Program-made: the position numbers and the translations under genes | Notes under the pieces: generated by a model | What the model saw: only the letters and a program-made list of their open reading frames with translations | The model's database searches: none | Told to the model about the DNA's origin: nothing | In this document: positions 1 to 64,000 of the stretch, one piece after another | How positions within the stretch are numbered: the first letter of the stretch is position 1 | How the letters are laid out: each line of letters begins with the position of its first letter | Assembly (NCBI GenBank): GCA_003212795.1 | Contig: QCOV01000001.1 | Span: 624,893-688,892 of the forward strand | From: OCS116 cluster bacterium AG-435-F03 | Lineage (GTDB): Bacteria > Pseudomonadota > Alphaproteobacteria > MED-G09 | DNA length: 64,000 nt | Reading direction: 5' to 3'

Positions 1-551
<551 letters not shown>

Positions 552-578
552 TCACCTAATTAAATAATTTAACTAAAC

Positions 579-3500
579 CTAGCTTAATTCATCTTCTTGT
601 AGTTCAACATTCAGACCCAAGGAACGCATTTCTTTAACAAGAACATTAAAGCTTTCAGGAACTCCAGCTTCAAAATTTTCTTCGCCACGAATTATAGATT
701 CATAAACCTTAGTTCTGCCTGCAACATCATCTGATTTTACAGTTAGCATTTCTTGTAATGTATAAGCTGCACCGTATGCTTCTAGAGCCCATACCTCCAT
801 TTCACCAAATCTTTGACCACCAAATTGCGCTTTACCGCCCAAGGGTTGTTGAGTCACAAGGCTATATGGCCCAACTGATCTTCCATGTATTTTATCATCA
901 ACAAGGTGATGTAACTTAAGCATATAGATATATCCAACCGTAACAGGTCTATCAAACTTCGTACCAGACCTTCCATCATAAAGATAAACTTGCCCAGAAT
1001 TACTTAAACCAGCTTTCTCTAATAAATCAACAATATCAGCTTCCCTTGCTCCGTCAAATACAGGGGTTGCAACAGGAACACCCTTCTTAAGTGTCTGAGC
1101 AAACTCAATAAACTCACCATCTTTTAGTTTATTAACTCCTTTATCTTCATAAATATCCTTAATGACATCTTTTACATTTTCTAAATCCATGCTTTCTTCA
1201 TATTGATTTAAAGCATCCGAAACTTTTTTTCCTAAACCGGCGCATGTCCAGCCAAGATGAGTTTCTAGAATTTGTCCAACATTCATTCTACTAGGAACAC
1301 CAAGTGGATTTAGAACAACATCAACAGGTGTTCCATCTTCAAGATATGGCATGTCTTCTACAGGTAAAATTCTTGAAATCACGCCTTTATTACCGTGCCT
1401 ACCTGCCATTTTATCGCCTGGCTGCAGTTTACGCTTAACTGCAACATAAACCTTAATGCATTTCATAACCCCAGGAAGTAAATCATCTCCTCTACTTACC
1501 TTATCAACTTTATCTTGAAATTTTTCTTCTATCAGATTTCTAGCGCTATCATATTGAAGTCTTATCTCTTCAACTTCTTTTTGATTATTATTGTTTTGTA
1601 AAACAAAATCCCATAGTGATTTATTTGAAGAAGAATCTAAAATATCTTGAGTAATTTTTATTCCTTTTTTATTTATATTTGGACCAGATAAAGCAACTTT
1701 ATTAAGTAAAAAATCTTTTAGTAAAGAATAGATATTTCTATCTAAGATATGTATTTCATCATCTCTATCAATTGATAACCTCTCAATTTCTTCTTGTTCA
1801 ACAGCTAGTGCCCTTTCGTCTTTTTCAATGCCATGTCTATTGAAAACCTTAACATCAACAACTGTTCCATTAGTTCCGGGTGCTAATCTTAAAGAGCTAT
1901 CTCTTACATCAGAGGCTTTTTCACCAAAAATTGCTCGTAATAATTTCTCTTCAGGCGTAATGGGGCTTTCTCCTTTTGGCGTTACTTTTCCAACTAAAAT
2001 ATCGCCAGGTTTAACTTCAGCACCTATATAAACAATACCTGATTCATCTAGATTTCTTAGAGCCTCCTCACCAACATTTGGAATGTCCCTTGTGATATCT
2101 TCAGAACCAAGCTTTGTATCTCTAGCCATAATTTCAAACTCTTCAATGTGTATAGATGTAAAAACATCATCCTTGACAAGTTTTTCAGAAAGCAAGATTG
2201 AATCCTCAAAATTATATCCATTCCATGGCATAAAAGCTACTAGGACATTTTTACCAAGAGCCAATTCTCCTTTGTCAGTTGAGGGACCATCTGCAATTAC
2301 CTCGCCTTTTTTAATCTTATCACCAACCCTAACAAGAGGTTTTTGATTAACGCATGTAGATTGATTTGATCTTTGAAATTTTTTCAAATTATAAATTTCA
2401 ACTCCTAAATCATCTTGCTCGAGATCGCTGTCTGATCTAATAACAATTCTTTGAGAATCTACTTGGTCAACAATACCATCCTTCGAAGCAACAAGCGCTG
2501 CTCCAGAATCACTTGCTACAAGACCTTCCATACCAGTTCCTACTAGAGGAGCCTCATTAGTTAACAAAGGTACTGCTTGTCTCATCATGTTAGAGCCCAT
2601 TAATGCCCTATTAGCATCATCGTTTTCCAAAAATGGTATCAAAGATGCAGCAACTGATACTGTTTGTTTAGGACTGACATCCATAAAATCAACTGAATCA
2701 GGTCCAACTAAATCAAAATCACCATCGTGCCTGCAATTTATTAGATCACTTATCAGCGATCCCTTTTCATCAGACGGCTCATCAGCTTGAGCAATCCTGT
2801 ACCTTCCTTCTTCAACAGCAGATAAATATACTATTTCATTAGTTTTCTTTCCATTTTCAATCTTTAGATATGGACTTTCAATAAAACCATATTTATTAAC
2901 CCTAGCATATGTAGCTAAAGAGTTAATCAGTCCAATATTTGGGCCTTCCGGAGTTTCAATTGGGCATATTCTCCCATAATGAGTTGGGTGCACATCTCTT
3001 ACTTCGAAACCAGCCCTTTCTCTTGTAAGCCCTCCTGGACCAAGAGCGGAAACCCTTCTTTTATGTGTAATTTCAGAAAGAGGATTTGTTTGATCCATAA
3101 ATTGAGATAACTGAGAGGAACCAAAGAATTCCCTTATAGATGCTGCAATAGGCTTGGCATTAATTATGTCTTGAGGCATCACTGCATCAATATCAATAGA
3201 ACTCATTCTTTCTTTAATTGCTCTTTCCATTCTAAGCAGACCTATTCTAAACTGATTTTCCATCAATTCTCCAACTGATCTTACTCTTCTGTTACCAAGA
3301 TTATCAATGTCATCGATATCACCTTTACCATCTCTTAGGTCAACAATAGTTCTTAAAACATTAGCAATATCATCTTTTGTTAGAGTTCCGTGGTCATCAG
3401 GAGTATCGAGATTTAGTCTCATATTTATTTTAACTCTCCCAACATCAGATAAATCATATCTATCACTATCAAAAAATAGACTGGTAAATAGATTTGTTGC

Positions 3501-4658
3501 ACTTTCAACAGTTGGAGGTTCTCCTGGTCTTAATATTTTATATATTTCAAAAAGGGCTGATGTTTTATCAAAAGATTTATCAACTGCTAAAGTATTTCGA
3601 ACGAAAGGACTAAAATTTACATTATCTATTAGAAGAACTGGTATTTCATCTATTTTTTCAACTTCAAATGACGCCAATAATTCCTCAGTGATCTCGTCAC
3701 CAGCTTCAGCAAAAATTTCACCAGTAGAAAAATTAACAATATCTTCAGAAATAAATTTTCCTAATATTTCTTCATTTGAGATATATAAATCTTTAACTTT
3801 ATCATTTTGATCAAGAGTTCTTTTTGTGATTTTCTTTCCTGACTCAATAATTACTTTATTATTTTTTGCATCAATTAGATCATATACAGCCTTAGAACCT
3901 TTTAAATTTTCTGAAACAAAAGGTTTTTTCCAACCATCTTTTTGTCTTTTATGAATTTCATTTTTATAAAATAAGGATAGAATTTCTTGAGAATCAAAAC
4001 CTAAACTATAAAGAACAGTTGTGGCAGGAAACTTCTTTTTTCTATCTATTCTTGCATTAAGAATATCTTTAGCATCAAATTCAAAATCAAGCCATGAGCC
4101 TCTGTATGGTATTATTCTTGCTGCATATAGAATTTTACCAGAAGAGTGTGTTTTTCCCTTATCGTGATCAAAGAATACTCCTGGACTACGATGCATTTGA
4201 GATACAACAACTCTCTCAGTGCCATTAATAATAAATGTTCCATTACTGGTCATCAGTGGAAGATCGCCCATATAAACATCTTGTTCTTTTACATCTTTTA
4301 TTGATCTGGTTTCATTCTCTTCATCAACATCATAAACTATAAGTCTAAGAGTTACCTTAAGTGGGGCAGCATATGTAAGGCTTCTTTGGATACATTCGCC
4401 TGTGTCAAATTTTGGCTCATCAAATGAATAAGATATATATTCTATTGTAGATGACTCTGAGTAGTCATGAATAGGGAATACACCTTTAAATACATTTTCT
4501 AAACCTTTATTTAACCTTTCACCATGCAAAATATTTTTTTGCAAGAATAGATCGTAAGATAATCTCTGAATGTCAATTAAATTAGGCATTTCTGCAATAT
4601 TTTCAATTCTTTGAAAAGATTTCCTTATTCTTTTTCTAGCATTAAAATTTTCTGTCAT
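579..4658 (-). CDS. rpoB: DNA-directed RNA polymerase beta subunit
   Basis: 1359-aa ORF with RpoB hallmarks ([21 protein letters not shown]). Canonical position between rplL and rpoC. Confidence 0.97.
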
Positions 4659-4698
4659 ATTAATAAGACCTTTATTTATGATTTATTTCTGAAAAAAA

Positions 4699-5079
4699 CT
4701 ATTTTAGTTCTACTTTTGCGCCTGCAGCTTCTAATTTTTCTTTAATTTCGTTAGCTTCATCTTTAGGAACATCTTCTTTAATGTCTTTTGGTGCAGATTC
4801 AACTATATCTTTTGCTTCTTTTAAGCCAAGACCAGTCGCAGTTCTAACTTCTTTAATAACATTAATCTTCTTATCACCTACATCAGTAAGAACAATAGTA
4901 AATGAATCTTTTTCTTCGGCAGCATCTCCTCCAGCTTCACCACCAGGTGCAGCAGCAGCGACAGCAACTGGCGCAGCAGCAGAAACTCCCCATTTTTCTT
5001 CAAGAATTTTTGATAATTCTGAAGCTTCAAGAACAGTTAAATTTGATAATTCTTCAGCAATTTTTTCTAAATCAGCCAT
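4699..5079 (-). CDS. rplL: 50S ribosomal protein L7/L12
   Basis: 126 aa with N-terminal dimerisation segment, Ala/Pro-rich hinge and C-terminal [11 protein letters not shown]...KVELK. Follows rplJ. Confidence 0.95.
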
Positions 5080-5101
5080 TTTTTTCTCCTAATAAGTTAA
5101 A

Positions 5102-5620
5102 TTAAGCGGCCTCACCACTTTGACTTTTAGCACTTAAAACTTGAGCAATTTGCTCACCAGGTTTATTAACAATTCCAACAATTTTTGATGCAGAAGAAGT
5201 TAAAGAACCTATTATTTTAGACCTTAAAGTATCAAGACTCGGTAGTGATGCCAGTTTACTAATAGTCGCTTTGTCAATAATTTCACCGTCCATAAATCCT
5301 CCTACAACTGATAAATTTTCATTATCTTTTGTAAAATCAGAAATTATTTTTGGCTGTGAAGTCAATTCTTCAGAAAAAACTATCGCCAAAGGTCCATTAA
5401 AATATTCTGAAAGATCTTTTACTTTAGTGTCATTAACAGCAATTTTAGCTAAGCTATTTTTAACAACTTTAAAAGTGCTTCCAGCCTCCCTTAATTGATT
5501 CCTTAAGTTAGTTATTTCATGAACAGATAACCCATTATTATGTGTCAAAATGAAAAAATTAGATTCATCAAATTTTTTTGTTAAATCTGATACAACTTTC
5601 TCTTTCGCAATTCTATCCAT
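5102..5620 (-). CDS. rplJ: 50S ribosomal protein L10
   Basis: 172 aa, L10 family, in the rplK-rplA-rplJ-rplL order. Confidence 0.9.
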   Translation of the reverse strand: MDRIAKEKVVSDLTKKFDESNFFILTHNNGLSVHEITNLRNQLREAGSTFKVVKNSLAKIAVNDTKVKDLSEYFNGPLAIVFSEELTSQPKIISDFTKDNENLSVVGGFMDGEIIDKATISKLASLPSLDTLRSKIIGSLTSSASKIVGIVNKPGEQIAQVLSAKSQSGEAA

Positions 5621-5776
5621 TTTTAACCTCCAAATTCCTTAACAGGAAATTATTAACAAAAGGTTTACTAAGTAAACCAGGCTGTCCTTTTTGTCTCGTA
5701 TGGGCAAATTTATTAAGTTTAAGACACCCATAGTCTAGGACAGTTTGTGCATTAATAATGCACTTGAAACAAAAGT
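5621..5776 (-). promoter_or_regulatory. rplJ 5' leader; candidate L10(L12)4 autoregulatory leader
   Basis: 156-nt untranslated spacer between rplA and rplJ. It contains a perfect hairpin gtgcatta-a-taatgcac (about 5741-5757) and a second hairpin ggtttac-tta-gtaaacc. Position matches the bacterial L10 leader. Confidence 0.5.
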
Positions 5777-6469
5777 CTAATTAAAAACTCCTGTATCAAT
5801 TCTTAATCCAGCTCCCATCGTAGAGCTTAAAGATACTTTTTTTATAAATACTCCTTTAGCAGCGCTAGGTTTATCCTTTTTAACTGCTCTAACAAACTCA
5901 ATGACGTTAGTATTTAAGTCCTCTTTAGAAAAACTAACTTTACCAACTCCAGCATGAATAATTCCTGCTTTATCATTTCTATACTCCACTGAACCAGCTT
6001 TTGCAGACTTTACGGCATCTGCTATATCATTTGTAACAGTGCCTATTTTTGGATTAGGCATTAGACCTTTTGGTCCAAGAACTTTTCCCAGCCTTCCGAC
6101 AAGAGGCATCATATCAGGTGTTGCGATACATCTTTCGAAGTCAATATCACCAGAAGAAACTTTTTCAACTAAATCTTCGGATCCAACTATATCTGCTCCA
6201 GAATCTTCAGCTTCTTTAGCTTTGTCTCCTTTTGCAAATACAGCTACACGAAGGTCTTTACCAATTCCATTAGGAAGATTAATAACGCCACGAACATTTT
6301 GATCAGAGAAAGTAGGATCAATATTCAAATTAACAGCAATATCAACTGTTTCGTCAAACTTAAGATTAGATGAGTCTTTAATAAGCTCTATTCCTTCATC
6401 AAGTGTATAGACTTTATCAGAGTCAATTTTTTCAGAAATTTCATTGTATCTTTTGCTTCTTGAGACCAT
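5777..6469 (-). CDS. rplA: 50S ribosomal protein L1
   Basis: 230-aa L1 family protein in the conserved operon position. Confidence 0.93.
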
Positions 6470-6471
6470 AA

Positions 6472-6897
6472 TTATTTAACCTCTAATCCCATGGATCTAG
6501 CGGAACCCTTTACAATATTTACTGCTGCATCAATATCATTGGCATTTAAATCTTTCATCTTAACTTCAGCAATTTCTTTACATTGAGCTAAAGTTACTGA
6601 ACCACAGGTTTCAGAGCCAACATTACCTGCGCCTTTATCAATTTTTGCAGCCTTCTTTAATAAATAACTTGTCGGAGCTGTCTTTATAACGAAATCAAAA
6701 GATTTATCAACATAAATAGTTATTGTTGTAGGAAGAGGAGTACCCTGTTCTTCATTTTGTGTTTTAGCATTAAATGCCTTACAAAAATCCATAATGTTTA
6801 AGCCTCTTTGACCCAAGGCTGGGCCAATAGGTGGAGATGGACTTGCTTGTCCGGCTGGAACTTGTAATTTTAAATATCCTTCGATTTTTTTAGCCAT
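6472..6897 (-). CDS. rplK: 50S ribosomal protein L11
   Basis: 141 aa with the L11 N-terminal motif [32 protein letters not shown]. Confidence 0.95.
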
Positions 6898-6915
6898 TTT
6901 TTTACCTGTTTTAAC

Positions 6916-7452
6916 CTATAATTTTTCAACTTGAGTATATTGTAACTCTACCGGAGTTGGACGACCAAAAATAGAAACAGCAACTTTAAGTTTAGATTTT
7001 TCTTCGTCGATTTCTTCAACAAGACCATTAAATGATGCAAAAGGTCCTTCAGAAACTCTAACTTGCTCTCCAATTTCAAAAATAACTGATGGTCTTGGTC
7101 CATCTGCTGTTTCCTCAACACGATTAATAATTCTGTCAATTTCCTCTTTTGAAACAGGATGAGGTTTCGTACCATGTTCTGAGCCAAGAAAACCTGTTAC
7201 TTTAGGCGTACTTTTAACCAAATGAAATGTTTCATCAGTTAAATCCATGTTAACTAAAACATAGCCTGGAAAAAATCTTCTCTCTCTATTAACCTTTCTT
7301 CCTCTTCTAAGTTCAACAACTTCTTCAGTAGGAACAATTATTTCATCAAAAGCACCTTCAAGATTCTCAATCTCAGCTCTCTCTTTAATCGATTCAGCAA
7401 CCTTTTTTTCAAAATTTGAATAGGCATGAACTATGTACCATTTTTTAGACAT
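6916..7452 (-). CDS. nusG: transcription termination/antitermination factor NusG
   Basis: 178 aa with NGN and KOW domains (FPGYVLV..., GEQVRVSEGPFASFNGLVEEID), between secE and rplK. Confidence 0.93.
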   Translation of the reverse strand: MSKKWYIVHAYSNFEKKVAESIKERAEIENLEGAFDEIIVPTEEVVELRRGRKVNRERRFFPGYVLVNMDLTDETFHLVKSTPKVTGFLGSEHGTKPHPVSKEEIDRIINRVEETADGPRPSVIFEIGEQVRVSEGPFASFNGLVEEIDEEKSKLKVAVSIFGRPTPVELQYTQVEKL

Positions 7453-7454
7453 AT

Positions 7455-7667
7455 TTAATTACCCAAACCTAAAACAAGTTGAATTCCAAAACTCATAACT
7501 TGATCGCCTAAGAAGAAGAAGATTGATGCAAAAAATGAAAATACAATGACAATTAAAGTGGTAATCATGGTTTCATTTCTTGATGGCCAAGTTACTTTCG
7601 AAACTTCATTTCTAACCTGCTGAATAAATTCTATTGGACCTGTTCTTTTCATCTTTTGATCTCTCAA
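7455..7667 (-). CDS. secE: preprotein translocase subunit SecE
   Basis: 70-aa single-TM protein (EVSKVTWPSRNET...) directly upstream of nusG. Confidence 0.85.
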   Translation of the reverse strand: MRDQKMKRTGPIEFIQQVRNEVSKVTWPSRNETMITTLIVIVFSFFASIFFFLGDQVMSFGIQLVLGLGN

Positions 7668-7681
7668 ATTTAAAATACTGG

Positions 7682-7755
7682 CAGGAGTGGAGGGAGTCGA
7701 ACCCCCAACCCCCGGTTTTGGAGACCGGTGCTCTAGCCAATTGAGCTACACTCCT
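7682..7755 (-). tRNA. tRNA-Trp (anticodon CCA)
   Basis: Minus-strand cloverleaf aggagtg/cactcct acceptor stem, anticodon loop CTCCAAA, T-arm ggggg-ttcgact-ccctc. Canonical tuf-tRNATrp-secE position. Confidence 0.9.
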
Positions 7756-7765
7756 CCAAATAAAA

Positions 7766-8956
7766 TTACTCAACTATTTTTGAAACTACTCCAGCACCAA
7801 CTGTTCTGCCACCTTCACGAATAGCAAATCTAAGATTATCTTGCATAGCAATTGGAACTATTAGTTCAACATCCATTTCAACATTATCACCAGGCATAAC
7901 CATTTCAGTTCCTTTATCTAACTGACAAACACCAGTAACATCTGTTGTTCTAAAATAGAATTGAGGACGATAATTAGTAAAGAAAGGCGTATGTCTTCCA
8001 CCTTCTTCTTTTGTTAAGATATATGCAGAAGCTTTAAATTTTGTATGAGGGGTTATTGAGCCAGGAGCGCATAAAACCTGCCCTCTTTCAACCTGCTCTC
8101 TGTCAATACCTCTTAAAAGAATACCAACATTATCACCTGCTTCACCTTGATCTAAAAGTTTTCTAAACATTTCAACACCAGTACAAACCGTTTTTTGAGT
8201 TTCTTTAACACCAACTATCTCGATCTCTTCATTAACATTAATTACGCCACTTTCAACTCTACCAGTAACAACTGTTCCTCTACCTGAAATTGAAAAGACA
8301 TCCTCAATCGGCATTAGGAAAGGTTGGTCTTTAGGTCTTTCTGGTTGAGGGACATAACTATCTATTTGTGACATTAGTTCAAGAATAGCATTTTTTCCTG
8401 TTTCATCATTCGTTCCCTCAAGGGCTGCAAGAGCCGAACCCTTAACTATTGGAATGTCATCGCCAGGAAATTCATATTCATTTAAAAGCTCTCTTACTTC
8501 CATTTCAACTAAATCAAGTAATTCTGCGTCATCAACTTGATCAACTTTATTCATAAATACTGCCAAAGCAGGAACACCAACTTGTCTAGCAAGTAGAATA
8601 TGTTCCCGAGTTTGGGGCATAGGGCCATCAGCAGCAGAGACAACTAATATACCGCCGTCCATCTGAGCAGCGCCAGTGATCATATTTTTCACATAGTCTG
8701 CATGGCCTGGACAATCGACATGGGCATAATGTCTGTTTTCTGTTTCATACTCAACATGGGATGTTGCAATTGTAATACCGCGCTCCCTTTCTTCCGGCGC
8801 ATTATCGATCTGGTCAAATGCTGAAAACTCTGCCTTTCCTTCATCCGCCAGTACTTTGGTGATAGCAGCAGTTAGTGTTGTTTTACCATGATCAACATGA
8901 CCAATTGTACCAATGTTACAGTGAGGTTTGGTACGTTCAAATTTTTCTTTAGACAT
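7766..8956 (-). CDS. tuf: elongation factor Tu
   Basis: Real start [28 protein letters not shown] at 8956, with GGAG 12 nt upstream; the track ORF adds 5 codons. Contains the alphaproteobacterial-type NKVDQVDD motif. Confidence 0.97.
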
Positions 8957-9013
8957 AATATGTTTCTCCAAATATTAAAAACCGTAAACGGCTATAGTAA
9001 GCTTCGGACTTTA

Positions 9014-9087
9014 TGGAGCGGGTGAAGGGAATCGAACCCTCATCTTCAGCTTGGAAGGCTGTTGCTCTACCATTGAGCTACACCCGC
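9014..9087 (-). tRNA. tRNA-Gly (anticodon TCC)
   Basis: gcgggtg/cacccgc acceptor stem, anticodon loop CTTCCAA, T-loop ttcgatt, encoded CCA. Confidence 0.9.
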
Positions 9088-9115
9088 CTATCCATCCACC
9101 TAGCAGCTCTGCAAC

Positions 9116-9200
9116 TGGTGGAGGGGGTAGGATTTGAACCTACGTAGGCATAGCCAACGGGTTTACAGCCCGTCCCCTTTAACCACTCGGGCACCCCTCC
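9116..9200 (-). tRNA. tRNA-Tyr (anticodon GTA), long variable arm
   Basis: ggagggg/cccctcc acceptor stem, anticodon loop CTGTAAA, long extra arm, T-loop ttcaaat, encoded CCA. Resembles the E. coli tyrU-glyT-tufB arrangement. Confidence 0.9.
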
Positions 9201-9400
9201 TTACAATTGGAGAGCTAACCAATGCTTTAAAATCCAAAGCAGATGTGGTTTATTGAGCTTTCCGTAAGGAAAGTCAATACCCCAAAACAAATAATTAAAT
9301 TAAAACTTATAGTAATTTAAAAAAAAATCCATAAAATATTGATATTTTGCCATTTTTCTAATATTTACAATTTCATATCAGTCTTAAAAAATATTCAAAA

Positions 9401-10162
9401 ATGGTTAGAAAAAAAAACAATAAAAATAAGAATTATACACCCTACTATATATGGGGATTACACGCTTCAATTGCTGCACTAAAAAACAACAAGAGGAATA
9501 TTGTAAATATTTTTTGTACTCAATTAGTTTTTGATAAACATATAAAAGAAAAAGTTAAATTCACTGACTCAATAAAAATAGTTAAAAATAATGATTTAAA
9601 TACACTTTTAGAAGATAAAATCACCCATCAAGGTATTATTATTGAAACAAAAACTTTAAATTATCCGAAATTGGATGATGTAATAGATAGCAGTAACATC
9701 ATAATAGCATTAGACCAAGTAACGGATCCACAAAATGTTGGAGCTATTATTAGAACTTTTAGCTTTTTTGGAGGAGAAAACCTATTAATTACTAAGGATC
9801 ATAGCTCAGAAATTAACGGGTCATTGGCAAAATCAGCTTCGGGAGCTTTAGAATCTGTAAATATAATCAAAGTAACAAATTTATCAATGACATTAAAAAA
9901 AATAAGAAAAAAAGGATTTATAATCATAGGTTTAGATGAAAATAGTAATGTAATGCTTCATAATATTAATGATTATAATAATGAAAAAAAAGTTCTAGTA
10001 ATGGGATCAGAAGGCAAAGGATTGAGAAGATTGACAAAAGAGAATTGTGACTTTTTAGTTTCAATTGCTAATAATAATGATAGTGATTTTAATACATTAA
10101 ATGTTAGTGTAAGTAGCGCTTTAGCGTTATATGAATTCATGGGGAGGGATATTATTAAATAA
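9401..10162 (+). CDS. SpoU/TrmH-family RNA 2'-O-methyltransferase (RlmB-like)
   Basis: 253 aa with SPOUT motifs (LDQVTDPQNVGAIIRT, VLVMGSEGKGL) and an N-terminal substrate-binding domain. Confidence 0.8.
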   Translation: MVRKKNNKNKNYTPYYIWGLHASIAALKNNKRNIVNIFCTQLVFDKHIKEKVKFTDSIKIVKNNDLNTLLEDKITHQGIIIETKTLNYPKLDDVIDSSNIIIALDQVTDPQNVGAIIRTFSFFGGENLLITKDHSSEINGSLAKSASGALESVNIIKVTNLSMTLKKIRKKGFIIIGLDENSNVMLHNINDYNNEKKVLVMGSEGKGLRRLTKENCDFLVSIANNNDSDFNTLNVSVSSALALYEFMGRDIIK

Positions 10163-11892
10163 TGGAACATATAACCTTACCAAATCTATTTTTTCAGAAG
10201 GCATTAGAAAACTCCGACAAGCCATTTTTATGGGCAAAAAAAGAAGGTGAATGGGAAAGTTTATCATGGCAAGAAACTGAAAAAAAGGTAAAACAATTAG
10301 CAGCAGGATTAAAATATAATGGTATTTTACCAGGTGATAAAGTTATTATTGTTTCTGAAAATAGACCTGAATGCCTAATTTCTGATTTAGCAATAAATAC
10401 TTTAAATGCGATAACTGTTCCAGCTTACACAACAAATACTGAAGATGATCATAGATATATAATTGAGCATTCTGATGCAAAAGCTGTAATAGTATCTAAT
10501 AATATTCTTGCTAATAGAATAGCTTTAGCTATAAGCAAAGTTGAATCATGTAACCTCTTAATAACAATCGATGAATATAGCGGTTTCATGCCCGAGAGCT
10601 TGAAAGTTGAAAGCTTTGAAAAATTGCTCAAAATCGGTGATGAAAATCTATCTACTGCCCTTCATAACCTTAACACCATAGATAAAGATGATATCTGTTG
10701 TTTAATTTATACTTCAGGCACAGGCGGTAGACCTAAAGGTGTAATGCTTACTCATAGATCAATTTATCATAATATTTTAGGCGCTGATAATTTAGTTAAA
10801 CAAGTTGGTGATATTGATCATACTTATTTATCACTTGTCCCCTATTCTCATGCTTATGAGCATATGGCAATATTTCTTCAGATCTATTTAGGTGCTCAAA
10901 TTTATTTTTCTGAGGGGCCAGATAAATTTGCTGCGAACCTGTTAGAGGTTGCCCCTACTTTATCAACAGCAGTTCCGAGACTTTTTGAGGTATTATATGA
11001 TAGAATAAGAATTCAAATTAAAAACTCCGGAAAGTTACTTCAATTTGCTTTCAATAGAACAATTAAACTTGGAAAAAAGAATCTATTTAATGAATTAAAT
11101 TTTATCGAAAAAATAGAACATAATACTTATTGTAAATTGATAAGAAATAGAATTACAAAAAGATTAGGAGGACGACTTTCTGCATTTATATCTGGTGGAT
11201 CTGCTCTAAATCCAGATATTGGTTATTTCTTTCTGTCATTAGGTGTTCAAATTATTCAGGGATATGGTCAAACTGAAGCCAGCCCTTTAATAAGTGCAAA
11301 CCCTCCAATAAAAGTTAAAATTGAAACAGTTGGCCCTCCAATAAAAGGAGTTGAGGTAAAATTATCTGAGGAAGGGGAATTGCTTGTAAAAGGTGAAGGA
11401 GTGATGAAAGGATATTGGAAACAGGAAAAAGAGACATCCGAAACAATTATCAATGGATGGCTTCATACTGGTGATTTGGCTGATATTGATGAAGATGGAT
11501 ATATAACTATAAAAGATAGAAAAAAAGAAATAATAGTTAATTCTGGGGGAGATAATATAGCGCCTGTACGTCCAGAAGCCAGCCTAACATTTCAAGACAT
11601 TATTCTACAGGCAATGGTTTCAGGTGATAGAAGACCTTATTTAGTAGCTCTAATTGTTGTAGATCCAGAAGTTTCAAAAAACATAAGTGAAGAAGAATTA
11701 AATAATGAAGTTTCTAATGCTGTAAAAAAGGCAAACGAAAATCTATCGCAAATAGAGAAAATAAAAAAATATATTATAATTGATGAGCCGCTTTCTACAG
11801 ATAATGGAATGTTAACACCAACCATGAAAATTAGACGTCATATGGTTAATGAAATGTATGGAGAACAACTTAACAACTTATATAAGAAATAA
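10162..11892 (+). CDS. AMP-dependent acyl-CoA synthetase/ligase (long-chain fatty-acid-CoA ligase-like)
   Basis: 576 aa with AMP-binding signature YTSGTGGRPKGVMLTH and a C-terminal domain ending TPTMKIRR. Start overlaps the upstream stop (taATGg). Confidence 0.88.
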   Translation: MEHITLPNLFFQKALENSDKPFLWAKKEGEWESLSWQETEKKVKQLAAGLKYNGILPGDKVIIVSENRPECLISDLAINTLNAITVPAYTTNTEDDHRYIIEHSDAKAVIVSNNILANRIALAISKVESCNLLITIDEYSGFMPESLKVESFEKLLKIGDENLSTALHNLNTIDKDDICCLIYTSGTGGRPKGVMLTHRSIYHNILGADNLVKQVGDIDHTYLSLVPYSHAYEHMAIFLQIYLGAQIYFSEGPDKFAANLLEVAPTLSTAVPRLFEVLYDRIRIQIKNSGKLLQFAFNRTIKLGKKNLFNELNFIEKIEHNTYCKLIRNRITKRLGGRLSAFISGGSALNPDIGYFFLSLGVQIIQGYGQTEASPLISANPPIKVKIETVGPPIKGVEVKLSEEGELLVKGEGVMKGYWKQEKETSETIINGWLHTGDLADIDEDGYITIKDRKKEIIVNSGGDNIAPVRPEASLTFQDIILQAMVSGDRRPYLVALIVVDPEVSKNISEEELNNEVSNAVKKANENLSQIEKIKKYIIIDEPLSTDNGMLTPTMKIRRHMVNEMYGEQLNNLYKK

Positions 11893-11960
11893 TTTTATAA
11901 AATTTTCAAATAAATTAAGTAAATGTTGACACCAAAGATTGATTAATTTTTAATTCAATT

Positions 11961-13334
11961 ATGCCACACGACAAAGTAAACGAAGATACAGCTAAATGCC
12001 CTATGTCTTTAGATGAAGTAGATCTATTTGAACCTGGGGCACAAAATTTTTGGTATGACTCATATAAAATTCTTCATAAAGAATCTCCAGTACATAAAAT
12101 TCCAGGTGAAGGGACATCTCCTGATACCGATGGTTTTATATTATCCAAATACGAAGATATTGCTTTTGTTGTAAAAGACATTCTAAGATTTCCTCCTCCT
12201 GTAATGAAAAATACAGACCTTGAGAAAGCTGGCGTTAGCGGTTTTAATGCAGAAAAAGATGATATGGATAAAGAAAAATTACCTGCAAGCAGTGTAGTAA
12301 GTAGACATGATCCAAGTCTCATGAATGCATTTCAAGTTTCAATACAAAGTTTAAGGCCTAATGAAGAATTATGGAAAGCACACAAAAGACAATTAACTGA
12401 TCCTTGGGTAGGGCCTGGGGCCTACAGACATGAAAAAATGGTAACCGAGGCAACAAATAAATTAATAGATAATTGGATAAACAAGGATAAATTTGACTTT
12501 GTATCTGAGTTTGCTATGCCCTTACCTCAAATAGTCATGGCAAACATTATAGGATTCCCACTTGAAGACATTCCGTTTCATAAAAAATGGGGTGACGCTA
12601 TGGTTATGCCTTTTGTTTATGGAAAAGGACACAGAAATCTTTTAACAAAAGATCAATCTGATGAGCAACAAGTGCTTTTAAAAGATTTTGGTAATTATGT
12701 AATTGATCAATTAGAAGAAAAGAAAAAGAATCCCAAAGAAGATATGTTATCTTTCTTGTTAGATGTTACCTATGAACCCTTTGATAGAAAACTTACAGAT
12801 ACGGAAATTATTGGCGTTGCATATGCAATGATAATTGGAGGATTGGAAACAACTCAATATGCAATTGCACATCAGGCTGTTATGTTGATAGATGATCCTG
12901 ATCTATATGTTGATTTAGATAAAAATCGGGAAAAAATAAACGCTTTTGTTGAGGAATCCTTGAGAGTCAAAGCACCTACCCAGGGTCTATCAACGCGAAT
13001 GACAACTCGAGATGAGGTTTTTCAAGGAGTTGAGGTTCCTAAGGGCTCGATACTTCATCTTCGATATGGTGCAGCAAATGTAGATCCTGATACATTTGAG
13101 TGCCCTCATGAAATCAACCTTAATAGAAAAGCCCTAACTAGACACCTAACCTTTTCTCAAGGACATAGAACATGTCCTGGAAATGGAATCTCTAGGCTAG
13201 AACAAAATATAGCGTGGAATTGTCTTATGGATAGAATTGAAAAGTTTGAATATACATCAGAAACAAAAATTGAATACCAACCTGGCATCATGTTAGGTAC
13301 ATTAGAATTACTTTTAAACTTTTCAAAGAAATAG
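11961..13334 (+). CDS. cytochrome P450
   Basis: 457 aa with the heme-thiolate loop FSQGHRTCPGNGISRLE (FxxGxRxCxG) and an ESLR-type K-helix. Confidence 0.9.
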   Translation: MPHDKVNEDTAKCPMSLDEVDLFEPGAQNFWYDSYKILHKESPVHKIPGEGTSPDTDGFILSKYEDIAFVVKDILRFPPPVMKNTDLEKAGVSGFNAEKDDMDKEKLPASSVVSRHDPSLMNAFQVSIQSLRPNEELWKAHKRQLTDPWVGPGAYRHEKMVTEATNKLIDNWINKDKFDFVSEFAMPLPQIVMANIIGFPLEDIPFHKKWGDAMVMPFVYGKGHRNLLTKDQSDEQQVLLKDFGNYVIDQLEEKKKNPKEDMLSFLLDVTYEPFDRKLTDTEIIGVAYAMIIGGLETTQYAIAHQAVMLIDDPDLYVDLDKNREKINAFVEESLRVKAPTQGLSTRMTTRDEVFQGVEVPKGSILHLRYGAANVDPDTFECPHEINLNRKALTRHLTFSQGHRTCPGNGISRLEQNIAWNCLMDRIEKFEYTSETKIEYQPGIMLGTLELLLNFSKK

Positions 13335-13404
13335 TTTTCTAATGAATGTTTAAGTTTACCTTTATAAGTGATTAGTGTATTTAAAATTTATTTTAAACCT
13401 GAAT

Positions 13405-13480
13405 GCCGACTTAGCTCAACTGGTAGAGCACCTGATTTGTAATCAGGGGGTTGGGGGTTCAAGTCCCTCAGTCGGCACCA
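13405..13480 (+). tRNA. tRNA-Thr (anticodon TGT)
   Basis: gccgact/agtcggc acceptor stem, anticodon loop TTTGTAA, T-loop ttcaagt, encoded CCA. Confidence 0.9.
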
Positions 13481-13722
13481 TTCATATAATAAGATGTTTA
13501 TTTTAATTGTATTAGTTTCTTTTTTAGTTTTTTATTTTATCTTTAGTTATCTCTATAAACTCCTTAATAAAAAACAAAATAAGTCAAACACCTTAGAAGC
13601 CATTGTTTTTTATTTATTCTTTTTTAGGTTAATTTCTGTTGCATTGATGGTAGGTTTTGTTCTTTATTGGATTGCTGGTGTATTTTAGTAATTGGTGAAA
13701 ATAAAATTAATGTAAAATAATT

Positions 13723-14661
13723 ATGAAAACATTTAAAAATAAAGTTGCTTTAATTACTGGTGCTGCATCTGGAATGGGAAGATATCTTGCGATTAATCTA
13801 GCAAAAGAAGGTGCTGATGTTGTTATTTGTGACGTGGATGAGTCTGGTTTAAAGGAGACAGAAACATTAATTAAAGCTTACAATGTAGGCTCTAGCTCTT
13901 TATTGCTGGATGTGAGAGATAAAAAAGAAGTTGAAGAACTTCCTACAAAAATAATAGAAAATCATGGAAAAATAGATTTAGTCTTTAACAATGCAGGAGT
14001 TGTCATACCTACTGGATTCCTAAATATGAATGAAGAGGACTGGAATTGGTGTAATGATATTAATTACAATAGCATAATAAACTTCTCTAGATCATTTTTA
14101 CCTCACCTTATGAAAGAAGAAAAAACAGCGTTAATAAATACCTCATCTATTTTTGGAATAATAACCACACCTAACAATACTGTTTATCATGCATCTAAAT
14201 TTGCAGTTAGGGGTTTCACAGAAAGCTTGGCCAAAGAAATGGAGGGCTCTAATACACAAATCCATTGTGTTTACCCTGGTCATATAGGAACAAATATAGC
14301 AGTGAACGCAAAATTTGGTGATCAGGTCGTAAAAGGTGAAAGCAAAGAAGGTATATTAGGTCTTAATGGAGAACCAGTAAAAGACATAAAAGGAAATCAA
14401 GTCTCAGAAAAAGAGGCCGGAATTAGGTTTCGAGATGCTGGAATGGATCCTGATAAAGCTGCACAGATAATTCTTAAAGGTATCAAAAAAAATAAGAAAA
14501 GAATTTTTGTTGGAATTGACGCAAAGTTAATGGAAATATCTCAGAGAATATTTCCTGATAGTTACTGGAGAATGATGCCTATTACACTTTTATTTGGCCT
14601 ACTCCTATCGCCACATAGACTAAAAAAGGCATTTCAATTGACTAGAAAGAAAAAAGATTAA
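13723..14661 (+). CDS. short-chain dehydrogenase/reductase (SDR)
   Basis: 312 aa with Rossmann motif TGAASGMGR, NNAG, YHASK catalytic pair and a long C-terminal tail. Confidence 0.85.
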   Translation: MKTFKNKVALITGAASGMGRYLAINLAKEGADVVICDVDESGLKETETLIKAYNVGSSSLLLDVRDKKEVEELPTKIIENHGKIDLVFNNAGVVIPTGFLNMNEEDWNWCNDINYNSIINFSRSFLPHLMKEEKTALINTSSIFGIITTPNNTVYHASKFAVRGFTESLAKEMEGSNTQIHCVYPGHIGTNIAVNAKFGDQVVKGESKEGILGLNGEPVKDIKGNQVSEKEAGIRFRDAGMDPDKAAQIILKGIKKNKKRIFVGIDAKLMEISQRIFPDSYWRMMPITLLFGLLLSPHRLKKAFQLTRKKKD

Positions 14662-15644
14662 GCGTTAGCGTAGCTTTTTAATCGTTGATTAATTATTTCA
14701 TCAGCTTCTTGCATGATTGTATCAATCAGCTCTTTGCATGTTGGTACATCATGAATTAAACCAGCAACCATTCCACAGCTCCAAGCAGCAGCCTCAAGAT
14801 CACCATCTCTTAATACTCTCTCCGAACCAGCTACCAGAGGTCTAATTTCCTCAAGTAAAGCATTAGGGTCATTATTATCTTTATGATTAGCTTCAATTTC
14901 CATAATTTCATCAACTGCTTTGTTAACAAGAACTCTTTCTGTATTTCTCAGAGGCCTCATAACTAATCGTGTCTCTAGCTCGGATGCCTCAACTAAACGT
15001 TGTTTTACATTATCATGAACAGGTGCCTCTTTAGTGGCAATAAATCTTGTGCCCATATTCATTCCTTCAGCCCCAAAAGCTAGAGCTGAAACAAGACTTC
15101 TTGCGTTAGCCATTCCACCAGATGCAACAAAAGGTATTTTTAATTCTTCAGCTGCTCTTGGCAGAAGGATGCCATTAGGCACATCATCTTCACCAGGGTG
15201 TCCACCGCATTCAAAACCATCCACGCTAACAGCATCACATCCTATAGCTTCAGCTTTCAATGAATGTCTTACGGAAGTACATTTATGAATTACTTTAATA
15301 TCTGCTTCCTTTAGTTGGGGCATATATTTTTCAGGATTACGTCCTGCTGTTTCAACTATTTTAATTCCACCTTGAATAATTGCATCTATATACTCATCAT
15401 AAGGAGGGTCTTTAAATGACGGAATAAATGTAAGATTTACTCCAAATGGTTTATCGGTCATATCGTGACATTTTGCTATTTCATTCGCTAAATCTTTTGG
15501 AGTTGGTTGGGTTAGTGCAGTAATAATTCCTAGTCCCCCAGCATTAGAAACTGCAGCAACTAACTCTGAAAATCCTACAAAATGCATACCACCCTGAATA
15601 ATTGGATGCTCAATATTAAATAGTTCTGTAATTCTGGTTTTCAT
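14658..15644 (-). CDS. nitronate monooxygenase (NMO)/FabK-like FMN-dependent oxidoreductase
   Basis: 328 aa TIM-barrel FMN protein with the NMO-family N-terminus (ITELFNIEHPIIQGGMHFVGFSELVAAVSNAGGLGII). Confidence 0.8.
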   Translation of the reverse strand: MKTRITELFNIEHPIIQGGMHFVGFSELVAAVSNAGGLGIITALTQPTPKDLANEIAKCHDMTDKPFGVNLTFIPSFKDPPYDEYIDAIIQGGIKIVETAGRNPEKYMPQLKEADIKVIHKCTSVRHSLKAEAIGCDAVSVDGFECGGHPGEDDVPNGILLPRAAEELKIPFVASGGMANARSLVSALAFGAEGMNMGTRFIATKEAPVHDNVKQRLVEASELETRLVMRPLRNTERVLVNKAVDEIMEIEANHKDNNDPNALLEEIRPLVAGSERVLRDGDLEAAAWSCGMVAGLIHDVPTCKELIDTIMQEADEIINQRLKSYANA

Positions 15645-15659
15645 TTTGTCCTCACAATA

Positions 15660-16856
15660 TTAGAATAATGACGGTAGTTTACTATCTTCAGTATTTATAA
15701 TTTTATCTACCCATTTGTGGAAAACTTGGCCACCACCCTCATTCCTACCAAACATAACATGGTCAATTAGACCTGTTTTTAAGCTTTTTTGTAATCTAAG
15801 ACCTGTTCCATAGTCTTCAGTTTCAACAACATATTTTAGAAGATCAAATTGTTTATGAGCTTCTTCAGCTTGTTTTTCATTCGGTTCTTTTTCCATTAAA
15901 TAAAATTGATTTGTTACTGATTCTTCAGGTCTATCTCCAGGCAATAACTGTGAAAGCATTATGCTACGCCCACCTCCATTAAAAGAAGCTATTGAAACAT
16001 GAGGAAAAATTGTCCAAACACCAGCCATTAAAACATCCAAGGGCCATTCTTCTACAGAATTTTCATAATGATCTTTTCCGTCATTATTAAAATCATTTTG
16101 TTCAGGCAGTCTATAGGGCGATATAGCTCTTTGATGGGGACCCCATTCATAGTAATTAGCTTGATTTGAGAAACTATCTCCAAAAGTATCTTTATGTAAA
16201 ACAGGGAGATGGTAAAGGTCTAAATAACCATCATATGCTACCTTCCAATTTGGACCATTCACTGATCTAGTTTCAAAAACATGCCAATTTTCTAGTCCAA
16301 AAAGAGATAACATTTTATCATATCCAGAAAGGTAGTCTTGAATATTTAAATTTGATTTAGGATCTAATGTAACCCAAATAATTCCTTCTTTCTCAAGTGA
16401 TGGTAAGGAAATCAATCCATTGCATGATTTATCTATTTCTCCAAATTCATGGGCAGATGCAACGCCCATAAGAGCGCCTTCATCATTATATGTCCAACCA
16501 TGATAAGGGCAAGAAAAGCGTTTCTGATTTCCTGTTCCCGGCTCAACTAAAGCAGCACCTCTATGTCGACATGCATTAAGAAATGCAGAAATTTTACCTT
16601 TTTTATTTCTTAAAATAATTACAGGTACACCAACAACTTCCATGGCCTTATAATCTCCAGGATTTGGAATTTCACTTGTCACGGAAAGAACTAGAGGTAA
16701 TCTTTTGAAAATTAGATCAACTTCTTTTTTCCATCTTACTGGATCATAATAATTCTCTGCTGGAATCTTAACTACATCATCAACAAGAGTCATCGTGCCT
16801 TTTTCAGCATGATCTTTGTTAATTCGGGCCATTTCAAATAATTTTTCTTTACTCAT
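15660..16856 (-). CDS. Rieske [2Fe-2S] non-heme iron oxygenase, alpha-subunit-only type (KshA/GbcA-like)
   Basis: 398 aa with Rieske motif CRHRG...CPYHGW and mononuclear iron motif NWKVAYDGYLDLYHLPVLH. No beta subunit gene follows. Confidence 0.88.
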   Translation of the reverse strand: MSKEKLFEMARINKDHAEKGTMTLVDDVVKIPAENYYDPVRWKKEVDLIFKRLPLVLSVTSEIPNPGDYKAMEVVGVPVIILRNKKGKISAFLNACRHRGAALVEPGTGNQKRFSCPYHGWTYNDEGALMGVASAHEFGEIDKSCNGLISLPSLEKEGIIWVTLDPKSNLNIQDYLSGYDKMLSLFGLENWHVFETRSVNGPNWKVAYDGYLDLYHLPVLHKDTFGDSFSNQANYYEWGPHQRAISPYRLPEQNDFNNDGKDHYENSVEEWPLDVLMAGVWTIFPHVSIASFNGGGRSIMLSQLLPGDRPEESVTNQFYLMEKEPNEKQAEEAHKQFDLLKYVVETEDYGTGLRLQKSLKTGLIDHVMFGRNEGGGQVFHKWVDKIINTEDSKLPSLF

Positions 16857-16904
16857 AATATGCTTTTAACAAAATTAAACTAAAAATTCAAAAAATATAA
16901 AAAT

Positions 16905-17684
16905 TTAAGCTCTTTTTATTGTTAAACCTCCATCAACTGGTAAAACAGCACCATTTATAAAGGAAGATGAAGGTAGACAGAAATTTAAAGTTGCATGAGC
17001 AACTTCCTCGGGCTCTCCATATCTTTTTAAGGGAACTCTCCTTTTTGCATAAACCTCTTTATCTTTTTCAGGAATTTTTTCAGTCATTCCTGTTCTTATA
17101 GGGCCTGGGCATATACAATTAATTGTAATTCCACTTGAACCTAATTCAACTGCTAAAGATTTTGTTAAACCGATAACACCATGTTTCGCTGAAGTATATG
17201 GTGATTGTCTTGGGGTTGCGCCCAATCCTTCAGTAGATGAAATATTTACAATTCGACCTGATTCCGATTTCTTAATATAAGGCAAAACTTCTCTAATCAA
17301 TTGGACTTGGGCTTTTAATAAAACATTAAATGTATTATCCCAATATTCCTCATAATTATCATCACTTATTGTTGTAGGAATTGAAATTCCAGCATTATTA
17401 ATAAGAATATCAATACCCCCAAACCTTTTGACTACCTCATTTACGGTAGATTTGATTTCATCAGAATTAGTTACATCAAGTTTAATCCCAAAACATTTTT
17501 TTCCATGACTTAAAATATCTTTAACAACTTCATTTATTTTATCTTGACTTAGATCAGTTACAATAACTTGAGCTCCTTCTTCTGAAAAAAGTTTAGCTGT
17601 AGCAAGGCCCATACCACTCGTTGCTCCAGTTATAATAGCTATCTTATTTTCAATAGATCTAGAAAGTTCAGTCAATTTATTCAT
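16905..17684 (-). CDS. SDR family oxidoreductase
   Basis: 259 aa with ITGATSGMG, NNAG and YTSAKHGV. Confidence 0.88.
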   Translation of the reverse strand: MNKLTELSRSIENKIAIITGATSGMGLATAKLFSEEGAQVIVTDLSQDKINEVVKDILSHGKKCFGIKLDVTNSDEIKSTVNEVVKRFGGIDILINNAGISIPTTISDDNYEEYWDNTFNVLLKAQVQLIREVLPYIKKSESGRIVNISSTEGLGATPRQSPYTSAKHGVIGLTKSLAVELGSSGITINCICPGPIRTGMTEKIPEKDKEVYAKRRVPLKRYGEPEEVAHATLNFCLPSSSFINGAVLPVDGGLTIKRA

Positions 17685-17773
17685 TTATCGCCAATTTTAT
17701 CTAATAATTTTAACATTATAAACATAAGACCTATAGCAACAACTAGTCCTAAAAACGCCATAAAAAAACCCAT
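17682..17773 (-). CDS. candidate 30-aa hydrophobic micro-protein (MGFFMAFLGLVVAIGLMFIMLKLLDKIGDK)
   Basis: Fills the gap between the Fe-ADH stop and the SDR start. AAGGAT SD sits 6 nt upstream of its ATG, and its stop overlaps the SDR start (gatAAATGA). A single predicted TM helix. Short AT-rich ORFs are easily spurious. Confidence 0.3.
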
Positions 17774-17776
17774 AAT

Positions 17777-18919
17777 CTATCCTTTCTCAGCAAAATCAAG
17801 TATTTGATAAACATCATCAGCTTTAGTTATTGGCTTAGGATTTGATAAAACTATCTGATGCTCGAGCGCATATTCAACTATCTTATCATATAATTCACTA
17901 CCAATACCAACATCTGCAAGTTTTGATGGCAAACCTAAATCAACGATTAATTCTTTTACAGCTTCATGTGCTTTTAAATTAGGCCTTCCTAGGGCTGATG
18001 CAATCATTTTATCTTTTTCTGGATGATGATCTTCATTCCATTTTAATACTGCAGGTAACATTACACATGAGGTTTGACCATGAGGAACAGAACCAAGAGA
18101 ACCAAGAAGATAACCTATTCCGTGACTTGCACCCATCATTACATTCCCCATATTTTTTGCAACAATCCATACTGCTTTTTGTGACTGTGAGCGTGCCTCA
18201 ATATTATTTAAATCCTTTTTTGTTTTTCGAAGTGAATTTGAAAATATTCTTAGAGCTTCTATAGCATTATGGGAAATCATTGGATTTTTAGAAATTGAAC
18301 AAAAGCCTTCAACGGCATGATCAACAGATCTAATAGCCGTAGACAACCATAACCATTCTGGAGTATGGGCAGAAATATGTGGGTCGAGAATTACAACTTT
18401 AGGACATATATCAGAACCAAAATAACCTTGTTTAAGTTTTTTTTTAGTATCCATAGCCCCTCCAACTACAGAGTACTCTCCTCCAGATAGTGTAGTTGGA
18501 ACAGCAATCTGTCTAATATTTGATGTAATATTTTGCATATTACCAGATATTTTTTTTAATTCTTCTGCACTATCAATGTCTAAAGTAATGCATAGCTGAA
18601 CAACTTTTACAGTATCTATAGGGGTTCCACCTCCAATCGTTAATATAATATCTGGATTAGCTTTTTTTACTTCTTTTGCGCATTCAAGAACATTTTCAAT
18701 TGGAGAATGCTCTTTACATCGATCAAATATCCCTACCAATTTACTTCCAAGAATATCTTTGATTTTTTCAATTTCTTTTGTCTTTTTTGATAAGGTTGAT
18801 GATGCGACAATAAAAATTTTATTAATATTCATACTCTCTATTTCTAGAGGAATTATTTCTTCCAATTTATGATCACAGTAAACTCTCTCAAGAGGAGAAT
18901 ATGAAAAGGACTGAATCAT
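17777..18919 (-). CDS. iron-containing alcohol dehydrogenase family (maleylacetate reductase-like)
   Basis: 380 aa with the Fe-ADH NAD-binding motif GGGTPIDTVK and metal-binding His residues. Confidence 0.85.
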   Translation of the reverse strand: MIQSFSYSPLERVYCDHKLEEIIPLEIESMNINKIFIVASSTLSKKTKEIEKIKDILGSKLVGIFDRCKEHSPIENVLECAKEVKKANPDIILTIGGGTPIDTVKVVQLCITLDIDSAEELKKISGNMQNITSNIRQIAVPTTLSGGEYSVVGGAMDTKKKLKQGYFGSDICPKVVILDPHISAHTPEWLWLSTAIRSVDHAVEGFCSISKNPMISHNAIEALRIFSNSLRKTKKDLNNIEARSQSQKAVWIVAKNMGNVMMGASHGIGYLLGSLGSVPHGQTSCVMLPAVLKWNEDHHPEKDKMIASALGRPNLKAHEAVKELIVDLGLPSKLADVGIGSELYDKIVEYALEHQIVLSNPKPITKADDVYQILDFAEKG

Positions 18920-19840
18920 TTATTTGTCAGATATAAAATCGGCTATTGCATCAAGTGCTTCATTAGCTTCAGGTAAAAAAGGTGCATAACCATGAAAAAC
19001 ATGCACCATATCATCCCAAACTTCTAACTTAACGTCACAACCAGATGACTCTGCGCTTTCAGCAACTTTTTTTGAATCATCTAATAAAACTTCTCTTCCC
19101 CCTACTTGGATAAGCAAGGGTGGAAAGCCTTCATAATTACCATAGACAGGTGATGCATATGGATTTATTAGATCAGATTCATCTTTGATATAAAGATCCC
19201 GAAATGCTGCTATTGCATCCTTTGAAATATATGGATCAATATCTGCATTAGTATCATAAGTTTCAGAAACAGGATCTAATTCTGCCCATGGAGATAAAGG
19301 TATTACAGCATTTGGAAGCTCAGAGTTATCATCCTTCAAAGCCAATGTAACCCCTAAGGATAAGCCTCCACCAGCCGAATCTCCGGATATATAAGATTTA
19401 GTACATTTTCCACTACCATTTGGTCCATTATTTAACATCCACAAAAAAGCTTTTTTAGAGTCATTTACTCCATGAGGAAATTTTAATTCTGGTGCTAGTG
19501 AATAATCTATTAAAAGTATAGAACATCCAGTTTTTTCGGCAATTTGGCTAGTAAGAGAGAGGTAACCTCTTATAGTTCCAATTGCATAACCACCACCATG
19601 TAAATATAAAATTCTTTTATCAGGATCTGAGTTCTCAGCCATAACCCATTGACCATAAATACCATCAACATTAACTGGAGAAGCGCTGCCAGTAGGCCTA
19701 ATACTACTATCAGCATTAAAATAATCATCAACAGTATATCTAAAGTGCTTCATCCCAAGTCTTTCATCATCTAATGAAAAGAAAGTTTTAACCAATTCTT
19801 CCTGATGTTTAATAACTAATTTATTTTGCTCTGAACTCAT
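18920..19840 (-). CDS. alpha/beta-hydrolase esterase/lipase, hormone-sensitive-lipase (HSL) family
   Basis: 306 aa with oxyanion-hole motif HGGGY and nucleophile elbow GDSAGG; Asp/His of the triad lie near the C-terminus. Confidence 0.88.
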   Translation of the reverse strand: MSSEQNKLVIKHQEELVKTFFSLDDERLGMKHFRYTVDDYFNADSSIRPTGSASPVNVDGIYGQWVMAENSDPDKRILYLHGGGYAIGTIRGYLSLTSQIAEKTGCSILLIDYSLAPELKFPHGVNDSKKAFLWMLNNGPNGSGKCTKSYISGDSAGGGLSLGVTLALKDDNSELPNAVIPLSPWAELDPVSETYDTNADIDPYISKDAIAAFRDLYIKDESDLINPYASPVYGNYEGFPPLLIQVGGREVLLDDSKKVAESAESSGCDVKLEVWDDMVHVFHGYAPFLPEANEALDAIADFISDK

Positions 19841-19856
19841 TTAAGCCCCCTTTAAT

Positions 19857-20588
19857 TTATAAACTCATACCACCATCTGATGTGATCATTTGTCCAGTTA
19901 TATAACTAGCTCCATCACTACATAAAAAACATGCGAGCTCTCCCATATCTTCAGGAGTACCCCATCTTCCTAATGGTATTCTTTTAAGTGAGTCATCATA
20001 TCTTTTCTTATTTTTAAAAGTAACCTCAGTTAATTTAGTTGCAACAAATCCTGGAGCGATACCGTTAACTCTTATATTGTTTTCAGCCCAGGCCTCTGCA
20101 AGGGTTTTAATCAAAGTGAGTAATCCACCCTTTGATGCAGAATATGCTGGATTACCTTTTACAGAATGATAGCTAGCTCCAGATCCAATAATTATTATTG
20201 ACCCATTACTTTTAGATAATTTATCTTGAAAAAAAGAACATGAGGCCATTATAGAATTTAAATTTAAATCAACCACTTTCTTAAATGTATCCATTTCAAA
20301 TTCTTTTCTTTTATATGCTACGATACCTTGAGAACAAATTAAGTGATCTAAGTCATTAAACGGTAAATCTAAATTATTTAGATTATCATGATTAGAAAGA
20401 TCCAGTTTTTGATAATTACACTTTTCTATATTTTGAGAAATTCTTTCTTCATAATCTTCAATTGAGTCTCTTGTACCTGTAATACAAACATTCGCATTAT
20501 ATTTGATAAAGCTTTCAGCAATTCCTCTTCCAATTCCACTACTGCCACCTATAACTAAGATGTTTTTATTATCAAAACCTTGAGACAT
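19857..20588 (-). CDS. SDR family oxidoreductase
   Basis: 243 aa with VIGGSSGIGRG and YSASKGG. Confidence 0.85.
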   Translation of the reverse strand: MSQGFDNKNILVIGGSSGIGRGIAESFIKYNANVCITGTRDSIEDYEERISQNIEKCNYQKLDLSNHDNLNNLDLPFNDLDHLICSQGIVAYKRKEFEMDTFKKVVDLNLNSIMASCSFFQDKLSKSNGSIIIIGSGASYHSVKGNPAYSASKGGLLTLIKTLAEAWAENNIRVNGIAPGFVATKLTEVTFKNKKRYDDSLKRIPLGRWGTPEDMGELACFLCSDGASYITGQMITSDGGMSL

Positions 20589-21367
20589 TATGCTGAGTAA
20601 CCACCATCAACAGGGATAGATTGACCGCTTATATAACCAGCATTTTCTGATGCGAGAAAAACTACAGTATCAAATAACTCTTCTGGAGCGCCTGCTCTTC
20701 CAAGCGGGACTTGCTGCATCCATTGATCCAATATTCCACCAGGTGGAGAATCGATTTCTTGAGATAACCCTACAGCAATTAATCCAACAGCAACGCAATT
20801 TGCCCTTATGCCGTTATGACCTTCCTCTCTTGAAATTGCTGTACATAAATGTTGAACACCAGACTTAGGAACAGAAGATAAACCATCTGTGCTTATATAT
20901 TTATGAATAGCGGCTGTAGTTAACGCCGTAATTGATCCTCCTCCTCCTTCTTTTAAGACAGGAACAACAGATCTTAAAACATGATAAAATCCCTTAATAT
21001 CAGTATCTAAAGTTTTATAAACATCTTCTGGATTAGCATCCAATATAGGCATTATGTGAAGAAAAGGACCTGTAGCAAAAACTACAGAATGAATTCTACC
21101 AAATTCTTTCTGACTAGATTTAACGAAGCTTTCAACTTTTGATGCGTCCAAAAGATCTACACTAGACGAAAATCCTTTTTGACCATTTTCCTCAATTTTT
21201 GAAATATTTTCTTTTGCAGCTTCCTCATTATTTAAATATGTAAAAGCTACATCAGTTCCACATTTACTAAGAAGATCAACAATTCCGGAACCTAATCCAC
21301 CTGAACCACCGAATACAATAGCTGCACCATCAGAAAATCTATATTTTGTCATACCCAATTCCTCCAT
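20588..21367 (-). CDS. SDR family oxidoreductase
   Basis: 259 aa with VFGGSGGLGSG. One-nt overlap with the downstream SDR. Confidence 0.8.
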   Translation of the reverse strand: MEELGMTKYRFSDGAAIVFGGSGGLGSGIVDLLSKCGTDVAFTYLNNEEAAKENISKIEENGQKGFSSSVDLLDASKVESFVKSSQKEFGRIHSVVFATGPFLHIMPILDANPEDVYKTLDTDIKGFYHVLRSVVPVLKEGGGGSITALTTAAIHKYISTDGLSSVPKSGVQHLCTAISREEGHNGIRANCVAVGLIAVGLSQEIDSPPGGILDQWMQQVPLGRAGAPEELFDTVVFLASENAGYISGQSIPVDGGYSA

Positions 21368-21519
21368 AATTTATCAAAGCATATTAAACAAAAGCTTAAA
21401 AGATTTATTTAGTATAAATTTGCATAATAATAATTATAAAAAAAACTTTTATAAAACTTTCAATATTGCAAGAAATATTATGCATGCTATTCTGTTTTTG
21501 GTTTTAATGAGGCTTTTAA

Positions 21520-23127
21520 ATGACAAATAAAATTGATTGCGATGCTATTGTTGTTGGCGCTGGTTTTGCTGGACTAGCTTTAATTCATCACTTAAAAAAA
21601 ACAGGTATTTCTGTAAAAGTATTAGATAAAGCTTCTGAAATAGGAGGAACATGGGCATGGAATCGTTATCCAGGAGCAGCTACAGACAGTGAAGGATATT
21701 ACTATTGTTTGACCTTTTCCAAAGAAATTTTGCAAGAATGGACCTGGTCAGAGAGATATCCTGGTTGGGAAGAAACTAATAGATATCTTAATTTTGTAGC
21801 TGATAAATGTGATATGTGGCCTCATATTCAACTTGATACCGAAGTTATAAGTGCAGAATTCAATAAAGAGGATGGTTTATGGATTGTAAAGACCAAAAAT
21901 GATGAAGAGCTAGTTTGTAAATATTTTATAAGTGCTATGGGAATGATCTCTCAACCAGTTATTCCTAGTTTTGATGGAATAGAAAATTTTAATGGCCCAT
22001 GCTTTCATTCCTCAAGGTGGCCTCAAGAAGGTCTAGATTATGATGGAAAGAAAGTGGCTATTGTTGGGTGTGGTGCATCCACAGTACAAATGTTACCAAT
22101 AATGGCTCAGACAGCAGAAAATGTAACAGTTTTTCAGAGAACACCGAATTTTGTTCTACCCGCTATGCAGAAATCAATGACACCTGAATGGGAAAAAGAT
22201 ATCAAAGATAATTATGATGAAATAATCGATAAATGCAGGAACCATGTTTTTGGTATGGCTTTTGATAGCCCTGTAGGTCGTAATGCAGTTGATACGCCTG
22301 AAGACGAGAGAGAGAAAATATTTGAAGACAATTGGAATGGAAGTTTTAGATGGGTTTTTGAAACTTTTGATGATTTGTTAGTAGACCCTGCGGCAAATCA
22401 AATGGCGGCAGATTTTATTATAAAAAAAATGAAAGAAAAAATTAATGATCCTGAAATTGCAGAAATATTAACACCGAAAGGTTATCCTCTATTCGCCAAA
22501 AGACCACCATTAGATCATGGTTTTTATGAGGCATTTAATAGAGAGAATGTCCATCTTGTAGATATCAAAGACAGAGAGCCAATTTCAAAATTTACTGAAA
22601 AAGGAATTAATACAATAAAAAATGAATATGAATTTGATATCATAATTTTAGCTACAGGCTTTCAAGCGTATACAGGGGCTCTTGAAGCTTTTGATATTAT
22701 AGGTCAAAGCGGAAAATCTATTAGAGAAAAATGGGAGCTTGAGTCAAAATCAATTATGGGAGTATGTATTTCTGATTTCCCAAATTTATTTACAATAACA
22801 GGACCTCAAGCACCTTTTGCTAATCTTCCAACCTCTATAGAGCAAAATTGTTTATGGATTTCTGATTGCATAAATAAAATGGAAAAAGAAGGACACAAAA
22901 TTTGTCATCCTCTTTTAGAAGCAGAAGAAGAATGGTCAGCTCACGTTAAAGAAGTGCATGAACAAACTTTGATGAATGTTGGTGACAAAGTAAATTCTTG
23001 GATGATGGGAGCAAATATAGAAAATAGAAAATCCAGAGTATTAATTTATTTTGGAGGTGCTGGAGTATATTATGACAGATTAAGAGAGTCGGTTGATAAT
23101 GATTTTCCAGAACTGACATTTAGTTAA
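21520..23127 (+). CDS. Baeyer-Villiger monooxygenase (type I flavin monooxygenase, cyclohexanone-monooxygenase-like)
   Basis: 535 aa with FAD Rossmann motif VVGAGFAGL, the BVMO fingerprint FNGPCFHSSRWP (FxGxxxHxxxWP) and the NADPH Rossmann motif VGCGASTVQ. Confidence 0.9.
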   Translation: MTNKIDCDAIVVGAGFAGLALIHHLKKTGISVKVLDKASEIGGTWAWNRYPGAATDSEGYYYCLTFSKEILQEWTWSERYPGWEETNRYLNFVADKCDMWPHIQLDTEVISAEFNKEDGLWIVKTKNDEELVCKYFISAMGMISQPVIPSFDGIENFNGPCFHSSRWPQEGLDYDGKKVAIVGCGASTVQMLPIMAQTAENVTVFQRTPNFVLPAMQKSMTPEWEKDIKDNYDEIIDKCRNHVFGMAFDSPVGRNAVDTPEDEREKIFEDNWNGSFRWVFETFDDLLVDPAANQMAADFIIKKMKEKINDPEIAEILTPKGYPLFAKRPPLDHGFYEAFNRENVHLVDIKDREPISKFTEKGINTIKNEYEFDIIILATGFQAYTGALEAFDIIGQSGKSIREKWELESKSIMGVCISDFPNLFTITGPQAPFANLPTSIEQNCLWISDCINKMEKEGHKICHPLLEAEEEWSAHVKEVHEQTLMNVGDKVNSWMMGANIENRKSRVLIYFGGAGVYYDRLRESVDNDFPELTFS

Positions 23128-23134
23128 TTATATA

Positions 23135-24163
23135 TTAATTAACTATCAAATTATTGGAAAAATTTTCATATGCCAGTATTAATGCTGCTTTAATTCCTGA
23201 CGCATCTTTAATTTTTTTATTGGCCTCTTCTGAGGCGGCGTTTCCTGCTTTTACTCTATTCTCTATTCCTTTAAGTATGCAGTAAAGTTTTGTTAACGAA
23301 AATAAACAATAAATATTAAGAAGCTCAATATTAACCATTTTTCCAAACGATTCTTCATAAGATTTAAGAAATTCTGAAGCTGATGGAAGGTCGTATGAAC
23401 TCCACTCCTCACCGATTCCATATAAAACTCCCTTAGGTATTAACCAATTAATCATTTGAAAACTGAGATCAACCTCTGGTTCACCAAAGGCAGATAACTC
23501 CCAATCTAACACGGCTAAACAATTTGAGTCGTCTCCTATAACTAAATTATCTAATTTATAATCCCCATGAATTAAGCATAAGTTGTTATTTTCAGGAGTA
23601 TTTTTGATAATAAAATCATAAATTCTTGAAATGTCTTTATCATGATTATCATCATTAAAAATTTGGCTATACCAGATATTCAAATTTCTTATCATAAAAC
23701 CAGTGTTTTTCTTAAAAGGTATATCTAATTTATCGATATTGTAACTATGTAATCTACCAAGAGTTTTTGCTAAACTTTTGTAAATTTTTCTTCTTTCTTG
23801 AGAATTGTTATTTGGAAGAAAGGGATCTTCATAAATATGACCATCAATATATTGCATGATATAAAAATCTCTACCTATTATTGATTTATCTTCACAAAGT
23901 ATTAGAGGTTTTGGAACGCTAAATTCATTTTTACTAAGACCGGATAACACATGAAATTCTCTATCTAATCTGTGAGCACCTCTAACAAGTTCTCCCTTTG
24001 GTTGAGTTCTTAAAATAAATTTATCACCATTTTCATCTAATAAAATATAAGTTGGATTAGATTGACCATTACCTATTTTTTTAGGTAATTGATTTAATAA
24101 ATTGAATTGATGTTTTTTCAAAAAACCGTCAATTTTTTGGAATTCTTCTTCATCGATAAGCAT
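23135..24163 (-). CDS. phosphotransferase-family kinase (APH/choline-kinase-like fold)
   Basis: 342 aa with catalytic loop HGDYKLDNLV and DWE. The N-terminal nucleotide-binding lobe resembles the APH-like proteins associated with acyl-CoA dehydrogenases. Confidence 0.75.
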   Translation of the reverse strand: MLIDEEEFQKIDGFLKKHQFNLLNQLPKKIGNGQSNPTYILLDENGDKFILRTQPKGELVRGAHRLDREFHVLSGLSKNEFSVPKPLILCEDKSIIGRDFYIMQYIDGHIYEDPFLPNNNSQERRKIYKSLAKTLGRLHSYNIDKLDIPFKKNTGFMIRNLNIWYSQIFNDDNHDKDISRIYDFIIKNTPENNNLCLIHGDYKLDNLVIGDDSNCLAVLDWELSAFGEPEVDLSFQMINWLIPKGVLYGIGEEWSSYDLPSASEFLKSYEESFGKMVNIELLNIYCLFSLTKLYCILKGIENRVKAGNAASEEANKKIKDASGIKAALILAYENFSNNLIVN

Positions 24164-24165
24164 AA

Positions 24166-24618
24166 TTAAGAGTTAAGTGATTTTTTATATTGTTCCTCAA
24201 TATTATCAAAAATTAAACTATATAAAGACTCTAGAAGCTCAACTATTTCAGCTTCTGTGGCACCATCAGCAACAAAATGACTGCACCAAGTAATATCTGT
24301 TTCATTTGATGTGATTTCTCTAAGATTTACGCAAGCAACATAATTCAACATAGGTAAACATGATTTATCCACTATAGAGTAAGTCAAAGATAACCCCTCC
24401 TCATAGCCATCAAGCCTTTCAATAACCTCACCAGGATAAGGGTCCCCTAAATAGACCGCTCTTACATCTCCAATGCTATCAGAGAAAGTATCTGGTAATT
24501 TTACTTCAAGAATATTTTCAGGAAGTAAGGTTTTTATCTCTCCAAAGGCTCTTAGTCTGTCCCAAAAATATTGTTTAGGAACATTAACAATTCTCTGAAC
24601 TTTAGCTTCATTTGGCAT
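24166..24618 (-). CDS. conserved hypothetical ~150-aa protein, paralog A (possibly SRPBCC/Bet v1-like ligand-binding fold)
   Basis: About 45% identical by eye to the 26980-27429 product; shared blocks KRIV.VPK.YFW.RLRAF, GEVIERLDG, IDKSCLP. The fold assignment is a guess. Confidence 0.6.
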   Translation of the reverse strand: MPNEAKVQRIVNVPKQYFWDRLRAFGEIKTLLPENILEVKLPDTFSDSIGDVRAVYLGDPYPGEVIERLDGYEEGLSLTYSIVDKSCLPMLNYVACVNLREITSNETDITWCSHFVADGATEAEIVELLESLYSLIFDNIEEQYKKSLNS

Positions 24619-24648
24619 GGGTTTCTCCTAAACTAATGCTAGTTATTA

Positions 24649-26877
24649 TCAAAATGTTTGAGTAATACTTATGCCCCATGTTCTAGGCTTTCTTGCCATC
24701 CCATATGTCCATGCTGCACCAGCAAAAACATCATAACCAACAGTAAATCCATCCTCTTCAGTTATATTCTTAGCAAAGAAAGCAAAAACTGTATTATTAA
24801 ACTCATAATTCATTGATAAATCTATTAATGTTTGTTCTTTGTTGAATGTTGTTGGAGAGTTTAGCTGAGAAGTATGATGTTCACCAATATGGTGAGCGCT
24901 TGCTCTTACATAGGCTAAACCTGGACCAGCTTCCCATTCATAAGTTAAACCAAGTGTCCAAGTTAAATCTGGGGCTCTTAGAGGTTCTAAATATGTAAAA
25001 TCAGCAGGTGTTCCACTTCCTGTAAAATCAGCAAAAAATTCATCATAACTTGCATCTAAATAACCAACATTTAGGTCAACTGAAAAATTTTGATTTATAA
25101 TTGCATAAAGCTCTAACTCAATACCTTTAAATGAAGCCTCAGCAACATTATCAGTCACAGTAGCTCTTCCTATAGCGGCAAGTGTATCAGGAATATCAAC
25201 ATCCAGTTGCTTATCTTCATACTCCATGTCAAAAATTGCTAAATTAAATCTTAGTCTGTTATCAAGAAGAGTAGATTTAAGGCCAGCTTCTATATTGGTT
25301 ACAGTTTCTGGTTTATATGGCCTAACAGCACTAAATTCATTTCCCCATCTACCATTAAATCCACCACTTCGATAACCTTGAGAGTAACTTAAATAGTATA
25401 ATAAATCATCATTAGCTTGATAGCTAACAGCTACTTTTGGTGTAAATTTAGTCCAATTTTTATCAGCATAAGTATTTATAGCGCTACAATCTGGATATGG
25501 TCCAGGGCCCTGACAAGCATTACTACTTTTTTCTTCATCAATATATCTTCCGCCAACAGTGAGGGTGATTTGTTCATTTATGTCATAATCAGCCTCAAAA
25601 AATACAGCAATACTATCGGTTTCTTGATGCGTATAATTATAAATAGGAACAACTATCAAAGGGTCTTGGGTTGGCACAGCGCCAAATAAATCAAAAAATC
25701 CAATTCTACTTTCCATTGGTATTGTGTATTCGGAGTCCCATTTATAAAGTCCTACAACATAATTTAATGGGCCTTCTAAATCACTAGTAAGTCTAATTTC
25801 ATGACTTGTTTGTTCATACTCAGCATTACGGTCAGTATGATACAGTGTTAGGGGTGTTCCATCCCAATCTTGATCTACCTCTTCATCAGTAGTTTTTCTT
25901 CCCAAAATATAATCTAATTTGTATTTATCAGATAATTGCCATCTTACTTCAAGAATACCTGTAAAACTCTCAAATGAAGCATCTCGTCTTTTTGGTTCGT
26001 TATTGTATACTTTGTAACGATCACCACTTTGAGGAATTCCTAATCCAGGTGAACATTGACCATAAACTGCACACCACCATGTGGTTGATCCGCCAAGATT
26101 TAATGCTGTGTGAGCATCTTGATCTTGCTGCTCATCTGTTAAAGTTAATTCAATTTCTACATTGTCATTAACTGTAAATAGAGAATTAAAGGTAATTTGA
26201 GTGTATTCTTCTCTTCCAAGATCTTTGTTATCTACCAAATTAGTTAAATAGCCTTCAGCTTGCTCTCTATGTGTTCCAGTTATCTTAAAGGCTGCATTAG
26301 GAGTTCCAAAGTTTAGTATACCATCTACGATAGTTGTATCGTAATCGCCATAACCAACTTTGAGTTTTCCTCCAACTTCACCAGTAGGTTTTGTTCTCGT
26401 TAAATTTATTACGCCAGCAACAGTATTTCTTCCAAACAATGTTCCTTGTGGACCTCTTAATATTTCAACACTTTCTAAATCAATAGTTTTAAGCATTGCG
26501 CCAGAATTTGCTCCAACAAATACACCGTCTAAAACAACCCCTGTTGTTGGATCAAAATTTTTCTCCACATCTGAAACACCCACACCTCTGATGAATATTG
26601 CTGTTGGACTTCCTGGTCCCTGTTGAAGATCATCAATTATTAAATTTGGAGACTCACCTGCCAAATCTCTTATATCAGAAGGAAACCTATTCTCAATATC
26701 TCTTGCGCTTAAAGCGCTTACAGAAAGAGCTGTTTCTTGAATGTTCTCTTCCTTTTTACGTGCAGTAACAACAATTTCTTCTATACCTTCAGAGCTTTGA
26801 GCGAAAGATATTGAAGTATATATTGCAGATACAAATATAAAACATGAAATAGCAAAAAAGTTAAAAATAGATCTCAT
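24649..26877 (-). CDS. TonB-dependent outer-membrane receptor
   Basis: Signal peptide MRSIFNFFAISCFIFVSAIYTSISFA, TonB box EEIVVTARK, plug domain, long beta-barrel region and C-terminal Phe. The track ORF begins at a TTG 19 codons upstream; an ATG at 26877 preceded by a G-rich SD is more plausible. Confidence 0.88.
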   Translation of the reverse strand: MRSIFNFFAISCFIFVSAIYTSISFAQSSEGIEEIVVTARKKEENIQETALSVSALSARDIENRFPSDIRDLAGESPNLIIDDLQQGPGSPTAIFIRGVGVSDVEKNFDPTTGVVLDGVFVGANSGAMLKTIDLESVEILRGPQGTLFGRNTVAGVINLTRTKPTGEVGGKLKVGYGDYDTTIVDGILNFGTPNAAFKITGTHREQAEGYLTNLVDNKDLGREEYTQITFNSLFTVNDNVEIELTLTDEQQDQDAHTALNLGGSTTWWCAVYGQCSPGLGIPQSGDRYKVYNNEPKRRDASFESFTGILEVRWQLSDKYKLDYILGRKTTDEEVDQDWDGTPLTLYHTDRNAEYEQTSHEIRLTSDLEGPLNYVVGLYKWDSEYTIPMESRIGFFDLFGAVPTQDPLIVVPIYNYTHQETDSIAVFFEADYDINEQITLTVGGRYIDEEKSSNACQGPGPYPDCSAINTYADKNWTKFTPKVAVSYQANDDLLYYLSYSQGYRSGGFNGRWGNEFSAVRPYKPETVTNIEAGLKSTLLDNRLRFNLAIFDMEYEDKQLDVDIPDTLAAIGRATVTDNVAEASFKGIELELYAIINQNFSVDLNVGYLDASYDEFFADFTGSGTPADFTYLEPLRAPDLTWTLGLTYEWEAGPGLAYVRASAHHIGEHHTSQLNSPTTFNKEQTLIDLSMNYEFNNTVFAFFAKNITEEDGFTVGYDVFAGAAWTYGMARKPRTWGISITQTF

Positions 26878-26979
26878 AATTACCCCCCCAATTGATTTAA
26901 ATATTATGATAGTTGAATAAATGTTTTTTTTCAATAAATTAACAAATTAATGATTTAAATTTTAAGTTAATTAAATATC

Positions 26980-27429
26980 TTAATTACCATCAGAAAATTG
27001 TTTTTCCATGTTGTCACAAATAAGATTATAATTAAACTTAAACATGCTGACTGTTTCTTCTTTATCCTTGTCTTTAGCTTTAAAGTGACCATACCAATCA
27101 ACTTCTGTAAAATCTTGATTTGTGTTTTTAATGCTTACCGTCGAAACATAATTTTCAACAGGTAAACATGATTTATCAATAACGGAATAAGTCATGTATT
27201 TTTCTTCAATCAATCCGTCTAACCTTTCTATAACTTCACCTTGGTAAACTTTTTCAAGATAAACATACCTTACATCACCTGGTGAATTAGAAAAATTATC
27301 TGGAATTTTTACTTCTTTAATCGTTCTAGGTAGAAGCGTTTGAATTTTATCGAAAGCCCTTAATCGCTTCCAAAAATATAATTTTGGTACTTTTACTATT
27401 CTTTTAACATGCGACTGTAAAAATAACAT
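26980..27429 (-). CDS. conserved hypothetical ~150-aa protein, paralog B
   Basis: Paralog of the 24166-24618 product; see that entry. Confidence 0.6.
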   Translation of the reverse strand: MLFLQSHVKRIVKVPKLYFWKRLRAFDKIQTLLPRTIKEVKIPDNFSNSPGDVRYVYLEKVYQGEVIERLDGLIEEKYMTYSVIDKSCLPVENYVSTVSIKNTNQDFTEVDWYGHFKAKDKDKEETVSMFKFNYNLICDNMEKQFSDGN

Positions 27430-27434
27430 TAAAT

Positions 27435-27911
27435 TTACCTTAAAAGAGATCTATAGTTACTACCCCAAAAAACAAGAGGATAACCTTCAATTATTTTTGA
27501 ATCATTAACATCAGCTATCAAAATTGAGTGATCACCAGAATCGATTATTTGATTTTTTGAACAAGATAGCCAACCTATAGAATTCTTTATAACTAAACCC
27601 TGATCAATGGAAATAAACTGATCTTCGTCCAAAATATGATCATTTTTTTGCGCAAGAGTGTTTGCTATATCTCTTTGTTCTTCAGAAAGAAAATTAATTA
27701 TGTAATTATCTAAATTTGTTATTTCTTCATACAAATCTGAATCTTTATCTAAGCACCATAGAATCAAAGGTGGATCTAGTGATAATGAGGTATATGAATT
27801 TACTGTTATACCAAGATTTAAACCATTGGAACCTTTAAAGGTAACTGCTGTTACCCCAGTAGCAAACTTACTAAAAATACTTCTGAGGTCTTTATTTGCT
27901 TCATCAAGCAT
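27435..27911 (-). CDS. flavin reductase-like (FMN-binding split-barrel, HpaC/NADH:flavin oxidoreductase-like)
   Basis: 158 aa. FATGVTAVTFKGSNGLNLGITVNSYTSLSLDPPLILWCL is typical of flavin_reduct-domain proteins. Confidence 0.75.
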   Translation of the reverse strand: MLDEANKDLRSIFSKFATGVTAVTFKGSNGLNLGITVNSYTSLSLDPPLILWCLDKDSDLYEEITNLDNYIINFLSEEQRDIANTLAQKNDHILDEDQFISIDQGLVIKNSIGWLSCSKNQIIDSGDHSILIADVNDSKIIEGYPLVFWGSNYRSLLR

Positions 27912-27915
27912 TAAA

Positions 27916-29175
27916 TTATCTAATAATAACTGGAAGGTGAGAAAAACCTTTTACAAAGCTCGATCTGATTCTAATTGGTTCACCAACAACTTCTATGTTT
28001 TCAAATCTTTTCATTATTTCTTCCCACAGAATTTCTAACTGCATATCAGCTAATCTATTTCCTACACATCTATGAATTCCAAAACCATATGATAAATGGC
28101 TTCTTGGTCTTTTCCTATCAATTATAAAGCTGTTTGGGTTTTCAATTACATCTTCATCTCTGTTTCCTGACACATACCACATTACTACTTTGTCACCTTT
28201 TCTAATTAGTTTTCCTCCCAATTCATAATCTTCAAGAGCAGTTCTTCTCATGTAAGCCAGTGGTGTTTGCCATCTAATGATTTCAGGAACCATAGTTTTA
28301 ATTAAAGAATGATCTTTTCTTAATTTATCATATTGATCAGGATTTTGATTTAAGACCAAAATGCCTCCTGTCATAGAATTTCTTGTTGTATCATTACCTC
28401 CAACTATAAGTAGAATTAAATTACCTAGATACTCCATTGGATCCATATCACGTGTGCTAGGGTTGTGAGCCAGCATAGAAATTAAGTCAGTTTTAGGTTC
28501 AGAGTTAACTCTTTCATTCCATAGTTTAGTAAAATATTGAAGACATTCAAATAACTCTTCTTTTCTTTGCTCTTCTGTTTCAACTATTCCATCGCCAGGT
28601 CTAGCAGTAGAAACATCTGACCATCTTGTTAATTTCATTCTATCTTCAAAAGGAAAATCAAATAAAGTAGCTAGCATTCTTGTTGTTAATTCAATGGAGA
28701 CATCCTCTACCCAATTAAATTCTTTATTTATTGGAAGGTTATCTAAAACCTCGGCTGTTCTCTCTCTAATAAGGTCTTCCATATTAGCAAGATTACTGGG
28801 AGCAACTACAGGATTAACAGCTTTTCTTTGTATATCATGCTTAGGTGGGTCCATCGCAATAAACATAGGTGTAGTGAAATCTTCTTGAGGATCAAATAAA
28901 GTTATAGCTCCTTCTGATGAAAAAACTTTATGATTGGTATCCACACTCATTATATCTTTGTATTTAGTAATTGACCAATAAGGCCCTACATCCTCAACAC
29001 ATGATTCAGCACAATAATGAACTGGGTCCTCTTTTCTTAATCTTTCAAATAATGGAAAAATTGCATCTCCATACATAAAGATGTCAGAGTTTGCCATATC
29101 AATTTTTTCTATGGGTATTGAATAAGGATCCATTTCTGGACTCCAAACATCTGGACGAAGAAGTTCTTTAAGCAT
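27916..29175 (-). CDS. cytochrome P450, CYP153-like (alkane/alkyl hydroxylase family)
   Basis: 419 aa with heme loop FGFGIHRCVGNRLADMQLEILWEE and the N-terminal region EDPVHYCAES...GPYWSITKYKDIMSVDTNHKVFSSE, both matching CYP153 signatures as I remember them. The 3' end overlaps the upstream gene by 8 nt. Confidence 0.8.
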   Translation of the reverse strand: MLKELLRPDVWSPEMDPYSIPIEKIDMANSDIFMYGDAIFPLFERLRKEDPVHYCAESCVEDVGPYWSITKYKDIMSVDTNHKVFSSEGAITLFDPQEDFTTPMFIAMDPPKHDIQRKAVNPVVAPSNLANMEDLIRERTAEVLDNLPINKEFNWVEDVSIELTTRMLATLFDFPFEDRMKLTRWSDVSTARPGDGIVETEEQRKEELFECLQYFTKLWNERVNSEPKTDLISMLAHNPSTRDMDPMEYLGNLILLIVGGNDTTRNSMTGGILVLNQNPDQYDKLRKDHSLIKTMVPEIIRWQTPLAYMRRTALEDYELGGKLIRKGDKVVMWYVSGNRDEDVIENPNSFIIDRKRPRSHLSYGFGIHRCVGNRLADMQLEILWEEIMKRFENIEVVGEPIRIRSSFVKGFSHLPVIIR

Positions 29176-31480
29176 TATTTATAATCCCCCATACTTTTTG
29201 TGCTGTAATTGGCATATTTAGTTTCTTTGTATCAAAACCCTCTAAAGCATTTATGATTGCATTTACATAAGCAGTTGTTGAGGCAACAGTTCCAGCTTCA
29301 CCACAACCTTTAGCTCCCAATAAATTTGTTTTACACTCTGCCTCTTCATTAAAATCAATATTAAAATCAGGAAAATCATCAGCTCTTGGCATTTGATAAT
29401 CCATATAAGAACCATTTAAAAGTTGGCCAGTTTCCTCTTCATATATAGCATGTTCACACATTGCTTGACCTAAACCCTGAACGATACCTCCATGAACTTG
29501 GCCCGCAACTAAAAGAGGATTAATAATTTTTCCAAAATCGTCTGTCGCATGATAATCTATGATATCTATATTTCCTGTATCTTTATCTACCTCTACCTCA
29601 CAAATGTGGCAACCATTTGGATATGTCGGATCTTTATGTTCGTATGAACTAGCACCATCAAGCATTTGAGTATTAGATTGATTTTCTGCAATTTTAGCTA
29701 TTGAAAATAAGTCAATATTTCTGTTAGTGCCTTGTACTTGAAAAAGAGGACCAGATTCAGTTGAATACTCTATTTCGTCTATAGAAGCCTCTAATTCTGC
29801 AGCAGCAATTTCAATTCCCTTTTTCAAAACATCATCTGATGCCTCATTAATGGCACCAGCAGCAAAATACAACGATTTTGATCCACCAGTTCCACCTCCG
29901 CTTGGCAAGTCTTCACTATCACCAAAATGAATAGATACATCTTCAGGGTTAACACCTAATTTTTCAACAACAATTTGTGTCCATGCAGTCTCATGGCCTT
30001 GGCCTGTAGCCATTGTGCCGGTGTAAACATTTACCTTACCCTCACTTGAAACAATTATTCTAGAGTCTTCAGAGCCCTCTCCTTGAGTTCTCTCAACATA
30101 ATATGATACACCGATACCGCGAAGTTTATTTTCATCTATAGATTTTTTTTGTCTTTTTTCGAAATCTTCAAAAGATGAATTTAGCAGTGTCATGTTAGTA
30201 GTTTTATTAAAATCACAACTATCAAAAGGAATAACCGGGTCTGCAGTATTTCCTAAATCAGAAGGTTGAACATAATTCAATTTTCTAATTTCTATTTGTC
30301 CAAGAGACATATCGCGGGCTGCTTGATCAACCAATCTCTCAATAACATAACTTGCTTCAGGTCTACCCGCTCCTCTATAAGCATCAATAGGAACAGTATT
30401 TGTATATACAACTTTTACATTATTAACCATTACAGGAATATTATATACTCCAACATGCATTCCCGCAGCTGCAAGAGTAGGAATAAAAATACCATATTGG
30501 GATAAATAAGCTCCTACAGAAGCTGTTGTCTCCACCTTTACACCAAGAAATTTTCCTTCTTTATCTAAAGCTAAATATGCATCGGTGACATGGTCTCTAC
30601 CTTGTGCATCACTTAAAAAAGACTCTGATCTTGTTGCAGTCCATTTAACAGGTCTTGATAAAATTTTACTAGCATGCATTACAGCTATATATTCAGGAAA
30701 ACACATCATTTTTAAGCCAAATCCACCGCCTACATCTTTTGTAATAACTTGAATATCTTCTTCTTTAATATTAAGCGTATTAGCAAGCCTTTCTCTCATA
30801 GCATGAGGGCCTTGGCTTTCAACATGCATTTTAAATTTTCCATCAGTTTTATTAAATATTGATACTGCAGATCTTGGTTCGATAGGATTAACGACAATCC
30901 TATTATTAATAAGATGAACATGAGAAACATGATGTGCATCTGACTCAACTTTTTTCCATTCCTCATCCGAACCTAAACCCCAATCAACTGCACAATTAGA
31001 CTCAAATTCATCAAATAACTTAGGTGAGTCATTTTCAAGAGCTTTGGCGGTGTCAGAGTTACATGGTAACTCTTCATAATCCACTATTACATTATCAGCA
31101 GCATCGAGAGCTAAATTAACAGTTTCAGCTAGTATGAAAACAACAGGATCTCCGACATGTCTTACCCTATCTGACGCCAATATAGGTCTTTTACTAGCAT
31201 TCATAGGTGATCCATCTTTATTTTGGAGAAAATCAATTACCGACATATGTGTTATACCTGCCTCAGTGAAGGAATCATTTGTAAAAATATCAATTACACC
31301 TGGCATTTTACGAGCACTCTCAACATCAATGTTTAAAATTTTTGCATGAGAATAAGGTGATCTAACAAAAACACCATGGCACATATCTTCAAATTTTATA
31401 TCATCCGTATAATTACCTTCTCCTGTAATTAAACGCGTATCTTCAATCCTAGTAACAGGCTGTCCTACAGCAAACTTCAT
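29168..31480 (-). CDS. xanthine dehydrogenase/aldehyde oxidase/CoxL-family molybdopterin-binding large subunit
   Basis: 770 aa. N-terminus MKFAVGQPVTRIEDTRLITGEGNYTDDI...HGVFVRSPYSHAKI is characteristic of Mo-hydroxylase large subunits, and the Mo-cofactor-binding domains are present throughout. Confidence 0.88.
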   Translation of the reverse strand: MKFAVGQPVTRIEDTRLITGEGNYTDDIKFEDMCHGVFVRSPYSHAKILNIDVESARKMPGVIDIFTNDSFTEAGITHMSVIDFLQNKDGSPMNASKRPILASDRVRHVGDPVVFILAETVNLALDAADNVIVDYEELPCNSDTAKALENDSPKLFDEFESNCAVDWGLGSDEEWKKVESDAHHVSHVHLINNRIVVNPIEPRSAVSIFNKTDGKFKMHVESQGPHAMRERLANTLNIKEEDIQVITKDVGGGFGLKMMCFPEYIAVMHASKILSRPVKWTATRSESFLSDAQGRDHVTDAYLALDKEGKFLGVKVETTASVGAYLSQYGIFIPTLAAAGMHVGVYNIPVMVNNVKVVYTNTVPIDAYRGAGRPEASYVIERLVDQAARDMSLGQIEIRKLNYVQPSDLGNTADPVIPFDSCDFNKTTNMTLLNSSFEDFEKRQKKSIDENKLRGIGVSYYVERTQGEGSEDSRIIVSSEGKVNVYTGTMATGQGHETAWTQIVVEKLGVNPEDVSIHFGDSEDLPSGGGTGGSKSLYFAAGAINEASDDVLKKGIEIAAAELEASIDEIEYSTESGPLFQVQGTNRNIDLFSIAKIAENQSNTQMLDGASSYEHKDPTYPNGCHICEVEVDKDTGNIDIIDYHATDDFGKIINPLLVAGQVHGGIVQGLGQAMCEHAIYEEETGQLLNGSYMDYQMPRADDFPDFNIDFNEEAECKTNLLGAKGCGEAGTVASTTAYVNAIINALEGFDTKKLNMPITAQKVWGIINNA

Positions 31481-31492
31481 TATTTCTCCTAT

Positions 31493-32248
31493 TTAATTTT
31501 TATAACTGGGGTCAATTTTATCTAATTTCCTTAAAAGACCAGGCCACGCAAGTTGGCCTATTCCATCATCAGATGCCATTTGACCTTGTTCAGTAACTAA
31601 TTCAATAACATCAGTTGGAACTTGATTAAGTTTTAAACCACCAGTTAAGGCTTTAATTTGCATGGTGCAGGCTCTTTCAAGAAAAAATAAACGAAGCCAT
31701 GCATCTCCACAAGTAGCACCTGTTGTTAACAAACCATGATTTTTTAAAATTAAACAATGCTTATCCCCAAGATCATTAATCAATCTCTCTCTTTCATCTA
31801 AATTAAGAGCGATACCTTCATAATCATGATATGCACAATCATTTCTTATAACCATTGCATGTTGACTTATAGGCATAAGACCATCTTCTTGTGCCGCAAC
31901 AGCCACTCCATCATTTGAATGCGTATGAATTACAGCATGATTATTTGTTCCTGAGGAATGAACTGCTGAATGAATAGTGAAACCAGCAGCATTAACATTA
32001 TAATTTGTTTCAGAAACCTTATTTCCATCAAGATCAATTTTGACCAGATCAGATGCACAAATTTCGTCAAATAATAAACCATATGGATTAAGTAAGAAGT
32101 GTTCAGGTTCTGAGGGAACACGAACAGATATATGGGTAAAAACAAGATCATCCCAACCATATAAAGCTACTAACCTATATAAAGCTGCAAGCTCTACTCT
32201 TGCGCTCCATTCCTCTTCACTTACTGATTCTCTAATTTGTTTATTCAT
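31493..32248 (-). CDS. class II aldolase/adducin-domain protein
   Basis: 251 aa with metal-binding His cluster (HTHSNDGVAVAAQ...HAMVIRND). Size and pattern fit the FucA/AraD fold. Confidence 0.65.
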   Translation of the reverse strand: MNKQIRESVSEEEWSARVELAALYRLVALYGWDDLVFTHISVRVPSEPEHFLLNPYGLLFDEICASDLVKIDLDGNKVSETNYNVNAAGFTIHSAVHSSGTNNHAVIHTHSNDGVAVAAQEDGLMPISQHAMVIRNDCAYHDYEGIALNLDERERLINDLGDKHCLILKNHGLLTTGATCGDAWLRLFFLERACTMQIKALTGGLKLNQVPTDVIELVTEQGQMASDDGIGQLAWPGLLRKLDKIDPSYKN

Positions 32249-32295
32249 AATCCAATATTACAATCTTTATAAATATAAAACCAGCATTATTAGAA

Positions 32296-33771
32296 TTAGA
32301 CATTGATGATTTTATTTATTGCTTTATTCCAATTTTTTATTATTTCTTCTCTTGTTTGATTTTCCATTTGTGGCAGAAATTCCTTATTTTTATATAAATT
32401 AACATTAAATTCTTTTAAATCATTAATTTCTTGAGAGCCAAGAGCTGATAATGAAGCCGCGCCCAATGCAGTCGCTTCTTGTTCATTTGATTTACTTATT
32501 TTTATGTCACAAATATCAGAGAGATTCTGCATAAACCAGTCATTTTCTGTCATACCTCCATCAACTCTGATACTATTAAGGGGGTTCTCAAATAATTTTT
32601 TAGTATCCTCATTTATGGCATTCATAAGATCATACGTTTGTAAAGAAATAGACTGAACTGATGAGGCTATTATCTCATTTTTGTTGGAATCACGCGTTAA
32701 ACCTGAAATAGTTGCCCGACTATTTGGTTGCCAATGTGGTGCACCTAAACCAGTAAAAGCAGGTACCATTACAATCTCACTATTAATGGAAGTATTTTTA
32801 AGTATATCTTCTAATTCATTAATATTATCAAATACTTGTAGATTATTCTTTAACCAATCTATAATAGCACCAGCCATGAAAATAGAACCCTCAAGAGCAT
32901 AAGCTATCTCTCCATTAATTTTATATGCTACGGTCGATAAAAGGCCATTTTTAGAATATGCAATATTTTTACCTGTATTTAATAAAACAAAGCATCCAGT
33001 ACCATAAGTTGACTTAATATCTCCAAAATTAAAGCATTTTTGTCCAATTGCAGCTGATTGTTGATCTCCTATAACACCATAAATTGGTAATTTCTTTATG
33101 AGAGCCTCTGATTGTCCATAAAAAGCATCAGATTCCAGAACTTCCGGAAGTATTGATTTATTCACTTGAAAAAGATTCAATAAATCATCATCCCATTTTA
33201 ATTCTTCAATATTAAAAAGATTTGTTCTAGCTGCATTTGTAATATCAGTAGCAAAAACTTTACCTTTTGTAAGATGCCAAATAATCCATGAATCTATTGT
33301 TCCTGCACATACTCTATCTTGATTTATGCTTTCTTTAACGCCATCAACATTATTTATTATCCAGGATATCTTAGTTGATGAAAAATACGGGTCTAATAAT
33401 AATCCTGTTTTATTGATAATTAATTCTTCGTAGCCTTTTTCTTTTAAATCTCTACATAAACTCTCTGTTCTTCTGTCTTGCCATACTATTGCGTTATATA
33501 AAGATTTACCGGTTTGTTTATCCCATACAACTACAGTTTCTCTTTGATTAGTAATACCAATTGAACAAATATTATGATTAGGATTATTTTCTATAATTTC
33601 ATTACAACAACTTATAACAGTTCCAATAATCTCTTCGGGATTATGCTCAACCCAACCATTATTAGGGAATACTTGTTCAAAAGATTTCTGACTAGAATCA
33701 ACTTTTTTTCCGTTTAAGTCAAAAAGCATTACTTTTGTAGATGTGGTACCTTGGTCAATTATAAGAAACAT
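32296..33771 (-). CDS. glpK: glycerol kinase (FGGY family)
   Basis: 491 aa colinear with GlpK over its whole length (IIDQGTTSTKVMLFD, GITNQRETVVVWDKQTGKSLYNAIVWQDRRT, TYGTGCF, PAFTGLGAPHW, VDGGMT). Confidence 0.88.
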   Translation of the reverse strand: MFLIIDQGTTSTKVMLFDLNGKKVDSSQKSFEQVFPNNGWVEHNPEEIIGTVISCCNEIIENNPNHNICSIGITNQRETVVVWDKQTGKSLYNAIVWQDRRTESLCRDLKEKGYEELIINKTGLLLDPYFSSTKISWIINNVDGVKESINQDRVCAGTIDSWIIWHLTKGKVFATDITNAARTNLFNIEELKWDDDLLNLFQVNKSILPEVLESDAFYGQSEALIKKLPIYGVIGDQQSAAIGQKCFNFGDIKSTYGTGCFVLLNTGKNIAYSKNGLLSTVAYKINGEIAYALEGSIFMAGAIIDWLKNNLQVFDNINELEDILKNTSINSEIVMVPAFTGLGAPHWQPNSRATISGLTRDSNKNEIIASSVQSISLQTYDLMNAINEDTKKLFENPLNSIRVDGGMTENDWFMQNLSDICDIKISKSNEQEATALGAASLSALGSQEINDLKEFNVNLYKNKEFLPQMENQTREEIIKNWNKAINKIINV

Positions 33772-33773
33772 TT

Positions 33774-34940
33774 TTATTTATGAGAAACAGGAAGTTTTTT
33801 TCTACCCCAAAAAAGAAAGGGGCCTACCCTTTCGCCATCATTAATTAATTTTAAATTAGGAAATCTCTTTTTTAATGCATTAAGAGTAACCTTTGTCTCT
33901 AACCTTGCAAGCTCTCTACCTAAGCAAATGTGAACACCTACACTAAAAGAAATTACTTTACTACCATCTCTAGTCAAATCGAATGTATTTGGATTATCAA
34001 AAATTACAGGATCTCTATTTGCTGCACCATAATGCATCATCACTTTTGAGTTTTTTGGAATTATATTTCCTTCAATATTTACTTCTTTAGAAGTAGTTTT
34101 AAATAATCCTAAAAGAGGTGGATCGTAGCGTAGACTCTCATTTATAGCATTATTGATATCAATTTTATTGCTTACAAAATCTTCCCATAAATTATCTACA
34201 GTCATCATTCTCCATACTAAATTAGAAATCAAAGAAGTAGTTGTCTCATTACCTGCAACAAAAATTTGTATAGTTAAGTTTACAGCTTCATCATTAGATA
34301 AATATTTTGACTTAAGTTTTGCATGAGCAATCCTTGATAAAAGAGTGCTATCTTCTTCTTCTTCTCTTTTTTTTAGTATGAGATCCAATAGATAATCTCT
34401 CATTTGACTCAATTCTTTTTCAAATTTCTGGGGGTCTTCACTACACATTTGTTCCACCGTAGCATCTGCCCAACGCTTAAATTTATGAATGTCATCAATT
34501 GGAATACCTAATATCTCGCAAATAATTATTACTGGTAGTGGAAATGATAAGTTATCATGAATATCCCAAATATCTTTTCCCATAACATCATCAAGGAGTT
34601 CCTCTGCGATTTCTTCTAATCTCTCTTCTAATTTAGCAATTGATCCCATTAAAAAATTCGGTTGTACAATTCTTCTAATCAATGTGTGATGCTCTCCGTC
34701 AGAAAGCACACCATTAGAAGAATCTATAAAGTTAGGTCCATTACCATGACCCTCAATGAAAATATCAGGCTCTCTTAAGGCATAACTAATATCTTCATAT
34801 CTTGATAGTATGTAAAATGGAGGGTCGTACAAATCATAATGGTAGACTCTATTTCCATTTAATAATTTTGAAGCGGATATAGATGGGTCATACATCTCAT
34901 CCTGACTCATTAAATTAACCTTACTGTTGTCTGAATTCAT
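33774..34940 (-). CDS. cytochrome P450
   Basis: 388 aa with heme loop FSVGVHICLGRELARLE and an ETLR-type K-helix (NESLR). Confidence 0.85.
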   Translation of the reverse strand: MNSDNSKVNLMSQDEMYDPSISASKLLNGNRVYHYDLYDPPFYILSRYEDISYALREPDIFIEGHGNGPNFIDSSNGVLSDGEHHTLIRRIVQPNFLMGSIAKLEERLEEIAEELLDDVMGKDIWDIHDNLSFPLPVIIICEILGIPIDDIHKFKRWADATVEQMCSEDPQKFEKELSQMRDYLLDLILKKREEEEDSTLLSRIAHAKLKSKYLSNDEAVNLTIQIFVAGNETTTSLISNLVWRMMTVDNLWEDFVSNKIDINNAINESLRYDPPLLGLFKTTSKEVNIEGNIIPKNSKVMMHYGAANRDPVIFDNPNTFDLTRDGSKVISFSVGVHICLGRELARLETKVTLNALKKRFPNLKLINDGERVGPFLFWGRKKLPVSHK

Positions 34941-35026
34941 TTATTCACCTAAATAGATAAAAACCAAAGATAAAACTTTAGTAATTTAGGTATGAATTAT
35001 CAAGAGGAAGTGATATTTAAAAAAAT

Positions 35027-35794
35027 ATGTCAGATAAAAAAATACATTTTGTTTCAAGTGATAATAAAGCTGCGAAAGAAGCGAAAGATAATCTAGTAAA
35101 AAAATATAAGGATTATTCTGCCCCTGAAGCTGATGTAATTGTTGCGCTTGGAGGTGATGGACTTATGTTACAAACGCTTCATGATAATATTGATGAGGCA
35201 AAGCCTATTTTTGGCATCAATAAAGGGTCTGTTGGTTTCTTAATGAACGATTATAATGATGACGATCTGTTAGAAAGAATTGAATCTGCTACTTTAACAA
35301 AAGTTTACCCTCTTCAAATGACAGTTAAAACTGAGCAGGAAGAAATATCAGCAAAAGCTATTAATGAAGTTTCTCTTTTGAGACAAACATATCAAGCAGC
35401 AAAAATAAAAATTAAGATAGATGATAAAATTCGATTAGAAGAATTAATATGTGATGGTATTTTACTTGCAACACCTGCAGGTAGTACCGCCTATAATTTA
35501 TCTGCTCATGGACCAATACTTCCAATTACTTCAAATTTATTAGCATTAACTCCTATATCAGCATTTAGACCAAGACGATGGAAAGGCGCACTGCTACCTC
35601 ATGATTCAATAGTTGAAATTGAAATATTGGAAAAAAATAAGAGACCGGTAAGTGCTGTTGCAGACAATCTTGAAATAAGAGACATAGAAAGCGTTAAAAT
35701 AATAGAGGATAGAAAAACGGAATTATTTATGCTTTTTGATCCTGAAACAAATCTAGAAGAAAAGATTTTAGAAGAACAATTTACTTACTCTTAA
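35027..35794 (+). CDS. nadK: NAD+ kinase
   Basis: 255 aa with GGDGLML, NEV and [17 protein letters not shown] motifs. Confidence 0.9.
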
Positions 35795-35795
35795 T

Positions 35796-36587
35796 TTATT
35801 TTAAATTCTCTATAGGCTCTTTAATTAGACCATATCCAGCTTTTTCAGGAATCGTCAAAAATACTCCGTCCTCATTCTTTTCTATCTTAGGTTCAACGGT
35901 GATAACTGTCTCTTTTTTAACTTCCTCAAGGGCTTCTGAAACAGTTCTAAATTTGGATAATTTTTCTAAATTCATTCTTGTAGGAAAAATTATAGTTCGT
36001 TTTTCAGCTATACAGTCCTCTAATGCCTGTTTTGGAGAAATCCAAATTGAATCAACAGACTCTTTTCCATCATGCTTGCCTATATGATCTTTAGGGGCTT
36101 CGGCAAGATAAAAATATGTATCAAACCTCTTTGGCATCATTTTTGGGGTTATCCAATGCGCAAATGGAATTAAATTGTCTAAATTAAATTTAATGTTTTC
36201 CTTAACAGCAAAATCAAACATTGATCCCTTTTTGTTATTAAATTTTTCTCGCCACTGAGCCAATTTCTTCAATTTTCCACTTGATATAATTTCTTTCTCA
36301 TTTTGCTCGTATGCAAATAATACATCTGCTTCTTCATAACACTCTCTTATTCCTGCAATTTTATAACTTAGCTCTTCATCACTAATTTCTTTTTCAGTAA
36401 CTACATGTCTTCTCAATTCTGGATTAAGATCACTTTCATCAACTTTTCCACCTGGAAAGACTAAAGCACCTGATGCAAAATCTATTTGGTGATGCCTAAC
36501 AACCATAAAGACTTCTATATCATCAACACCGTCTCTAATAACTAAGACAGTAGATGCAGGTATTAATTTATTAGAAGAATTTTCCAT
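35796..36587 (-). CDS. NUDIX hydrolase (CoA pyrophosphatase NudL-like)
   Basis: 263 aa with Nudix box VFPGGKVDESD...GIRECYEEADVLF. Confidence 0.75.
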   Translation of the reverse strand: MENSSNKLIPASTVLVIRDGVDDIEVFMVVRHHQIDFASGALVFPGGKVDESDLNPELRRHVVTEKEISDEELSYKIAGIRECYEEADVLFAYEQNEKEIISSGKLKKLAQWREKFNNKKGSMFDFAVKENIKFNLDNLIPFAHWITPKMMPKRFDTYFYLAEAPKDHIGKHDGKESVDSIWISPKQALEDCIAEKRTIIFPTRMNLEKLSKFRTVSEALEEVKKETVITVEPKIEKNEDGVFLTIPEKAGYGLIKEPIENLK

Positions 36588-36649
36588 AATATAATGCTAT
36601 AGCATAGTTCAAAATATTTAATCATTTATTTTTATTATGATGAGGAGAG

Positions 36650-37864
36650 ATGATGTTAGAAGGATTAAGAGTTATTGAGATGTCAACATATGTAGCCGCT
36701 CCTGGAGCAGGTGGTATGCTTCGAGATTGGGGAGCAGAAGTTATTAAAGTTGAACCATTAACAGGCTGTCCAATGAGATCATTTTTTGAAGGAACAAAAT
36801 CAAAATTAGAAATAGTAGGTAACCCTATCTTTAGTCTCGATAATAGAGGCAAAAAAGGGATGACAATAAATACTAGCAATGAAAAAGGTGCTGATATTGT
36901 TAGACAATTAATTAAAGATGCAGATATCTTTTTGACAAATGTTAGACCTACATCATTAGAAAAATCAAAACTTGATCATGAAACGCTTCTAGAAATTAAT
37001 CCTAAGCTAATATATTGCTCTTTATCAGGTTACGGTCTTGACGGGGAAGAAAGAGATCGACCTGGTTTTGATATTGCTGCATTTTGGTCAAGATCCGGAA
37101 TGGCACATTTAACCCAGAGAAAAGGTGAAGAGCCCTTGCCTATTAGAGTTGCTGTTGGAGATCATATAACCTCAATATCAACAGTTAGTGGAATATTAGC
37201 TGCAGTTTATGAAAGACAAAAAACAGGTAAAGGTAAAGTTGTTGAGAGTTCACTCTTAAGAACAGGAATTTATTCCATAGGCTCAGATATGGCACTTCAA
37301 TTAAGGTTTGGTCGGGTTCCATCAACAAAAAAAAGAGATGAACAAATAAACCCAATAGCTAATTTTTTTAAAACAAAAGATGATAGATGGATATGCCTTA
37401 GTCCAAGAGCAGGAGGCGATTGGGATTTGCCTCAAGTAGCAAGAGCTATCGGGAGAGAAGAATGGTTGGAAGATGAGAGATTTAATAATCATCATGGAAG
37501 AAGGTCTAACTCTACAGAATTTGTAAAAGCTATGGATGAAGCTTTTAGTCAATTAACTCTTGAAGAATGGGGTGAAAGATTAGACAAAGAAGATCTAATT
37601 TGGGCGCCTGTACAAAATTTAAGCGAAGTTGCAAATGACAAACAAGCTATTGAAGCAGGATCATTTGTTGAAATTGAAGACCCAGAATGTGAAGAGAAGT
37701 ACCTATCTTTAGCTTCTCCGGTTAAATTCCATAATAGTGATGTAGGTCCAAAAGGACCTGCACCTCTTCTTGGTGAACATAATAAAGAAATATTAAGTGA
37801 GATGGGCTATTCATCAGAAGAAATTAGTAAATTTGAAGAAAATGGAATTATTGGGAAAAGTTAA
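36650..37864 (+). CDS. CoA-transferase family III (CaiB/BaiF/Frc-like)
   Basis: 404 aa with the family N-terminus [34 protein letters not shown] and catalytic Asp region. Confidence 0.88.
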
Positions 37865-39777
37865 TCCTTATTATCTGGAGCAGCAGTTTCTTTAAGAATC
37901 ATATTTAAACTATCTTGAATATTTAGTGTTTCTTGCTTATTTGAGCCAAGTTTTCTAATTGCGACGGTTTTATCATCCATCTCATTAACTCCAACAACAA
38001 AAATATATGGCACTTTATTAACCGAATGTTCGCGCACCTTATAATTGATTTTTTCATTTCGAGAATCCAAAATAACTCTTATTCCTTTACTAATAAATTT
38101 TTCTTCTATCTCCTGAGCATATTTATCTGCTTTAGAAGTAATAGTAGCAATAACCAATTGTATCGGAGCTAGCCAAAGAGGAAATTTGCCTTCATAATGT
38201 TCAATTAAAATTCCTGTAAATCTTTCTAAACTTCCTAAAATAGCTCGATGTAACATAACTGGGGTATGTTTTTCATTATCTTCTCCAACATAACTTGCTC
38301 CCAATCTTCCTGGCATATTGAAATCAACCTGCAATGTTCCGCATTGCCATTTTCTACCAATAGCATCATGAAGATAAAAATCTAATTTCGGTCCATAAAA
38401 AGCACCATCTCCACTATTTGTATCAAAAGGTATGCCAGTTGCTTTAGATGCATTCAAAAGTGCATTTTCAGCTTTATCCCAGATTTCATCATCGCCTACC
38501 CTTTGATCTGGTCTATCAGCATACATTATCGTAACCTTATCAAAACCCAATTCACTGTATACATCTTGAAGCAATTTACAAAAATTTATAGTTTCACTTT
38601 CTATTTGATCTTCAGTACAAAAAATATGAGCATCATCTTGAACAAAATTCCTAACTCTCATTAAACCATGAAGAGCTCCAGAGGGTTCATTACGATGACA
38701 GGAGCCAAATTCAGCCATTCTCAATGGAAGATCTTTATAGCTCTTTATACCTTGATTATATATTTGAACATGTCCTGGGCAGTTCATAGGTTTAATCATC
38801 AATTCTCTATCATCAATAATTGTTTTATACATATTGTCTTTATATTTATCCCAATGACCTGACTCAACCCATAAATCTTTATCTAAAATTTGTGGAGTTT
38901 TAATTTCTTTATATCCTTCTTTTGAAATTTTTCTTCGAATATAATCTTCTAACTCTTTATAAATCGACCAACCGTTTGCATGCCAAAAAACCATACCAGG
39001 CGCAATGTCTTGAAAGTGAAAAAGATCCAATTCTTTTCCAAGCTTTCTATGATCTCTTTTCTCTGCTTCCTCAAGAAGAACAAGATGTTTTTTTAGCTCT
39101 TTTTCAGATGACCATGCAGTTCCATATACTCTTTGAAGCATTTTATTATCAGAACTGCCTCTCCAATATGCTCCAGCAATTTTCGTTAATTTAAAAGCTT
39201 TTAAGTGCCTAACTGATGTAACATGAGGACCTCTGCACATATCGATGTACTCATTATGATGATAAAGAGCTATAATTTCATCATCAGGAATTTCATTAAT
39301 TATTTCAATCTTATAGGGTTCATTTCTATTTTTAAATGTATCAAGTGCTTTTTTTCTTGTTACAACTTCTCTAACAACATCATAATTTGTTTTAGCTAAC
39401 TCTTTCATTCTTAATTCAATTTTTTCCAAATCATTTTCACTAAGTGATTCTTCAAGATCAATATCGTAATAGAAGCCATTTTCTATTGTTGGCCCTATAG
39501 CCATTTTTGCCTCAGGATATAATTGCTTCAAAGCATGACCAAATAAATGAGCACATGAATGTCTAATTATTTCTATTCCATCTTCATCGCTATTGGTGAT
39601 TAAAACTGCTTCAGAATCTGATTCAATAAGCTCAGAAGCATCTACAAGCTTACCATTAAGTACACCAGCAACGGTTGCTTTAGCTAAACCAGAACCAATT
39701 GAAGATGCAAGATCATCAAAATTAATTGGCTTATCAAAGTTTTTTACTGATCCATCTGGTAATTTTATATTTGGCAT
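37861..39777 (-). CDS. thrS: threonine-tRNA ligase
   Basis: 638 aa with TGS and second-additional domains, class II core and anticodon-binding domain. Confidence 0.95.
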
Positions 39778-39779
39778 AA

Positions 39780-40019
39780 CTAGTTATTTATCTTTTTTTT
39801 AACAGGAACTGGATCATATCCATACCCACCCCAAGGATTACATTTTATAATACGAATGAAGGATAATTTAAAACCATAAAAAAATCCATGTTTTGAAAAG
39901 GCTTCCATTGCATAAGAAGAGCATGAGGGCTCAAACCTACATGACTTACCTAAAAAAGGTGATATCAAATATTTATACCCCTTAATTAATGTTATACATA
40001 TTTTACTTGCTATACTCAT
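39780..40019 (-). CDS. yidD: membrane protein insertion efficiency factor YidD
   Basis: 79 aa: [27 protein letters not shown]...[13 protein letters not shown] (DUF37/YidD signature). Confidence 0.9.
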
Positions 40020-40067
40020 AACTATAAAAATAATAAGTTATCTATATGCTATAAATTATTTCATTTT

Positions 40068-40097
40068 TTTATCCACAGAAAAATGGAGTTATCCACA
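40068..40097 (+). promoter_or_regulatory. two perfect DnaA boxes (TTATCCACA), direct repeats 21 bp apart
   Basis: TTATCCACA at 40068-40076 and 40089-40097, in the divergent region between the yidD-thrS operon and the candidate sRNA promoter. Confidence 0.6.
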
Positions 40098-40116
40098 AGA
40101 AAATGATTAACCTGAA

Positions 40117-40144
40117 TTGACCTGCATAAGTATCTATGTAAAAT
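40117..40144 (+). promoter_or_regulatory. sigma70-like promoter (-35 TTGACC, 16-nt spacer, -10 TAAAAT)
   Basis: Read directly at 40117-40122 and 40139-40144. It points into the GC-rich structured region. Confidence 0.5.
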
Positions 40145-40150
40145 AAATCT

Positions 40151-40373
40151 TGACGGTCGTAATGACCAATGGCCGTTGGGCGGGTGACATGCCGCTGTGA
40201 GGGTCGGATGGTCTCCGATCCATGGTGAAAGTAGAGGTAGCAATATCTCGAGGATAGCCAGCCAGAAGCCGGAAAGCTGGTCTGTAAAAGGAAGGAGCGC
40301 TGGGTTAGGGTAGCGAGATGTCAGTCTTAATCGGGGGCGATTAAGTCACACTAAAAGGGAGCTCGATGTGGGT
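40151..40373 (+). ncRNA. candidate structured small RNA of unknown family (about 220 nt)
   Basis: GC-rich island (about 50% GC against about 30% background) with perfect hairpins gggtcgga-tggtc-tccgatcc (40170-40190) and cttaatcg-gggg-cgattaag (40315-40334). It has its own promoter and ends in an intrinsic terminator. No convincing protein ORF. Confidence 0.5.
40345..40373 (+). terminator. rho-independent terminator (agggagc-tcgatgt-ggttccct followed by T7)
   Basis: G+C stem followed by TTTTTTT on the + strand; the reverse strand has only a 4-T tail. Bidirectional use is possible at this convergent junction. Confidence 0.6.
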
Positions 40374-40382
40374 TCCCTTTTT

Positions 40383-40844
40383 TTATTTCAATTCATTTAT
40401 ACAATTTTCAACAGCATCGAAAACCAATAGAACAGAGGCATGTCTTCCTTTAAAATCCTTAACTGGTTCAAAATATTTCAAATCATCCCATTTTCCTGAT
40501 GGAGGGGCGCCATCTTCCTTTAGCATATTGTACATTTCTTTTTTTATTTCTAAGAGCTCTTTTGAGTCTGATCCTATTATATTTCTTGCCATAACTGAGG
40601 ATGCTGCTTTACCAAGAGAACAAGCTTTAATTTCATGGGTGAAATCATTTACAATATTATCTTCCATATTTAAATAAACCGTAATTTTAGAACCACATAA
40701 TTTACTAACTACCGTAGAAGAGGAATCTGGTTTATCAAGCTTTCCTAATCTAGGAATATCTGATGATAACCTTAAAATATTTGTATTATATAAATCCTTA
40801 ATCACTTTTTTTCTTCCATGTAGTAATATTGTTCTTATCTTCAA
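40383..40844 (-). CDS. NifU/IscU-like Fe-S scaffold-domain protein (divergent)
   Basis: 153 aa, colinear by eye with the IscU/NifU N-domain (YNTNILRLSSDIPRLGKL...CGSKI...ACSLGKAASS...EPVK...RHAS). The ATG at 40844 overlaps cysS by 46 nt; the in-frame GTG at 40808 (8-nt overlap gtgattaa) is an alternative start. Confidence 0.6.
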   Translation of the reverse strand: MKIRTILLHGRKKVIKDLYNTNILRLSSDIPRLGKLDKPDSSSTVVSKLCGSKITVYLNMEDNIVNDFTHEIKACSLGKAASSVMARNIIGSDSKELLEIKKEMYNMLKEDGAPPSGKWDDLKYFEPVKDFKGRHASVLLVFDAVENCINELK

Positions 40845-42165
40845 GTACTATACCCATATCTAAAAGTTTATCCCTTATATTATCTGCAACTAAAAAATCT
40901 CTAGATTGCCTTGCTTGATTTCTTTCTTCAATGAGCTCATCAATTACTTTTGTATCAATATTATTATCTTCTTTTAATAACCAATTACTTGGCTTTGAAA
41001 ATAAGAGTCCCATAAAGTTAGCAGATTTAATAAATGAACTTCTTAACTCATTATTATCAGGATCTTTTTTTAGATCTTTAAACATTGAGTGGAGAACTGA
41101 TATTGCTTTTGGTGTATTAATATCATCAGATAAAGAACTAAGAATTTCTTCATTAACATTAATATCCATAGTATCAACACCTTCATATTGTTCTAGGAAA
41201 GAATAAAAAGTATTTAATGTTTTTTTTGATTGATCAACTAAATCATCTGACCACTTTAAAGGCTGCCTATAATGAGAGCTCATTAAAGATAGCCTTATTA
41301 CTTCGCCGGGCATTTCATTAATTAAATCTTTAATTAATAGAATATTTCCAAGAGATTTAGACATTTTGGAATCTGCCATTTGAACCATTCCATTATGTAA
41401 CCAAAAATTTGCTAATTGCTTACCATCATTTCTACAAAATGACTGCGCACACTCATTTTCATGATGAGGAAACCTTAAATCTTCACCTCCACCATGAATA
41501 TCTATAGTTTCTCCAAATATCTCTAGAATCATAGTCGAGCATTCTAGGTGCCATCCTGGCCGCCCTCTTCCCCAAGGACTGTCCCAGCCAATCTCATTTT
41601 CATTAGAAGGTTTCCACAAAACAAAATCTAAAGGGTTTTTTTTGTAATCTTGAACTTCAACTCTTGAGCCTGCAATCATATCTTTAGGATCTCTGCTAGA
41701 TAAATCCCCATATGATTTATAAGAATCAATATTAAATAACACATGTCCCTCAGAAAAGTATGCATTATCTTTTTTTATTAAATCCTCAATAAATAAAATC
41801 ATCTCAGAAATAAATTGTGTTGCATAAGGCTCCTTATTAGGTTTTTCAACATTCAAAATTTTCATATCTGAGTGATATTGATTTGTAGATTTCTTGGTAA
41901 TTTCAGATATTTCAACATTTTGCTCAAAAGCAGCATTTATTATTTTATCATCAACATCAGTTATATTTCTTGCATATGTAACATTTTTATATTTATTTCT
42001 TAGTAATTTTGCCAATACATCAAAAACTACTGCTGGTCTTGCATTACCAATATGATGTGCCCCATAAACTGTCGGGCCACATACATACATAGTCACATTT
42101 TCATCATTAACAGGATGAAATATCTCTTTTTTCTTACTTTTTGAGTTATATAATCGAATTTCCAT
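40798..42165 (-). CDS. cysS: cysteine-tRNA ligase
   Basis: 455 aa with HIGNARP (HIGH) and KMSKSLGN motifs and zinc-binding Cys. Confidence 0.95.
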   Translation of the reverse strand: MEIRLYNSKSKKKEIFHPVNDENVTMYVCGPTVYGAHHIGNARPAVVFDVLAKLLRNKYKNVTYARNITDVDDKIINAAFEQNVEISEITKKSTNQYHSDMKILNVEKPNKEPYATQFISEMILFIEDLIKKDNAYFSEGHVLFNIDSYKSYGDLSSRDPKDMIAGSRVEVQDYKKNPLDFVLWKPSNENEIGWDSPWGRGRPGWHLECSTMILEIFGETIDIHGGGEDLRFPHHENECAQSFCRNDGKQLANFWLHNGMVQMADSKMSKSLGNILLIKDLINEMPGEVIRLSLMSSHYRQPLKWSDDLVDQSKKTLNTFYSFLEQYEGVDTMDINVNEEILSSLSDDINTPKAISVLHSMFKDLKKDPDNNELRSSFIKSANFMGLLFSKPSNWLLKEDNNIDTKVIDELIEERNQARQSRDFLVADNIRDKLLDMGIVLEDKNNITTWKKKSD

Positions 42166-42280
42166 AGCAAAAATCTATAAAATACTTGTATTTTCTTATA
42201 TTAATATCATATACATTGCTATATTAGAAAATTAATCAAAGTAAAAGTCACAATTTTGTCTTTTATGTCAGGAGATTGTC

Positions 42281-42895
42281 ATGGATATGAAAGTTGATAA
42301 AAATCAAATCGATTTAGATCAAGAGAAGCCTACGAGGGAAGAAGCTATGGATGCAGTTAAAACCCTTATATCATGGGCTGGTGATAATCCATCTCGTGAA
42401 GGGTTGATAGACACACCTAAAAGAGTTGTGAAAGCTTATGAAGAATTTTTTGCAGGCTATAATCAAGATCCTCTATCAACTCTAAGTAAAACATTTGAGG
42501 ATGTTCAGGGTTATGACGATATTGTCTTTCTAAGAGATATTAATATAGAAACTCATTGTGAACACCATATGGTACCAATTCTAGGTGTTGCACATGTGGC
42601 CTATTTACCTAGAGATAAAGTGGTTGGTATCTCAAAACTAGCAAGAGTAATTGATATTTTTGCAAAGAGGCTTCAAACTCAAGAAACCATGACGATGCAA
42701 ATTCTTGAAACCATTGATCAAGCACTAGATCCTCTTGGTACAGCTATAATGATTGATGCTAAGCATCAATGTATGACGACAAGAGGCATTAGCAAGCCTA
42801 ATGTATCAACAGTTACTACCAAGTTTTCAGGATTATTTGCTGAAGATAGTGAGCTAAGACAGAGATTTATGGGCCTAACACAAGCAAAAGGTTAA
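42281..42895 (+). CDS. folE: GTP cyclohydrolase I
   Basis: 204 aa with ETHCEHHMVPILGVAHVAYLP and QERLTxQ-type motifs. Confidence 0.92.
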   Translation: MDMKVDKNQIDLDQEKPTREEAMDAVKTLISWAGDNPSREGLIDTPKRVVKAYEEFFAGYNQDPLSTLSKTFEDVQGYDDIVFLRDINIETHCEHHMVPILGVAHVAYLPRDKVVGISKLARVIDIFAKRLQTQETMTMQILETIDQALDPLGTAIMIDAKHQCMTTRGISKPNVSTVTTKFSGLFAEDSELRQRFMGLTQAKG

Positions 42896-42897
42896 TT

Positions 42898-43386
42898 TTG
42901 TCACAAAATTACGAAAATAATTTCAAACAAAGATTATCAGTCGAAGAGGTTGAAGAAGGTCTTTCTTTAAGCCCTAAATTTGATGAAAACGGTTTAATAC
43001 CATGTATAACCACAGATAATAATACTGGTGAATTATTGATGGTTGGCTATATGAACGCTGAGGCATTAACTAAAACAATAGAAAATGGTGAGGCTTATTA
43101 TTTTAGCCGTTCACAGAAAAAAATTTGGCATAAAGGTTCTGTTTCGGGTTTAACCCAAAAAATTGTTGAAATGAGAATTGATGATGATCAAGATTCTATT
43201 TGGATATCAGTTGATGTATCAGGAACAGGCGCTAGTTGTCATGTTGGATATAAATCATGTTTTTACCGATCAATTCCTTTGAAGTCTAAGGTTAATGAAA
43301 ACATTGAACTTATAATGAGCGATGAAGAAAAGCTTTTTGATCCTGATGAAGTATATAAAGGCCTTCCAAACCCAACAAAGTTATAG
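42898..43386 (+). CDS. hisI: phosphoribosyl-AMP cyclohydrolase with a C-terminal extension of about 30 aa
   Basis: PRA-CH core (ITTDNNTGELLMVGYMNAEAL...WHKGSVSG...CHVGYKSCFY); 162 aa against a typical 110-135. Confidence 0.85.
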   Translation: MSQNYENNFKQRLSVEEVEEGLSLSPKFDENGLIPCITTDNNTGELLMVGYMNAEALTKTIENGEAYYFSRSQKKIWHKGSVSGLTQKIVEMRIDDDQDSIWISVDVSGTGASCHVGYKSCFYRSIPLKSKVNENIELIMSDEEKLFDPDEVYKGLPNPTKL

Positions 43387-43761
43387 TTAATCTGGAAATT
43401 TTTCAAAAGGAAATGGTTTTTGATCATTATTACCTGTTGAAAACAAAAGACATTCCTTCAAATATAAAGATAATCTTCGAGAAAACTCATTTAATTCAGA
43501 AAGCTGACCAGAATCAACTACCCTCACTATAAAAGATAAAATAGATAAAACTACAATTACCCAAAAAGACATCCAAGCTAAAATAAGAAAAGCAACACAG
43601 AATATAAATTCTTTAAAATACTTAAAAACTTTTAAAGCAATTTGATCATCTGCAGATTTTGCTTCAGAAGGCTGACTAGTTATTTCGTCATCAGATTGAT
43701 TATTCAGTGAGTTATCTGAATTCTCAAATTCTTCATTAATATCTTTATTATCTTCATTCAT
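43387..43761 (-). CDS. hypothetical membrane protein (acidic N-terminal domain plus two TM helices)
   Basis: 124-aa ORF abutting hisI; no recognisable family. Confidence 0.45.
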   Translation of the reverse strand: MNEDNKDINEEFENSDNSLNNQSDDEITSQPSEAKSADDQIALKVFKYFKEFIFCVAFLILAWMSFWVIVVLSILSFIVRVVDSGQLSELNEFSRRLSLYLKECLLFSTGNNDQKPFPFEKFPD

Positions 43762-43805
43762 GAATACATATCTTTCATAATAAATTTTCTATATCAACAA
43801 AAAAA

Positions 43806-44420
43806 TTAAGAATTCTTTGTTAATTTATTCAATTTATAGTCAATAAGCTCAATCCTATCATTACCAAAATACATATCATTATCATTAATAAAAATCGTAG
43901 GCGATCCAAAACCGCCCCTTTCAATAAGACTTTCAGTATTATTTCTAAGTTTATTTTTAACTGTTTCTTTTTGTATTGAGTGAAAAGTTTTTGAAGGATC
44001 CATACCACAATTTTTTAATATTCTTTCTAAGATATCGTTGTCTCCAACATTAAGATCATCTTCCCAATAGGATTTAAAGCAGAGGCTTGCAAATTCTACC
44101 AATTTATTTTCTTCTTCCGCAATAATGGCTATTCGCATCATTTTAACAGCATTTACAGGAAATATTGATGGCCACTTTATCTTAACTTCCGATAATTCAG
44201 CCCAATCCTGCATATCTTTTCTTGAGTATTTAAATTTTCTTGGATTTGGGTTTTCTCTCTGAATATATATATCTTTATTAACCTCATTGAAAACACCTCC
44301 AACTAATATTGGTTTCCAAGTTGGCCTAATACTGTATTTTTCTAAAACTGAATGAATTCTTGAAAAAGCTAAATAAGTCCATGGAGAGGAACAATCAAAA
44401 AAAAACTCAAATTTAACCAT
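43806..44420 (-). CDS. 2-hydroxychromene-2-carboxylate isomerase-family protein (DsbA-like thioredoxin fold, NahD/GST-kappa-like)
   Basis: 204 aa with N-terminal FFFDCSSPWTYLAF (the FDxxSPWxY signature of HCCA isomerases). Confidence 0.8.
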   Translation of the reverse strand: MVKFEFFFDCSSPWTYLAFSRIHSVLEKYSIRPTWKPILVGGVFNEVNKDIYIQRENPNPRKFKYSRKDMQDWAELSEVKIKWPSIFPVNAVKMMRIAIIAEEENKLVEFASLCFKSYWEDDLNVGDNDILERILKNCGMDPSKTFHSIQKETVKNKLRNNTESLIERGGFGSPTIFINDNDMYFGNDRIELIDYKLNKLTKNS

Positions 44421-44425
44421 TCAAG

Positions 44426-45217
44426 TTATTTTCCTTTCCAATCAGGTTTTCTTTTTTGAGAAAAAGCAAGAGGACCTTCTACAAAATCTTCACTCTTAAA
44501 TAATGAAATAACTGAATCATATTTTTGATTCATTGCTTCTTCAATTGATGAAAAGTTTAAGCCATCTAAAGCAACATTTTTAGTTGTTCTGATAGAAACT
44601 GGTGAGCATTCCATAATCATCTCAGCCCATTCCTCAGCCCTTATTAATAATTCTTCTTGGGACACAACCTCATTAACAAAACCAAGGTCTTTGCCTTCCG
44701 AAGCTTTTACTGTTCTACCTGTTAACATCATTCCCATTGCTCTTTTTAAACCTATCTGTCTCGGAAGTCGGTGCATACCTCCTGCAAGAGCAGCCAAACC
44801 AACTTTTGGTTCAGGAAGAGCAAATGTCGCATTATCAGAGGCAATAATCAGATCACATGCTAATGCAATTTCAAACCCTCCTCCCATAGCCACTCCATTA
44901 ACTGCGGCAATTATTGGCTTATTGAGATCATATCTTGATGTAAGACCAGCAAATCCAGATGGGACACTCTCCATTTTACCCCCTTCAGCTTGATATTTTA
45001 AATCATTACCTGCTGAAAAGGCCCGATCACCTGATCCAGTTACAATTGCAACCCAAGCCTCATTATCTTTTTGAAAATTATTAAAGATCTCATCTAATTC
45101 TTTATGAGCAGGTGAATGTAAAGCATTCATTCTTTCTGGTCTATTAAGGGTTATAATCCATAAATGTTCTTTTTTTTCTATAATAGCAAATTCGTAAGCC
45201 ATAATTTCTCCTGTCAC
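44426..45217 (-). CDS. enoyl-CoA hydratase/isomerase (crotonase family)
   Basis: 263 aa with [19 protein letters not shown] oxyanion-hole region. Confidence 0.88.
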
Positions 45218-45759
45218 AATAATTTTAAATTTTCTTTATAATTTTTCCAATTCTCACAATAATGATCTGCTGAAGCAATTAAAAAACTTTCCATATCTTT
45301 ATCAATCGTCCTTATAACTTTGCCTGGCACCCCAACAACCATTGAATTATCTGGAATTTCTTTTTTTTCAGGAATAAGTGTTTTAGATCCAATAAGACAA
45401 TTTTTTCCAATTTTTGCTCCATTTAAAATTACTGTTCCAATACCAATAAGTGAATTATCTCCAATACTACAACCATGAAGCATAACTTGATGGCCAATTG
45501 TTACATTCTTTCCTATTTTTAGAGGAAAACCATAGTCAGTATGTAAAACACTTCCATCTTGAACATTACTATTTTCTCCAATAAGAATTTCTTCACAGTC
45601 ACCCCTTAGAGTAGCTGAGAACCAAACGCTTGAATTTACTTTCATTTTTACATCGCCAATAATATTAGCATCAGGAGCAACCCAATATCTCTCATCATCA
45701 GGCAATATAGGTTCTTTATCGTTAAGTTTAAAAATCGGCATTAGTGCATTATAAATCAA
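45214..45759 (-). CDS. gamma-carbonic-anhydrase-like hexapeptide-repeat protein (YrdA/PaaY-like)
   Basis: 181 aa left-handed beta-helix with metal-binding His pattern (HTDYG...HQVMLHG). Confidence 0.8.
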
Positions 45760-46159
45760 AATCTAAAATTGACATCGAAAATGTACATGAAGCATCATTA
45801 TCTCTAAAAACAACTCCTATAAATTCTTCCTCATCATTTTCATTTAGTATTAATACTTCCTTAGAATCTTCAATTGACCCCCTATCAGAAATAATGATTT
45901 TCTTTTTTTTAGATAAAGATTGAATATTTGTTTCTAAGTTTTCTTTATCAGCAATTGAGTGATCTATTGGAATAGTTAATGAATAAGAAATATCCTCTTC
46001 ATCAGGGTCATCATCTTTTTGTAAGCTCCCAATAGCTTCGGAGGAAATAAAAATAGATGCAGTTGGTGGTACATCTTGATCTTTTCTAACCGATATATCT
46101 TCATTATCAAATATATCTCTTAAATAGTTTTGAATTATTAGAATTTCATCATTATTCAT
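45749..46159 (-). CDS. acidic hypothetical protein; termini resemble a small conserved alphaproteobacterial family (DUF3126-like, recalled from memory)
   Basis: 136 aa. The N-terminus [12 protein letters not shown] and C-terminus [25 protein letters not shown] resemble about 70-aa proteins of alphaproteobacteria, but with a roughly 60-aa D/E-rich insertion. Overlaps the LbH gene by 11 nt. Confidence 0.5.
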
Positions 46160-46169
46160 AATTAAGCCT

Positions 46170-46901
46170 TTAGTTATTTATAATCTTTGCTGGTACACCA
46201 ACAGCTGTACAATCTTTTGGAATATCATTTAATACAACTGATCCTGCTCCGATTTTTGTATTGTCACCTATTTTTATATTTCCAACTATAGTGGAATTTG
46301 CTGATAACAAAACATTCTTACCTACTTGAGGGTGTCTTTGACCTTTTTCTGCACCAACTCCACCTAAAGTCACACCATGGAATATAGAACAATAATCTCC
46401 AACTCTAGCGGTTTCCCCTATAACAACTCCAGATGCATGATCAATCATAATGCCTTTGCCTATCTCGGCACTGGGGTGTATATCAACATTAAATTTTTCT
46501 GAAACAATTGATTGGATGTACATTGAAAAACCCAATTTTTCTTTACTCCAATAATTAGCCACTCTATGTGCCTGCAATGCCTGAAAACCTTTGTAAAAAA
46601 GCAATGGCTGAAAAAGATAATTACATGCAGGGTCTTTATAATAAATTTCATTTATATCCTCCTCTATTGCATCAATAATATCTTTATTAGTAAAAGCTAT
46701 ACCAACATCATGAATAATATTTTCTTCATTAATTTCCTGCGATTTTAAATTTTTACTTACTAATAAAGATAATGCATCAGATAGTTTATTAAAATTTAAA
46801 ATATTACTCTTAAAATAATATTCCATAGTTTTATCATTAGAAAATAATTCAACCTCTTCTAAAATTTTATTCCAGAGATCTTCTTTATAAAGTTTTTTCA
46901 T
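46170..46901 (-). CDS. cysE: serine O-acetyltransferase
   Basis: 243 aa with SATase N-domain plus hexapeptide domain (DIHPSAEIGKGIMIDHASGVVIGETARVGDYCSIFHGVTLGG). Confidence 0.9.
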   Translation of the reverse strand: MKKLYKEDLWNKILEEVELFSNDKTMEYYFKSNILNFNKLSDALSLLVSKNLKSQEINEENIIHDVGIAFTNKDIIDAIEEDINEIYYKDPACNYLFQPLLFYKGFQALQAHRVANYWSKEKLGFSMYIQSIVSEKFNVDIHPSAEIGKGIMIDHASGVVIGETARVGDYCSIFHGVTLGGVGAEKGQRHPQVGKNVLLSANSTIVGNIKIGDNTKIGAGSVVLNDIPKDCTAVGVPAKIINN

Positions 46902-46980
46902 AACATTCCTCTAAAAATAACTTTATTTACTTTATTTATAACTTATAACTACATTGCTATGATAAATGGAAGAGTAAAAT

Positions 46981-47760
46981 ATGTCTGAAGATAGAAAAGT
47001 AGCTATAATTACTGGTTCATCTCAAGGATTGGGTGCTTCAATTGCAATCAAATTGTCTCAAAGAAATATTAATTTAGTAATTAATTATTCAAACAATAAA
47101 GACATGGCATTAAAAATTAAAGAAGAATGCGTCAATAATGGTGTTGAAGCTATAACTGTGCAAGCAGATGTTTCAAGCGATGATGATTGCAAAAAACTCG
47201 TTCAAGAAACCATAAATACCTTTGGAAAAGTAGATATTCTTGTTAACAATGCTGGAACAACAAAATTTGCTGATCACTCTAAATTAGATAAACTCAATGA
47301 TGAAGATTTTATAAATATTTATAAGGTTAATGTAATTGGACCTTATCAGATGATTAGGGCTGTTGAGCCTATTATGAAAGAAAATGGCTTTGGGTCAGTT
47401 GTAAATATATCATCTATTGCTGGAAAAACAGGCATAGGATCTTCTATTGCTTATGCTGCTTCTAAAGGAGCTCTTAACACAATGACATTATCATTAGCAA
47501 AAGCTCTTGGACCCGAAATAAGAGTAAATACTGTATGTCCAGGATTCATTGGAACAGGTTGGTTTGAAAATAGGTTTGGCAAAGAAACTTTTGACCGAAT
47601 AAAAAAAGATCAAGAAAGCATAACTCCATTGAATAAAGCGGGTACGCCAGATGATATTGCTGATAGCGCAGTATTTTTTTGCCTTGAAGGTGCAGAACAT
47701 ATAACTGGAGAAACCTTAATCTCTGATGCAGGAATGCATCTAAACTTACCTAAAGGTTAA
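46981..47760 (+). CDS. SDR family oxidoreductase (FabG-like)
   Basis: 259 aa with ITGSSQGLGAS, NNAG and YAASKGAL. Confidence 0.85.
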   Translation: MSEDRKVAIITGSSQGLGASIAIKLSQRNINLVINYSNNKDMALKIKEECVNNGVEAITVQADVSSDDDCKKLVQETINTFGKVDILVNNAGTTKFADHSKLDKLNDEDFINIYKVNVIGPYQMIRAVEPIMKENGFGSVVNISSIAGKTGIGSSIAYAASKGALNTMTLSLAKALGPEIRVNTVCPGFIGTGWFENRFGKETFDRIKKDQESITPLNKAGTPDDIADSAVFFCLEGAEHITGETLISDAGMHLNLPKG

Positions 47761-47763
47761 AAA

Positions 47764-47976
47764 ATGAGCGAGTTACCTAAAATTGCTAATGATGATGGGA
47801 AAAAGGAAATTCAAATTACATTCACCAAGTTCATATGCATAGGGGCTTCTCCACCACACGATCACCCTCATGTTTCTCTAGAAATGGGAAAAAATAAGCA
47901 AATCATTTGTCCATATTGCGGTACTATTTATAAGCTAGTTGATGCAGTTGATTATTTGGATGATTTAAAAGAATAG
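47764..47976 (+). CDS. zinc-finger (zf-CHCC, NDUFS6-like) domain protein
   Basis: 70 aa with FICIGASPPHDHPHVSL...ICPYCGTIY, a C-H-C-C ligand pattern. Confidence 0.65.
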   Translation: MSELPKIANDDGKKEIQITFTKFICIGASPPHDHPHVSLEMGKNKQIICPYCGTIYKLVDAVDYLDDLKE

Positions 47977-47986
47977 TAATTTTTAA

Positions 47987-48074
47987 TGGTGCGGACACCC
48001 GGACTCGAACCGGGACGGAGATAATCTCCTTCAGATTTTAAGTCTGATGTGTCTACCAATTCCACCATGTCCGC
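47987..48074 (-). tRNA. tRNA-Leu (anticodon TAA), long variable arm
   Basis: gcggaca/tgtccgc acceptor stem, anticodon loop CTTAAAA, long extra arm, T-loop ttcgagt, encoded CCA. Confidence 0.88.
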
Positions 48075-48076
48075 AT

Positions 48077-49387
48077 TTACTTCTCCAGTACTCTTTTAAA
48101 GATATTATCAATATTTTTAATGTGATATTTTAAATCAAAAATATCTTCTATCTCTTTCTTAGTTAAAGTGGAAGTAATGAATTCATCTTTTTTTACTAAT
48201 TCTTCAAAAATTAGCGGGTCCTCACTTCCATAGCTTTCCCATGCCAACATTGCATTTTTTTGTACAACCTTATATGACTCCTCCCTGCTAACTTCTTTTT
48301 GAGTTAAAACTAATAACAGTCGCTGAGAAAAGACCAACCCGCCAAATTGATTTAAGTTTTTAAGCATTTGCTCGGGATATATAACAAGCTCATCTATAAC
48401 ATTAATCAGCCTGTTAAGCGCAAAATCAAGGGTAACAGTAGCGTCTGGCCCTATCATTCTTTCAACGCTTGAATGCGATATGTCTCTTTCATGCCACAAA
48501 GAAACATTTTCTAAAGATGGAATTACTGAGCTCCTAACTATTCTAGCTAAACCAGTTAAATTTTCTGTGAGTATAGGATTTCTTTTATGTGGCATGGAAG
48601 AAGATCCTTTCTGGTTTTCTGAAAAATATTCAGCCACCTCCATTACCTCTGAGCGCTGGAGGTGCCTTATTTCAGTTGCCAATCTTTCAATTGAACTGGC
48701 TATAATTGCTAATGCAGAAAAGAAGGCAGCATGCCTATCCCTTGGAATCACCTGAGTAGAAATAGGCTCAATATTTAGACCCAACTTTTTCGCAACATAT
48801 TCTTCAACAAAAGGATCAATGTTAGCAAAAGTTCCTACAGAGCCTGAGATTGCACATGTACTGATTTCTTCAATTGCATTTTCAAGCCTAATTTTATTTC
48901 GACAAAACTCCTCATAAGCTTGAAGCATTTTTAATCCAAAAGTTGTTGGTTCAGCATGGATACCATGGCTTCTACCCATGCAAATTGTATTTTTATTTTC
49001 TATGGCCTTTTTCTTTAAAGAGGCAATCAAATCATCTAAGCCAGTTAAAAGAATATTTCCTGCCTGTTTTAACTGAATATTTAAACAAGTATCTATAACA
49101 TCTGAAGATGTCATCCCTTGGTGAATAAATCTTGAATCTGGACCAACATTTTCAGATAAATTTGTTAAAAATGCTAAGACATCATGTTTAATTTCTTTTT
49201 CAATTTCATTTATTCTATCGATATCAAAGCTAGCTTTTTTTTCTACTTTTGCGGATGTTCCTTTAGGGACTATATTTATTTGTTCCATTGCTTCCAAAGC
49301 AGCAATTTCAATCTTTATCCATATTTCAAATCTATTTTGTTCTTCCCAAATGTCAGTCATTTGTTTTCTAGAATATCTAGGTATCAT
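48077..49387 (-). CDS. purB: adenylosuccinate lyase
   Basis: 436 aa with fumarate-lyase signature GSSSMPHKRNP. Confidence 0.93.
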   Translation of the reverse strand: MIPRYSRKQMTDIWEEQNRFEIWIKIEIAALEAMEQINIVPKGTSAKVEKKASFDIDRINEIEKEIKHDVLAFLTNLSENVGPDSRFIHQGMTSSDVIDTCLNIQLKQAGNILLTGLDDLIASLKKKAIENKNTICMGRSHGIHAEPTTFGLKMLQAYEEFCRNKIRLENAIEEISTCAISGSVGTFANIDPFVEEYVAKKLGLNIEPISTQVIPRDRHAAFFSALAIIASSIERLATEIRHLQRSEVMEVAEYFSENQKGSSSMPHKRNPILTENLTGLARIVRSSVIPSLENVSLWHERDISHSSVERMIGPDATVTLDFALNRLINVIDELVIYPEQMLKNLNQFGGLVFSQRLLLVLTQKEVSREESYKVVQKNAMLAWESYGSEDPLIFEELVKKDEFITSTLTKKEIEDIFDLKYHIKNIDNIFKRVLEK

Positions 49388-49410
49388 TTTTTATTACTTT
49401 CTATTAAGTT

Positions 49411-50232
49411 TCATGTCGCTATTGGATTACCTGTATTATTAAGCGATTTAGTAAAAATCTCTATTCCATCTTTAGTAACGCCAATAGAATGTTCAAATTG
49501 TGCTGATAGGGAACGATCTCTAGTGACAGCAGTCCATCCATCGGGCAGCATCTTTGTACCTGGCTTACCTGCATTAACCATTGGTTCAACAGTAAAAAAC
49601 ATACCTTCTCTTATTTCTACACCTGAGCCCTCTACCCCATAATGAAGGATATTTGGTTCATCGTGAAAAACCTTCCCGATACCATGACCACAAAATTCTC
49701 TAACAACTGAGAAGTTTCTATCCTCTGCATAATTTTGTATAAAATTTCCAAGATCCCCTAGTAATAAACCTGGCTTAATCAGTTCAAGAGATAACATCAG
49801 GCTTTCATAGGTAGTATTGATTAGGTTTTTGGATTTTACTGATGGCTCCCCTGCACTATACATCCTAGATGTATCGCCATGCCATCCATCAAGAATAAGT
49901 GTGACATCAATGTTTACAACATCTCCATCATTAAGAATTTTTTCTCCAGGTATACCATGGCAAACAACATGGTTAACGGATGTACAAATTGATTTCTTAA
50001 ATCCTCTATAATTTAAAGGAGCAGGCGTTGCATTATTATCAAGAATAAATTCTAAAGCAAATTTATCAAGACTTTCAGTAGTTACACCAGGCTCTACTTT
50101 TTTTACAAACAAATCTAATAACTCTGCAGCAAGTTTTCCAACTTTTCTCATTCCCTGAAAATCTTCTTTCTGATGAATTTTTATTTGTCCAGTAATTCTT
50201 CCAGAAGCATATTTTTCTTCAATATAATCCAT
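49411..50232 (-). CDS. map: type I methionine aminopeptidase
   Basis: 273 aa with pita-bread-fold metal ligands (D...D...H...E...E; GHGIG). Confidence 0.92.
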   Translation of the reverse strand: MDYIEEKYASGRITGQIKIHQKEDFQGMRKVGKLAAELLDLFVKKVEPGVTTESLDKFALEFILDNNATPAPLNYRGFKKSICTSVNHVVCHGIPGEKILNDGDVVNIDVTLILDGWHGDTSRMYSAGEPSVKSKNLINTTYESLMLSLELIKPGLLLGDLGNFIQNYAEDRNFSVVREFCGHGIGKVFHDEPNILHYGVEGSGVEIREGMFFTVEPMVNAGKPGTKMLPDGWTAVTRDRSLSAQFEHSIGVTKDGIEIFTKSLNNTGNPIAT

Positions 50233-50312
50233 AGGAAAGTTATATATTAAAATTTAACATACATCTAGTATCTGTATGTTGTCCGCTTTAAACGAAACTG
50301 TTAAAAGATGTT

Positions 50313-51065
50313 ATGAACAATTTATTTTATGAAAATGCTTCCGTATTAATTATAGGGAATGAAATATTATCGGGTCGGACTATAGATAAAAATTTCAACT
50401 ATATTGCAACAAAATTGGGTGAGCATGGTATCTCAATTTCTGAAAGCAGAACTGTGTCAGATAGTGAGGAAGAAATTATAAATGCAATAAACGAACTAAG
50501 AAAAAGATTCAAATATGTTTTTACCACTGGAGGGATTGGACCTACTCATGATGATGTAACAGCAGCAAGTATTGCAAAAGCATTTAATGTTAAATTAGAA
50601 GTTAATAATGAAGCTTATAAAATTTTAGAGGATTATTATAATAATTTAGGAACAGAATTTAACGATATACGCCAACGAATGGCAAGAATTCCAAAGGGCG
50701 CTAAATTGATAAAAAATCAAATTTCTGCTGCTCCTGGGTTTAATATTGAAAATGTTTATGTATTTGCAGGAATACCAAAAGTTATGAAATCAATGTTGGA
50801 TGAAACCCTTAAAGGAATAGAAAAAAAAGATAAAATTAATAAATCAACAATAGTGGTTGATTCGCCAGAGGGTGAAATAGCAAAAATTTTAGAAAAAACT
50901 ATCAAAAACAATATAAATGTTAATATAGGTAGCTATCCATTTTATAATACTAAAGATGATTTTGGAGTAAAAATAGAAATTTCATCACTAGATAATAGCT
51001 CACTAATTAAGGCAATTGATGATTTGAAGGTACAATTATCTAAAGAATCTATTAAATATAAATGA
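50313..51065 (+). CDS. CinA-N/MoaB/MogA-type molybdopterin-binding domain protein
   Basis: 250 aa: VLIIGNEILSGRTIDKNFNYIA...TGGIGPTHDD. Confidence 0.8.
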   Translation: MNNLFYENASVLIIGNEILSGRTIDKNFNYIATKLGEHGISISESRTVSDSEEEIINAINELRKRFKYVFTTGGIGPTHDDVTAASIAKAFNVKLEVNNEAYKILEDYYNNLGTEFNDIRQRMARIPKGAKLIKNQISAAPGFNIENVYVFAGIPKVMKSMLDETLKGIEKKDKINKSTIVVDSPEGEIAKILEKTIKNNINVNIGSYPFYNTKDDFGVKIEISSLDNSSLIKAIDDLKVQLSKESIKYK

Positions 51066-51080
51066 ATAAATTTTAAAAAT

Positions 51081-51797
51081 ATGACAAAAAAAGAACTCAT
51101 TTATGAAGGCAAGGCTAAGACATTATTCTTTTATGATAATAATAAAATAATTCAATACTTTAAGGATGACGCCACTGCATTTAATAAAAAGAAACATGAA
51201 ATTATTAATGAAAAAGGAATTCTTAATAATTTTATAAGTGAATTTATTTTCAAATATTTAAGTGAAAATGGAGTAGAAAATCATTTTATAGAGCGATTGA
51301 ATGATAGAGAGCAGCTTGTAAAAAAAGTAGATATAATTCCTGTTGAAGTTATTGTTCGAAATATTGCAACAGGAACACTAACTAAAAGACTAGGCATTCA
51401 AGAGGGATTAAAGTTAAAAAAACCTCTTATTGAGTTTACACTTAAGAGTGATGAGTTAGATGACCCAATTATATCTGAGGAACATATTGATGTTCTGGAA
51501 TACGCTGAAAAAGACGAAATCAATACTATTAAAGAGCAAGCCCTATTAATCAATAAGCTTCTTTTGCAACTTTTTTCTTCTATAAATATTCAATTAGTTG
51601 ATTTTAAGATTGAATTTGGTCGTCTTACTATTGATAAAAAAGTAATTTTGGCCGATGAAATCAGTCCTGACTCTTGTAGATTATGGGACAAATCCTCGTC
51701 TGAAAAACTAGATAAAGATAGATTCAGAAAAAACCTTGGAGGATTAATTGATGCTTACAAAGAAGTAGCGACTCGGTTAGGAATAAAAATTCAATAA
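51081..51797 (+). CDS. purC: phosphoribosylaminoimidazole-succinocarboxamide (SAICAR) synthase
   Basis: 238 aa with SAICAR-synthetase motifs (YEGKAK..., LADEISPDSCRLWD). Confidence 0.92.
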   Translation: MTKKELIYEGKAKTLFFYDNNKIIQYFKDDATAFNKKKHEIINEKGILNNFISEFIFKYLSENGVENHFIERLNDREQLVKKVDIIPVEVIVRNIATGTLTKRLGIQEGLKLKKPLIEFTLKSDELDDPIISEEHIDVLEYAEKDEINTIKEQALLINKLLLQLFSSINIQLVDFKIEFGRLTIDKKVILADEISPDSCRLWDKSSSEKLDKDRFRKNLGGLIDAYKEVATRLGIKIQ

Positions 51798-51809
51798 TAA
51801 ATTAACACT

Positions 51810-52055
51810 ATGAAATTAAATGTAAAAATAATGCCTAAAAATGGAGTTCTTGATCCTCAAGGTAAAGCAATAGAAAATTCATTGAGTCAACTTGGTTTCA
51901 AAAACTTCTCAGAAATTCGACAAGGAAAAATTATCGAAATTGATATTGATGCAGATAAAGATCAAGCAATAAATATTGCTGATGAAATGTGTAAAAAATT
52001 ATTAGTTAATCTAATTATTGAAGATTACGAAATTATTTTTGATAGAGAAAAATAA
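51810..52055 (+). CDS. purS: FGAM synthase PurS subunit
   Basis: 81 aa in the purS-purQ-purL order. Confidence 0.88.
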   Translation: MKLNVKIMPKNGVLDPQGKAIENSLSQLGFKNFSEIRQGKIIEIDIDADKDQAINIADEMCKKLLVNLIIEDYEIIFDREK

Positions 52056-52745
52056 ATGAAGGCATCTATAATTGTCTTTCCTGGATCAAATTGCGATAGA
52101 GATATTGCTGTATCTATTAAAAAACTTACAGATCTAGAACCAATAATGGTCTGGCATAAAGAAACCTCCATACCTGATTCAGATTTAATAGTTATTCCAG
52201 GCGGATTTACATTTGGAGATTATTTAAGATGTGGCTCTATCGCAGCAAATAGCCCAATTATGAATGATGTCATTAAAAAAGCAACAGACGGATTACCCAC
52301 TTTAGGAATATGTAATGGTTTTCAAATTCTTACAGAATCAGGATTGCTACCTGGAACACTCATTAAAAATGATTGTCTTTCCTTTTTATGTAAGACTGTT
52401 TCAATAAGAGTTGAGAATAATGAAACAAATTTTTCTAAAAAATATAAGCAAAATGAAGTGATCAATATACCTATTGCCCACAATGAAGGTAATTTCTTTG
52501 CTAATGAAGATACATTGAAAAAAATTAAAGACTCTAATCAAATAATTTTTAAATATTGCAATCAAAATGGAGAGGTAAATAATGAAACAAATCCGAATGG
52601 TTCAATCGAAAATATTGCTGGTATAACAAATGAGCAAGGTAATGTTTTGGGTATGATGCCTCATCCTGAAAGAGCAACATGTGAAATTACAAAACTTTCA
52701 GATGGAGAAAACCTTTTTAAATCTATATCGGAGTTTTTATTGTGA
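52056..52745 (+). CDS. purQ: FGAM synthase glutamine amidotransferase subunit
   Basis: 229 aa class-I GATase (GICNGFQIL; His/Glu near the C-terminus). Confidence 0.92.
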
Positions 52746-54931
52746 TTAAAATTACGAAAGAAATTGTAGAAGAGCACGGTATTAATTCAGAAGAGTATGA
52801 TTTTATTTTAAAATCATTGAGAAGAGAACCTACAATTACAGAACTCGGTATTTTTTCTGCGATGTGGTCTGAGCATTGCTCTTATAAATCATCAAAATAC
52901 TGGTTAAGCCAGTTACCTACAAAAAACGAATTTGTTATCCAGGGACCAGGTGAGAATGCTGGAGTAATTGATATTGGCGATGGTTATGCTGCCGTTTTTA
53001 AAATGGAAAGCCATAATCACCCTTCATTTATTGAACCTTACCAAGGTGCAGCAACTGGTGTAGGCGGAATACTTAGAGATGTGTTTACGATGGGAGCTAG
53101 ACCAGTTGCGCTTTTAAACTCAATTAGATTTGGTGAAACCTCTCATGAAAAAACTAAACATTTACTAACAGGTGTTGTTTCGGGCATTGGTGGATATGGT
53201 AATTGCATGGGAATTCCAACAGTTGGTGGTGAAGTTGAATTTAATTCATCGTATAATGACAATATACTTGTTAACGCTATGTGCGTTGGAATAGCTAAAA
53301 AAAATAAAATCTTCTATTCAAAGGCATCAGGAATTGGTAATTCAGTTGTTTATGTTGGATCAAAAACAGGTAGAGACGGAATTCATGGAGCAACAATGGC
53401 TTCAGCAGAATTTGATGAAAACTCTGAAGAAAAGAGACCAACAGTTCAAGTAGGCGATCCTTTTTCAGAAAAACTTCTTTTAGAAGCATGTATGGAGCTT
53501 ATGAAAATGGATGTAATTGTTGCTATTCAAGATATGGGTGCAGCGGGATTAACATCATCTGCTGTTGAGATGGCTGGTAAAGGTAATTTAGGTATAGAGC
53601 TTGATTTAGATAAGGTTCCTTGCAGAGAAGACAAAATGTCAGCTTATGAAATAATGCTATCAGAAAGTCAGGAAAGAATGCTTATGATTTTAGAACCTGA
53701 CAAAGAAAGTATTGCTAAAGAAATTTTTGAAAAATGGGAGTTAGACTTTTCTGTAATTGGAAAATTAACAGATACAAATAGACTCATCATCAATCATCAA
53801 AAAGAAATAAAAGCTGATATCATATTGGATATTTTAGAAAAAGGTGCGCCTTCCTACAAAAGACCATACGAGATAAATATCTTTGATGATGAAGATATAA
53901 AAGAAGATACACTTATAAATGAGAACCCCATTTCAATATTAAAAAAAATGATTTCTTCACCAAATTTATGTAGTCGAAAATGGGTTTGGGAACAATATGA
54001 TCATATGGTTATGACAGATACTGTACTTTTACCAGGAGGTGATTCAGCTATCATTAGAGTTCATGGAACCAATAAAGGCTTATCTGTAACATCAGACTCA
54101 ACTCCAAGATATTGCGCGTCGGATCCATATGAGGGCGGTAAACAAGCTGTAGCTGAAGCATGGAGGAATTTAATTTCCGTAGGATCACTTCCAATTGCAA
54201 TAACTGATTGTATGAATTTTGGTAATCCTGAGAAAAAAGAGATTATGGGTCAATTTGCAGGCGTTATTAAGGGAATGATTGAAGCCTGTAACACTTTAAA
54301 TTTCCCAGTAGTATCGGGCAATGTGTCTCTTTATAATGAAACTAATGGAAAAGGAATTAACCCTACTCCAGTGATTGGTGGGGTTGGAGTTGTTGAAAAT
54401 CTAGATGTTTTCTCGGATCAAAACCTTAAAAGAAAAGATGATTTTATTTTAATTATAGGAAAAACAACCGGACATTTAACTCAATCAATATACGCAAATG
54501 AACTACTCAATGATAAAAAAGGTTTGCCGCCAAAGGTTAATCTTGATGAAGAGCTAAAAAATGGTTTAGCCTTAAGAGAATTAATAAATAAAAAATTTAT
54601 TGATACATCTCATGATATTTCTGATGGTGGATTATTAATTGCGCTCACTGAAATGAGTATGAAGAATCTCATAGGCTTTAATATTAATGTTGAAAAAGAT
54701 AACCTTAATTCTTACTTATTTGGCGAAGATCAAGCAAGATATGCAGTTGCTGTTGAAAAACATAAAATTGAAGATGTTAGATTACTTTTAAATGAAAAAA
54801 ATGTTTTTTTTGAAGAAATTGGTCGAACTTGTAATAATGAAATTATCATAAATAATAAAAAGATTAATATTCTTGAATTAAAGAAAATATATGAAAATTG
54901 GTTTAATAATTACTTATCAAAAGCGTCATAA
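52742..54931 (+). CDS. purL: FGAM synthase II (large subunit)
   Basis: 729 aa with PurM-like duplicated domains. 4-nt overlap with purQ. Confidence 0.93.
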
Positions 54932-55164
54932 TGGCAATTAAAAAAGAAAAATTAGAAGAAATTATAAAAAAATCTTTTCCTGAAGCTTCAATTAATATTG
55001 TTGACTTAGCGGGAGATGACGATCATTTCTCATTAGAGATTAAATCAAGCAAATTTAACGGTTTATCTAGGATTAAACAGCATAAAATGGTATATGATGC
55101 TTTAGATGGAAAAATGGGTGGTGAACTCCATGCTCTATCAATTAAAACAATGAGTGAAGAATAG
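54931..55164 (+). CDS. BolA-family protein
   Basis: 77 aa with BolA fold motifs (DDDHFSLEIKSSKFNGLSRIKQHKMVY). Confidence 0.85.
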   Translation: MAIKKEKLEEIIKKSFPEASINIVDLAGDDDHFSLEIKSSKFNGLSRIKQHKMVYDALDGKMGGELHALSIKTMSEE

Positions 55165-55166
55165 AT

Positions 55167-55490
55167 ATGGATAATAAAGTAAAAGAAACTATAGAAGATA
55201 AGATTAACAATGATGATCTTCATCTATTTATGAAGGGCACTCCTCTATTTCCTCAATGTGGATTCTCAAGTACTGTTGTTCAAATCCTGACATATCTTGA
55301 AGCGCCCTTTTCTTCTACCAATGTTCTAGAGGATGAAGATATTAGAGAAGGTATAAAGGAATTTTCCGATTGGCCTACTATACCTCAATTATATTATAAA
55401 GGTGAGCTTATTGGGGGCTGCGATATTATCAAAGAAATGTTCGAAACTGGTGAGCTCCAAGAAGAACTTAAAGATATAATTAATAATTAG
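55167..55490 (+). CDS. grxD: monothiol glutaredoxin (Grx4/GrxD family)
   Basis: 107 aa with the CGFS active site ([13 protein letters not shown]). Conserved BolA-Grx pairing. Confidence 0.92.
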
Positions 55491-56107
55491 TTTCTTGAAT
55501 AAAACTCAACAACTAAGTTTGGTTCCATTTGTACAGGGTATGGTACTTCTTCAAGTTTAGGAACTCTTGTCAATTTTGCCGTTAGCTTTTTTTGATCACA
55601 ATCAATGTAGTCTGGCACATCTCTTTCTGCAGATTCTTGACCATTTAAAACTAAATCAAGACTTTTTGATTTATCTTTTATTTCAACCAAATCACCAGTT
55701 TTTAATCTGTAAGATGGAATATTTACTCTTTTACCATTAACCTTAATGTGACCATGATTAATAAACTGTCTTGCGGAAAAAACAGTAGGAACAAACTTAG
55801 CCCTATAGATGAATGCATCTAGCCTGCTTTCCAAAAGGCCAATAATATTTTCAGATGTATCTCCTTTTATTCTAACAGCTTCTTTAAAGATATTCTTAAA
55901 TTGCCTCTCATTCATATTGGCATAATATCCTTTTAATTTTTGTTTAGCTCGAATTTGTAATCCAAAATCAGATAATTTAGCTTTTCTTAATTGACCATGT
56001 TGACCAGGGCCATAAGAGCGAATATTGACGGGACTTTTTGGTCTTCCCCAAATATTTTCGCCCATTCTGCGATCAATTTTATATTTTGCCCTTAATCTTT
56101 TTGTCAT
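55487..56107 (-). CDS. rpsD: 30S ribosomal protein S4
   Basis: 206 aa with S4 N-terminus ([14 protein letters not shown]) and S4 RNA-binding domain. Confidence 0.93.
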
Positions 56108-56163
56108 TAATTTTTACCTTGTTTACAAGCTTCAGAGCTTAGTACATTTCTTAATCAAATAAG

Positions 56164-56979
56164 TCAATTTCTTTGTTGTTTGTTTTTATTGTTCCCGTCA
56201 GCAATTTTGTTGGTTTCTTTCATAATATTTCTATCTTTATGACCTGTTGGCCATCTTAAAAGAGATGTTATAATTCCTCTTAATGTTTGAACATCCTGTT
56301 TATTAAGCTTAGATCTTGTAAAAATATTTCTTATATTTATCATCATGGTTTCCTTTTTTTCTTCAGGCCTTAAGAAGCCCGATACATCAAGCGCGCGCTC
56401 TAGATGATTGAAAAATCCTATAATTTCTGCTTTTTTGGCTAAAACTGAATTACTTTTAAAATAATTGCTTTCATCATATTTATTATCAATTCTATTTATT
56501 TCTGAAGCTATAATTGCTACTGCTTGGGCTAAATTTAACGATGAAAATTTTGGATTAGTTGGTATTTGTAAAATCATATCGGCATAAGAGACCTGTTCAT
56601 TTGTTAAGCCTGATTTTTCTCTTCCAAACATAATACCAATATTAGTTTTTCTTTTTAAACTATTGAATATATTGTTTAATTCTAAGGGACCACAATATGG
56701 CTTAACCATATCTCTTTTTCTAACAGTGCAAGCGAACACATAAGAGGTATTTGAGATAGCATCTTCAACGCTATTATATATTTTTGCATTTTCTAGGACA
56801 CTGTTTGCTCCAGCGCATGCTCTAATTGCTTTTAATGATAAGTGATTTTGTTTGGGTGAAACAAGGTATAAAGATTCTAATCCAAAATTAAGCATTGCGC
56901 GGGCTGCTGTTCCTATATTTTCTGAAAGTTGAGGTTCTACTAAAATAATTTTTATATTATTTTTATCAATTTTTTGCAT
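56164..56979 (-). CDS. trmJ: tRNA (cytidine/uridine-2'-O)-methyltransferase TrmJ-like (SpoU class)
   Basis: 271 aa with N-terminal SPOUT domain (IILVEPQLSENIGTAARAMLNFG) and a basic C-terminal extension. Confidence 0.8.
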   Translation of the reverse strand: MQKIDKNNIKIILVEPQLSENIGTAARAMLNFGLESLYLVSPKQNHLSLKAIRACAGANSVLENAKIYNSVEDAISNTSYVFACTVRKRDMVKPYCGPLELNNIFNSLKRKTNIGIMFGREKSGLTNEQVSYADMILQIPTNPKFSSLNLAQAVAIIASEINRIDNKYDESNYFKSNSVLAKKAEIIGFFNHLERALDVSGFLRPEEKKETMMINIRNIFTRSKLNKQDVQTLRGIITSLLRWPTGHKDRNIMKETNKIADGNNKNKQQRN

Positions 56980-57071
56980 TTATTCATTTATCCTTATATA
57001 TACCTAACATATTGTTGAAATATATGCGCTATATGATATTCAATACATGAGGGAATAAAATTGGTATCTTA

Positions 57072-58286
57072 ATGACTAAAATCAAAGTAAAAAATCCGGT
57101 TGTTGAATTAGACGGCGATGAGATGACAAGAATTATTTGGGATCTTATTAAAAAGAAACTTATTCTTCCGTATTTAGATATTGATCTCCATTATTATGAC
57201 TTAGGTGTTGAATACAGAGATCAAACAAATGATCAAGTTACTATTGATGCTGCAGAAGCTATACAAAAACATGGTGTAGGAGTAAAGTGCGCTACTATAA
57301 CTCCTGATGAAGACAGAGTTGAAGAATTCAATCTTAAAGAAATGTGGAAATCTCCTAACGGAACTATAAGAAATATTCTTGGTGGTACAGTTTTTAGAGA
57401 GCCAATTATATGCTCTAATATTCCAAGACTTGTTCCAGGTTGGACGCAACCAATTGTAATTGGAAGACATGCTTTTGGTGATCAATATAGAGCTACAGAT
57501 TTTGTAGTTCCTGCAAAAGGAAAACTATCAATGAAATGGGTCTCAGAAGATGGTTCGCAAGAAATTGAAGAGGATATATATGACTTTGAAGATAGCGGAA
57601 TTGCTATGGGAATGTATAATCATGATAAATCTATTAAGGATTTTGCAAGAGCTTGTTTTAATTACGGTATAAATCGAAAATGGCCAGTTTATCTATCTAC
57701 AAAGAATACAATTTTAAAGAAATATGATGGTAGATTTAAAGATCTCTTTCAGGAAGTATATGAAAAAGAATATAAAGAACAAATGGACGCATTAAATATT
57801 GAATATGAACATAGGCTTATTGATGACATGGTTGCATGTGCTTTAAAATGGTCTGGAGCATTTATTTGGGCTTGTAAAAATTATGATGGTGATGTTCAGT
57901 CTGATACAGTTGCGCAAGGTTTTGGTTCACTAGGTCTTATGTCAAGCGCTCTTATGACGCCAGATGGTAAAACTGTAGAAGCCGAAGCTGCTCATGGAAC
58001 AGTTACTCGTCATTATCGCTTACATCAGAAAGGTGAAGAAACCTCTACAAATTCAATTGCATCAATTTTTGCTTGGACAAGGGGTTTAGCTCATAGAGCG
58101 AAATTAGATGATAACGAAGAATTGCAATCATTTTCTAATCTTCTTGAAAAAGTTTGCATTAAAACTGTAGAAAAAGGATTTATGACCAAAGATCTGGCTT
58201 TGCTTGTTGGCTCTAATCAGTCATGGTTAAATACTCATGATTTTATTGATAAAATTGACTCCAACCTTCAATCTGAAATGTCTTAA
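57072..58286 (+). CDS. icd: NADP-dependent isocitrate dehydrogenase, eukaryotic-like (type II) form
   Basis: 404 aa, colinear with type II IDH ([29 protein letters not shown]). Confidence 0.92.
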
Positions 58287-60859
58287 ATATTTTCTTTAAG
58301 TTTTTTTATTAATTGTTCAAATACATGATCCGACTTTGAGATATCTTTAGCTCCAGCTAATGCCATGTCTTTTCGACCTCCACCACCTTTTCCCCCCATA
58401 ATTTCAGAACCAATTTTAACCAATTCAACCGCATCATAATCATCTAAAAGATCATTAGTAACGCCAATAGCAATTGATGATTTACCTTCATTAGTTGAAA
58501 TTAAACAAACAATACCTGTTCCTATATCTTTTTTGCATTCATCAACTAGATGTCTAAGGTTTTTAGCATTTACTCCACTTATTTGATCAAAGAAAAATTT
58601 CGATTTATTAAATTCCTCAATCTTTCCATTAAGGATATCTTTTGAAATTATTTTTTCTTTGGCTTTAGTTTGTTTTTTTTCTTCTAGTTTTCTCTCTTTT
58701 TCATTTATTTTGTCAATTAAAGATAAAGAATTTAAAGCAATTGATCCAGTTACAGCTTCGACTCTTCTAATACCAGAGGCAACAGAACTTTGAGATATTA
58801 TTTTAAAATTCTCAATCTCACCTAAACTTTTTACATGGGTTCCACCACATAATTCTTTTGAAAATGAGTCATGGCCCATTGTCAGAACTCTAACCTCACT
58901 AGAATATTTTTCTCCAAATAATGCTAAAGCCCCGGACTCAACAGCTTTTTCATAAGTTAAAACCTCTACCATTACTTCTGAGTCATCCCTTATAAGATTA
59001 TTTATAGTTTCCTCAATCCTAGTAATTTCATCAGAATCTAAAGATTTTTGATGGCTAAAATCAAATCGAAGTTTTTCAGCCGATACCTGAGAGCCCTTCT
59101 GCGTTATATGATCACCCAAAACTCTTCTAAGGGATTCATGCAATAGATGGGTAGCAGAGTGATTACACATAATCATTCTCCTATGATCGCTTTCTATTTG
59201 TAAATTAACTGTATCTCCTACAGACACAGATCCTTTTTCAACTACCCCATAATGTGCATGAATATTATTTGTCTTTTTTTGTGTATCAGAGATTCTAAAA
59301 ATAAAATTATCATTCTTCGCAATTCCAACATCCCCCATTTGTCCTCCACTTTCTGCATAAAATGGGGATTGATTAAAGACTAAAATAGCCTCATCACCAT
59401 GCTTAATTTTATTAGATATTTTATTTTCGTATATTATCCTAGAAATTTCAGCAGCTGATTTATTGTTTTGATAACCTAAAAATTCTGTAGCTTCACATTC
59501 GTTTGCAACTTCAAACCATATTTCATCTGTTTTACTATCTCCTGATCCAAGCCATGATTTTTTGGCTTCTTCTTTTTGTTTTCTCATTTCTGAATCAAAA
59601 GAGTCTTTATCAAGTTTAAGATTTTTATCCCTGATTAAATCTTCAGTTAAATCTAGTGGAAAGCCATAAGTATCATAAAGTTTAAATGCTGTTGATCCAC
59701 TAAAAACATCTCCAGGATTTAATGATTTAGACTCATCATTAAATATTTTTATCCCTTTAGATAAAGTAGATATAAATCTTTCTTCCTCTTCAAATACCGT
59801 AACCTCAATTAATTTTTCAGCTCGTGATAATTCTGGATAAGCATCACTCATTAGTGTGACTATTTTCTTAATAAGACTATAGAGAACAGGCTCTTTTATG
59901 TTTAACAAATATGCATGCCGCATAGCTCTTCGCATAATCCTTCTTAAAACATACCCTCTCCCTTCATTTGAAGGCAATACTCCATCAGAAATTAAAAAAG
60001 CTATGGATCTTAAATGATCAGCTATTACTCTAAAACTAGCAATATTTTCATCCGTCTTATTAATTTTAATTATTTCTTCAATGTGATTTATAATTGTAAT
60101 GAATAAATCTGTATCAAAATTACTTGTTTTGCCTTGTAGAACTGTTGATATTCTTTCTAGGCCCATTCCAGTATCAATTGACGGCTTTGGAAGATATTCT
60201 CTATTTTTATTTGAAAGTTGTAAATATTGCATAAAAACAAGATTCCATATTTCAACAAATCTATCTCCATCTTCATTTTTTGAACCTGGGGGACCACCAT
60301 CAACAGAGTCTCCATGGTCAAAAAAGATTTCAGAGCATGGCCCACAAGGACCTTCATCACCCATTGACCAAAAATTATCATCAGTTGAGATCTTAATAAT
60401 TTTATTATCAGAAAATCCTGAAACTTTTTTCCATATTTCTTCAGCTTCAGTATCTTCTTTAAATACAGTTAGAAGCAATCTATTAGATGGAATTTCAAAC
60501 TCATTCACCAATAAATCCCAGGCTAGTTTTATTGCTTCTTCTTTAAAATAATCGCCAAAAGAAAAGTTTCCTAACATTTCAAAAAAAGTCAAATGTCGAG
60601 TTGTATGACCTACATTATCAAGATCATTATGCTTACCGCCCGCTCTTACACATTTTTGAGAACTTGTAGCTTTTAAAAAATCAGGTTCTTCTTTACCTTC
60701 AAAATAATTCTTAAATGGTACCATCCCTGCATTAACAAACATCAATGTTGGATCGTTGATTGGAACTAGAGGGCTAGAATGAACAATTTTATGATCATTT
60801 TTTTCAAAATAATTAAGAAATGTTTTTCTTATGTGAGCAGTACTTTTCATTGCTGCCAA
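58283..60859 (-). CDS. alaS: alanine-tRNA ligase
   Basis: 858 aa with class II core, editing domain ([12 protein letters not shown]) and C-Ala domain. Converges with icd, 4-nt overlap. Confidence 0.95.
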
Positions 60860-60900
60860 AATAACAGAAATTCAGGAATTGGCACAATGATTATGTAAAT

Positions 60901-62001
60901 TTACTTTGAAGCTACAGATTCTGTTTCATTTTCCTCTGCTTCAGAGACATTAGAAACATCAGAAATTTTTTCTGTATCTTTTACAAGCCCAGCACTTTCA
61001 CGTATTGCTAATTCAATTTGATTCGATATGTCTGGGTTTTCCTCAAGAAATACTTTTGCATTTTCACGACCCTGTCCCATACGCTCACCTTCATATGAAT
61101 ACCAAGTACCAGATTTTTCAACAATTCCTGCTTCAACACCTAAATCAATAATCTCACCTTTTTTGGAAATTCCTTTTCCGTACATGATATCAAATTCAAT
61201 TGTTTTAAATGGTGGTGCGACTTTATTCTTAACAATTTTAACTCTTGTTTGATTACCTATTATCTGCTCTCTTTCTTTGATTGCGCCTATCCTTCTAATA
61301 TCCACTCTAACTGATGAGTAAAATTTCAATGCATTACCGCCTGTTGTTGTTTCAGGGCTTCCGAACATTACACCAATCTTCATCCTAATTTGATTAATAA
61401 AAATTATCATACAATTAGATTTTGATATTGATCCTGTAAGCTTTCTTAAAGCTTGACTCATTAATCTTGCTTGAAGACCGGGTAAGCTATCACCCATATC
61501 ACCATCTAATTCTGCTTTTGGTGTCAAGGCCGCAACTGAATCGATAACAATAACATCAACAGCTGCCGACCTTACTAGTGTATCGGCTATCTCTAATGCC
61601 TGCTCTCCATGATCTGGCTGAGAGATTAATAGTTCTTCAATATTAACACCTAAATTTCTTGCATACACAGGATCTAACGCATGTTCTGCATCGATAAATC
61701 CGCAAACTCCACCTTGCTTTTGTGCTTCGGCCAAAGCATGGAGTGCTAAGGTTGTTTTCCCAGAGCTTTCTGGTCCATAAATTTCAATTACCCTTCCTTT
61801 AGGAAAACCTCCTATCCCTAAACCAATATCTAAACCGAGCGAACCACTTGGTATTGAGGAAATTTCAGCAATAGCGCCATCAGAGCCTAATTTCATAATT
61901 GAGCCCTTTCCAAATTGTTTTTCAATTTGACTTAATGCTGCATCTAATGATTTTGATTTATCCATATTTTTGTCTTCAACAACTTTCAATGATTTCTTCA
62001 T
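60901..62001 (-). CDS. recA: recombinase RecA
   Basis: 366 aa with Walker [10 protein letters not shown] and an acidic C-terminal tail. GGAG SD lies before the ATG at 62001; an internal Met 12 codons downstream is an alternative start. Confidence 0.95.
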
Positions 62002-62170
62002 TCTTCTACTCCATTCCTTAACTGGTCAACTAGTTATTTGTACTACTTTTGTTCCTTTTTTGCAATAAAAATAAGTTATTGAAAAAAATAGCTATTTTTA
62101 ATATTGTTCTTGTTATGATCTAAGTTAGATAAAATTTATTGAGGAAAATAAACGAATCGATAATTAAATA

Positions 62171-62587
62171 TTAATCATCTCTGTATATTTTTTCTTTACG
62201 CTCATGAGATTCTTGGGCATCTATAGATAAAGTGGCAATAGGTCTAGCAATTAATCTTTTTAAGCTTATTTCTTCTCCGGTTTCTTCACAGTAACCATAT
62301 GAACCGTCATCAATGCGTGACAAAGCTTCATCAATTTTTGCAATAAGCTTTCTTTGCCTGTCTCTTGACCTTAACTCAAGAGATCTATCAGTTTCAGAAG
62401 ATGCTCTATCAGCAAGATCAGCAAAATTCGAGGATTCATATTGGAGATTATTCAAAGTTTCTTTTGTTTCGCTTATAATTTCATCACGCCAATCATTAAG
62501 TTTCCTTCTAAAAAACTCCTTTTGTTTGGCATTCATAAAAGGTTCTTTATCTGAAGGTGAATAATTTTTTGGTAAACGAGTAGCCAT
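62171..62587 (-). CDS. dksA: RNA polymerase-binding transcription factor DksA (zinc-finger-degenerate variant)
   Basis: Coiled-coil with DxxDxA tip (FADLADRASSE) and a C-terminal finger region YGYCEETGEEISLKRL...TLSIDAQ. The likely start is MATRLPK at 62587; the track ORF is 17 codons longer. Confidence 0.85.
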   Translation of the reverse strand: MATRLPKNYSPSDKEPFMNAKQKEFFRRKLNDWRDEIISETKETLNNLQYESSNFADLADRASSETDRSLELRSRDRQRKLIAKIDEALSRIDDGSYGYCEETGEEISLKRLIARPIATLSIDAQESHERKEKIYRDD

Positions 62588-62728
62588 TTTTTTCTCAATC
62601 TGAACGCGGTATTTAAATGATAAATAATAAAATCGCAATAGTTTTATAAATAAAAATAAACTTTGTTGAAATTAGTGACTTTGGTAAGTAAGTTGTGTGA
62701 TATTTTAAAAATTATAAATAGGTGAATC

Positions 62729-63580
62729 ATGAAATTTGAGGGAACTAAAGATTACATTGCTACTGAGGATTTAAGAATTGCAGTAAATGCTTCAATAAGT
62801 CTTGAGAGACCTTTACTCGTAAAAGGTGAGCCCGGAACAGGTAAAACTGTTCTTGCTGAAGAAATAGCAAGAGCTCTAGATATGCCAATTTTAACATGGC
62901 ATATAAAATCGACAACAAAAGCTCAACAAGGCCTTTATGAGTATGATGCTATAACAAGACTAAGGGATTCACAGCTTGGAGATGAAAAAGTTAAAGATGT
63001 TAAGAATTACATAAAAAAAGGAAAACTATGGGAAGCCTTTGAGTCTGAGAAACGCCCTATCCTTTTAATTGATGAAATTGATAAAGCTGATATCGAGTTT
63101 CCTAATGATTTACTTCAAGAATTAGATAGAATGGAATTCTATGTTTACGAAACAGGAGAAACAATCGCAGCTGAAAAAAGACCTGTTGTTATAATCACTT
63201 CTAATAATGAAAAAGAATTGCCGGATGCTTTCCTAAGAAGATGCTTCTTTCACTACATAAGTTTTCCTGATAATGACACAATGCAAAAGATTGTTGATGT
63301 ACACTATCCAGATATCAAATCAAAATTGGTATCTGAATCTTTGAAAGTTTTTTATGAGTTAAGGGAAATTCCTGGTCTTAAGAAAAAACCATCTACATCT
63401 GAGTTATTAGATTGGCTAAAGTTGCTTATGAATGAAGATATAACCCCTGAAATGTTAAGAGAAAAGAACTCTAATAATATAATTCCACCCTTGCATGGTG
63501 CACTTCTTAAAAATGAACAGGATGTTCACTTATTCGAAAGATTGGCGTTCTTAGCTAGAAGAGAAGATAATCAAAATTAA
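62729..63580 (+). CDS. MoxR-family AAA+ ATPase (CoxD-like)
   Basis: 283 aa with Walker A GEPGTGKT and Walker B ILLIDEIDKA. Confidence 0.88.
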   Translation: MKFEGTKDYIATEDLRIAVNASISLERPLLVKGEPGTGKTVLAEEIARALDMPILTWHIKSTTKAQQGLYEYDAITRLRDSQLGDEKVKDVKNYIKKGKLWEAFESEKRPILLIDEIDKADIEFPNDLLQELDRMEFYVYETGETIAAEKRPVVIITSNNEKELPDAFLRRCFFHYISFPDNDTMQKIVDVHYPDIKSKLVSESLKVFYELREIPGLKKKPSTSELLDWLKLLMNEDITPEMLREKNSNNIIPPLHGALLKNEQDVHLFERLAFLARREDNQN

Positions 63581-63582
63581 AG

Positions 63583-64000
63583 ATGTTTATTAATTTTTTT
63601 CAAGAACTCAAACAAGCCAATATTCCAGTCACATTAAGAGAATACCTCACTCTTATTGAAGCTCTAAATGCAGATATTCCTCAAAGAAAAGTTGAAGACT
63701 TTTATTATTTATCGAGATCTACTTTAGTTAAGGATGAAAAGAACTTAGATAAATTTGATAGAGTCTTTGGTAATGTATTTAAGGGATTAGAGAACATTGA
63801 AGAAATAGAAACTGCAGAAATTCCTGAAGAATGGTTGCAACTTCTTAATGAAAAATACCTTACTGAAGAAGAAAAAAAACAAATCGAAGCCATGGGCGGA
63901 TGGGAAAAGCTTATGGAAGAATTAAAAAAACGTTTAGAAGAGCAAGAAAAAAGACATGAAGGTGGATCAAAATGGATTGGTACAGCTGGAACTTCTCCAT
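63583..64000 (+). CDS. VWA-domain CoxE-like protein, N-terminal part; gene continues off the window edge
   Basis: Starts 3 nt after the MoxR stop. ...GGSKWIGTAGTSP is typical of the N-terminal region of CoxE-like VWA partners of MoxR ATPases. Confidence 0.7.
   Translation, partial: MFINFFQELKQANIPVTLREYLTLIEALNADIPQRKVEDFYYLSRSTLVKDEKNLDKFDRVFGNVFKGLENIEEIETAEIPEEWLQLLNEKYLTEEEKKQIEAMGGWEKLMEELKKRLEEQEKRHEGGSKWIGTAGTSP

What the first reader, a model, noticed from the sequence alone, without database searches (positions are those of the whole stretch)
24166..27429. Paralogous ~150-aa proteins bracketing the TonB-dependent receptor
Two genes of unknown function (150 and 149 aa, about 45% identical, shared blocks GEVIERLDG and IDKSCLP) sit immediately upstream and downstream of the TBDR gene in the same operon. 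The symmetric arrangement suggests small ligand-binding carrier proteins working with the receptor, for example periplasmic or outer-membrane-associated binders of a hydrophobic substrate. Neither has an obvious signal peptide, which makes the arrangement more puzzling.
Basis: seen in the sequence. Interest (0 to 1): 0.55.

Follow-up and report, generated by a model that had tools for sequence, protein, structure and literature searches.

The report
Cytoplasmic lipid-binding paralogs flanking TonB receptor
The two small genes on either side of the outer-membrane receptor are real paralogs with the Bet v1/START-type ligand-binding fold, but they are cytoplasmic parts of a lipid or hydrocarbon oxidation gene cluster of marine PS1-clade bacteria, not receptor accessories in the periplasm.

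Summary
Two ORFs of 150 aa (A, 24166-24618) and 149 aa (B, 26980-27429) flank a TonB-dependent receptor (TBDR) gene on the minus strand. They are 52% identical (E 7e-54) and both are under purifying selection.

Both are predicted with high confidence (pLDDT 92-93) as helix-grip SRPBCC proteins. Their closest structures are the plant PYR/PYL abscisic-acid receptors and the uncharacterised bacterial proteins XoxI and YPO0625. Neither has room for a signal peptide, so they are cytoplasmic.

They belong to a narrow marine family (PS1 clade, OCS116, SAR86). In PS1 and OCS116 it sits in one CYP153-BVMO-esterase-SDR-lipid-kinase cluster; SAR86 carries a reduced TBDR-monooxygenase-SDR-esterase module. 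The family has positional subtypes. A-type follows the TBDR in 12 of 18 species-level genomes with a resolvable context, including SAR86. B-type follows a flavin reductase. C-type immediately precedes an ACAD10/LvaA-type lipid kinase.

The TBDR is dispensable. Close relatives carry B and A in tandem with no receptor between them, and other lineages have no receptor in the cluster.

Best reading, inferred and untested: they are cytoplasmic carriers for a hydrophobic, oxygenated substrate or its intermediates, handing them to the soluble oxidising enzymes. An enzymatic role cannot be excluded. This is a new subfamily of a known fold, of moderate interest.

The parts
24166..24618 (-). srpA: 150-aa SRPBCC (PYL/XoxI-like) protein, acidic (pI 4.4), 'A-type', immediately downstream of the TBDR and 2 nt upstream of the kinase gene
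26980..27429 (-). srpB: 149-aa SRPBCC paralog, near-neutral to basic (pI 7.7), 'B-type', 5 nt downstream of the flavin reductase gene
   Evidence: ORF; 52% identical to A; no Pfam hit on its own; AF2 pLDDT 92.3 with the same fold; PYL, XoxI and YPO0625 as top Foldseek hits; clade B, PS1-specific sister of clade A; dN/dS 0.05-0.17
24649..26877 (-). TonB-dependent receptor, 742 aa from the ATG at 26877. The ORF list extends it to a TTG at 26934, which is probably not the start. Plug plus 22-strand barrel domains; signal peptide MRSIFNFFAISCFIFVSAIYTSISFA/QS
   Evidence: Pfam Plug and TonB_dep_Rec_b-barrel; orthologs are 742-747 aa; sequence; no close solved relative; present or absent among close relatives
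23135..24163 (-). APH-family kinase of the ACAD10/ACAD11/LvaA type (lipid-hydroxyl kinase). Its start is 2 nt after the srpA stop
   Evidence: Pfam APH; phmmer to the ACAD11 kinase domain 8v3v at E 1.5e-47 and to 3dxp at 5.7e-46; HGDYK and DWE motifs visible in the translation, compared with PMC13596139
27435..27911 (-). HpaC/StyB-type NAD(P)H:flavin reductase, immediately upstream of srpB
   Evidence: Pfam Flavin_Reduct; NCBIfam and PDB hits
27916..29175 (-). CYP153-family cytochrome P450 (alkane/alkyl omega-hydroxylase type)
   Evidence: phmmer E 2.9e-182 to 7ant and 5e-178 to CYP153A7 3rwl
21520..23127 (+). Type I Baeyer-Villiger monooxygenase, the only cluster gene here on the + strand
   Evidence: E about 1e-131 to 1e-120 against phenylacetone, cyclohexanone and steroid monooxygenases
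18920..21367 (-). SDR1, SDR2 and an HSL-family esterase. With the srp gene and the TBDR this is the module shared with SAR86 (SDR1 74-77% identical across classes)
   Evidence: Pfam; NCBIfam; synteny
13723..18919 (.). Rest of the cluster, distal part: SDR (+), NMO/FabK-like, Rieske oxygenase alpha subunit, SDR3, Fe-ADH
   Evidence: Pfam; conserved synteny in PS1 and OCS116 loci
29168..34940 (-). Rest of the cluster, proximal part: Mo-cofactor CoxL/glyceraldehyde-dehydrogenase-like large subunit, class II aldolase, glycerol kinase GlpK, second P450
   Evidence: Pfam; NCBIfam, with GlpK above its cut-off

Best explanation
A and B are cytoplasmic, PYL/Bet v1-like (SRPBCC) small-molecule-binding proteins. 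They arose by a duplication inside the PS1 clade of marine Alphaproteobacteria. They are dedicated parts of a catabolic cluster for a hydrophobic, oxygen-bearing aliphatic compound. That cluster encodes CYP153 hydroxylase, Baeyer-Villiger monooxygenase, esterase, several SDR and Fe alcohol dehydrogenases, a Mo-dependent aldehyde-type oxidoreductase and an ACAD10/LvaA-type lipid kinase.

Proposed mechanism (inferred). The TBDR brings the scarce hydrophobic substrate across the outer membrane. No inner-membrane transporter is encoded in the cluster, so the substrate would partition into the inner membrane. The SRPBCC proteins would take it, or its poorly soluble alcohol, ketone or ester intermediates, into their cavity. 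A conserved Arg-Glu-Tyr polar patch on the cavity floor would hold the oxygen function. The proteins would then present the ligand to the soluble enzymes.

The paralogs have diverged in net charge and in cavity-lining positions, and each subtype keeps a fixed gene neighbour: A after the TBDR, B after the flavin reductase/CYP153 unit, C before the kinase. This suggests they serve different steps or partners.

Shown: fold, paralogy, cytoplasmic location, cluster membership, the recurrent TBDR-A adjacency, and TBDR dispensability. Inferred: ligand binding, the hand-over role and the nature of the substrate.

For: Sequence: a family profile hits XoxI (4e-12), YPO0625 (6.5e-10) and PYL1 (1.4e-4), sharing W, F, G-x-x-R, ERLD and NY positions.

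Cavity: positions equivalent to PYR1 pocket residues are mostly hydrophobic or aromatic (V55, L57, Y61, Y80, I82, L88, M90, Y93). The carboxylate-binding Lys of PYR1 is replaced by an invariant Leu-Pro. R53, E67 and Y93 match the R-E-Y triad conserved in PYLs and in onion LFS, where E88 and Y114 hydrogen-bond small alcohols (10.1101/142687).

Location: no signal peptide.

Context: every PS1/OCS116 family member with a resolvable neighbourhood lies in the same CYP153-BVMO-SDR-esterase(-kinase) cluster; the three gammaproteobacterial loci carry the reduced TBDR-LLM-srp-SDR-SDR-esterase module. CYP153 identity is, BVMO, and the kinase (ACAD11/3dxp type). Relatives of that kinase phosphorylate 4-hydroxyacyl-CoA and 1-O-alkylglycerols (PMC12440821, PMC13596139). 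No inner-membrane transporter or regulator is present in the window cluster.

Subtype-specific neighbours and clades. Charge split: A and the gamma clade have pI 4.3-4.7, B mostly 5.8-8.6. Clade-fixed differences at pocket-equivalent positions are N35/T, P62/Q, M90/V, A95/S and C112/Y.

Precedent for an SRPBCC protein that takes a lipid from the membrane to a soluble enzyme: CoxG with menaquinone and Mo-CODH (PMC12202499).
Against: No ligand, cavity volume or partner contact was measured.

CYP153 and BVMO systems characterised elsewhere work without such a protein (my own knowledge). The substrate of the cluster is unknown.
Confidence: 0.5

Rival explanations
1. A and B are enzymes of the pathway: an isomerase, lyase, dehydratase or hydrolase-like activity on an oxygenated lipid intermediate. 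They would use the Arg53-Glu67-Tyr93 triad and/or the invariant Asp84-Ser86-Cys87 loop, as in the SRPBCC enzymes lachrymatory-factor synthase, Bet v1-type hydroxynitrile lyase or norcoclaurine synthase. One option is elimination of the phosphate that the adjacent ACAD10/LvaA-type kinase would add, since no ACAD (LvaC-type) partner is encoded nearby.
Against: The same R-E-Y triad is conserved in the non-catalytic PYL receptors. Most invariant residues are shared with XoxI, YPO0625 and PYL, and so look like fold or framework residues. Two or three diverged copies per cluster with changes at pocket-equivalent positions fit binders of different ligands better than one catalytic step. SAR86 and some PS1 clusters carry the protein without any kinase.
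Confidence: 0.25
2. They are ligand sensors or regulatory subunits in the manner of PYR/PYL receptors. On binding the substrate they would bind and switch a partner protein, for example the adjacent lipid kinase, the flavin reductase/CYP153 pair, or each other as an acidic-basic A:B heterodimer.
For: The closest characterised structural relatives are receptors that work by ligand-induced partner binding. The cluster has no transcriptional regulator. Each subtype has a fixed neighbour, and A and B have opposite net charge.
Against: The PYL gate (SGLPA) and latch (HRL) sequences and the ligand-anchoring Lys are not conserved. No PP2C-like partner is present. No interaction evidence exists, and the idea is not testable with the tools available here.
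Confidence: 0.12
3. One reading: they are periplasmic or outer-membrane-associated carriers that deliver substrate to, or receive it from, the TBDR.
For: The A-type immediately follows the TBDR in most lineages, and this holds across two bacterial classes.
Against: No signal peptide, lipobox or N-terminal extension occurs in any family member. Strand 1 begins at residue 2-3. The longer calls P0132 and P0071 look like mis-called starts in the upstream flank: AT-rich intergenic DNA for P0132 and the 3' end of the flavin reductase gene for P0071. The TBDR is absent from close relatives that keep both paralogs, and from all clusters that have only the C-type.
Confidence: 0.03

Closest known systems
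XoxI (PDB 3cnw, Bacillus cereus), Q6HG14 (3f08) and YPO0625 (7tmu, Yersinia pestis): bacterial PF10604 SRPBCC proteins of unknown function
   Different: Only 21-24% identical. They lack the invariant Cys of the DKSCLP loop. No function or gene-context link to TBDR, CYP153 or BVMO is known for them.
PYR/PYL/RCAR abscisic-acid receptors (plants)
   Same: Top Foldseek hits for both A and B (E about 1e-11, TM 0.8). They share the W, F, G-x-x-R, ERLD and NY framework and the R-E-Y triad. They are cytoplasmic binders of a small oxygenated terpenoid-type ligand.
   Different: 15-25% identity. The PYR1 Lys59 carboxylate anchor is replaced by an invariant Leu-Pro. The gate and latch loop sequences differ. 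The N- and C-terminal extensions are absent. There is no PP2C partner, and the context is bacterial and catabolic.
CoxG (SRPBCC quinone carrier of aerobic Mo-CO dehydrogenase; PMC12202499)
   Same: A bacterial SRPBCC protein encoded in an oxidoreductase cluster that holds a hydrophobic molecule in its cavity and serves a soluble enzyme. It is the best mechanistic precedent for a membrane-to-enzyme hand-over. A CoxL-like Mo subunit gene lies three genes upstream of B.
Onion lachrymatory-factor synthase and other Bet v1-fold enzymes (HNL, NCS, polyketide ARO/CYC)
   Different: There is no sequence similarity beyond the framework. The contexts are plant or polyketide, and the substrates are unrelated.
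TBDR-linked catabolic loci for hydrophobic or aromatic compounds (for example sphingomonad TBDRs for lignin-derived or PAH substrates; TBDRs induced on alkanes in Thalassolituus, PMC6304351)
   Same: A TBDR gene embedded among oxygenase genes for a poorly soluble carbon source.
   Different: I found no description of a conserved cytoplasmic SRPBCC partner in such loci. The full-text search for 'SRPBCC' plus 'TonB-dependent' gave four papers, of which three were listed and none was relevant. The 2026 review of bacterial START proteins does not contain the words TonB, P450 or alkane.

Membership tests
SRPBCC superfamily / Pfam PF10604 (Polyketide_cyc2) | Helix-grip fold: beta-alpha-alpha-beta6-long C-terminal alpha | tested here: met
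SRPBCC superfamily / Pfam PF10604 (Polyketide_cyc2) | Score above the Pfam gathering threshold | tested here: inconclusive
   A scores 29.4 bits against a cut-off of 27.4, so it passes. B has no hit at E <= 0.1. The SAR86 homolog scores 23.7 bits, below the cut-off. A family profile nevertheless hits the PF10604-type structures XoxI, YPO0625 and PYL1.
SRPBCC superfamily / Pfam PF10604 (Polyketide_cyc2) | Internal hydrophobic ligand cavity | not testable with these tools
   Model coordinates could not be read. The only evidence is homology mapping of PYR1 pocket positions onto mostly hydrophobic or aromatic residues.
PYR/PYL/RCAR abscisic-acid receptors | Conserved framework and R-E-Y triad (ERLD...NY) | tested here: met
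   HMM alignment to CsPYL1 and the mapping. The triad is described in 10.1101/142687.
PYR/PYL/RCAR abscisic-acid receptors | Lys that anchors the ABA carboxylate (PYR1 K59), gate SGLPA and latch HRL loops | tested here: not met
   The K59 equivalent is an invariant L32-P33. The gate region is GDPYPG in A and EKVYQG in B. The latch region is DKSCLP. The PYR1 sequence and residue list are from memory.
PYR/PYL/RCAR abscisic-acid receptors | Ligand-dependent binding of a clade-A PP2C phosphatase | tested here: not met
   No PP2C-like gene was found among the 48 window ORFs scanned, namely the cluster and the region downstream of it to about 55 kb. The binding itself is not testable here.
CoxG (PF06240) quinone carriers of Mo-CODH | PF06240 match, C-terminal membrane anchor, co-location with coxSML | tested here: not met
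Periplasmic or surface substrate-binding partners of TBDRs (hemophore, SusD or lipocalin-like) | Export signal (Sec/Tat signal peptide or lipobox) | tested here: not met
   Strand 1 starts at residue 2-3. The N-terminal hydrophobicity maximum is 0.49 (A) and 0.77 (B), against 2.55 for the TBDR. The same N-termini are seen across the family.
Polyketide aromatase/cyclase (TcmN/ZhuI/WhiE ARO/CYC) | Type II PKS gene context and ARO/CYC catalytic residues | tested here: not met
   There are no PKS genes in the window. Identity to the ARO/CYC structures is only 5-10%.
The narrow marine 'TBDR/CYP153-cluster SRPBCC' family defined in this analysis | DKSCLP loop with invariant Cys, GEVIERL motif, about 148 aa, location in the CYP153-BVMO-SDR-esterase cluster of PS1, OCS116 or SAR86 | tested here: met
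   Invariant columns. 243 proteins in the 5.8-billion-protein search. Only 7 of 1.84 billion 50%-identity cluster representatives at E < 1e-30. Synteny.

The most novel reading that the evidence does not exclude
The three positional subtypes form a relay of cytoplasmic START-like lipid chaperones. The acidic A-type is tied to the TBDR, the near-neutral to basic B-type to the flavin reductase/CYP153 unit, and the C-type to the ACAD10/LvaA-type lipid kinase. The relay would pull a TBDR-imported hydrophobic substrate out of the inner membrane and pass it, step by step, to soluble oxygenases and a lipid kinase. This would be protein-mediated channelling of an insoluble substrate that replaces an inner-membrane transporter. 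The module is shared by horizontal transfer between two abundant ocean bacterioplankton lineages (PS1 and SAR86), and could be part of how oligotrophs consume trace marine lipids or hydrocarbons.
Probability: 0.2. Interest if true: 0.65.

Novelty: new member of a known kind. Interest (0 to 1): 0.4.

Why it matters
PS1 and SAR86 are abundant, largely uncultured ocean bacteria. How they take up and process scarce hydrophobic carbon (algal lipids, cyanobacterial alkanes, long-chain ketones or ether lipids) is poorly known.

This locus links four things in one unit: a specific outer-membrane receptor, a CYP153/Baeyer-Villiger/esterase oxidation route, an ACAD10-type lipid kinase, and a private family of Bet v1-like binding proteins. 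The core of that unit has moved between bacterial classes.

If the small proteins are substrate carriers, they would explain how an insoluble substrate reaches soluble oxygenases without an inner-membrane transporter. They would also be useful additives for CYP153 and BVMO biocatalysis. If they are enzymes, they would mark an undescribed step in lipid catabolism. In either case they give a compact, testable handle (two proteins of about 150 aa) on the substrate specificity of the cluster.

Tried and rejected
1. Foldseek against afdb50 was not available on the machine, so there are no annotated AlphaFold-database neighbours.
2. Model coordinates are not exposed to scripts, so no cavity volume or electrostatics could be computed. 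I fell back on homology mapping to PYR1.
3. Rfam (gathering thresholds) over 20-36 kb gave no hits, and the terminator scan gave nothing on the minus strand between the genes. A promoter-like hexamer pair lies upstream of the TBDR (26934-26906). Such sites are no more frequent here than in shuffled sequence, so I gave it no weight.
4. Literature searches on 'PS1 clade' + TonB/P450, SRPBCC + TonB-dependent, CYP153 + Baeyer-Villiger + TonB, and 'PS1 clade' + alkane found nothing describing this locus or family.
5. Contexts of more distant relatives are on very short contigs or unrelated. P0142 sits next to an aldehyde dehydrogenase, P0143 next to SnoaL-like genes, and L033 next to aminotransferases and a luciferase-like monooxygenase. 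None has a TBDR.
6. I looked for the P. putida LvaB analogy, a small protein reported to act with the LvaA kinase (my memory of Rand et al. 2017). The paper is not held and the ACAD10/11 papers do not mention LvaB. It remains an unverified lead.
7. NCBIfam gave no name for A or B.
8. CoxG membership was considered because of the nearby CoxL-like gene, and rejected (see the membership test).
9. I rejected the idea that the TBDR was recently inserted between a tandem pair. In the family tree the TBDR-less A sequences (L008, L016, L017) are nested inside TBDR-linked A sequences, and the SAR86 outgroup is TBDR-linked. Loss of the TBDR is therefore the more parsimonious event.
Full report
**1. Observation**

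A 150-aa ORF (A) lies at 24166..24618 and a 149-aa ORF (B) at 26980..27429, both on the minus strand. Between them is a gene with Plug and TonB-dependent-receptor barrel domains (TBDR).

- BLASTP of A against B gives 52% identity over 141 residues with no gaps, E 7e-54. Global identity is 50%.
- GEVIERLDG is present in both. The second block is V/IDKSCLP.
- The genes are packed like an operon. The gaps are 5 nt (flavin reductase to B), about 100 nt (B to TBDR), 30 nt (TBDR to A) and 2 nt (A to the next gene). No terminator-like site lies on that strand.
- The listed TTG start of the TBDR is probably wrong. Orthologs are 742-747 aa, and the ATG at 26877 gives a typical signal peptide.
- Both small genes evolve under purifying selection (dN/dS 0.03-0.17 against five orthologs each).

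**2. Fold and location**

- A passes the Pfam gathering threshold for PF10604 (Polyketide_cyc2, SRPBCC). B does not hit on its own.
- AlphaFold2 on a 34-sequence family alignment gives confident models: A has pLDDT 93.1 and B 92.3, both with pTM 0.86. Both show the helix-grip order beta-alpha-alpha-beta6-alpha.
- Foldseek against the PDB puts PYR/PYL abscisic-acid receptors, XoxI (3cnw), 3f08 and YPO0625 (7tmu) on top for both models (E about 1e-11, TM about 0.8).
- A family profile hits XoxI (4e-12), YPO0625 (6.5e-10) and PYL1 (1.4e-4) by sequence.
IERLD corresponds to TERLD of PYLs, and the ...LP..NY block occupies the position of the PYL 'latch'.
- R53, E67 and Y93 correspond to the R-E-Y triad that is conserved in PYLs and catalytic in onion lachrymatory-factor synthase. 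There E88 and Y114 also hydrogen-bond small alcohols (10.1101/142687).
- The Lys that anchors the abscisic-acid carboxylate is replaced by an invariant Leu-Pro. Positions equivalent to the PYR1 pocket are mostly hydrophobic or aromatic. The PYR1 sequence and pocket list there are from my memory.
- In both models strand 1 starts at residue 2-3, and N-terminal hydrophobicity is far below that of the TBDR signal peptide. The proteins are therefore cytoplasmic.

**3. Organism and family size**

- The best genome match (99% for A) is a 'Rhodobiaceae bacterium' MAG. Other matches are single-cell genomes labelled 'PS1 clade'. The window is therefore from a PS1-clade marine alphaproteobacterium with about 32% G+C.
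- The family is small. There are 243 proteins in 5.8 billion. Only 7 of 1.84 billion cluster representatives score E < 1e-30, after which scores fall to generic SRPBCC levels.
- No source gives the family a functional name; the few that name it call it a 'hypothetical protein'. NCBIfam has no model for it.

**4. Gene context**

The window cluster runs from about 13.7 to 35 kb. In order it contains:

- a P450, glycerol kinase GlpK, a class II aldolase and a CoxL/glyceraldehyde-dehydrogenase-like Mo subunit;
- a CYP153-family P450 (E 1e-182 to solved CYP153s) and an HpaC-type flavin reductase;
- B, the TBDR and A;
- an APH-family kinase;
- a type I Baeyer-Villiger monooxygenase (BVMO) on the opposite strand;
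- two SDRs, an HSL-type esterase, an Fe-ADH, another SDR, a Rieske oxygenase, an NMO-like protein and a further SDR.

The kinase is of the ACAD10/ACAD11/LvaA type (E 1.5e-47 to 8v3v) and has the HxDxK and DWE motifs. Such kinases phosphorylate 4-hydroxyacyl-CoAs (PMC12440821, PMC11342911). They also phosphorylate 1-O-alkylglycerols, and this includes prokaryotic homologs (PMC13596139).

The enzyme set fits oxidation of a long aliphatic compound through alcohol, ketone, ester and acid stages. The exact substrate is unknown. No inner-membrane transporter, regulator, ferredoxin or ferredoxin reductase is encoded here, and the rest of the window that was scanned is housekeeping.

**5. Is the TBDR association recurrent?**

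I mapped the cluster genes onto 36 related loci by tblastn and built a tree of the family. Four clades match four fixed positions:

| Clade | Position | Notes |
|---|---|---|
| A (PS1) | 25-100 nt after the TBDR stop | |
| Gammaproteobacteria, including SAR86 | TBDR - luciferase-like monooxygenase - srp - SDR1 - SDR2 - esterase | TBDR 67-68% and SDR1 74-77% identical to the PS1 genes, which points to horizontal transfer of this module |
| B | always right after the flavin reductase | PS1-specific sister of A |
| C | always immediately before the kinase, sometimes overlapping its start | in clusters with or without a TBDR |

Among the 19 species-level genomes holding a family member, 12 have the TBDR next to it (within one gene in the three gammaproteobacterial genomes). 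Six have no adjacent TBDR: L016, L017, L018, L031, L032 and the distant L033. In one, L029, the upstream side is cut off. That gives 12 of 18 with a resolvable context.

The bracket B-TBDR-A recurs in the window, L014, L021, the MAG split over L026 and L019, and L034-36. B and A orthologs in these are only 65-69% identical in the most distant case, so the arrangement is old.

The bracket is not obligatory. In L008-10 and L016-18 the flanking genes are 86-98% identical to the window, yet B and A sit 21 nt apart with no TBDR. These TBDR-less A sequences are nested within TBDR-linked ones, so loss of the receptor is the parsimonious reading.

A and the kinase are the most divergent genes between the window and those loci: 73-77% identical, against about 84-100% for the other cluster genes. 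L014 shows the opposite mosaic, with A 99% and TBDR 96% but B 82% and flavin reductase 81%. Recombination therefore shuffles this central segment.

More distant SRPBCC relatives sit in unrelated contexts without TBDRs.

**6. Differences between the paralogs**

- The A and gamma clades are strongly acidic (pI 4.3-4.7, net charge -8 to -14).
- The B clade is mostly neutral to basic. Window B has pI 7.7.
- The C clade is near neutral.
- Clade-fixed substitutions fall at pocket-equivalent positions (N35/T, P62/Q, M90/V, A95/S, C112/Y) and on the C-terminal helix (L129/F, S131/F, L132/N, F137/C).
- This is sub-functionalisation, not redundancy.

**7. Interpretation**

Shown: A and B are cytoplasmic PYL/Bet v1-like proteins. 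They are paralogs from a PS1-specific duplication. They are integral to a CYP153/BVMO/esterase/lipid-kinase cluster, and the A-type is genetically coupled to a specific TBDR across two bacterial classes.

Inferred, as the best explanation (confidence about 0.5): they bind the hydrophobic substrate or its oxygenated intermediates after TBDR import and membrane partitioning, and present them to the soluble enzymes. Each subtype would serve a different partner. The precedent is CoxG, an SRPBCC protein that binds menaquinone and serves Mo-CO dehydrogenase (PMC12202499).

Rivals:

- An enzymatic role, about 0.25. It is supported by the invariant polar residues and Cys, the LFS-like triad, and a kinase that lacks its usual phosphate-eliminating ACAD partner.
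- A PYL-like sensor or regulatory subunit, about 0.12.
It is contradicted by the absence of any export signal and by the dispensability of the TBDR.

**8. Comparison with known systems and novelty**

The proteins are members of the SRPBCC superfamily. The fold test is met and the Pfam threshold is met by A only. They fail the defining tests for PYL receptors (ligand Lys, gate and latch, PP2C partner). They also fail those for CoxG (family model, anchor, coxSML context), for ARO/CYC cyclases (PKS context) and for exported TBDR partners (signal peptide).

I found no description of a conserved cytoplasmic SRPBCC gene coupled to a TBDR or to CYP153/BVMO clusters. The 2026 review of bacterial START proteins does not contain the words TonB, P450 or alkane.

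I therefore file this as a new, narrowly distributed subfamily of a known fold with an undescribed but consistent gene context. It is moderately interesting, mainly because it offers a handle on lipid or hydrocarbon use by abundant uncultured marine bacteria.

Noticed in passing
window 24649-26934 compared with L008-L010 and L016-L018 (about 10447-10469): The TBDR gene is present or absent among closely related PS1 genomes. In the TBDR-less genomes srpB and srpA are 21 nt apart. The genes around the indel (srpA 73-75%, kinase 76-77%) are much more diverged than the other cluster genes (about 84-100%). L014 shows the reverse mosaic, with A 99% and TBDR 96% but B 82% and flavin reductase 81%. 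This indicates recombination hot-spots inside the cluster.
   Followed up: partly
L027 6512-12945, L028, L030 (SAR86/Gammaproteobacteria) compared with window 18920-26877: A TBDR - luciferase-like monooxygenase - SRPBCC - SDR - SDR - esterase module in SAR86-type genomes has unusually high identity to the alphaproteobacterial PS1 genes (TBDR 67-68%, SDR1 74-77%). This suggests inter-class horizontal transfer.
   Followed up: partly
window 27435-29175: The CYP153-family P450 has no ferredoxin or ferredoxin reductase gene in the scanned part of the window. It is followed instead by an HpaC/StyB-type flavin reductase, whose usual partner, a two-component flavin monooxygenase, is absent here. Related loci L005 and L006 carry a luciferase-like monooxygenase just upstream of the CYP153 gene. 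The electron supply for this P450 is unexplained.
   Followed up: no
window 29168-31480: A 770-aa Mo-cofactor large subunit (CoxL/glyceraldehyde-dehydrogenase-alpha-like, below all NCBIfam cut-offs) has no adjacent small (2Fe-2S) or medium (FAD) subunit genes. Its 3' end overlaps the CYP153 start by 8 nt.
   Followed up: no
window 23135-24163: An ACAD10/ACAD11/LvaA-type lipid kinase (HGDYK and DWE motifs) stands alone without an acyl-CoA-dehydrogenase-like partner. In PS1 and OCS116 clusters it is almost always preceded, with overlapping or nearly overlapping stop and start, by an SRPBCC gene (A- or C-type).
   Followed up: partly
window 24166-24618 and 26980-27429; family-wide: There is a systematic charge split between the paralog clades. 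A-type and SAR86-type proteins have pI 4.3-4.7. B-type proteins are mostly pI 5.8-8.6 (one at 4.8). This could reflect an A:B complex or different partners or surfaces.
   Followed up: no
window 26877-26934: The mechanical ORF call starts the TBDR at a TTG 19 codons upstream of the likely true ATG (26877). That ATG is preceded by a GGGGG ribosome-binding site and gives a canonical signal peptide and the ortholog length of 742 aa.
   Followed up: yes
window 35796-36587: A 263-aa ORF has no Pfam match. It is conserved at the same position (263-264 aa, also without Pfam hits) in L008-L010, between the NAD kinase gene and a family III CoA-transferase gene.
   Followed up: no
window 32296-33771: A bona fide glycerol kinase (GlpK, above the NCBIfam equivalog cut-off) is a conserved member of the cluster in PS1 and OCS116, next to a class II aldolase. 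Together with the esterase and the alkylglycerol-kinase-like enzyme, this hints at a glycerol-containing lipid (ester or ether) as substrate.
   Followed up: no
window 1-13500: The catabolic cluster is embedded in core genome. The ORF layout and tRNA genes (a 1359-aa ORF, several small ORFs, tRNA-Trp, a 401-aa ORF, then tRNA-Gly, tRNA-Tyr and tRNA-Thr) look like the rpoB - ribosomal protein - nusG/secE - tuf region. These ORFs were not scanned against any family library. Downstream are tRNA synthetase and purine biosynthesis genes. The cluster is not on an obvious mobile island.
   Followed up: no

Follow-up and report, generated by a model that had tools for sequence, protein, structure and literature searches.

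A form II CoxL-type molybdenum hydroxylase subunit encoded apart from small and medium subunit genes in a marine alphaproteobacterium

A 64,000-nucleotide stretch of the genome of OCS116 cluster bacterium AG-435-F03 (the window) was analyzed for the gene context of a large molybdenum cofactor-binding subunit of the xanthine dehydrogenase family, termed L in the following; S and M denote the corresponding small and medium subunits. The gene for L lies in a tightly packed run of same-strand genes that spans positions 34940-23135 and is headed by a second cytochrome P450 gene (Table 1). A strong Shine-Dalgarno sequence (AGGAG) is located 6 nt 5' of the L start codon, and the ATG of the downstream P450 gene falls within the final codons of L (...ATAAATAATGCTTAAAG...). 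A gap of 4 nt separates this P450 gene from the flavin reductase-like gene. The arrangement of an L gene that overlaps a CYP153-like P450 gene by 8 nt and is followed by a flavin reductase-like gene had been noticed in an earlier sequence-only reading and was verified by open reading frame analysis and by Pfam and PDB comparisons. The P450 is a true CYP153, with full-length similarity to characterized CYP153 enzymes (3rwl, which is CYP153A7, E 5e-178 over residues 19-416; 7ant, E 3e-182; 6hqg, E about 1e-180). Ferredoxin reductase (FdR) and [2Fe-2S] ferredoxin (Fdx) are the usual partners of CYP153 enzymes. In contrast to CYP153 alkane omega-hydroxylase operons (Fdx-CYP153-FdR), neither gene is found adjacent to this close CYP153 homolog, but an FdR and [2Fe-2S] ferredoxin gene pair is present just past the end of the window, about 34 kb from CYP153.

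Table 1. Features of the L locus and of the AAA+/VWA gene pair in the window
Feature	Positions	Strand	Size	Basis or remark
Second P450	33774..34940	-	388 aa	First gene of the same-strand run
FGGY kinase (GlpK)	32296..33771	-	491 aa	TIGR01311, 619.9 bits vs cut-off 590
Class II aldolase/adducin-family protein	31493..32248	-	251 aa	Pfam, NCBIfam PRK07044
Large Mo-cofactor-binding subunit (L), xanthine dehydrogenase family	29168..31480	-	770 aa	Pfam, PDB alignments
Overlap of L stop and CYP153 start, ATGCTTAA	29168..29175	-	8 nt	Sequence
CYP153-family P450	27916..29175	-	419 aa	Pfam p450; PDB CYP153A7
Flavin reductase-like protein	27435..27911	-	158 aa	Pfam Flavin_Reduct PF01613
SRPBCC-family protein	26980..27429	-	149 aa	NCBI name of identical protein; no Pfam match
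AAA+ ATPase	62729..63580	+	283 aa	AAA_5/AAA; MoxR-like in generic sense only
Putative VWA protein, N-terminal part	63583..64000	+	139 codons of 393 aa	Weak VWA_CoxE match of the full-length copy in identical-protein contigs

The L protein contains the Ald_Xan_dh_C, MoCoBD_1 and MoCoBD_2 domains (E 1.6e-28, 2.3e-64 and 1.5e-71, each exceeding its gathering score), which is the domain set of the Mo-binding large subunit of xanthine oxidases and dehydrogenases. Alignment to PDB entries 7dqx, 8uem and 4zoh verified that the Mo-site residues are intact. Q223 (the Gln near Mo=O), G251-GGFG-255, the active-site loop A367-Y-R-G-A-G-R373 including R369, and the catalytic E728 line up with the PDB homologs and are invariant across the clade alignment. 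The dN/dS ratio of 0.03-0.04, obtained against three relatives, indicates purifying selection. L looks like an intact subunit of a form II CoxL-type Mo hydroxylase and is predicted to be functional. The AYRGAGR loop is the form II CoxL signature and is found in the coxSLM-encoded putative CO dehydrogenases (CODHs) of Aminobacter carboxidus (PMC7645674). L shares this loop and the three-domain large subunit with these form II systems, whose function is likewise putative. However, the contiguous coxS-coxL-coxM order is absent here; L stands alone between the class II aldolase and CYP153 genes, and the candidate S and M genes occur in a separate cluster, described below. Form I CODHs (Oligotropha and Mycobacterium CoxL; 1n5w, 8uem) belong to the same fold family (phmmer 310-376 bits), but their AYXCSFR loop with the Cu-ligand Cys (AYACSFR in 8uem) is replaced by AYRGAGR in L, and no coxDEF genes are adjacent. 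L also misses the equivalog cut-offs of the CODH models TIGR02416 and NF040766 (432.6 vs 991 and 495.8 vs 950 bits). Its best NCBIfam model is NF041018, the alpha subunit of archaeal glyceraldehyde oxidoreductase/dehydrogenase, yet its 578.8 bits fall short of the 790 set as equivalog cut-off. Its best PDB match is the KdhL-type 6-hydroxypseudooxynicotine dehydrogenase 7dqx (379 bits). The systems represented by NF041018/4zoh and 7dqx are heterotrimeric S/M/L Mo hydroxylases acting on aldehydes or N-heterocycles, and L is most likely an aldehyde or heterocycle oxidoreductase and not a CO dehydrogenase. The layout of the L gene is unusual; the enzyme itself is probably ordinary.

The conserved neighbors of L are the class II aldolase and GlpK genes and not the P450 gene. 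The aldolase gene is the most conserved neighbor of the L clade (seen at 17 different related loci with L identities as low as 43%), and the GlpK gene, whose product passes its equivalog cut-off, keeps its synteny with L in relatives. A search beside orphan L genes for an alternative conserved redox partner revealed none, and only an EamA transporter gene (one clade) and TetR/SDR genes (Parvibaculum clade) were found. The location of the catalytic L gene in a run with conserved aldolase and GlpK genes, together with a GlcD-like gene in relatives, provides a hint of a small hydroxy-aldehyde substrate instead of CO.

Xanthine dehydrogenase family enzymes normally have their [2Fe-2S] and FAD subunits encoded alongside, and the sequence-only reading had found neither within the 64 kb. 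This absence was confirmed by three approaches: a six-frame regular expression search of the whole window for both [2Fe-2S] motifs, a Pfam search for CoxS and CoxM of every window open reading frame of at least 100 aa, and searches of all six-frame open reading frames of at least 50 aa with HMMs derived from canonical S and M sequences. A CinA-like MoCF_biosynth protein (positions 50313-51065) was considered as a molybdenum cofactor gene product and rejected, as it matches NMN-deamidase-related CinA models. The orphan state of L is a property of its clade and not peculiar to the window. Among the 80 closest genome loci, about 53 have no S or M gene within 10 kb of L, and the approximately 27 loci with canonical S-L-M order fall into a single clade at 39-42% identity that is separate from orphan L. 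Literature searches on orphan coxL, on coxL in Parvibaculales, on CODH in the PS1 clade and on IMCC14465 yielded nothing useful. Two relatives do carry an orphan-clade L beside S and M genes. At one locus (L025), an S-M pair that lacks an L of its own lies 2.7 kb from an orphan-clade L gene, and an Emcibacter locus (L091) has the gene order CoxG-S-L1-M-L2 ... MocA-XdhC-L3, in which L2 and L3 belong to the orphan radiation; L3 and the Parvibaculum aldolase-clade L share 50% identity.

Low-GC S-M pairs without L were located by a metagenome scan with an AT-rich CoxS motif. All 30 of the low-GC marine alphaproteobacterial loci that were looked up, some of them on contigs of 1.3-1.49 Mb, showed the order CoxG-S(153 aa)-M(265-266 aa)-XdhC-MocA with no L gene within 10 kb. 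The SRPBCC proteins of the L operon were also considered as CoxG candidates but were rejected, since they lack the COXG Pfam match that the true CoxG of this module has. For whole S-M loci of at least 10 kb, the GC-normalized tetranucleotide correlation to the window was 0.93-0.95, compared with 0.92-0.97 for true same-clade loci and 0.57-0.89 for other low-GC marine loci, ranges that overlap in part when 10-kb pieces are used. One S variant (MBN44626.1) comes from a MAG labeled '[Rhodobiaceae bacterium]', an NCBI label shared with the MAGs whose L proteins are 96% and 93% identical to that of the window. Tetranucleotide similarity and the family label are weak links between L and the S-M module. 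In addition, L and the detached M obtained their best scores with the alpha and beta models of the three-subunit glyceraldehyde dehydrogenase, both below the cut-offs. The 1.3-1.49 Mb contigs that carry the S variant P0303 come from a population related to, but distinct from, that of the window, and the exact window proteins reach no contig longer than 791,894 bp. The variant P0307 is present in the MAG PBNH01 and not in PBRS01 or PBXC01, two MAGs known to carry L, and P0507 is found on metagenome contigs only. Tara scaffolds of 284,923 bp (L) and 285,347 bp (S-M) represent different genome segments. Comparison of the P0303, P0307 and P0507 contigs and the Tara scaffolds found no contig, MAG or genome with both an orphan L and an L-less S-M pair.

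The sequence-only reading had offered three explanations for the missing genes: distant partners, a non-canonical electron acceptor or a non-redox role. The first is favored by the L-less S-M module in the same low-GC marine group and by the orphan-clade L genes beside S and M in the two relatives, and the other two are not sustained. It is likely that the S and M partners of L are encoded in trans, elsewhere in the genome, as an L-less partner and maturation cluster. We infer that the L locus and an S-M module reside in one genome and encode the parts of a single enzyme. L, which would bind molybdopterin cytosine dinucleotide, would assemble with the [2Fe-2S] small and FAD medium subunits supplied by the separate CoxG-CoxS-CoxM-XdhC-MocA cluster, which would also provide the cofactor-insertion chaperone and the cytidylyltransferase, and electrons would pass from Mo via two [2Fe-2S] clusters to FAD and on to an acceptor. 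The L gene itself has probably stayed in an old syntenic block of NAD kinase, GlpK, class II aldolase and L genes; in the marine low-GC lineage, a CYP153 gene, a flavin reductase gene and further genes for the oxidation of hydrocarbons and lipids were probably acquired on the downstream side of this block.

Alternatively, a canonical coxSLM-type operon at another site in the genome could lend its S and M to L, with the L-less module belonging to other organisms or to another L. Sharing of this kind is suggested by the single S-M set beside three L paralogs in Emcibacter, and low-GC marine S-L-M operons are plentiful (52 of 120 scan loci), some with tetranucleotide correlations of 0.82-0.87. 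Yet an L-less module with XdhC and MocA needs an L from elsewhere, and this module shares the family label and is closer to the window in composition than the S-L-M loci are, which makes borrowing from a complete operon rather unlikely.

The non-canonical acceptor idea takes its strongest form in an L that lacks Fe-S and FAD subunits altogether and passes its Mo electrons to the flavin reductase-like protein or to the CYP153 heme, so that aldehyde oxidation drives hydroxylation. The tight L-CYP153-Flavin_Reduct order, with its overlap and short gap and no Fdx or FdR gene next to CYP153, suits this idea, and the trio is retained in marine relatives. It is, however, confined to the marine clade at L identities of at least 71%, and the 8-nt overlap is conserved only in relatives of at least 90% identity (L011, L012 and L234); the 71% clade (L005) has a 66-nt gap at this point. 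In Parvibaculum-type relatives (51-53% identity) and other members of the aldolase clade, L is followed by TetR, MFS or YaaD genes with no P450, and near L of the Parvibaculum-type relatives both the CYP153 and the flavin reductase genes are absent. In the clade of at least 90% identity, the overlap would allow L and the P450 to be co-translated, but it is unremarkable in the window because 7 of 40 same-strand gene pairs overlap there, with a median gap of 17 nt. We know of no enzyme of the xanthine oxidase family that functions without both [2Fe-2S] clusters, and genes for FdR and Fdx, the normal CYP153 partners, are present just beyond the window end. As the proposal rests on a P450 and flavin reductase link that is limited to one lineage, it is unsupported and very improbable.

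Just as improbable is an L that acts alone, either as a Mo enzyme of one subunit that uses a direct oxidant (O2 or quinone) or in a non-redox or pseudo-enzyme role. The approximately 53 related loci without nearby S or M genes would fit such a protein, but the conserved Mo site and the strong purifying selection contradict a pseudo-enzyme. Furthermore, at the 335 alignment columns that hardly vary within the S-L-M clade, L agrees with the clade in 65% of cases, compared with 43% identity overall, and the lineage has kept the XdhC and MocA maturation genes in a cluster without its own L. Least probable of all is the recruitment of L into a CYP153 operon, where the Mo enzyme would oxidize the aldehyde downstream of alkane hydroxylation and return the electrons to the P450; if true, L, P450 and flavin reductase-like protein would constitute a P450 system driven by a Mo hydroxylase, independent of NAD(P)H and of the usual Fdx/FdR.

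CoxD, CoxE and CoxF mature the Cu site borne by the form I AYXCSFR loop. The AAA+/VWA gene pair 31 kb from L had been linked to CoxD and CoxE, an assignment that is not supported. The ATPase is generic and reached no CoxD-type model (its best NCBIfam match is the MadB family, 113 bits vs a cut-off of 475), the VWA_CoxE match of its neighbor is weak, and L is without a Cu-binding loop. Rather than accompanying a form I (Cu) CoxL gene in a cox cluster, the pair is situated between dksA and the FdR and Fdx genes in the order dksA-AAA-VWA-FdR-Fdx.

Marine bacteria contain an abundance of form II CoxL-type enzymes, which frequently receive a CO dehydrogenase annotation. In the lineage described here, the catalytic subunit sits in a putative catabolic run (kinase, aldolase, L and CYP153), with the electron-transfer and maturation genes forming a separate L-less module. 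A coxL-like gene without adjacent coxS and coxM should therefore not be read as a sign of a new mechanism or of a pseudo-enzyme. The lineage is very abundant, with identical proteins on metagenome contigs that number from hundreds to over 1000.

The sequence-only reading had described an orphan CoxL-type large subunit gene that overlaps a P450 gene and is followed by a flavin reductase-like gene. This arrangement was borne out by the ORFs, by Pfam and by the 8 nt (ATGCTTAA) that are both the last of the large-subunit ORF and the first of the CYP153 ORF. The reported lack of partner genes also held: no CoxS-type [2Fe-2S] small subunit (S) was found in the 64 kb by six-frame motif regex, Pfam (all ORFs from 100 aa upward) or HMM, and no CoxM-type FAD medium subunit (M) by Pfam (same ORFs) or HMM. 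Both HMMs were built from canonical relatives and run on every six-frame ORF down to 50 aa. The window has a low GC content (0.33) and is the same sequence as positions 3618-67617 of CACEGK010000002.1 (assembly GCA_902559135.1). Proteins identical to those of the window are named "Hyphomicrobiales bacterium" or "Alphaproteobacteria bacterium" at NCBI, and among species-representative genomes the closest are NP944 and RS626, two marine "Rhodobiaceae bacterium" MAGs whose large subunits are 96% and 93% identical. Placement as a Parvibaculum-related marine alphaproteobacterium would be compatible with the synteny to Parvibaculum-type genomes.

Coordinates of the features discussed, in window positions
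Feature	Position	Strand	Basis or setting
Acyl-CoA synthetase	10162-11892		
Third P450	11961-13334		
NMO	14658-15644		
Rieske oxygenase	15660-16856		
Fe-ADH	17777-18919		
Esterase	18920-19840		
Baeyer-Villiger/FMO-type monooxygenase	21520-23127		
SRPBCC protein	26980-27429		after Flavin_Reduct ORF
Flavin_Reduct protein	27435-27911		Pfam; downstream of CYP153 ORF
CYP153 P450	27916-29175	-	close homologue of CYP153A7, E 5e-178
Large Mo-binding subunit, 770 aa	29168-31480	-	three xanthine-dehydrogenase-family Mo-subunit domains (Pfam)
AAA+ ATPase	62729-63580	+	general AAA models
Start of next gene	63583	+	

Relatives of the large subunit were collected by scanning one genome per GTDB species, which yielded 80 loci at 38-96% identity. 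About 27 are canonical, with CoxS directly upstream and CoxM directly downstream (Pfam and HMM), and group in a single clade (39-42% identity to the window protein) in a rough NJ tree. Both S and M are absent within 10 kb in about 53 of the 80 loci, among them Parvibaculum, Xanthobacteraceae, Kordiimonadales, Bauldia, Mesorhizobium, Aquibium and others; the orphan state is therefore a broad, old trait of this family branch and not peculiar to the window. One Bradyrhizobiaceae MAG carries two tandem orphan-type genes (L073, 9992-14706), with S and M absent within 10 kb.

A conserved block (NUDIX-like, NAD kinase, (MoaA), GlpK, (GlcD-like FAD oxidase), class II aldolase, large subunit) is present in Parvibaculum-type genomes (51-53% identity) and extends to Acetobacteraceae, Rhizomicrobium and other MAGs at 43-47%; the aldolase lies directly upstream of the large subunit in 17 distinct related loci. 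In Parvibaculum-type genomes (L002-L004, L008-L010), MoaA is divergent and adjoins GlpK about 4-5 kb upstream, and the GlcD-like gene lies between GlpK and the aldolase; the window lineage has neither at this position. A MoCF_biosynth-domain protein of the window (50313-51065) was rejected as a Moco biosynthesis gene, as it is CinA/NMN-deamidase-related. Downstream of the large subunit, TetR, MFS or YaaD genes follow in Parvibaculum-type genomes. The order large subunit-CYP153-flavin reductase was found only in marine low-GC relatives (71-96% identity), and the 8-nt overlap only at 90% identity or above, with a 66-nt gap in the 71% clade. This distribution marks the P450 linkage as a recent, lineage-specific juxtaposition. 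The overlap itself is not special, since 7 of 40 same-strand gene pairs in this compact genome overlap (median gap 17 nt).

Alignment to solved structures and within a nine-sequence clade set revealed intact Mo-site residues (Gln223 in esQgPH, GGGFG 251-255, Glu728 in GxGEAG) and a conserved active-site loop, A367-YRGAGR-373. Together with a dN/dS of 0.03-0.04 against three relatives, this makes a pseudo-enzyme, or the non-redox role suggested earlier, very unlikely as judged from sequence. AYRGAGR is the published "form II" CoxL signature, whereas form I CO dehydrogenases have an AYXCSFR loop and flanking coxDEFGHI genes (PMC7645674). The window loop aligns opposite AYACSFR of the Mycobacterium CODH 8uem, which argues that the protein would not be a Cu-Mo CO dehydrogenase. 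It scores far below the cut-offs of the NCBIfam CODH models; the best-scoring model is that for the alpha subunit of glyceraldehyde dehydrogenase (578.8 bits, cut-off 790). Within the form II CoxL-type Mo hydroxylases the gene is an uncharacterised, new member, in a detached organisation common among Alphaproteobacteria.

In form I enzymes, CoxD, CoxE and CoxF assemble the Cu-S-Mo site. The AAA+ gene and the start of the gene behind it are real ORFs, but the proposed CoxD/CoxE link of this pair was not sustained. Among NCBIfam models the ATPase scores best with the MadB family (113 bits, cut-off 475), it reaches no CoxD-type curated model, its closest PDB matches are weak and to Midasin, and the Cu-S-Mo-site loop is absent from the window large subunit. 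On contigs with an identical AAA protein the order is dksA, AAA, a 393-aa protein with a weak VWA_CoxE match, an 84-aa ORF, ferredoxin reductase and [2Fe-2S] ferredoxin; nothing ties the pair to the large subunit. The reductase (Pyr_redox_2) has 342 aa and the ferredoxin (Fer2) 106 aa; both are encoded past the window's right end, 1.4-2.8 kb beyond the AAA gene (L244-L246, 12291-13641). For the window's three P450s, which all lack a ferredoxin or ferredoxin reductase gene next to them, they are likely the class I redox partners.

Candidate partners came from metagenome contigs scanned for QCGFCTPGM, an invariant motif of CoxS, in AT-rich codons. Among 120 low-GC matches, seven S-M pairs lacked a large subunit gene (L123, L138, L154, L172, L179, L167, L134). 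MBN44626.1, named "carbon monoxide dehydrogenase [Rhodobiaceae bacterium]", belongs to the S cluster of L123 and L138, as do variants on 1.3-1.49 Mb contigs. All 30 context loci (three S variants) read CoxG, CoxS (153 aa), CoxM (265-266 aa), XdhC and a MocA-type cytidylyltransferase, with no large-subunit-type gene within 10 kb. Such a module, with electron-transfer subunits, a Moco-insertion chaperone and an MCD-forming enzyme, needs a large subunit from elsewhere, and the orphan is its obvious counterpart. XdhC is encoded there by two ORFs, XdhC_CoxI (104-108 aa) and XdhC_C (239 aa), which overlap by 8 nt or lie 4 nt apart (L214-L233, L247-L256; for example L215, 11262-12300). The split recurs in nearly every locus reaching XdhC, in each of the three lineages looked up and whether the reads were short or long, so the gene is apparently truly split and not misassembled.

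That module and orphan belong to the same organisms is indicated indirectly. The module and the nearest orphans have the MAG label "Rhodobiaceae bacterium" in common. GC-normalised tetranucleotide correlation with the window was 0.93-0.95 for whole S-M loci of at least 10 kb, 0.92-0.97 for known same-clade loci and 0.57-0.89 for other low-GC marine contigs, classes whose ranges overlap partly when 10-kb pieces are used. M falls into identity tiers (98, 87, 83-85 and 73-77%) that resemble those of the large subunit (93, 84-86 and 71-74%). In none of the contigs and MAGs looked up were orphan and module found together. Elsewhere, an S-M pair without its own large subunit lies 2.7 kb from an orphan-clade gene (L025). 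Emcibacter (L091) has the order CoxG-S-L1-M-L2 ... MocA-XdhC-L3, where L1 belongs to the canonical clade and L2 and L3 to the orphan radiation, L3 being 50% identical to a Parvibaculum aldolase-clade protein. The earlier suggestion that the partners are encoded far away is favoured by the L-less modules, the common label and the matching composition: S and M are probably encoded in trans, most likely in a separate CoxG-S-M-XdhC-MocA module with whose subunits the orphan would assemble. Borrowing of S and M from a canonical S-L-M operon is improbable, and the more exotic readings, such as a non-canonical acceptor, are disfavoured by the lineage-specific P450 link and the intact enzyme.

With regard to function, the best model matches are aldehyde-oxidising three-subunit enzymes. 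The genes conserved beside the large subunit encode a class II (fuculose-phosphate-type) aldolase and a kinase for a sugar or glycerol; relatives also have a GlcD-like 2-hydroxyacid oxidase there. A small hydroxy-aldehyde released by the aldolase (glyceraldehyde, glycolaldehyde or lactaldehyde) would therefore fit as substrate. Fatty aldehydes may be an alternative, since in the marine lineage the gene heads a run in which genes for oxidising hydrocarbons and lipids abound, including three P450s, a Baeyer-Villiger-type monooxygenase (BVMO), an esterase, SDRs, Fe-ADH, a Rieske oxygenase and an acyl-CoA synthetase. P450, SDR, BVMO and esterase form the classic subterminal alkane/ketone oxidation set. 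Oxidation genes, SDRs among them, are dense at 11961-24163. The segment at 20588-26934 (TonB receptor, SRPBCC, APH kinase, BVMO, SDR) varies between strains (compared with L234, L011 and L012); it is absent in the P0123-variant strain (L234), and NP944 lacks the receptor. RS626 matches the window at 98-99% identity in receptor, SRPBCC and APH and at only 81-93% in the flanking genes, which suggests recent exchange.

Follow-up and report, generated by a model that had tools for sequence, protein, structure and literature searches.

Introduction

What does a pair of perfect DnaA boxes control when it stands in the intergenic DNA between a yidD-thrS operon and the promoter of a divergent small RNA? 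A role of DnaA as a transcription factor is established in both E. coli and alphaproteobacteria (PMC11317965, PMC6393856), and in Caulobacter it controls promoters as well as replication (PMC6393856). In E. coli, nrdA, polA, purH, mioC, dnaA, and rpoH have DnaA-regulated promoters with double boxes (PMC11317965). The window, by which we mean the whole 64-kb stretch of DNA analyzed here, contains one pair of perfect boxes, to which an earlier reading of its letters alone (the sequence-only reading) had drawn attention.

A pair of consensus DnaA boxes two helical turns apart

The DnaA-box consensus TTATCCACA, taken from PMC11317965, occurs exactly twice in the window, both times on the + strand and each time with a 9/9 match (Table 1). 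The two boxes lie 20 bp apart from start to start, separated by a gap of 11 bp, and are part of a longer, 17-nt repeat that reads TTATCCACAGAAAAATG at one site and TTATCCACAAGAAAATG at the other. Measured from the yidD ATG (40019, minus strand), box 1 begins 50 bp upstream, and 19 bp separate the end of box 2 from TTGACC, the -35 hexamer of the RNA promoter. These distances confirm the location between the yidD-thrS operon and the RNA promoter given in the sequence-only reading, together with its description of two exact and helically phased boxes, the period being 20 bp here and 21 bp in one subclade. Box 2 is also where that reading had placed it, but box 1 had been started one nucleotide too early and the spacing in the window set at 21 bp.

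A single TTATCCACA is unremarkable in DNA of 32% G+C, with ~0.8–0.9 copies expected per 64 kb, and 22/100 shuffled windows contained at least two copies anywhere. A direct pair at 20–21 bp has a first-order Markov expectation of ~1e-5 per 64 kb and 3.5e-4 per 2-Mb genome; the pair is not a product of chance, as had been argued before. Boxes with one mismatch are not enriched in the window (17 found, 22 expected), and no TTATCCACA was found outside the modules described below, either in the 64-kb window or in ~208 kb of syntenic relatives. In the window, neither perfect box has a partner 2–3 bp away, and no 9-mer at that distance has more than 4/9 matches. The E. coli-type double DnaA box is defined by direct boxes with a gap of 2–3 bp (PMC11317965), and the pair falls outside this definition with its gap of 11 bp, or 12 bp in one subclade. 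We regard both boxes as putative high-affinity DnaA sites; DnaA is named as their binder from the sequence, within an overall explanation that we hold to be probable, if by no means secure.

Table 1 Features of the intergenic region and its surroundings, in window coordinates
Feature	Position	Strand	Description
yidD-thrS operon	37861–40019	-	yidD 39780–40019, thrS 37861–39777; divergent from the RNA gene
CTATAAAT 8-mer	40049–40056		candidate -10 region; its start precedes that of box 1 by 20 bp
DnaA box 1	40069–40077	+	TTATCCACA, 9/9 consensus; center ~-79 relative to the inferred RNA start
GAAAAAT A-tract	40078–40084	+	directly 3' of box 1; 7/7 columns invariant in 20 sequences including the paralog
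DnaA box 2	40089–40097	+	TTATCCACA, 9/9 consensus; center ~-59 relative to the inferred RNA start
sigma-70-type promoter of the RNA	40117–40144	+	TTGACC 40117–40122, 16-nt spacer, TAAAAT 40139–40144
Structured small RNA	40152–40387	+	model match 40152–40383 (232 nt) plus U-tail to 40387
Intrinsic terminator of the RNA	40353–40381	+	13-pair stem followed by a T-run; hairpin nearly invariant in the clade
nifU-like Fe-S scaffold gene	40383–40844	-	Pfam NifU_N; convergent with the RNA

The boxes precede an uncatalogued structured RNA

Together with the boxes, a sigma-70-type promoter that matches 10/12 positions of the consensus, a 232-nt structured RNA, and a terminator form a module of ~320 bp. 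The +1 was set at G40152, where the conserved RNA begins (the invariant block runs from T40151), and is an inferred rather than a mapped start. The RNA has a G+C content of 53%, against 32% for the genome, and a fold z-score of -4.1. A consensus structure built from 18 distinct sequences comprises 60 pairs in 11 helices, and 21/60 pairs show compensatory changes. Across the alignment, 98.1% of the cells are paired, compared to 35–50% in slid controls, in which at most 7 pairs covary. The many invariant G-U pairs identify the + strand as the RNA strand. On this comparative evidence, the RNA gene is real and lies on the + strand, and the candidate sRNA of the sequence-only reading is borne out by 21 covarying pairs and 98% pairing. 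At its 3' end, the terminator meets the convergent nifU-like gene at its stop codon, and cysS follows that gene. The loops of hairpin 1 (UAAUGACCAAU), hairpin 3 (UGGUC), and the 3' hairpin (GGGG) are invariant.

Two other readings of the transcribed DNA were considered and set aside. A minus-strand RNA acting as a thrS leader would turn the invariant G-U pairs into C-A mismatches. A 12-codon ORF within the RNA is intact in 18/18 sequences, but its codons are invariant, with no synonymous drift, and it lacks a Shine-Dalgarno sequence; constraint on the RNA probably accounts for its preservation.

When the entire window was searched at the gathering threshold, the RNA had no match in Rfam 15, and relaxed searches returned only noise (E<=10 on 551 bp; E<=5 on three divergent versions, including the paralog described below). 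ARAGORN detected no tmRNA, blastn of the module against plasmid and phage records gave no match, and a scan of viral contigs for the conserved 5' block of the RNA was likewise negative. With a covariance model of the RNA (R1), hits were confined to PS1-clade loci among the DNA searched, with one copy in the window; nothing was found in Pelagibacteraceae, OCS116, gammaproteobacterial, or closer outgroup loci, two of which (L224 and L225) were searched with filters off. By these searches the RNA is uncatalogued, and it may represent a new family.

The boxes are the best-conserved bases of the region

The window's ThrS is 93–95% identical to that of SAGs and MAGs labelled PS1 clade, Rhodobiaceae, or OCS116; identity declines to 74% over 13 species-level representatives and then drops to <=60%. 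Both boxes are perfect, and 20 or 21 bp apart, in 11/11 related genome loci that span the region (ThrS 74–95%). They are also perfect in 14/14 metagenome contigs, which were retrieved with the conserved RNA block alone and with the boxes left out of the query. Relatives were checked for loss of the boxes, and every one that covers the region retains them unchanged.

We compared the promoter region in 20 distinct versions, taken from genomes and metagenomes of the PS1 clade, of which 18 adjoin yidD and two are without yidD. Invariant columns make up 18/18 of the boxes and 7/7 of the GAAAAAT A-tract that follows box 1, compared to 5/82 of the other intergenic positions (Fisher p ~1e-15). The 20 sequences belong to one clade and amount to ~3 independent events, namely clade-wide retention, the paralog, and an indel of one helical turn. 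Against the most distant relative, L011, the segment with the boxes is 87% identical and the RNA 68%, and the 54–63 nt from box 2 to the RNA start are 46% identical. Judged by these alignments, the boxes are the best-conserved bases of the region and are under purifying selection.

Conservation around the boxes is uneven. Sequences after box 2 vary by subclade, being either A/G-rich or a T9 run, unlike those after box 1, where the A-tract is fixed. Known DnaA contacts do not account for GAAAAAT, which possibly reflects a DNA bend or an extended contact and could belong to a second factor. Its invariance raises the question of whether the 20-bp tandem repeat is bound by a protein other than DnaA, with a longer true site such as TTATCCACAGAAAAAT and a resemblance to the DnaA consensus that is coincidental. 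Such a protein would fit the invariant block at site 1, which at 16 nt exceeds a DnaA box, and the spacing of the pair, which is off the 2–3-bp gap preferred by DnaA in E. coli in vivo (PMC11317965). Three observations weigh on the other side: two 9/9 matches to the best-known high-affinity DnaA site make coincidence hard to accept, conservation at site 2 ends directly after the 9-mer, and no regulator gene was found to travel with the module. We consider a different binder very improbable.

The distance to the RNA promoter changes by one helical turn

The promoter geometry is constrained as well. Of the 20 sequences, 16, among them the paralog, have 48 bp (L086, 47 bp) between the start of box 1 and the start of the -35 element. 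A subclade of four sequences (L011, L012, L083, and L093) has 58 bp, with 1 bp added between the boxes, bringing their period to 21 bp, and 9 bp after box 2 through the T9 run. The difference between 48 and 58 bp is one helical turn, as predicted if a bound protein touches RNA polymerase in a manner that depends on the face of the helix. From the -35 start to the conserved 5' end of the RNA, the distance is 35 bp in all versions. The yidD-adjacent copies keep ATTGAC at the -35 element, and the paralog has TTGATT or TTGCTT, also at +48.

This geometry bears on the possibility that the pair is a site for managing DnaA itself, either datA-like (titration or inactivation) or DARS-like (reactivation). 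The E. coli sites of this kind have at least three boxes of set orientation, with boxes I and II inverted in DARS, as well as IHF/Fis sites. What recommends the idea is that the two boxes are perfect, invariant in the clade, and duplicated in one sublineage, and that datA and DARS in E. coli are also short intergenic box clusters beside unrelated genes (PMC11317965). Like datA, DARS1, and DARS2, the pair is a short non-origin cluster of DnaA boxes in intergenic DNA. The number and orientation of the boxes and the accessory sites are different in those loci, none of which is tied to a particular promoter geometry. Tested against the datA/DARS architecture, the pair offers only GAAAAAT as a conserved element beyond its two direct boxes. 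A titration site would, moreover, have no need of a -35 element at a constant distance, or at one shifted by a whole turn, nor of an accompanying RNA gene, and a role in managing DnaA is improbable.

Origin of the module and its relation to yidD-thrS

We identified yidD by its Pfam YidD domain (E = 3.5e-27) and thrS by homology; the 2-nt gap between them suggests an operon. In outgroups from four lineages (L044, L046, L218–L220, and L225), nifU, yidD, and thrS lie on one strand with nifU immediately ahead of yidD, and the gap between nifU and yidD is 12 nt in L044 and L218–L220. These outgroups are distant, with identities of 56–59% for NifU (L218, L225) and 53–54% for ThrS (L044, L046). Boxes and RNA are both absent from all of these outgroup loci, which places the pairing of yidD with thrS before the boxes and indicates that the boxes came with the RNA. 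From this gene order, the module is an antisense insertion into an ancestral nifU-yidD-thrS operon that took place in the ancestor of the PS1-clade lineage. The sequence-only reading had linked the boxes to a yidD relocated from the dnaA/oriC neighborhood; this link finds no support in the box-less nifU-yidD-thrS of the outgroups or in the paralog, which has boxes but no adjoining yidD. We likewise discarded the boxes as a relic that travels with yidD, given that the outgroups carry nifU-yidD-thrS without them.

The paralog is a second, diverged copy of the boxes and RNA that in L004 follows directly after the thrS stop codon, with no yidD adjoining and without CTATAAAT. L006 carries the same second copy after thrS. 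In L004, the block formed by the first RNA, the boxes, yidD, and thrS is inverted relative to the window, and the two RNA copies flank this block as inverted repeats; L091 has the same block inversion, and the three belong to one sublineage. Between copies 2 and 1 of L004, the segment with the boxes is identical at 27/29 positions, and both 9-mers and the A-tract are perfect, followed by 54 nt of promoter spacer with 51% identity and an RNA with 79% identity that has diverged with compensatory changes.

Besides the elements of the module, CTATAAAT is the only conserved element near yidD. It is invariant in 18/18 yidD-adjacent sequences and missing from the two copies without yidD. Read on the + strand, it is TGCTATAAA, a good extended -10; on the minus strand it is ATTTATAG, a poor -10 in which no hexamer has both key bases. 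No canonical minus-strand promoter was found in the yidD upstream region. We assign CTATAAAT probably to the yidD-thrS promoter on two grounds: thrS is essential, and in the L004 arrangement yidD has no gene upstream on the same strand. If the -10 lies in CTATAAAT, box 1 would cover positions ~-34 to -26 of this promoter.

The boxes might, then, mainly serve yidD-thrS, with DnaA at box 1, on the -35 and spacer of a weak promoter whose -10 is in ATTTATAG, repressing that promoter or substituting for -35 recognition, and with the RNA promoter merely adjacent. In line with this, CTATAAAT stays 20 bp before box 1 even where the distance to the RNA promoter has shifted by 10 bp, thrS of the L004 type must be driven from a short upstream region, and the missing canonical minus-strand promoter would fit dependence on an activator. 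The paralog speaks against it: lacking both yidD and CTATAAAT, it keeps the boxes and the A-tract perfect between flanks that are only ~50% identical. So do the outgroups, which operate nifU-yidD-thrS without boxes, and the poor -10 in ATTTATAG. We consider a main role at yidD-thrS unlikely. The paralog without yidD, the fixed or one-turn geometry toward the RNA promoter, and the outgroups together assign the boxes to the RNA rather than to yidD, and control of yidD-thrS is compatible with this as an additional output of the pair.

The locus is not a replication origin

Perfect boxes in AT-rich intergenic DNA beside an ncRNA gene bear a superficial likeness to the Caulobacter origin Cori with its ccnA gene (PMC8959179). 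That the locus is a chromosomal origin or the remnant of one is nonetheless barely credible. There are only two boxes, the window has no other exact box and no enrichment of one-mismatch boxes, and the ~130-bp spacer is occupied by promoters. Neither a conserved AT-rich unwinding element nor DnaA-trios are present, and the DNA after box 2 is only 46–51% identical between versions, with the -35 alone kept. GC skew is -0.23 at 38–40 kb, -0.11 at 40–42 kb, and -0.26 at 44–46 kb; it is negative on both sides of 40 kb and does not change sign or turn there. Gene strand does not switch either, minus-strand genes lying on both sides. No dnaA, dnaN, hemE, parAB, or gidAB was found among 51 ORFs scanned with Pfam between 9.4 and 63.6 kb, a scan that left out thrS, six ORFs of at least 120 aa (0.6–9 kb), and three smaller ones elsewhere. 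Finally, the unit is duplicated and inverted in some genomes and absent from the outgroups. The locus is not a replication origin; the sequence-only reading had thought two boxes too few for one, and box count, skew, gene content, and duplication all agree.

The spacing departs from the E. coli rule and recurs in viral contigs

In E. coli, ChIP-seq showed in vivo occupancy by DnaA to be nearly confined to double boxes with a 2–3-bp gap, and 19/32 perfect single boxes were unoccupied (PMC11317965). The 11-bp gap is at odds with this rule and counts against DnaA as the binder. The need for an activator is not obvious either, as the core promoter is already near consensus.

We surveyed perfect direct box pairs in 123 viral-contig loci and found their spacings to fall at 11–12 bp (65 pairs), 20–22 bp (41), 32–34 bp (19), and 43–45 bp (9). 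The peak at 20–22 bp indicates that two-turn spacing is a recurrent arrangement of DnaA boxes. Phased direct TTATCCACA pairs are a feature that the module shares with phage- or plasmid-like contigs, including the two-turn class, although these genomes and the settings of their pairs are unrelated to it. One phage contig, L095, contains the 30-mer TTATCCACAGAAAAATGAAGTTATCCACAA, identical to that of the paralogous module of L004 and L006. In this contig the pair overlaps the 3' end of a sigma-like ORF, HNH and terminase genes follow downstream, and the structured RNA is absent.

Discussion

Our analysis favors an explanation in which DnaA bound at both boxes controls the RNA promoter and possibly also the divergent yidD-thrS promoter; we think this more probable than improbable, with the E. 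coli spacing rule as the chief reason for caution. From sequence comparison, the site has what characterizes a conserved regulatory DnaA-box site, namely a consensus match, purifying selection, and a defined distance to a promoter, and the RNA is probably tied to DnaA. DnaA molecules at the two boxes would share one helical face, centered ~-59 and ~-79 from the RNA start, and from there modulate RNA polymerase at the adjoining RNA promoter. Positions -59 and -79 are typical of upstream activators (class I activators), which makes activation the likelier direction. The level of the RNA would then track the availability of DnaA and, with it, replication and cell-cycle status. The same DnaA would lie over the -35 and spacer of the probable yidD-thrS promoter, with its -10 in ATTTATAG, and may set the expression of the operon.

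With this explanation, the RNA promoter would join the class of DnaA-controlled promoters with an unusual target, a placement that is about as probable as the explanation itself. Like the E. coli double-box promoters, it has direct TTATCCACA consensus boxes in the promoter region, two sites that would be used together, and a G after the strong box, which is often found in E. coli (PMC11317965, Table 1) and is present at box 1 here. E. coli double boxes are 2–3 bp apart, with a period of 11–12 bp, and usually one of the two is perfect; here both are perfect, 11–12 bp apart with a period of 20–21 bp, and have an invariant A-tract between them. Unlike the E. coli promoters, which serve protein genes, the target here is a structured ncRNA.

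Noncoding RNAs have been connected with DnaA boxes in Caulobacter in two ways. In a bioinformatic scan, some ncRNA starts had DnaA motifs between positions -100 and +50 (PMC5988900). Those motifs are predicted, single, and degenerate, and come without comparative support, whereas the boxes described here are two, perfect, invariant in the clade, and fixed in their geometry. No relation of the RNA to any Caulobacter ncRNA was found, as judged by the lack of an Rfam match. The second case is CcnA, whose ncRNA gene lies inside the Caulobacter origin Cori and which feeds into cell-cycle control (PMC8959179). Both are ncRNA genes associated with DnaA boxes in an alphaproteobacterium. The ccnA gene is inside the origin, contains weak DnaA boxes, is driven from a CtrA box, and specifies 182 nt; the RNA described here is 232 nt long and more structured, and its gene is outside any origin, with strong boxes upstream of the promoter and no conserved CtrA site.

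A bolder reading, which we offer tentatively and regard as doubtful, is that the module is a self-contained, DnaA-gated RNA cassette whose compact RNA, specific to the clade, feeds back on the cell cycle or replication, and which can duplicate and promote the inversion of yidD-thrS, an essential gene pair. By analogy, and with the same doubt, it would be a functional counterpart of Caulobacter CcnA made from different parts. If the cassette reading is true, this would be the first structured ncRNA under direct DnaA control that is supported by comparative genomics.

The transcription-factor role of DnaA has been documented well for only a small set of protein-coding genes from a handful of model species. 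In the present case, comparative evidence by itself marks a DnaA-box pair as the most constrained promoter element of an uncatalogued structured RNA. The perfect two-turn pair with its A-tract is also a clean natural substrate for studying cooperativity between non-adjacent DnaA molecules, against the 2–3-bp rule of E. coli. The hosts are abundant ocean bacteria with streamlined genomes and few regulators. If control by DnaA is true, it would give an otherwise unexplained RNA family its first functional clue and would link replication status directly to regulation by RNA in a streamlined genome.

The module interrupts an ancestral operon

The outgroup loci L044, L046, L218–L220 and L225 carry a tight nifU-yidD-thrS operon, with only 12 nt between nifU and yidD in L044 and L218–L220, and both the RNA and the DnaA boxes are absent at this site in all of them. 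The window's module (boxes, promoter, RNA and terminator) is thus an antisense insertion that split the operon and obliges yidD-thrS to use a new promoter. The 8-mer CTATAAAT is found only in copies with yidD adjacent. Read on the plus strand, it would be an extended -10 (TGCTATAAA) in most relatives; if it is the promoter of the yidD-thrS operon, it must act on the minus strand for yidD.

Coordinates of the module, its relatives and other features
Feature	Location	Strand	Description
CTATAAAT	window 40049–40056		invariant; exactly 20 bp before box 1
Structured RNA	window 40152–40387	+	232 nt, G+C-rich, 11 helices, 21 covarying pairs
12-codon ORF within RNA	window 40162–40200	+	MTNGRWAGDMPL*, pattern MTNxRWAG[D/E]xPx*
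Catabolic/oxidative block	window 10162–34940		three cytochrome P450s, Rieske oxygenase, several short-chain dehydrogenases, flavin monooxygenase, molybdopterin oxidoreductase, TonB-dependent receptor
Outgroup nifU-yidD-thrS operon	L044 3192–5923
Outgroup nifU-yidD-thrS operon	L218–L220 4001–6812
Viral box pair	L095 5541–5569	-
Viral box pair	L096 6801–6829
Viral box pair	L097 8818–8846
Boxes and RNA copy	L004 5922–6235	+
Boxes and RNA copy	L004 3395–3709	-
Boxes and RNA copy	L006 1802–2116

Architecture of the RNA

The 232-nt RNA matches no Rfam family. Its hairpin-1 loop, UAAUGACCAAU, is invariant and includes GACCA, complementary to the equally invariant hairpin-3 loop UGGUC, making a kissing-loop contact between the two possible. 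The internal ORF is intact in 18 of 18 distinct RNA sequences. It lacks a Shine-Dalgarno sequence, and its invariant codons display no synonymous drift across these 18 sequences, which suggests that it is probably a by-product of constraint on the RNA.

Genes are packed very tightly. The CoA-transferase and thrS ORFs converge and share 4 bp where their 3' ends meet (window 37861–37864), and the terminator hairpin of the RNA stops 1–2 nt from the nifU stop codon (window 40381–40383), a position from which it probably terminates both strands.

Outside its own clade, ThrS (window 37861–39777) is nearer to gammaproteobacterial ThrS (Pseudoalteromonas, 59–60%) than to that of Pelagibacteraceae or OCS116 (52–54%), an affinity for which an old transfer or an effect of composition could be responsible. 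The window also contains a long run of catabolic and oxidative genes, at a density uncommon for a small AT-rich genome.

Box pairs in viral contigs

The arrangement TTATCCACAGAAAAAT-N4-TTATCCACA is present in three unrelated viral contigs, L095, L096 and L097. The L095 pair overlaps a sigma-like ORF at its 3' end, with HNH and terminase genes lying downstream, and its 30-mer exactly matches the one in the paralogous module that L004 and L006 carry; L096 and L097 have a third, near-perfect box 11 bp upstream. Among the matches listed from viral loci L095–L217, perfect direct TTATCCACA pairs follow a start-to-start period of ~10.5–11 bp, with spacing peaks at 11–12, 20–22, 32–34 and 43–45.

A second module copy flanks yidD-thrS

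One PS1-clade sublineage (L004, L006 and L091) has a second, diverged copy of the boxes and RNA, 79% identical. Compared with the window, L004 and L091 have the RNA1-boxes-yidD-thrS block in inverted orientation. The two module copies form inverted repeats on either side of the essential yidD-thrS pair, an arrangement that makes the segment between them potentially invertible.

Follow-up and report, generated by a model that had tools for sequence, protein, structure and literature searches.

An intergenic region of the 64-kb window (the whole stretch of DNA that was analyzed) holds a predicted structured non-coding RNA gene (Table 1). It is flanked by two housekeeping operons, with yidD-thrS on one side and a NifU-like gene and cysS on the other. 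The RNA gene is convergent with the NifU-like/cysS genes, and no gene of the same orientation was found downstream of it at the locus. The source organism is an uncultured marine alphaproteobacterium with a streamlined genome that is plentiful in ocean metagenomes. In 200-nt windows the GC content of the RNA locus was 0.48 vs. approximately 0.30 in the surroundings, and the highest 150-nt value of the 64 kb (0.573, 4.6 SD above the mean) was that of the RNA locus, in agreement with the first-pass annotation, which had singled out a GC-rich stretch in an AT-rich genome. The + strand of the locus folded better than shuffled sequences (z = −3.9).

The sigma-70-type promoter that had been proposed in the same annotation was recovered at the same place with 10 of 12 positions matching. 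Its −35 hexamer was kept in all clades with the sole exception of one TTGACT, and the −10 hexamer differed among the clades (e.g., TAAAAT, TAGGAT, TATGAT). Promoter-like sites as a class were not enriched in the region (4 observed vs. 6.9 expected), so what makes this promoter credible is how well it scores and how well it is conserved, not how many such sites there are. A strong intrinsic terminator had also been noted; it is indeed present, only not at 40345-40373. With the hairpin at the position given in Table 1 and the T-run reaching 40384, the end of the RNA falls at about 40385 and not at 40373. Across the 16 sequence variants described below, the terminator was 100% paired and 93% invariant; it is preceded by an A/U-rich linker and trailed by a 7-U tail. 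The convergent NifU-like gene has its stop codon (40383-40385) right next to the terminator, and on the minus strand the hairpin is followed by UUUU, so that the same hairpin may end both transcription units. Our covariance model (R1) matched the locus at 40150-40384 with 266 bits. As predicted from the sequence, the element has the generic make-up of a stand-alone sRNA gene, i.e., it lies between genes and has a promoter and an intrinsic terminator of its own.

Table 1. Predicted features of the RNA locus, numbered from the first nucleotide of the 64-kb window.
Feature	Position	Strand	Details
DnaA box 1	40069..40077	+	TTATCCACA, exact 9-mer; near −78 relative to the predicted start of the RNA
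DnaA box 2	40089..40097	+	TTATCCACA, exact 9-mer; near −58 relative to the predicted start of the RNA
Sigma-70-type promoter	40117..40144	+	−35 TTGACC 40117-40122, 16-nt spacer, −10 TAAAAT 40139-40144; 10/12 match
Predicted structured ncRNA transcript	40150..40385	+	~235 nt; ends placed from promoter and terminator
P1 hairpin	40152..40177	+	stem 40152-40159/40170-40177 (8 bp); loop L1 40160-40169, UAAUGACCAA (10 nt)
H2 local hairpin	40180..40195	+	GCGG/CCGC, 40180-40183/40192-40195; loop GUGACAUG
P2, 5' strand	40185..40190	+	UGACAU; long-range partner 40318-40323
P3 hairpin	40201..40221	+	8-bp stem; loop L3 UGGUC 40209-40213 (5 nt)
P4	40223..40260	+	40223-40225/40258-40260; conserved purine-rich 8x8 internal loop
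P4a	40234-40239/40244-40249	+	GNRA tetraloop GCAA 40240-40243
P5	40261..40311	+	irregular long hairpin, five short helices; holds the 'SRP-like' segment
P2, 3' strand	40318..40323	+	AUGUCA; partner of 40185-40190
P6 hairpin	40326..40345	+	CUUAAUCG-GGGG-CGAUUAAG
Intrinsic terminator	40353..40384	+	hairpin 40353-40381, 12-13 bp; 7-T run 40378-40384; terminator scan

The alignment contained 16 distinct sequence variants that form two clades with 72% identity to each other. RNAalifold returned a consensus of 66 pairs, among which 15 carried double changes. In an explicit pairing test 98.4% of 1200 cells were paired, compared to 32-49% with slid partners, and 18 pairs were changed on both sides vs. 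1-8 in the slid controls. The covariation score was matched by none of 500 shuffles. The comparison of related sequences recommended in the first-pass annotation thus turned up compensated helices beyond the controls, as expected of a structured RNA. Since the variants represent essentially two clades, they record a modest number of independent compensatory events; several of these fall inside the second clade. The alignment also held 142 G.U cells, and the helices were 98.4% paired on the + strand vs. 86.6% on the − strand. Based on this asymmetry, the + strand was taken as the transcribed one.

The consensus fold comprises six hairpins with a four-way junction and is not a rod. Stable hairpins had been described here before, and P1, P3, and P6 do exist, with their earlier coordinates 10-30 nt too low. 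P1 was 100% paired in the 16 variants with a double-sided change in two pairs, and its loop L1 was 90% invariant. P3 was 97.7% paired, with double changes in two pairs and one-sided changes in three, and its loop L3 was 100% invariant. The UGGUC of L3 is complementary to the GACCA of L1 (40164-40168). The stems of P3 and P4 were 50% invariant. P4a was 99% paired, with two double-change pairs, and its loop was of the GNRA type in every variant, GAAA or GCGA being found besides GCAA. The richest covariation was seen in P5, where 9 of the 15 pairs were changed on both sides; with indels and only 27% invariant columns, P5 was also the least conserved element. A ccagc/gctgg stem reported earlier actually lies at 40258-40262/40276-40280; the other clade has not kept it, and the covariation favors the P5 pairing instead. 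P6, on the other hand, was 95% invariant with a single change from U-A to U-G, its sequence being kept beyond the needs of pairing.

In the predicted fold, P2 closes the junction of P3, P4, and P5 and forms a pseudoknot with H2. It was 91.7% paired overall, with one A.C position in the second clade, and the pair 40190/40318 was U-A in the window clade and A-U in the second clade (eight sequences each). H2 was 100% paired and a single C-to-U change retained a G.U pair, but in the absence of double changes H2 is unproven. An extension of P2 would use 40192-40195 as well, making the two pairings mutually exclusive. Because their nucleotides do not vary, the predicted L1-L3 pairing, H2, and the greater part of P2 fall outside the covariation support.

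The internal open reading frames gave no Pfam match, were of unequal length in the two clades, and had never been called in public gene sets or found to have homologues, which upholds the earlier view that the region contains no credible ORF. Conserved coding potential was thus lacking, and only a 12-codon ORF persisted.

Known RNA families were searched with Rfam 15, using the gathering threshold on the whole 64-kb window and E<=10 on three variants. At E<=10 the three variants gave no credible or consistent family match, and ARAGORN detected no tmRNA in the window. The first-pass annotation had offered three identities, 6S, SRP, or lineage-specific sRNA, of which the last one fits. Neither Bacteria_small_SRP nor large_SRP matched any of the three variants at E<=10. 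The RNA resembles SRP (4.5S) RNA in being GC-rich and, by prediction, independently transcribed and in having a purine-rich stretch with GGAA in the window sequence. In SRP RNA, domain IV is better conserved than any other part, whereas the corresponding segment here lies in P5, the least conserved part, and is altered in the second clade, for which reason the SRP identity was rejected. Likewise, 6S RNA gave no Rfam match, and its single long irregular helix, a rod with a central bubble and paired ends, differs from the multi-branched fold. The absence of RNase P RNA, tmRNA, and cobalamin (B12) and T-box riboswitches, stated at first pass, was borne out. For tmRNA, including the two-piece alphaproteobacterial form, there was no match by ARAGORN or by the tmRNA and alpha_tmRNA models. 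RNase P RNA had no Rfam match, and the core of about 205 nt without the terminator compares with about 300 nt or more in that family. Riboswitches (cobalamin, T-box, lysine, and others) were unmatched and there was no downstream gene in the same orientation. The best sub-threshold match was IS605-orfB-I RNA (RF03065) with 20 bits vs. a gathering threshold of 94. Most of it lay upstream of the RNA, over AT-rich DNA with the promoter and the DnaA boxes, and we judged it a chance match; the P1 hairpin aligns with the terminal hairpin of that model, but no transposase-type gene adjoins the locus. Three further candidates noted by eye were dropped since they were not conserved across the clades: a k-turn or T-loop in the P4 internal loop, a mimic of the tRNA anticodon arm for ThrRS or CysRS, and an anti-terminator alternative for the terminator.

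In each of the 16 variants the element lies between the NifU-like gene and yidD. The variants come from MAGs and contigs of marine metagenomes, the records of which are labeled as Rhodobiaceae or Hyphomicrobiales bacterium. When genome contigs were searched by alignment of the NifU-like protein, a search dominated by Hyphomicrobiales homologues of about 50% identity, the RNA was present at only one of 80 loci (L022), and the R1 covariance model detected no further copy at the matching locus of 80 other Hyphomicrobiales. In the nearest relatives lacking the RNA (L014, L017, L020, and L125), R1 scans with the filters off gave noise only. Suspicious gaps in the nearest relatives were explained by a tRNA-Asp and by a yidD that had not been called, and an apparent replacement of the NifU-like gene in L003 went back to a scaffold join containing a stretch of N. 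A metagenome scan with one exact DNA pattern, from which the window clade was left out by design, yielded four genuine new copies, two chance matches, and no new deep clade. Among viral contigs, one of two patterns gave a single chance match within a coding region and the other none; no similarity of the RNA locus to phages or plasmids was found, and such an origin was rejected. Within these neighbor-protein and one-pattern searches, the RNA appears to be a single-copy gene confined to a narrow lineage of streamlined marine alphaproteobacteria.

Only two exact DnaA boxes occur in the 64-kb window and both are upstream of the RNA promoter. They are 20 nt apart from start to start in all clades and are themselves invariant, while the adjoining spacer is variable. 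Box 2 precedes the −35 hexamer by 19 nt, or by 18 nt in one variant. Conserved consensus boxes at a set position relative to the promoter are what a DnaA-regulated promoter is expected to have, and the two boxes probably put both the RNA promoter and the divergent yidD-thrS promoter under DnaA control. Alternatively, they could serve the divergent yidD-thrS promoter alone, or titrate DnaA, leaving the RNA unaffected. By eye, no CtrA box (TTAA-N7-TTAA) was seen in the conserved upstream block.

An analogue of this arrangement, and only an analogue compared by description, is CcnA (CCNA_R0094) of Caulobacter crescentus, a 182-nt RNA encoded inside the replication origin, the CCCC loop of which pairs with GGGG near ribosome-binding sites (PMC8959179). 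Both are stand-alone alphaproteobacterial ncRNA genes with sites for replication or cell-cycle master regulators in or around the promoter, and both have a hairpin loop of a 4-nt homopolymer, which is functional in CcnA. The present RNA differs in its length of about 235 nt, in a locus for which the 64 kb examined showed no origin signature, in a promoter preceded by perfect DnaA boxes, and in a loop of GGGG rather than CCCC. The RNA also resembles the orphan motifs of the Breaker-laboratory GC-IGR/DIMPL surveys (PMC6429828, PMC8632094, PMC11109978), which likewise occupy long GC-rich intergenic regions of AT-rich genomes, have helices backed by covariation and no ORF, and are often of narrow range. 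The surveys of 26 genomes (PMC8632094) and 50 genomes (PMC11109978) list no motif beside yidD, thrS, or nifU. In PMC8632094, the only motif associated with cysS is a uORF upstream of cysS in Rhodobacterales, which is unrelated to the RNA studied here. No description of this RNA was found in the literature on GC-rich-IGR surveys and marine sRNAs.

Taken as a prediction from sequence and conservation, the element is a new lineage-restricted structured sRNA. We consider it probable that window positions 40150-40385 on the + strand form an independent gene for an undescribed ncRNA of about 235 nt that acts through its fold and is restricted to a narrow lineage. Promoter and terminator scans, conservation, and covariation thus all agree with the first-pass proposal of an independently transcribed structured sRNA convergent with the NifU-like/cysS genes. 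Transcription would start from its own sigma-70-type promoter and stop at the strong intrinsic terminator. The transcript would then fold into P1, P2 closing a four-way junction of P3, P4/P4a, and the variable P5, followed by P6 and the terminator, with the complementary GACCA and UGGUC of the P1 and P3 loops available for pairing. The near-invariance of the junctions, the loops, and P6, together with the compensated drift of the stems, points to a specific three-dimensional fold and not to a short antisense seed. Most likely, the RNA is stable and acts in trans by binding a protein, a small ligand being a less likely partner. This mode would be shared with RNAs of the 6S/Ms1 type, which are abundant, stable, independently transcribed, about 180-300 nt long, and protein-binding.

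Several other explanations were weighed against this reading. A conventional base-pairing sRNA is the one to be taken seriously, even if we think it rather unlikely. In such an RNA an accessible segment, AAUGACCAAU of L1 or the GGGG loop of P6, would pair with mRNAs, the remainder would be a scaffold, and the 3' hairpin with the U-tail would be the module for a chaperone. The intergenic position with its own promoter and terminator, the A/U-rich linker and 7-U tail, and the invariance of L1 and the P6 loop, both unpaired in the secondary structure, are all consistent with this, and CcnA does work via a 4-nt homopolymer loop (PMC8959179). However, the conservation goes beyond one seed, as almost every nucleotide in the junctions and loops of a core of some 170 nt is invariant, the covariation maintains a multi-way junction with a GNRA loop, and L1 is complementary to L3 of the same RNA. 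The invariant junctions and the loop-loop architecture would also suit an aptamer, and 40192-40195 can take part in two exclusive pairings (H2 or the P2 extension). An orphan riboswitch, sensing a ligand or another signal, could then use the terminator to gate antisense read-through into the NifU-like/cysS operon, on which the RNA gene converges and with which it shares the terminator hairpin. This is improbable, as no Rfam riboswitch class matched, no conserved anti-terminator alternative was found, the terminator is strong (12-13 bp and 7 U) and separated from the junction domain by P6, and a downstream gene in the same orientation is lacking.

The region might instead be mainly DnaA-binding DNA, associated with an origin or titrating or reactivating DnaA, with the transcript being secondary, as is the case when transcripts run through origins or close to them. 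The two perfect, invariant boxes phased by 20 bp beside an AT-rich stretch are what one would look for in such an element, yidD is frequently origin-proximal in bacteria, and CcnA sets the example of an ncRNA gene inside an alphaproteobacterial origin. We nevertheless regard this as very improbable: the boxes number no more than two, those with one mismatch show no enrichment (17 vs. 22 expected), the GC skew shows no sign change at 40 kb of the window, and the genes on both sides of the RNA share one strand, unlike the divergence typical of origins. Moreover, DnaA binding leaves the compensatory changes of the helices and the G.U strand asymmetry unexplained. A highly divergent SRP, 6S, tmRNA, or RNase P RNA missed by the models in an AT-rich lineage is hardly to be expected either. 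GC prominence in AT-rich genomes, as observed here, is typical of housekeeping RNAs, and the first-pass annotation had raised a loose resemblance to SRP domain IV. Yet none of these families reached even a sub-threshold match at E<=10 in the three variants, ARAGORN detected no tmRNA, the 'SRP-like' segment varies more than any other part, and the fold is neither the 6S rod, the single hairpin of 4.5S RNA, the tRNA-like and tag structure of tmRNA, nor the P4 core of RNase P, for which about 205 nt without the terminator is too short in bacteria. Just as implausible is that the 12-codon micro-ORF encodes a small peptide or leader, MTNGRWAGDMPL in the window clade and MTNYRW[AV]GDKPH or MTNNRWAGDKPH in the second clade. 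Its ATG (40163) and an in-frame TGA are found in 16 of 16 variants, but the start codon is part of the invariant L1 loop, and the stop codon belongs to the invariant junction on the immediate 3' side of H2. In addition, no Shine-Dalgarno-like sequence precedes it, and the codon differences are nearly all non-synonymous and at positions that covary as RNA pairs.

Returning to the fold-based RNA, genome-streamlined marine bacteria retain very little non-coding DNA. Together with the conserved synteny, the invariant loops, and the compensated stems, this suggests that the function of the RNA is likely to be important. With its alignment and covariance model, the RNA is a well-supported addition to the orphan structured RNA families, and the conserved, phased DnaA boxes suggest a concrete, testable way in which a non-coding RNA may be tied to the replication initiator. 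A bolder idea, which we find possible and hold with more doubt than belief, is that the RNA represents a new tertiary-structured class, as an RNP component or a sensor, and that its transcription is directly controlled by DnaA via the two phased boxes. If true, replication or cell-cycle status would be coupled to an RNA-based function in a streamlined marine alphaproteobacterium. Even with a mundane function, the locus helps to annotate MAGs in which the region is an unannotated gap. More speculatively, the RNA might interact with the acceptor ends of tRNA. In T-box leaders and in RNase P, a motif of the UGGU kind serves to pair with the tRNA NCCA-3' end; L3 carries UGGU(C), the GACCA of L1 could mimic an NCCA-3' end, and the gene is situated between thrS and cysS.

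The candidate RNA lies in the GC-rich stretch pointed out in the first-pass annotation, where GC content rises to 0.48 at 40100-40400 against ~0.27-0.35 on either side (200-nt windows). In 150-nt windows the locus has the highest GC content of the entire 64 kb (0.573; mean 0.327, SD 0.053), exceeding even the tRNA cluster at ~9.0 kb; overall GC is 33%. The plus strand is predicted to fold at -90.6 kcal/mol (z = -3.9, none of 200 shuffles being equally stable), and the minus strand gives z = -2.2. A consensus scan recovered both the promoter and the intrinsic terminator that had been proposed, the latter 8 nt farther downstream than annotated. The flanking genes yidD, thrS, NifU-like and cysS are all on the minus strand, so the RNA gene is divergent from yidD and, as noted earlier, convergent on the NifU-like gene. 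This predicted gene model, bounded by a promoter and a terminator, is supported by both sequence and conservation. The terminator is conserved in its loop as well, above what a terminator should need, and its hairpin may have an additional role. The NifU-like stop codon (40383-40385) abuts the T-run and, on the minus strand, UUUU follows the hairpin; the segment 40353-40385 probably serves both convergent transcription units.

Proteins of the window have identical counterparts in MAGs named 'Hyphomicrobiales bacterium' and 'Rhodobiaceae bacterium' and on marine metagenome contigs, which number in the hundreds and reach 1.47 Mb; the host appears to be a streamlined, uncultured alphaproteobacterium that is abundant in the ocean. 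The order cysS, NifU-like gene, ~360-nt unannotated gap, yidD, thrS was present in all contigs compared, which encode an identical yidD, two yidD variants, or NifU-like homologues at 66-68% identity, and nhmmer and alignments located the RNA in every such gap. A GTDB species representative (L022) contributed one more copy, and a metagenome pattern scan that by design bypassed the abundant window clade contributed four. The resulting 16 distinct sequences form two clades, with ~72% identity between them and 86-97% inside the second. Four relatives at a greater distance (L014, L017, L020, L125), with NifU-like identity of 49-56%, have neither the gap nor the RNA at this position. A covariance model trained on these 16 variants found a single copy in the window and no match around the NifU-like gene in 79 further Hyphomicrobiales genomes; in the nearest relatives, searched with filters off, nothing rose above noise (10.7 bits or less). 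As far as searched, that is, at the syntenic locus and with one exact DNA pattern, the RNA is single-copy and limited to a narrow lineage.

RNAalifold returned a consistent multi-helix fold for 12 and then 16 variants; with the set of 12, both partners had changed in 15 of the 66 pairs. In an explicit model on the alignment of the 16 variants (A6), standard pairs occupied 98.4% of 1200 cells, against 32-49% in controls where the 3' partners were slid by 1-3 columns. Alignment with relatives, named in the first-pass annotation as a check for compensatory changes, revealed 18 pairs changed on both sides, compared with 1-8 in the slid controls, and the observed covariation score was reached in none of 500 shuffles. 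The double changes mostly separate the two clades; several pairs, including 10/23, 118/158, 119/157, and 128/150 (A6 columns), also vary inside the second clade, so the evidence does not come from a single event. The covarying pair of P2 is U-A in the window clade and A-U in the second. Covariation is uninformative on H2, P6, and the terminator, which are nearly invariant. G.U occurs in 142 of the 1200 cells and the same helices read as minus strand are only 86.6% paired, an asymmetry that indicates a functional plus strand, in agreement with the polarity of the promoter and the U-tract. The hairpins described earlier exist, although their true coordinates are 10-30 nt higher. In the region of the proposed ccagc/gctgg stem, a different pairing is the one kept in evolution. 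The predicted branched fold is supported by covariation, unusually well for a single-locus find.

Features of the RNA locus and other RNA genes of the window, with the share of invariant alignment columns
Feature	Position	Strand	Remark	Invariant columns
Five tRNA genes (Trp, Gly, Tyr, Thr, Leu)	7679-9200, 13405-13480, 47987-48074		only RNAs of the window at Rfam gathering level	
yidD, then thrS	39780-40019 (yidD)	-	flanking gene	
DnaA box 1	40069-40077	+	exact TTATCCACA; centred near -78 from predicted RNA start	
DnaA box 2	40089-40097	+	exact TTATCCACA; centred near -58 from predicted RNA start	
Promoter TTGACC-16-TAAAAT	40117-40144	+	10/12 consensus matches	
P1	40152-59/40170-77	+	double changes, well supported	
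L1 (10-nt loop)	40160-40169 (GACCA 40164-68)	+	GACCA, complementary to L3	90%
H2, local hairpin	40180-83/40192-95	+	nearly invariant	
P2, long-range helix	40185-90/40318-23	+	one covarying pair; one A.C mismatch in second clade	
J1/2-H2-P2 block				78%
P3	40201-08/40214-21	+	well supported	50% (stem)
L3 (5-nt loop)	40209-13	+	UGGUC, complementary to L1	100%
P4a, GNRA loop	40234-39/40244-49	+	well supported	50% (P4/P4a stems)
P5, all five short helices	40261-40311	+	well supported	27%
P6	40326-33/40338-45	+	nearly invariant	95%
Linker before terminator				29%
Intrinsic terminator	40353-40381	+	13-pair hairpin, then T-run	93%
NifU_N-domain gene, preceded by cysS	40383-40844 (ORF)	-	flanking gene; 140 aa in metagenome calls	

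Besides the two DnaA boxes upstream of the promoter, the 64 kb hold no exact match, and one-mismatch boxes are not enriched. An alignment of the upstream region from ten variants, drawn from the two clades, shows no change in either box or its immediate flanks, next to variable spacers; the box-to-box spacing is fixed at 20 nt, and 19 nt separate box 2 from the -35 element (18 nt in one variant). The boxes overlap the stretch that must hold the divergent yidD-thrS promoter. A block TAT(A)TTGCTATAAATTAATT (~40043-40062), situated between the start of yidD and box 1, is also invariant across clades, with variable flanks, and may be the minus-strand -10 region of yidD-thrS, its -35 overlapping box 1. 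The 64-kb GC-skew profile has no sign change at 40 kb and the genes on both sides share one strand, so a replication origin finds no support here. In the simplest reading, one or both of the divergent promoters would be regulated by DnaA in the role of a transcription factor. The closest parallel is Caulobacter CcnA, an ncRNA acting through a CCCC loop, whose gene lies amid CtrA and DnaA sites in the origin, the likeness being in genomic context only (PMC8959179). The coupling of the RNA to DnaA boxes is distinctive.

Overall, loops and junctions are invariant, stems are compensated and one arm is a variable 'spacer'. This pattern is typical of RNAs with a defined tertiary fold, such as riboswitch aptamers, ribozymes, and RNP scaffolds, and points to an RNA that would act in trans via its tertiary fold, most likely through protein binding. 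DnaA would modulate its transcription. The most credible of five rivals is a base-pairing sRNA using L1 or the GGGG loop; however, the main conserved element of simple antisense sRNAs is a short seed, unlike the constraint seen here in loops and junctions with compensated stems. The 5-nt match between L1 and L3, with a chance probability of ~0.6% by our rough estimate, makes a kissing interaction plausible, both loops being invariant. T-box leaders and RNase P use motifs of the UGGU(C) type to pair with the NCCA-3' ends of tRNAs; one speculative idea is that L3 is such a motif and L1 GACCA mimics such an end, the RNA gene lying between two aminoacyl-tRNA synthetase genes. Next in credibility is a sensor RNA controlling antisense read-through into NifU-like/cysS, followed by a DNA-level DnaA element whose transcription would be incidental.

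A divergent housekeeping RNA ranks fourth. With Rfam 15 at gathering thresholds the entire window gave only the five tRNAs, and at E<=10 the locus alone, in the window and two divergent variants, gave scattered, mutually inconsistent low matches; thus no known family was found to which the RNA would be reassigned. The SRP identity suggested earlier is ruled out by the models and by the position of its 'domain IV-like' segment within P5, the least conserved element, and a 6S identity is ruled out by the branched fold. The earlier dismissal of other families held: RNase P RNA lacks its core here and has the wrong size, ARAGORN found no tmRNA (no tRNA-like domain or tag frame), and the models, together with the lack of a gene downstream, rule out a B12 riboswitch and a T-box. 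A micro-ORF is the least credible rival. The internal ORFs (38 aa on plus, 60 aa on minus) have no Pfam match, were never called and have no homologues in public protein sets, and the former has 29, 36, or 37 codons in other variants, in line with the earlier view that no credible ORF is present. A 12-codon ORF, MTNGRWAGDMPL* (40163-40201, from an ATG in L1 to a TGA after H2), is intact in 16/16 variants. No Shine-Dalgarno sequence precedes it, and its codon differences, with a single exception, are non-synonymous and fall at covarying RNA positions; conservation of the RNA itself probably explains why this ORF persists. No similarity of the RNA to annotated phages or plasmids was found, and surveys of GC-rich intergenic regions mention no motif with this gene context (PMC8632094, 26 genomes; PMC11109978, 50 genomes). 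So far as Rfam 15 and the searched literature show, we conclude that this is a real, previously undescribed structured small RNA family, confined, so far as searched, to an abundant marine alphaproteobacterial lineage. It belongs among the stand-alone structured bacterial ncRNAs and is not a new kind of system; orphan structured RNAs of this type turn up regularly.

An IS605-orfB-I RNA match at 40050-40188 (plus strand; 20.2 bits against a gathering score of 94.2; E = 0.027 for a 401-nt search) covers mostly DnaA-box and promoter DNA plus P1, has no transposase gene nearby and was judged to be chance. In L003 (scaffold LUOE20-1_SAMN05991716-S001_METAG-scaffold_689), the 3' end of a CoA-transferase-like gene abuts the RNA terminator, with the breakpoint exactly at the terminator end. 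A run of N at ~2390-2400 links it to the NifU-like gene. The latter has not been replaced; the junction reflects either scaffolding or structural variation. The 385-nt 'gap' that follows the cupin gene in L017, a relative of 1.27 Mb, contains an uncalled yidD-like ORF (~4040-4215; ...RCRPGGTHGYDPVP...), and the corresponding gap of L020 holds tRNA-Asp (3986-4062). The NifU-like ORF as mechanically called has 153 aa, a TTG start, and a 47-nt overlap with cysS (40798-40844); the 140-aa product of the metagenome calls overlaps cysS by only 8 nt, and the true start is therefore probably near 40805. In the tRNA-Thr(UGU) gene, the discriminator appears to be A and the CCA end appears to be encoded.
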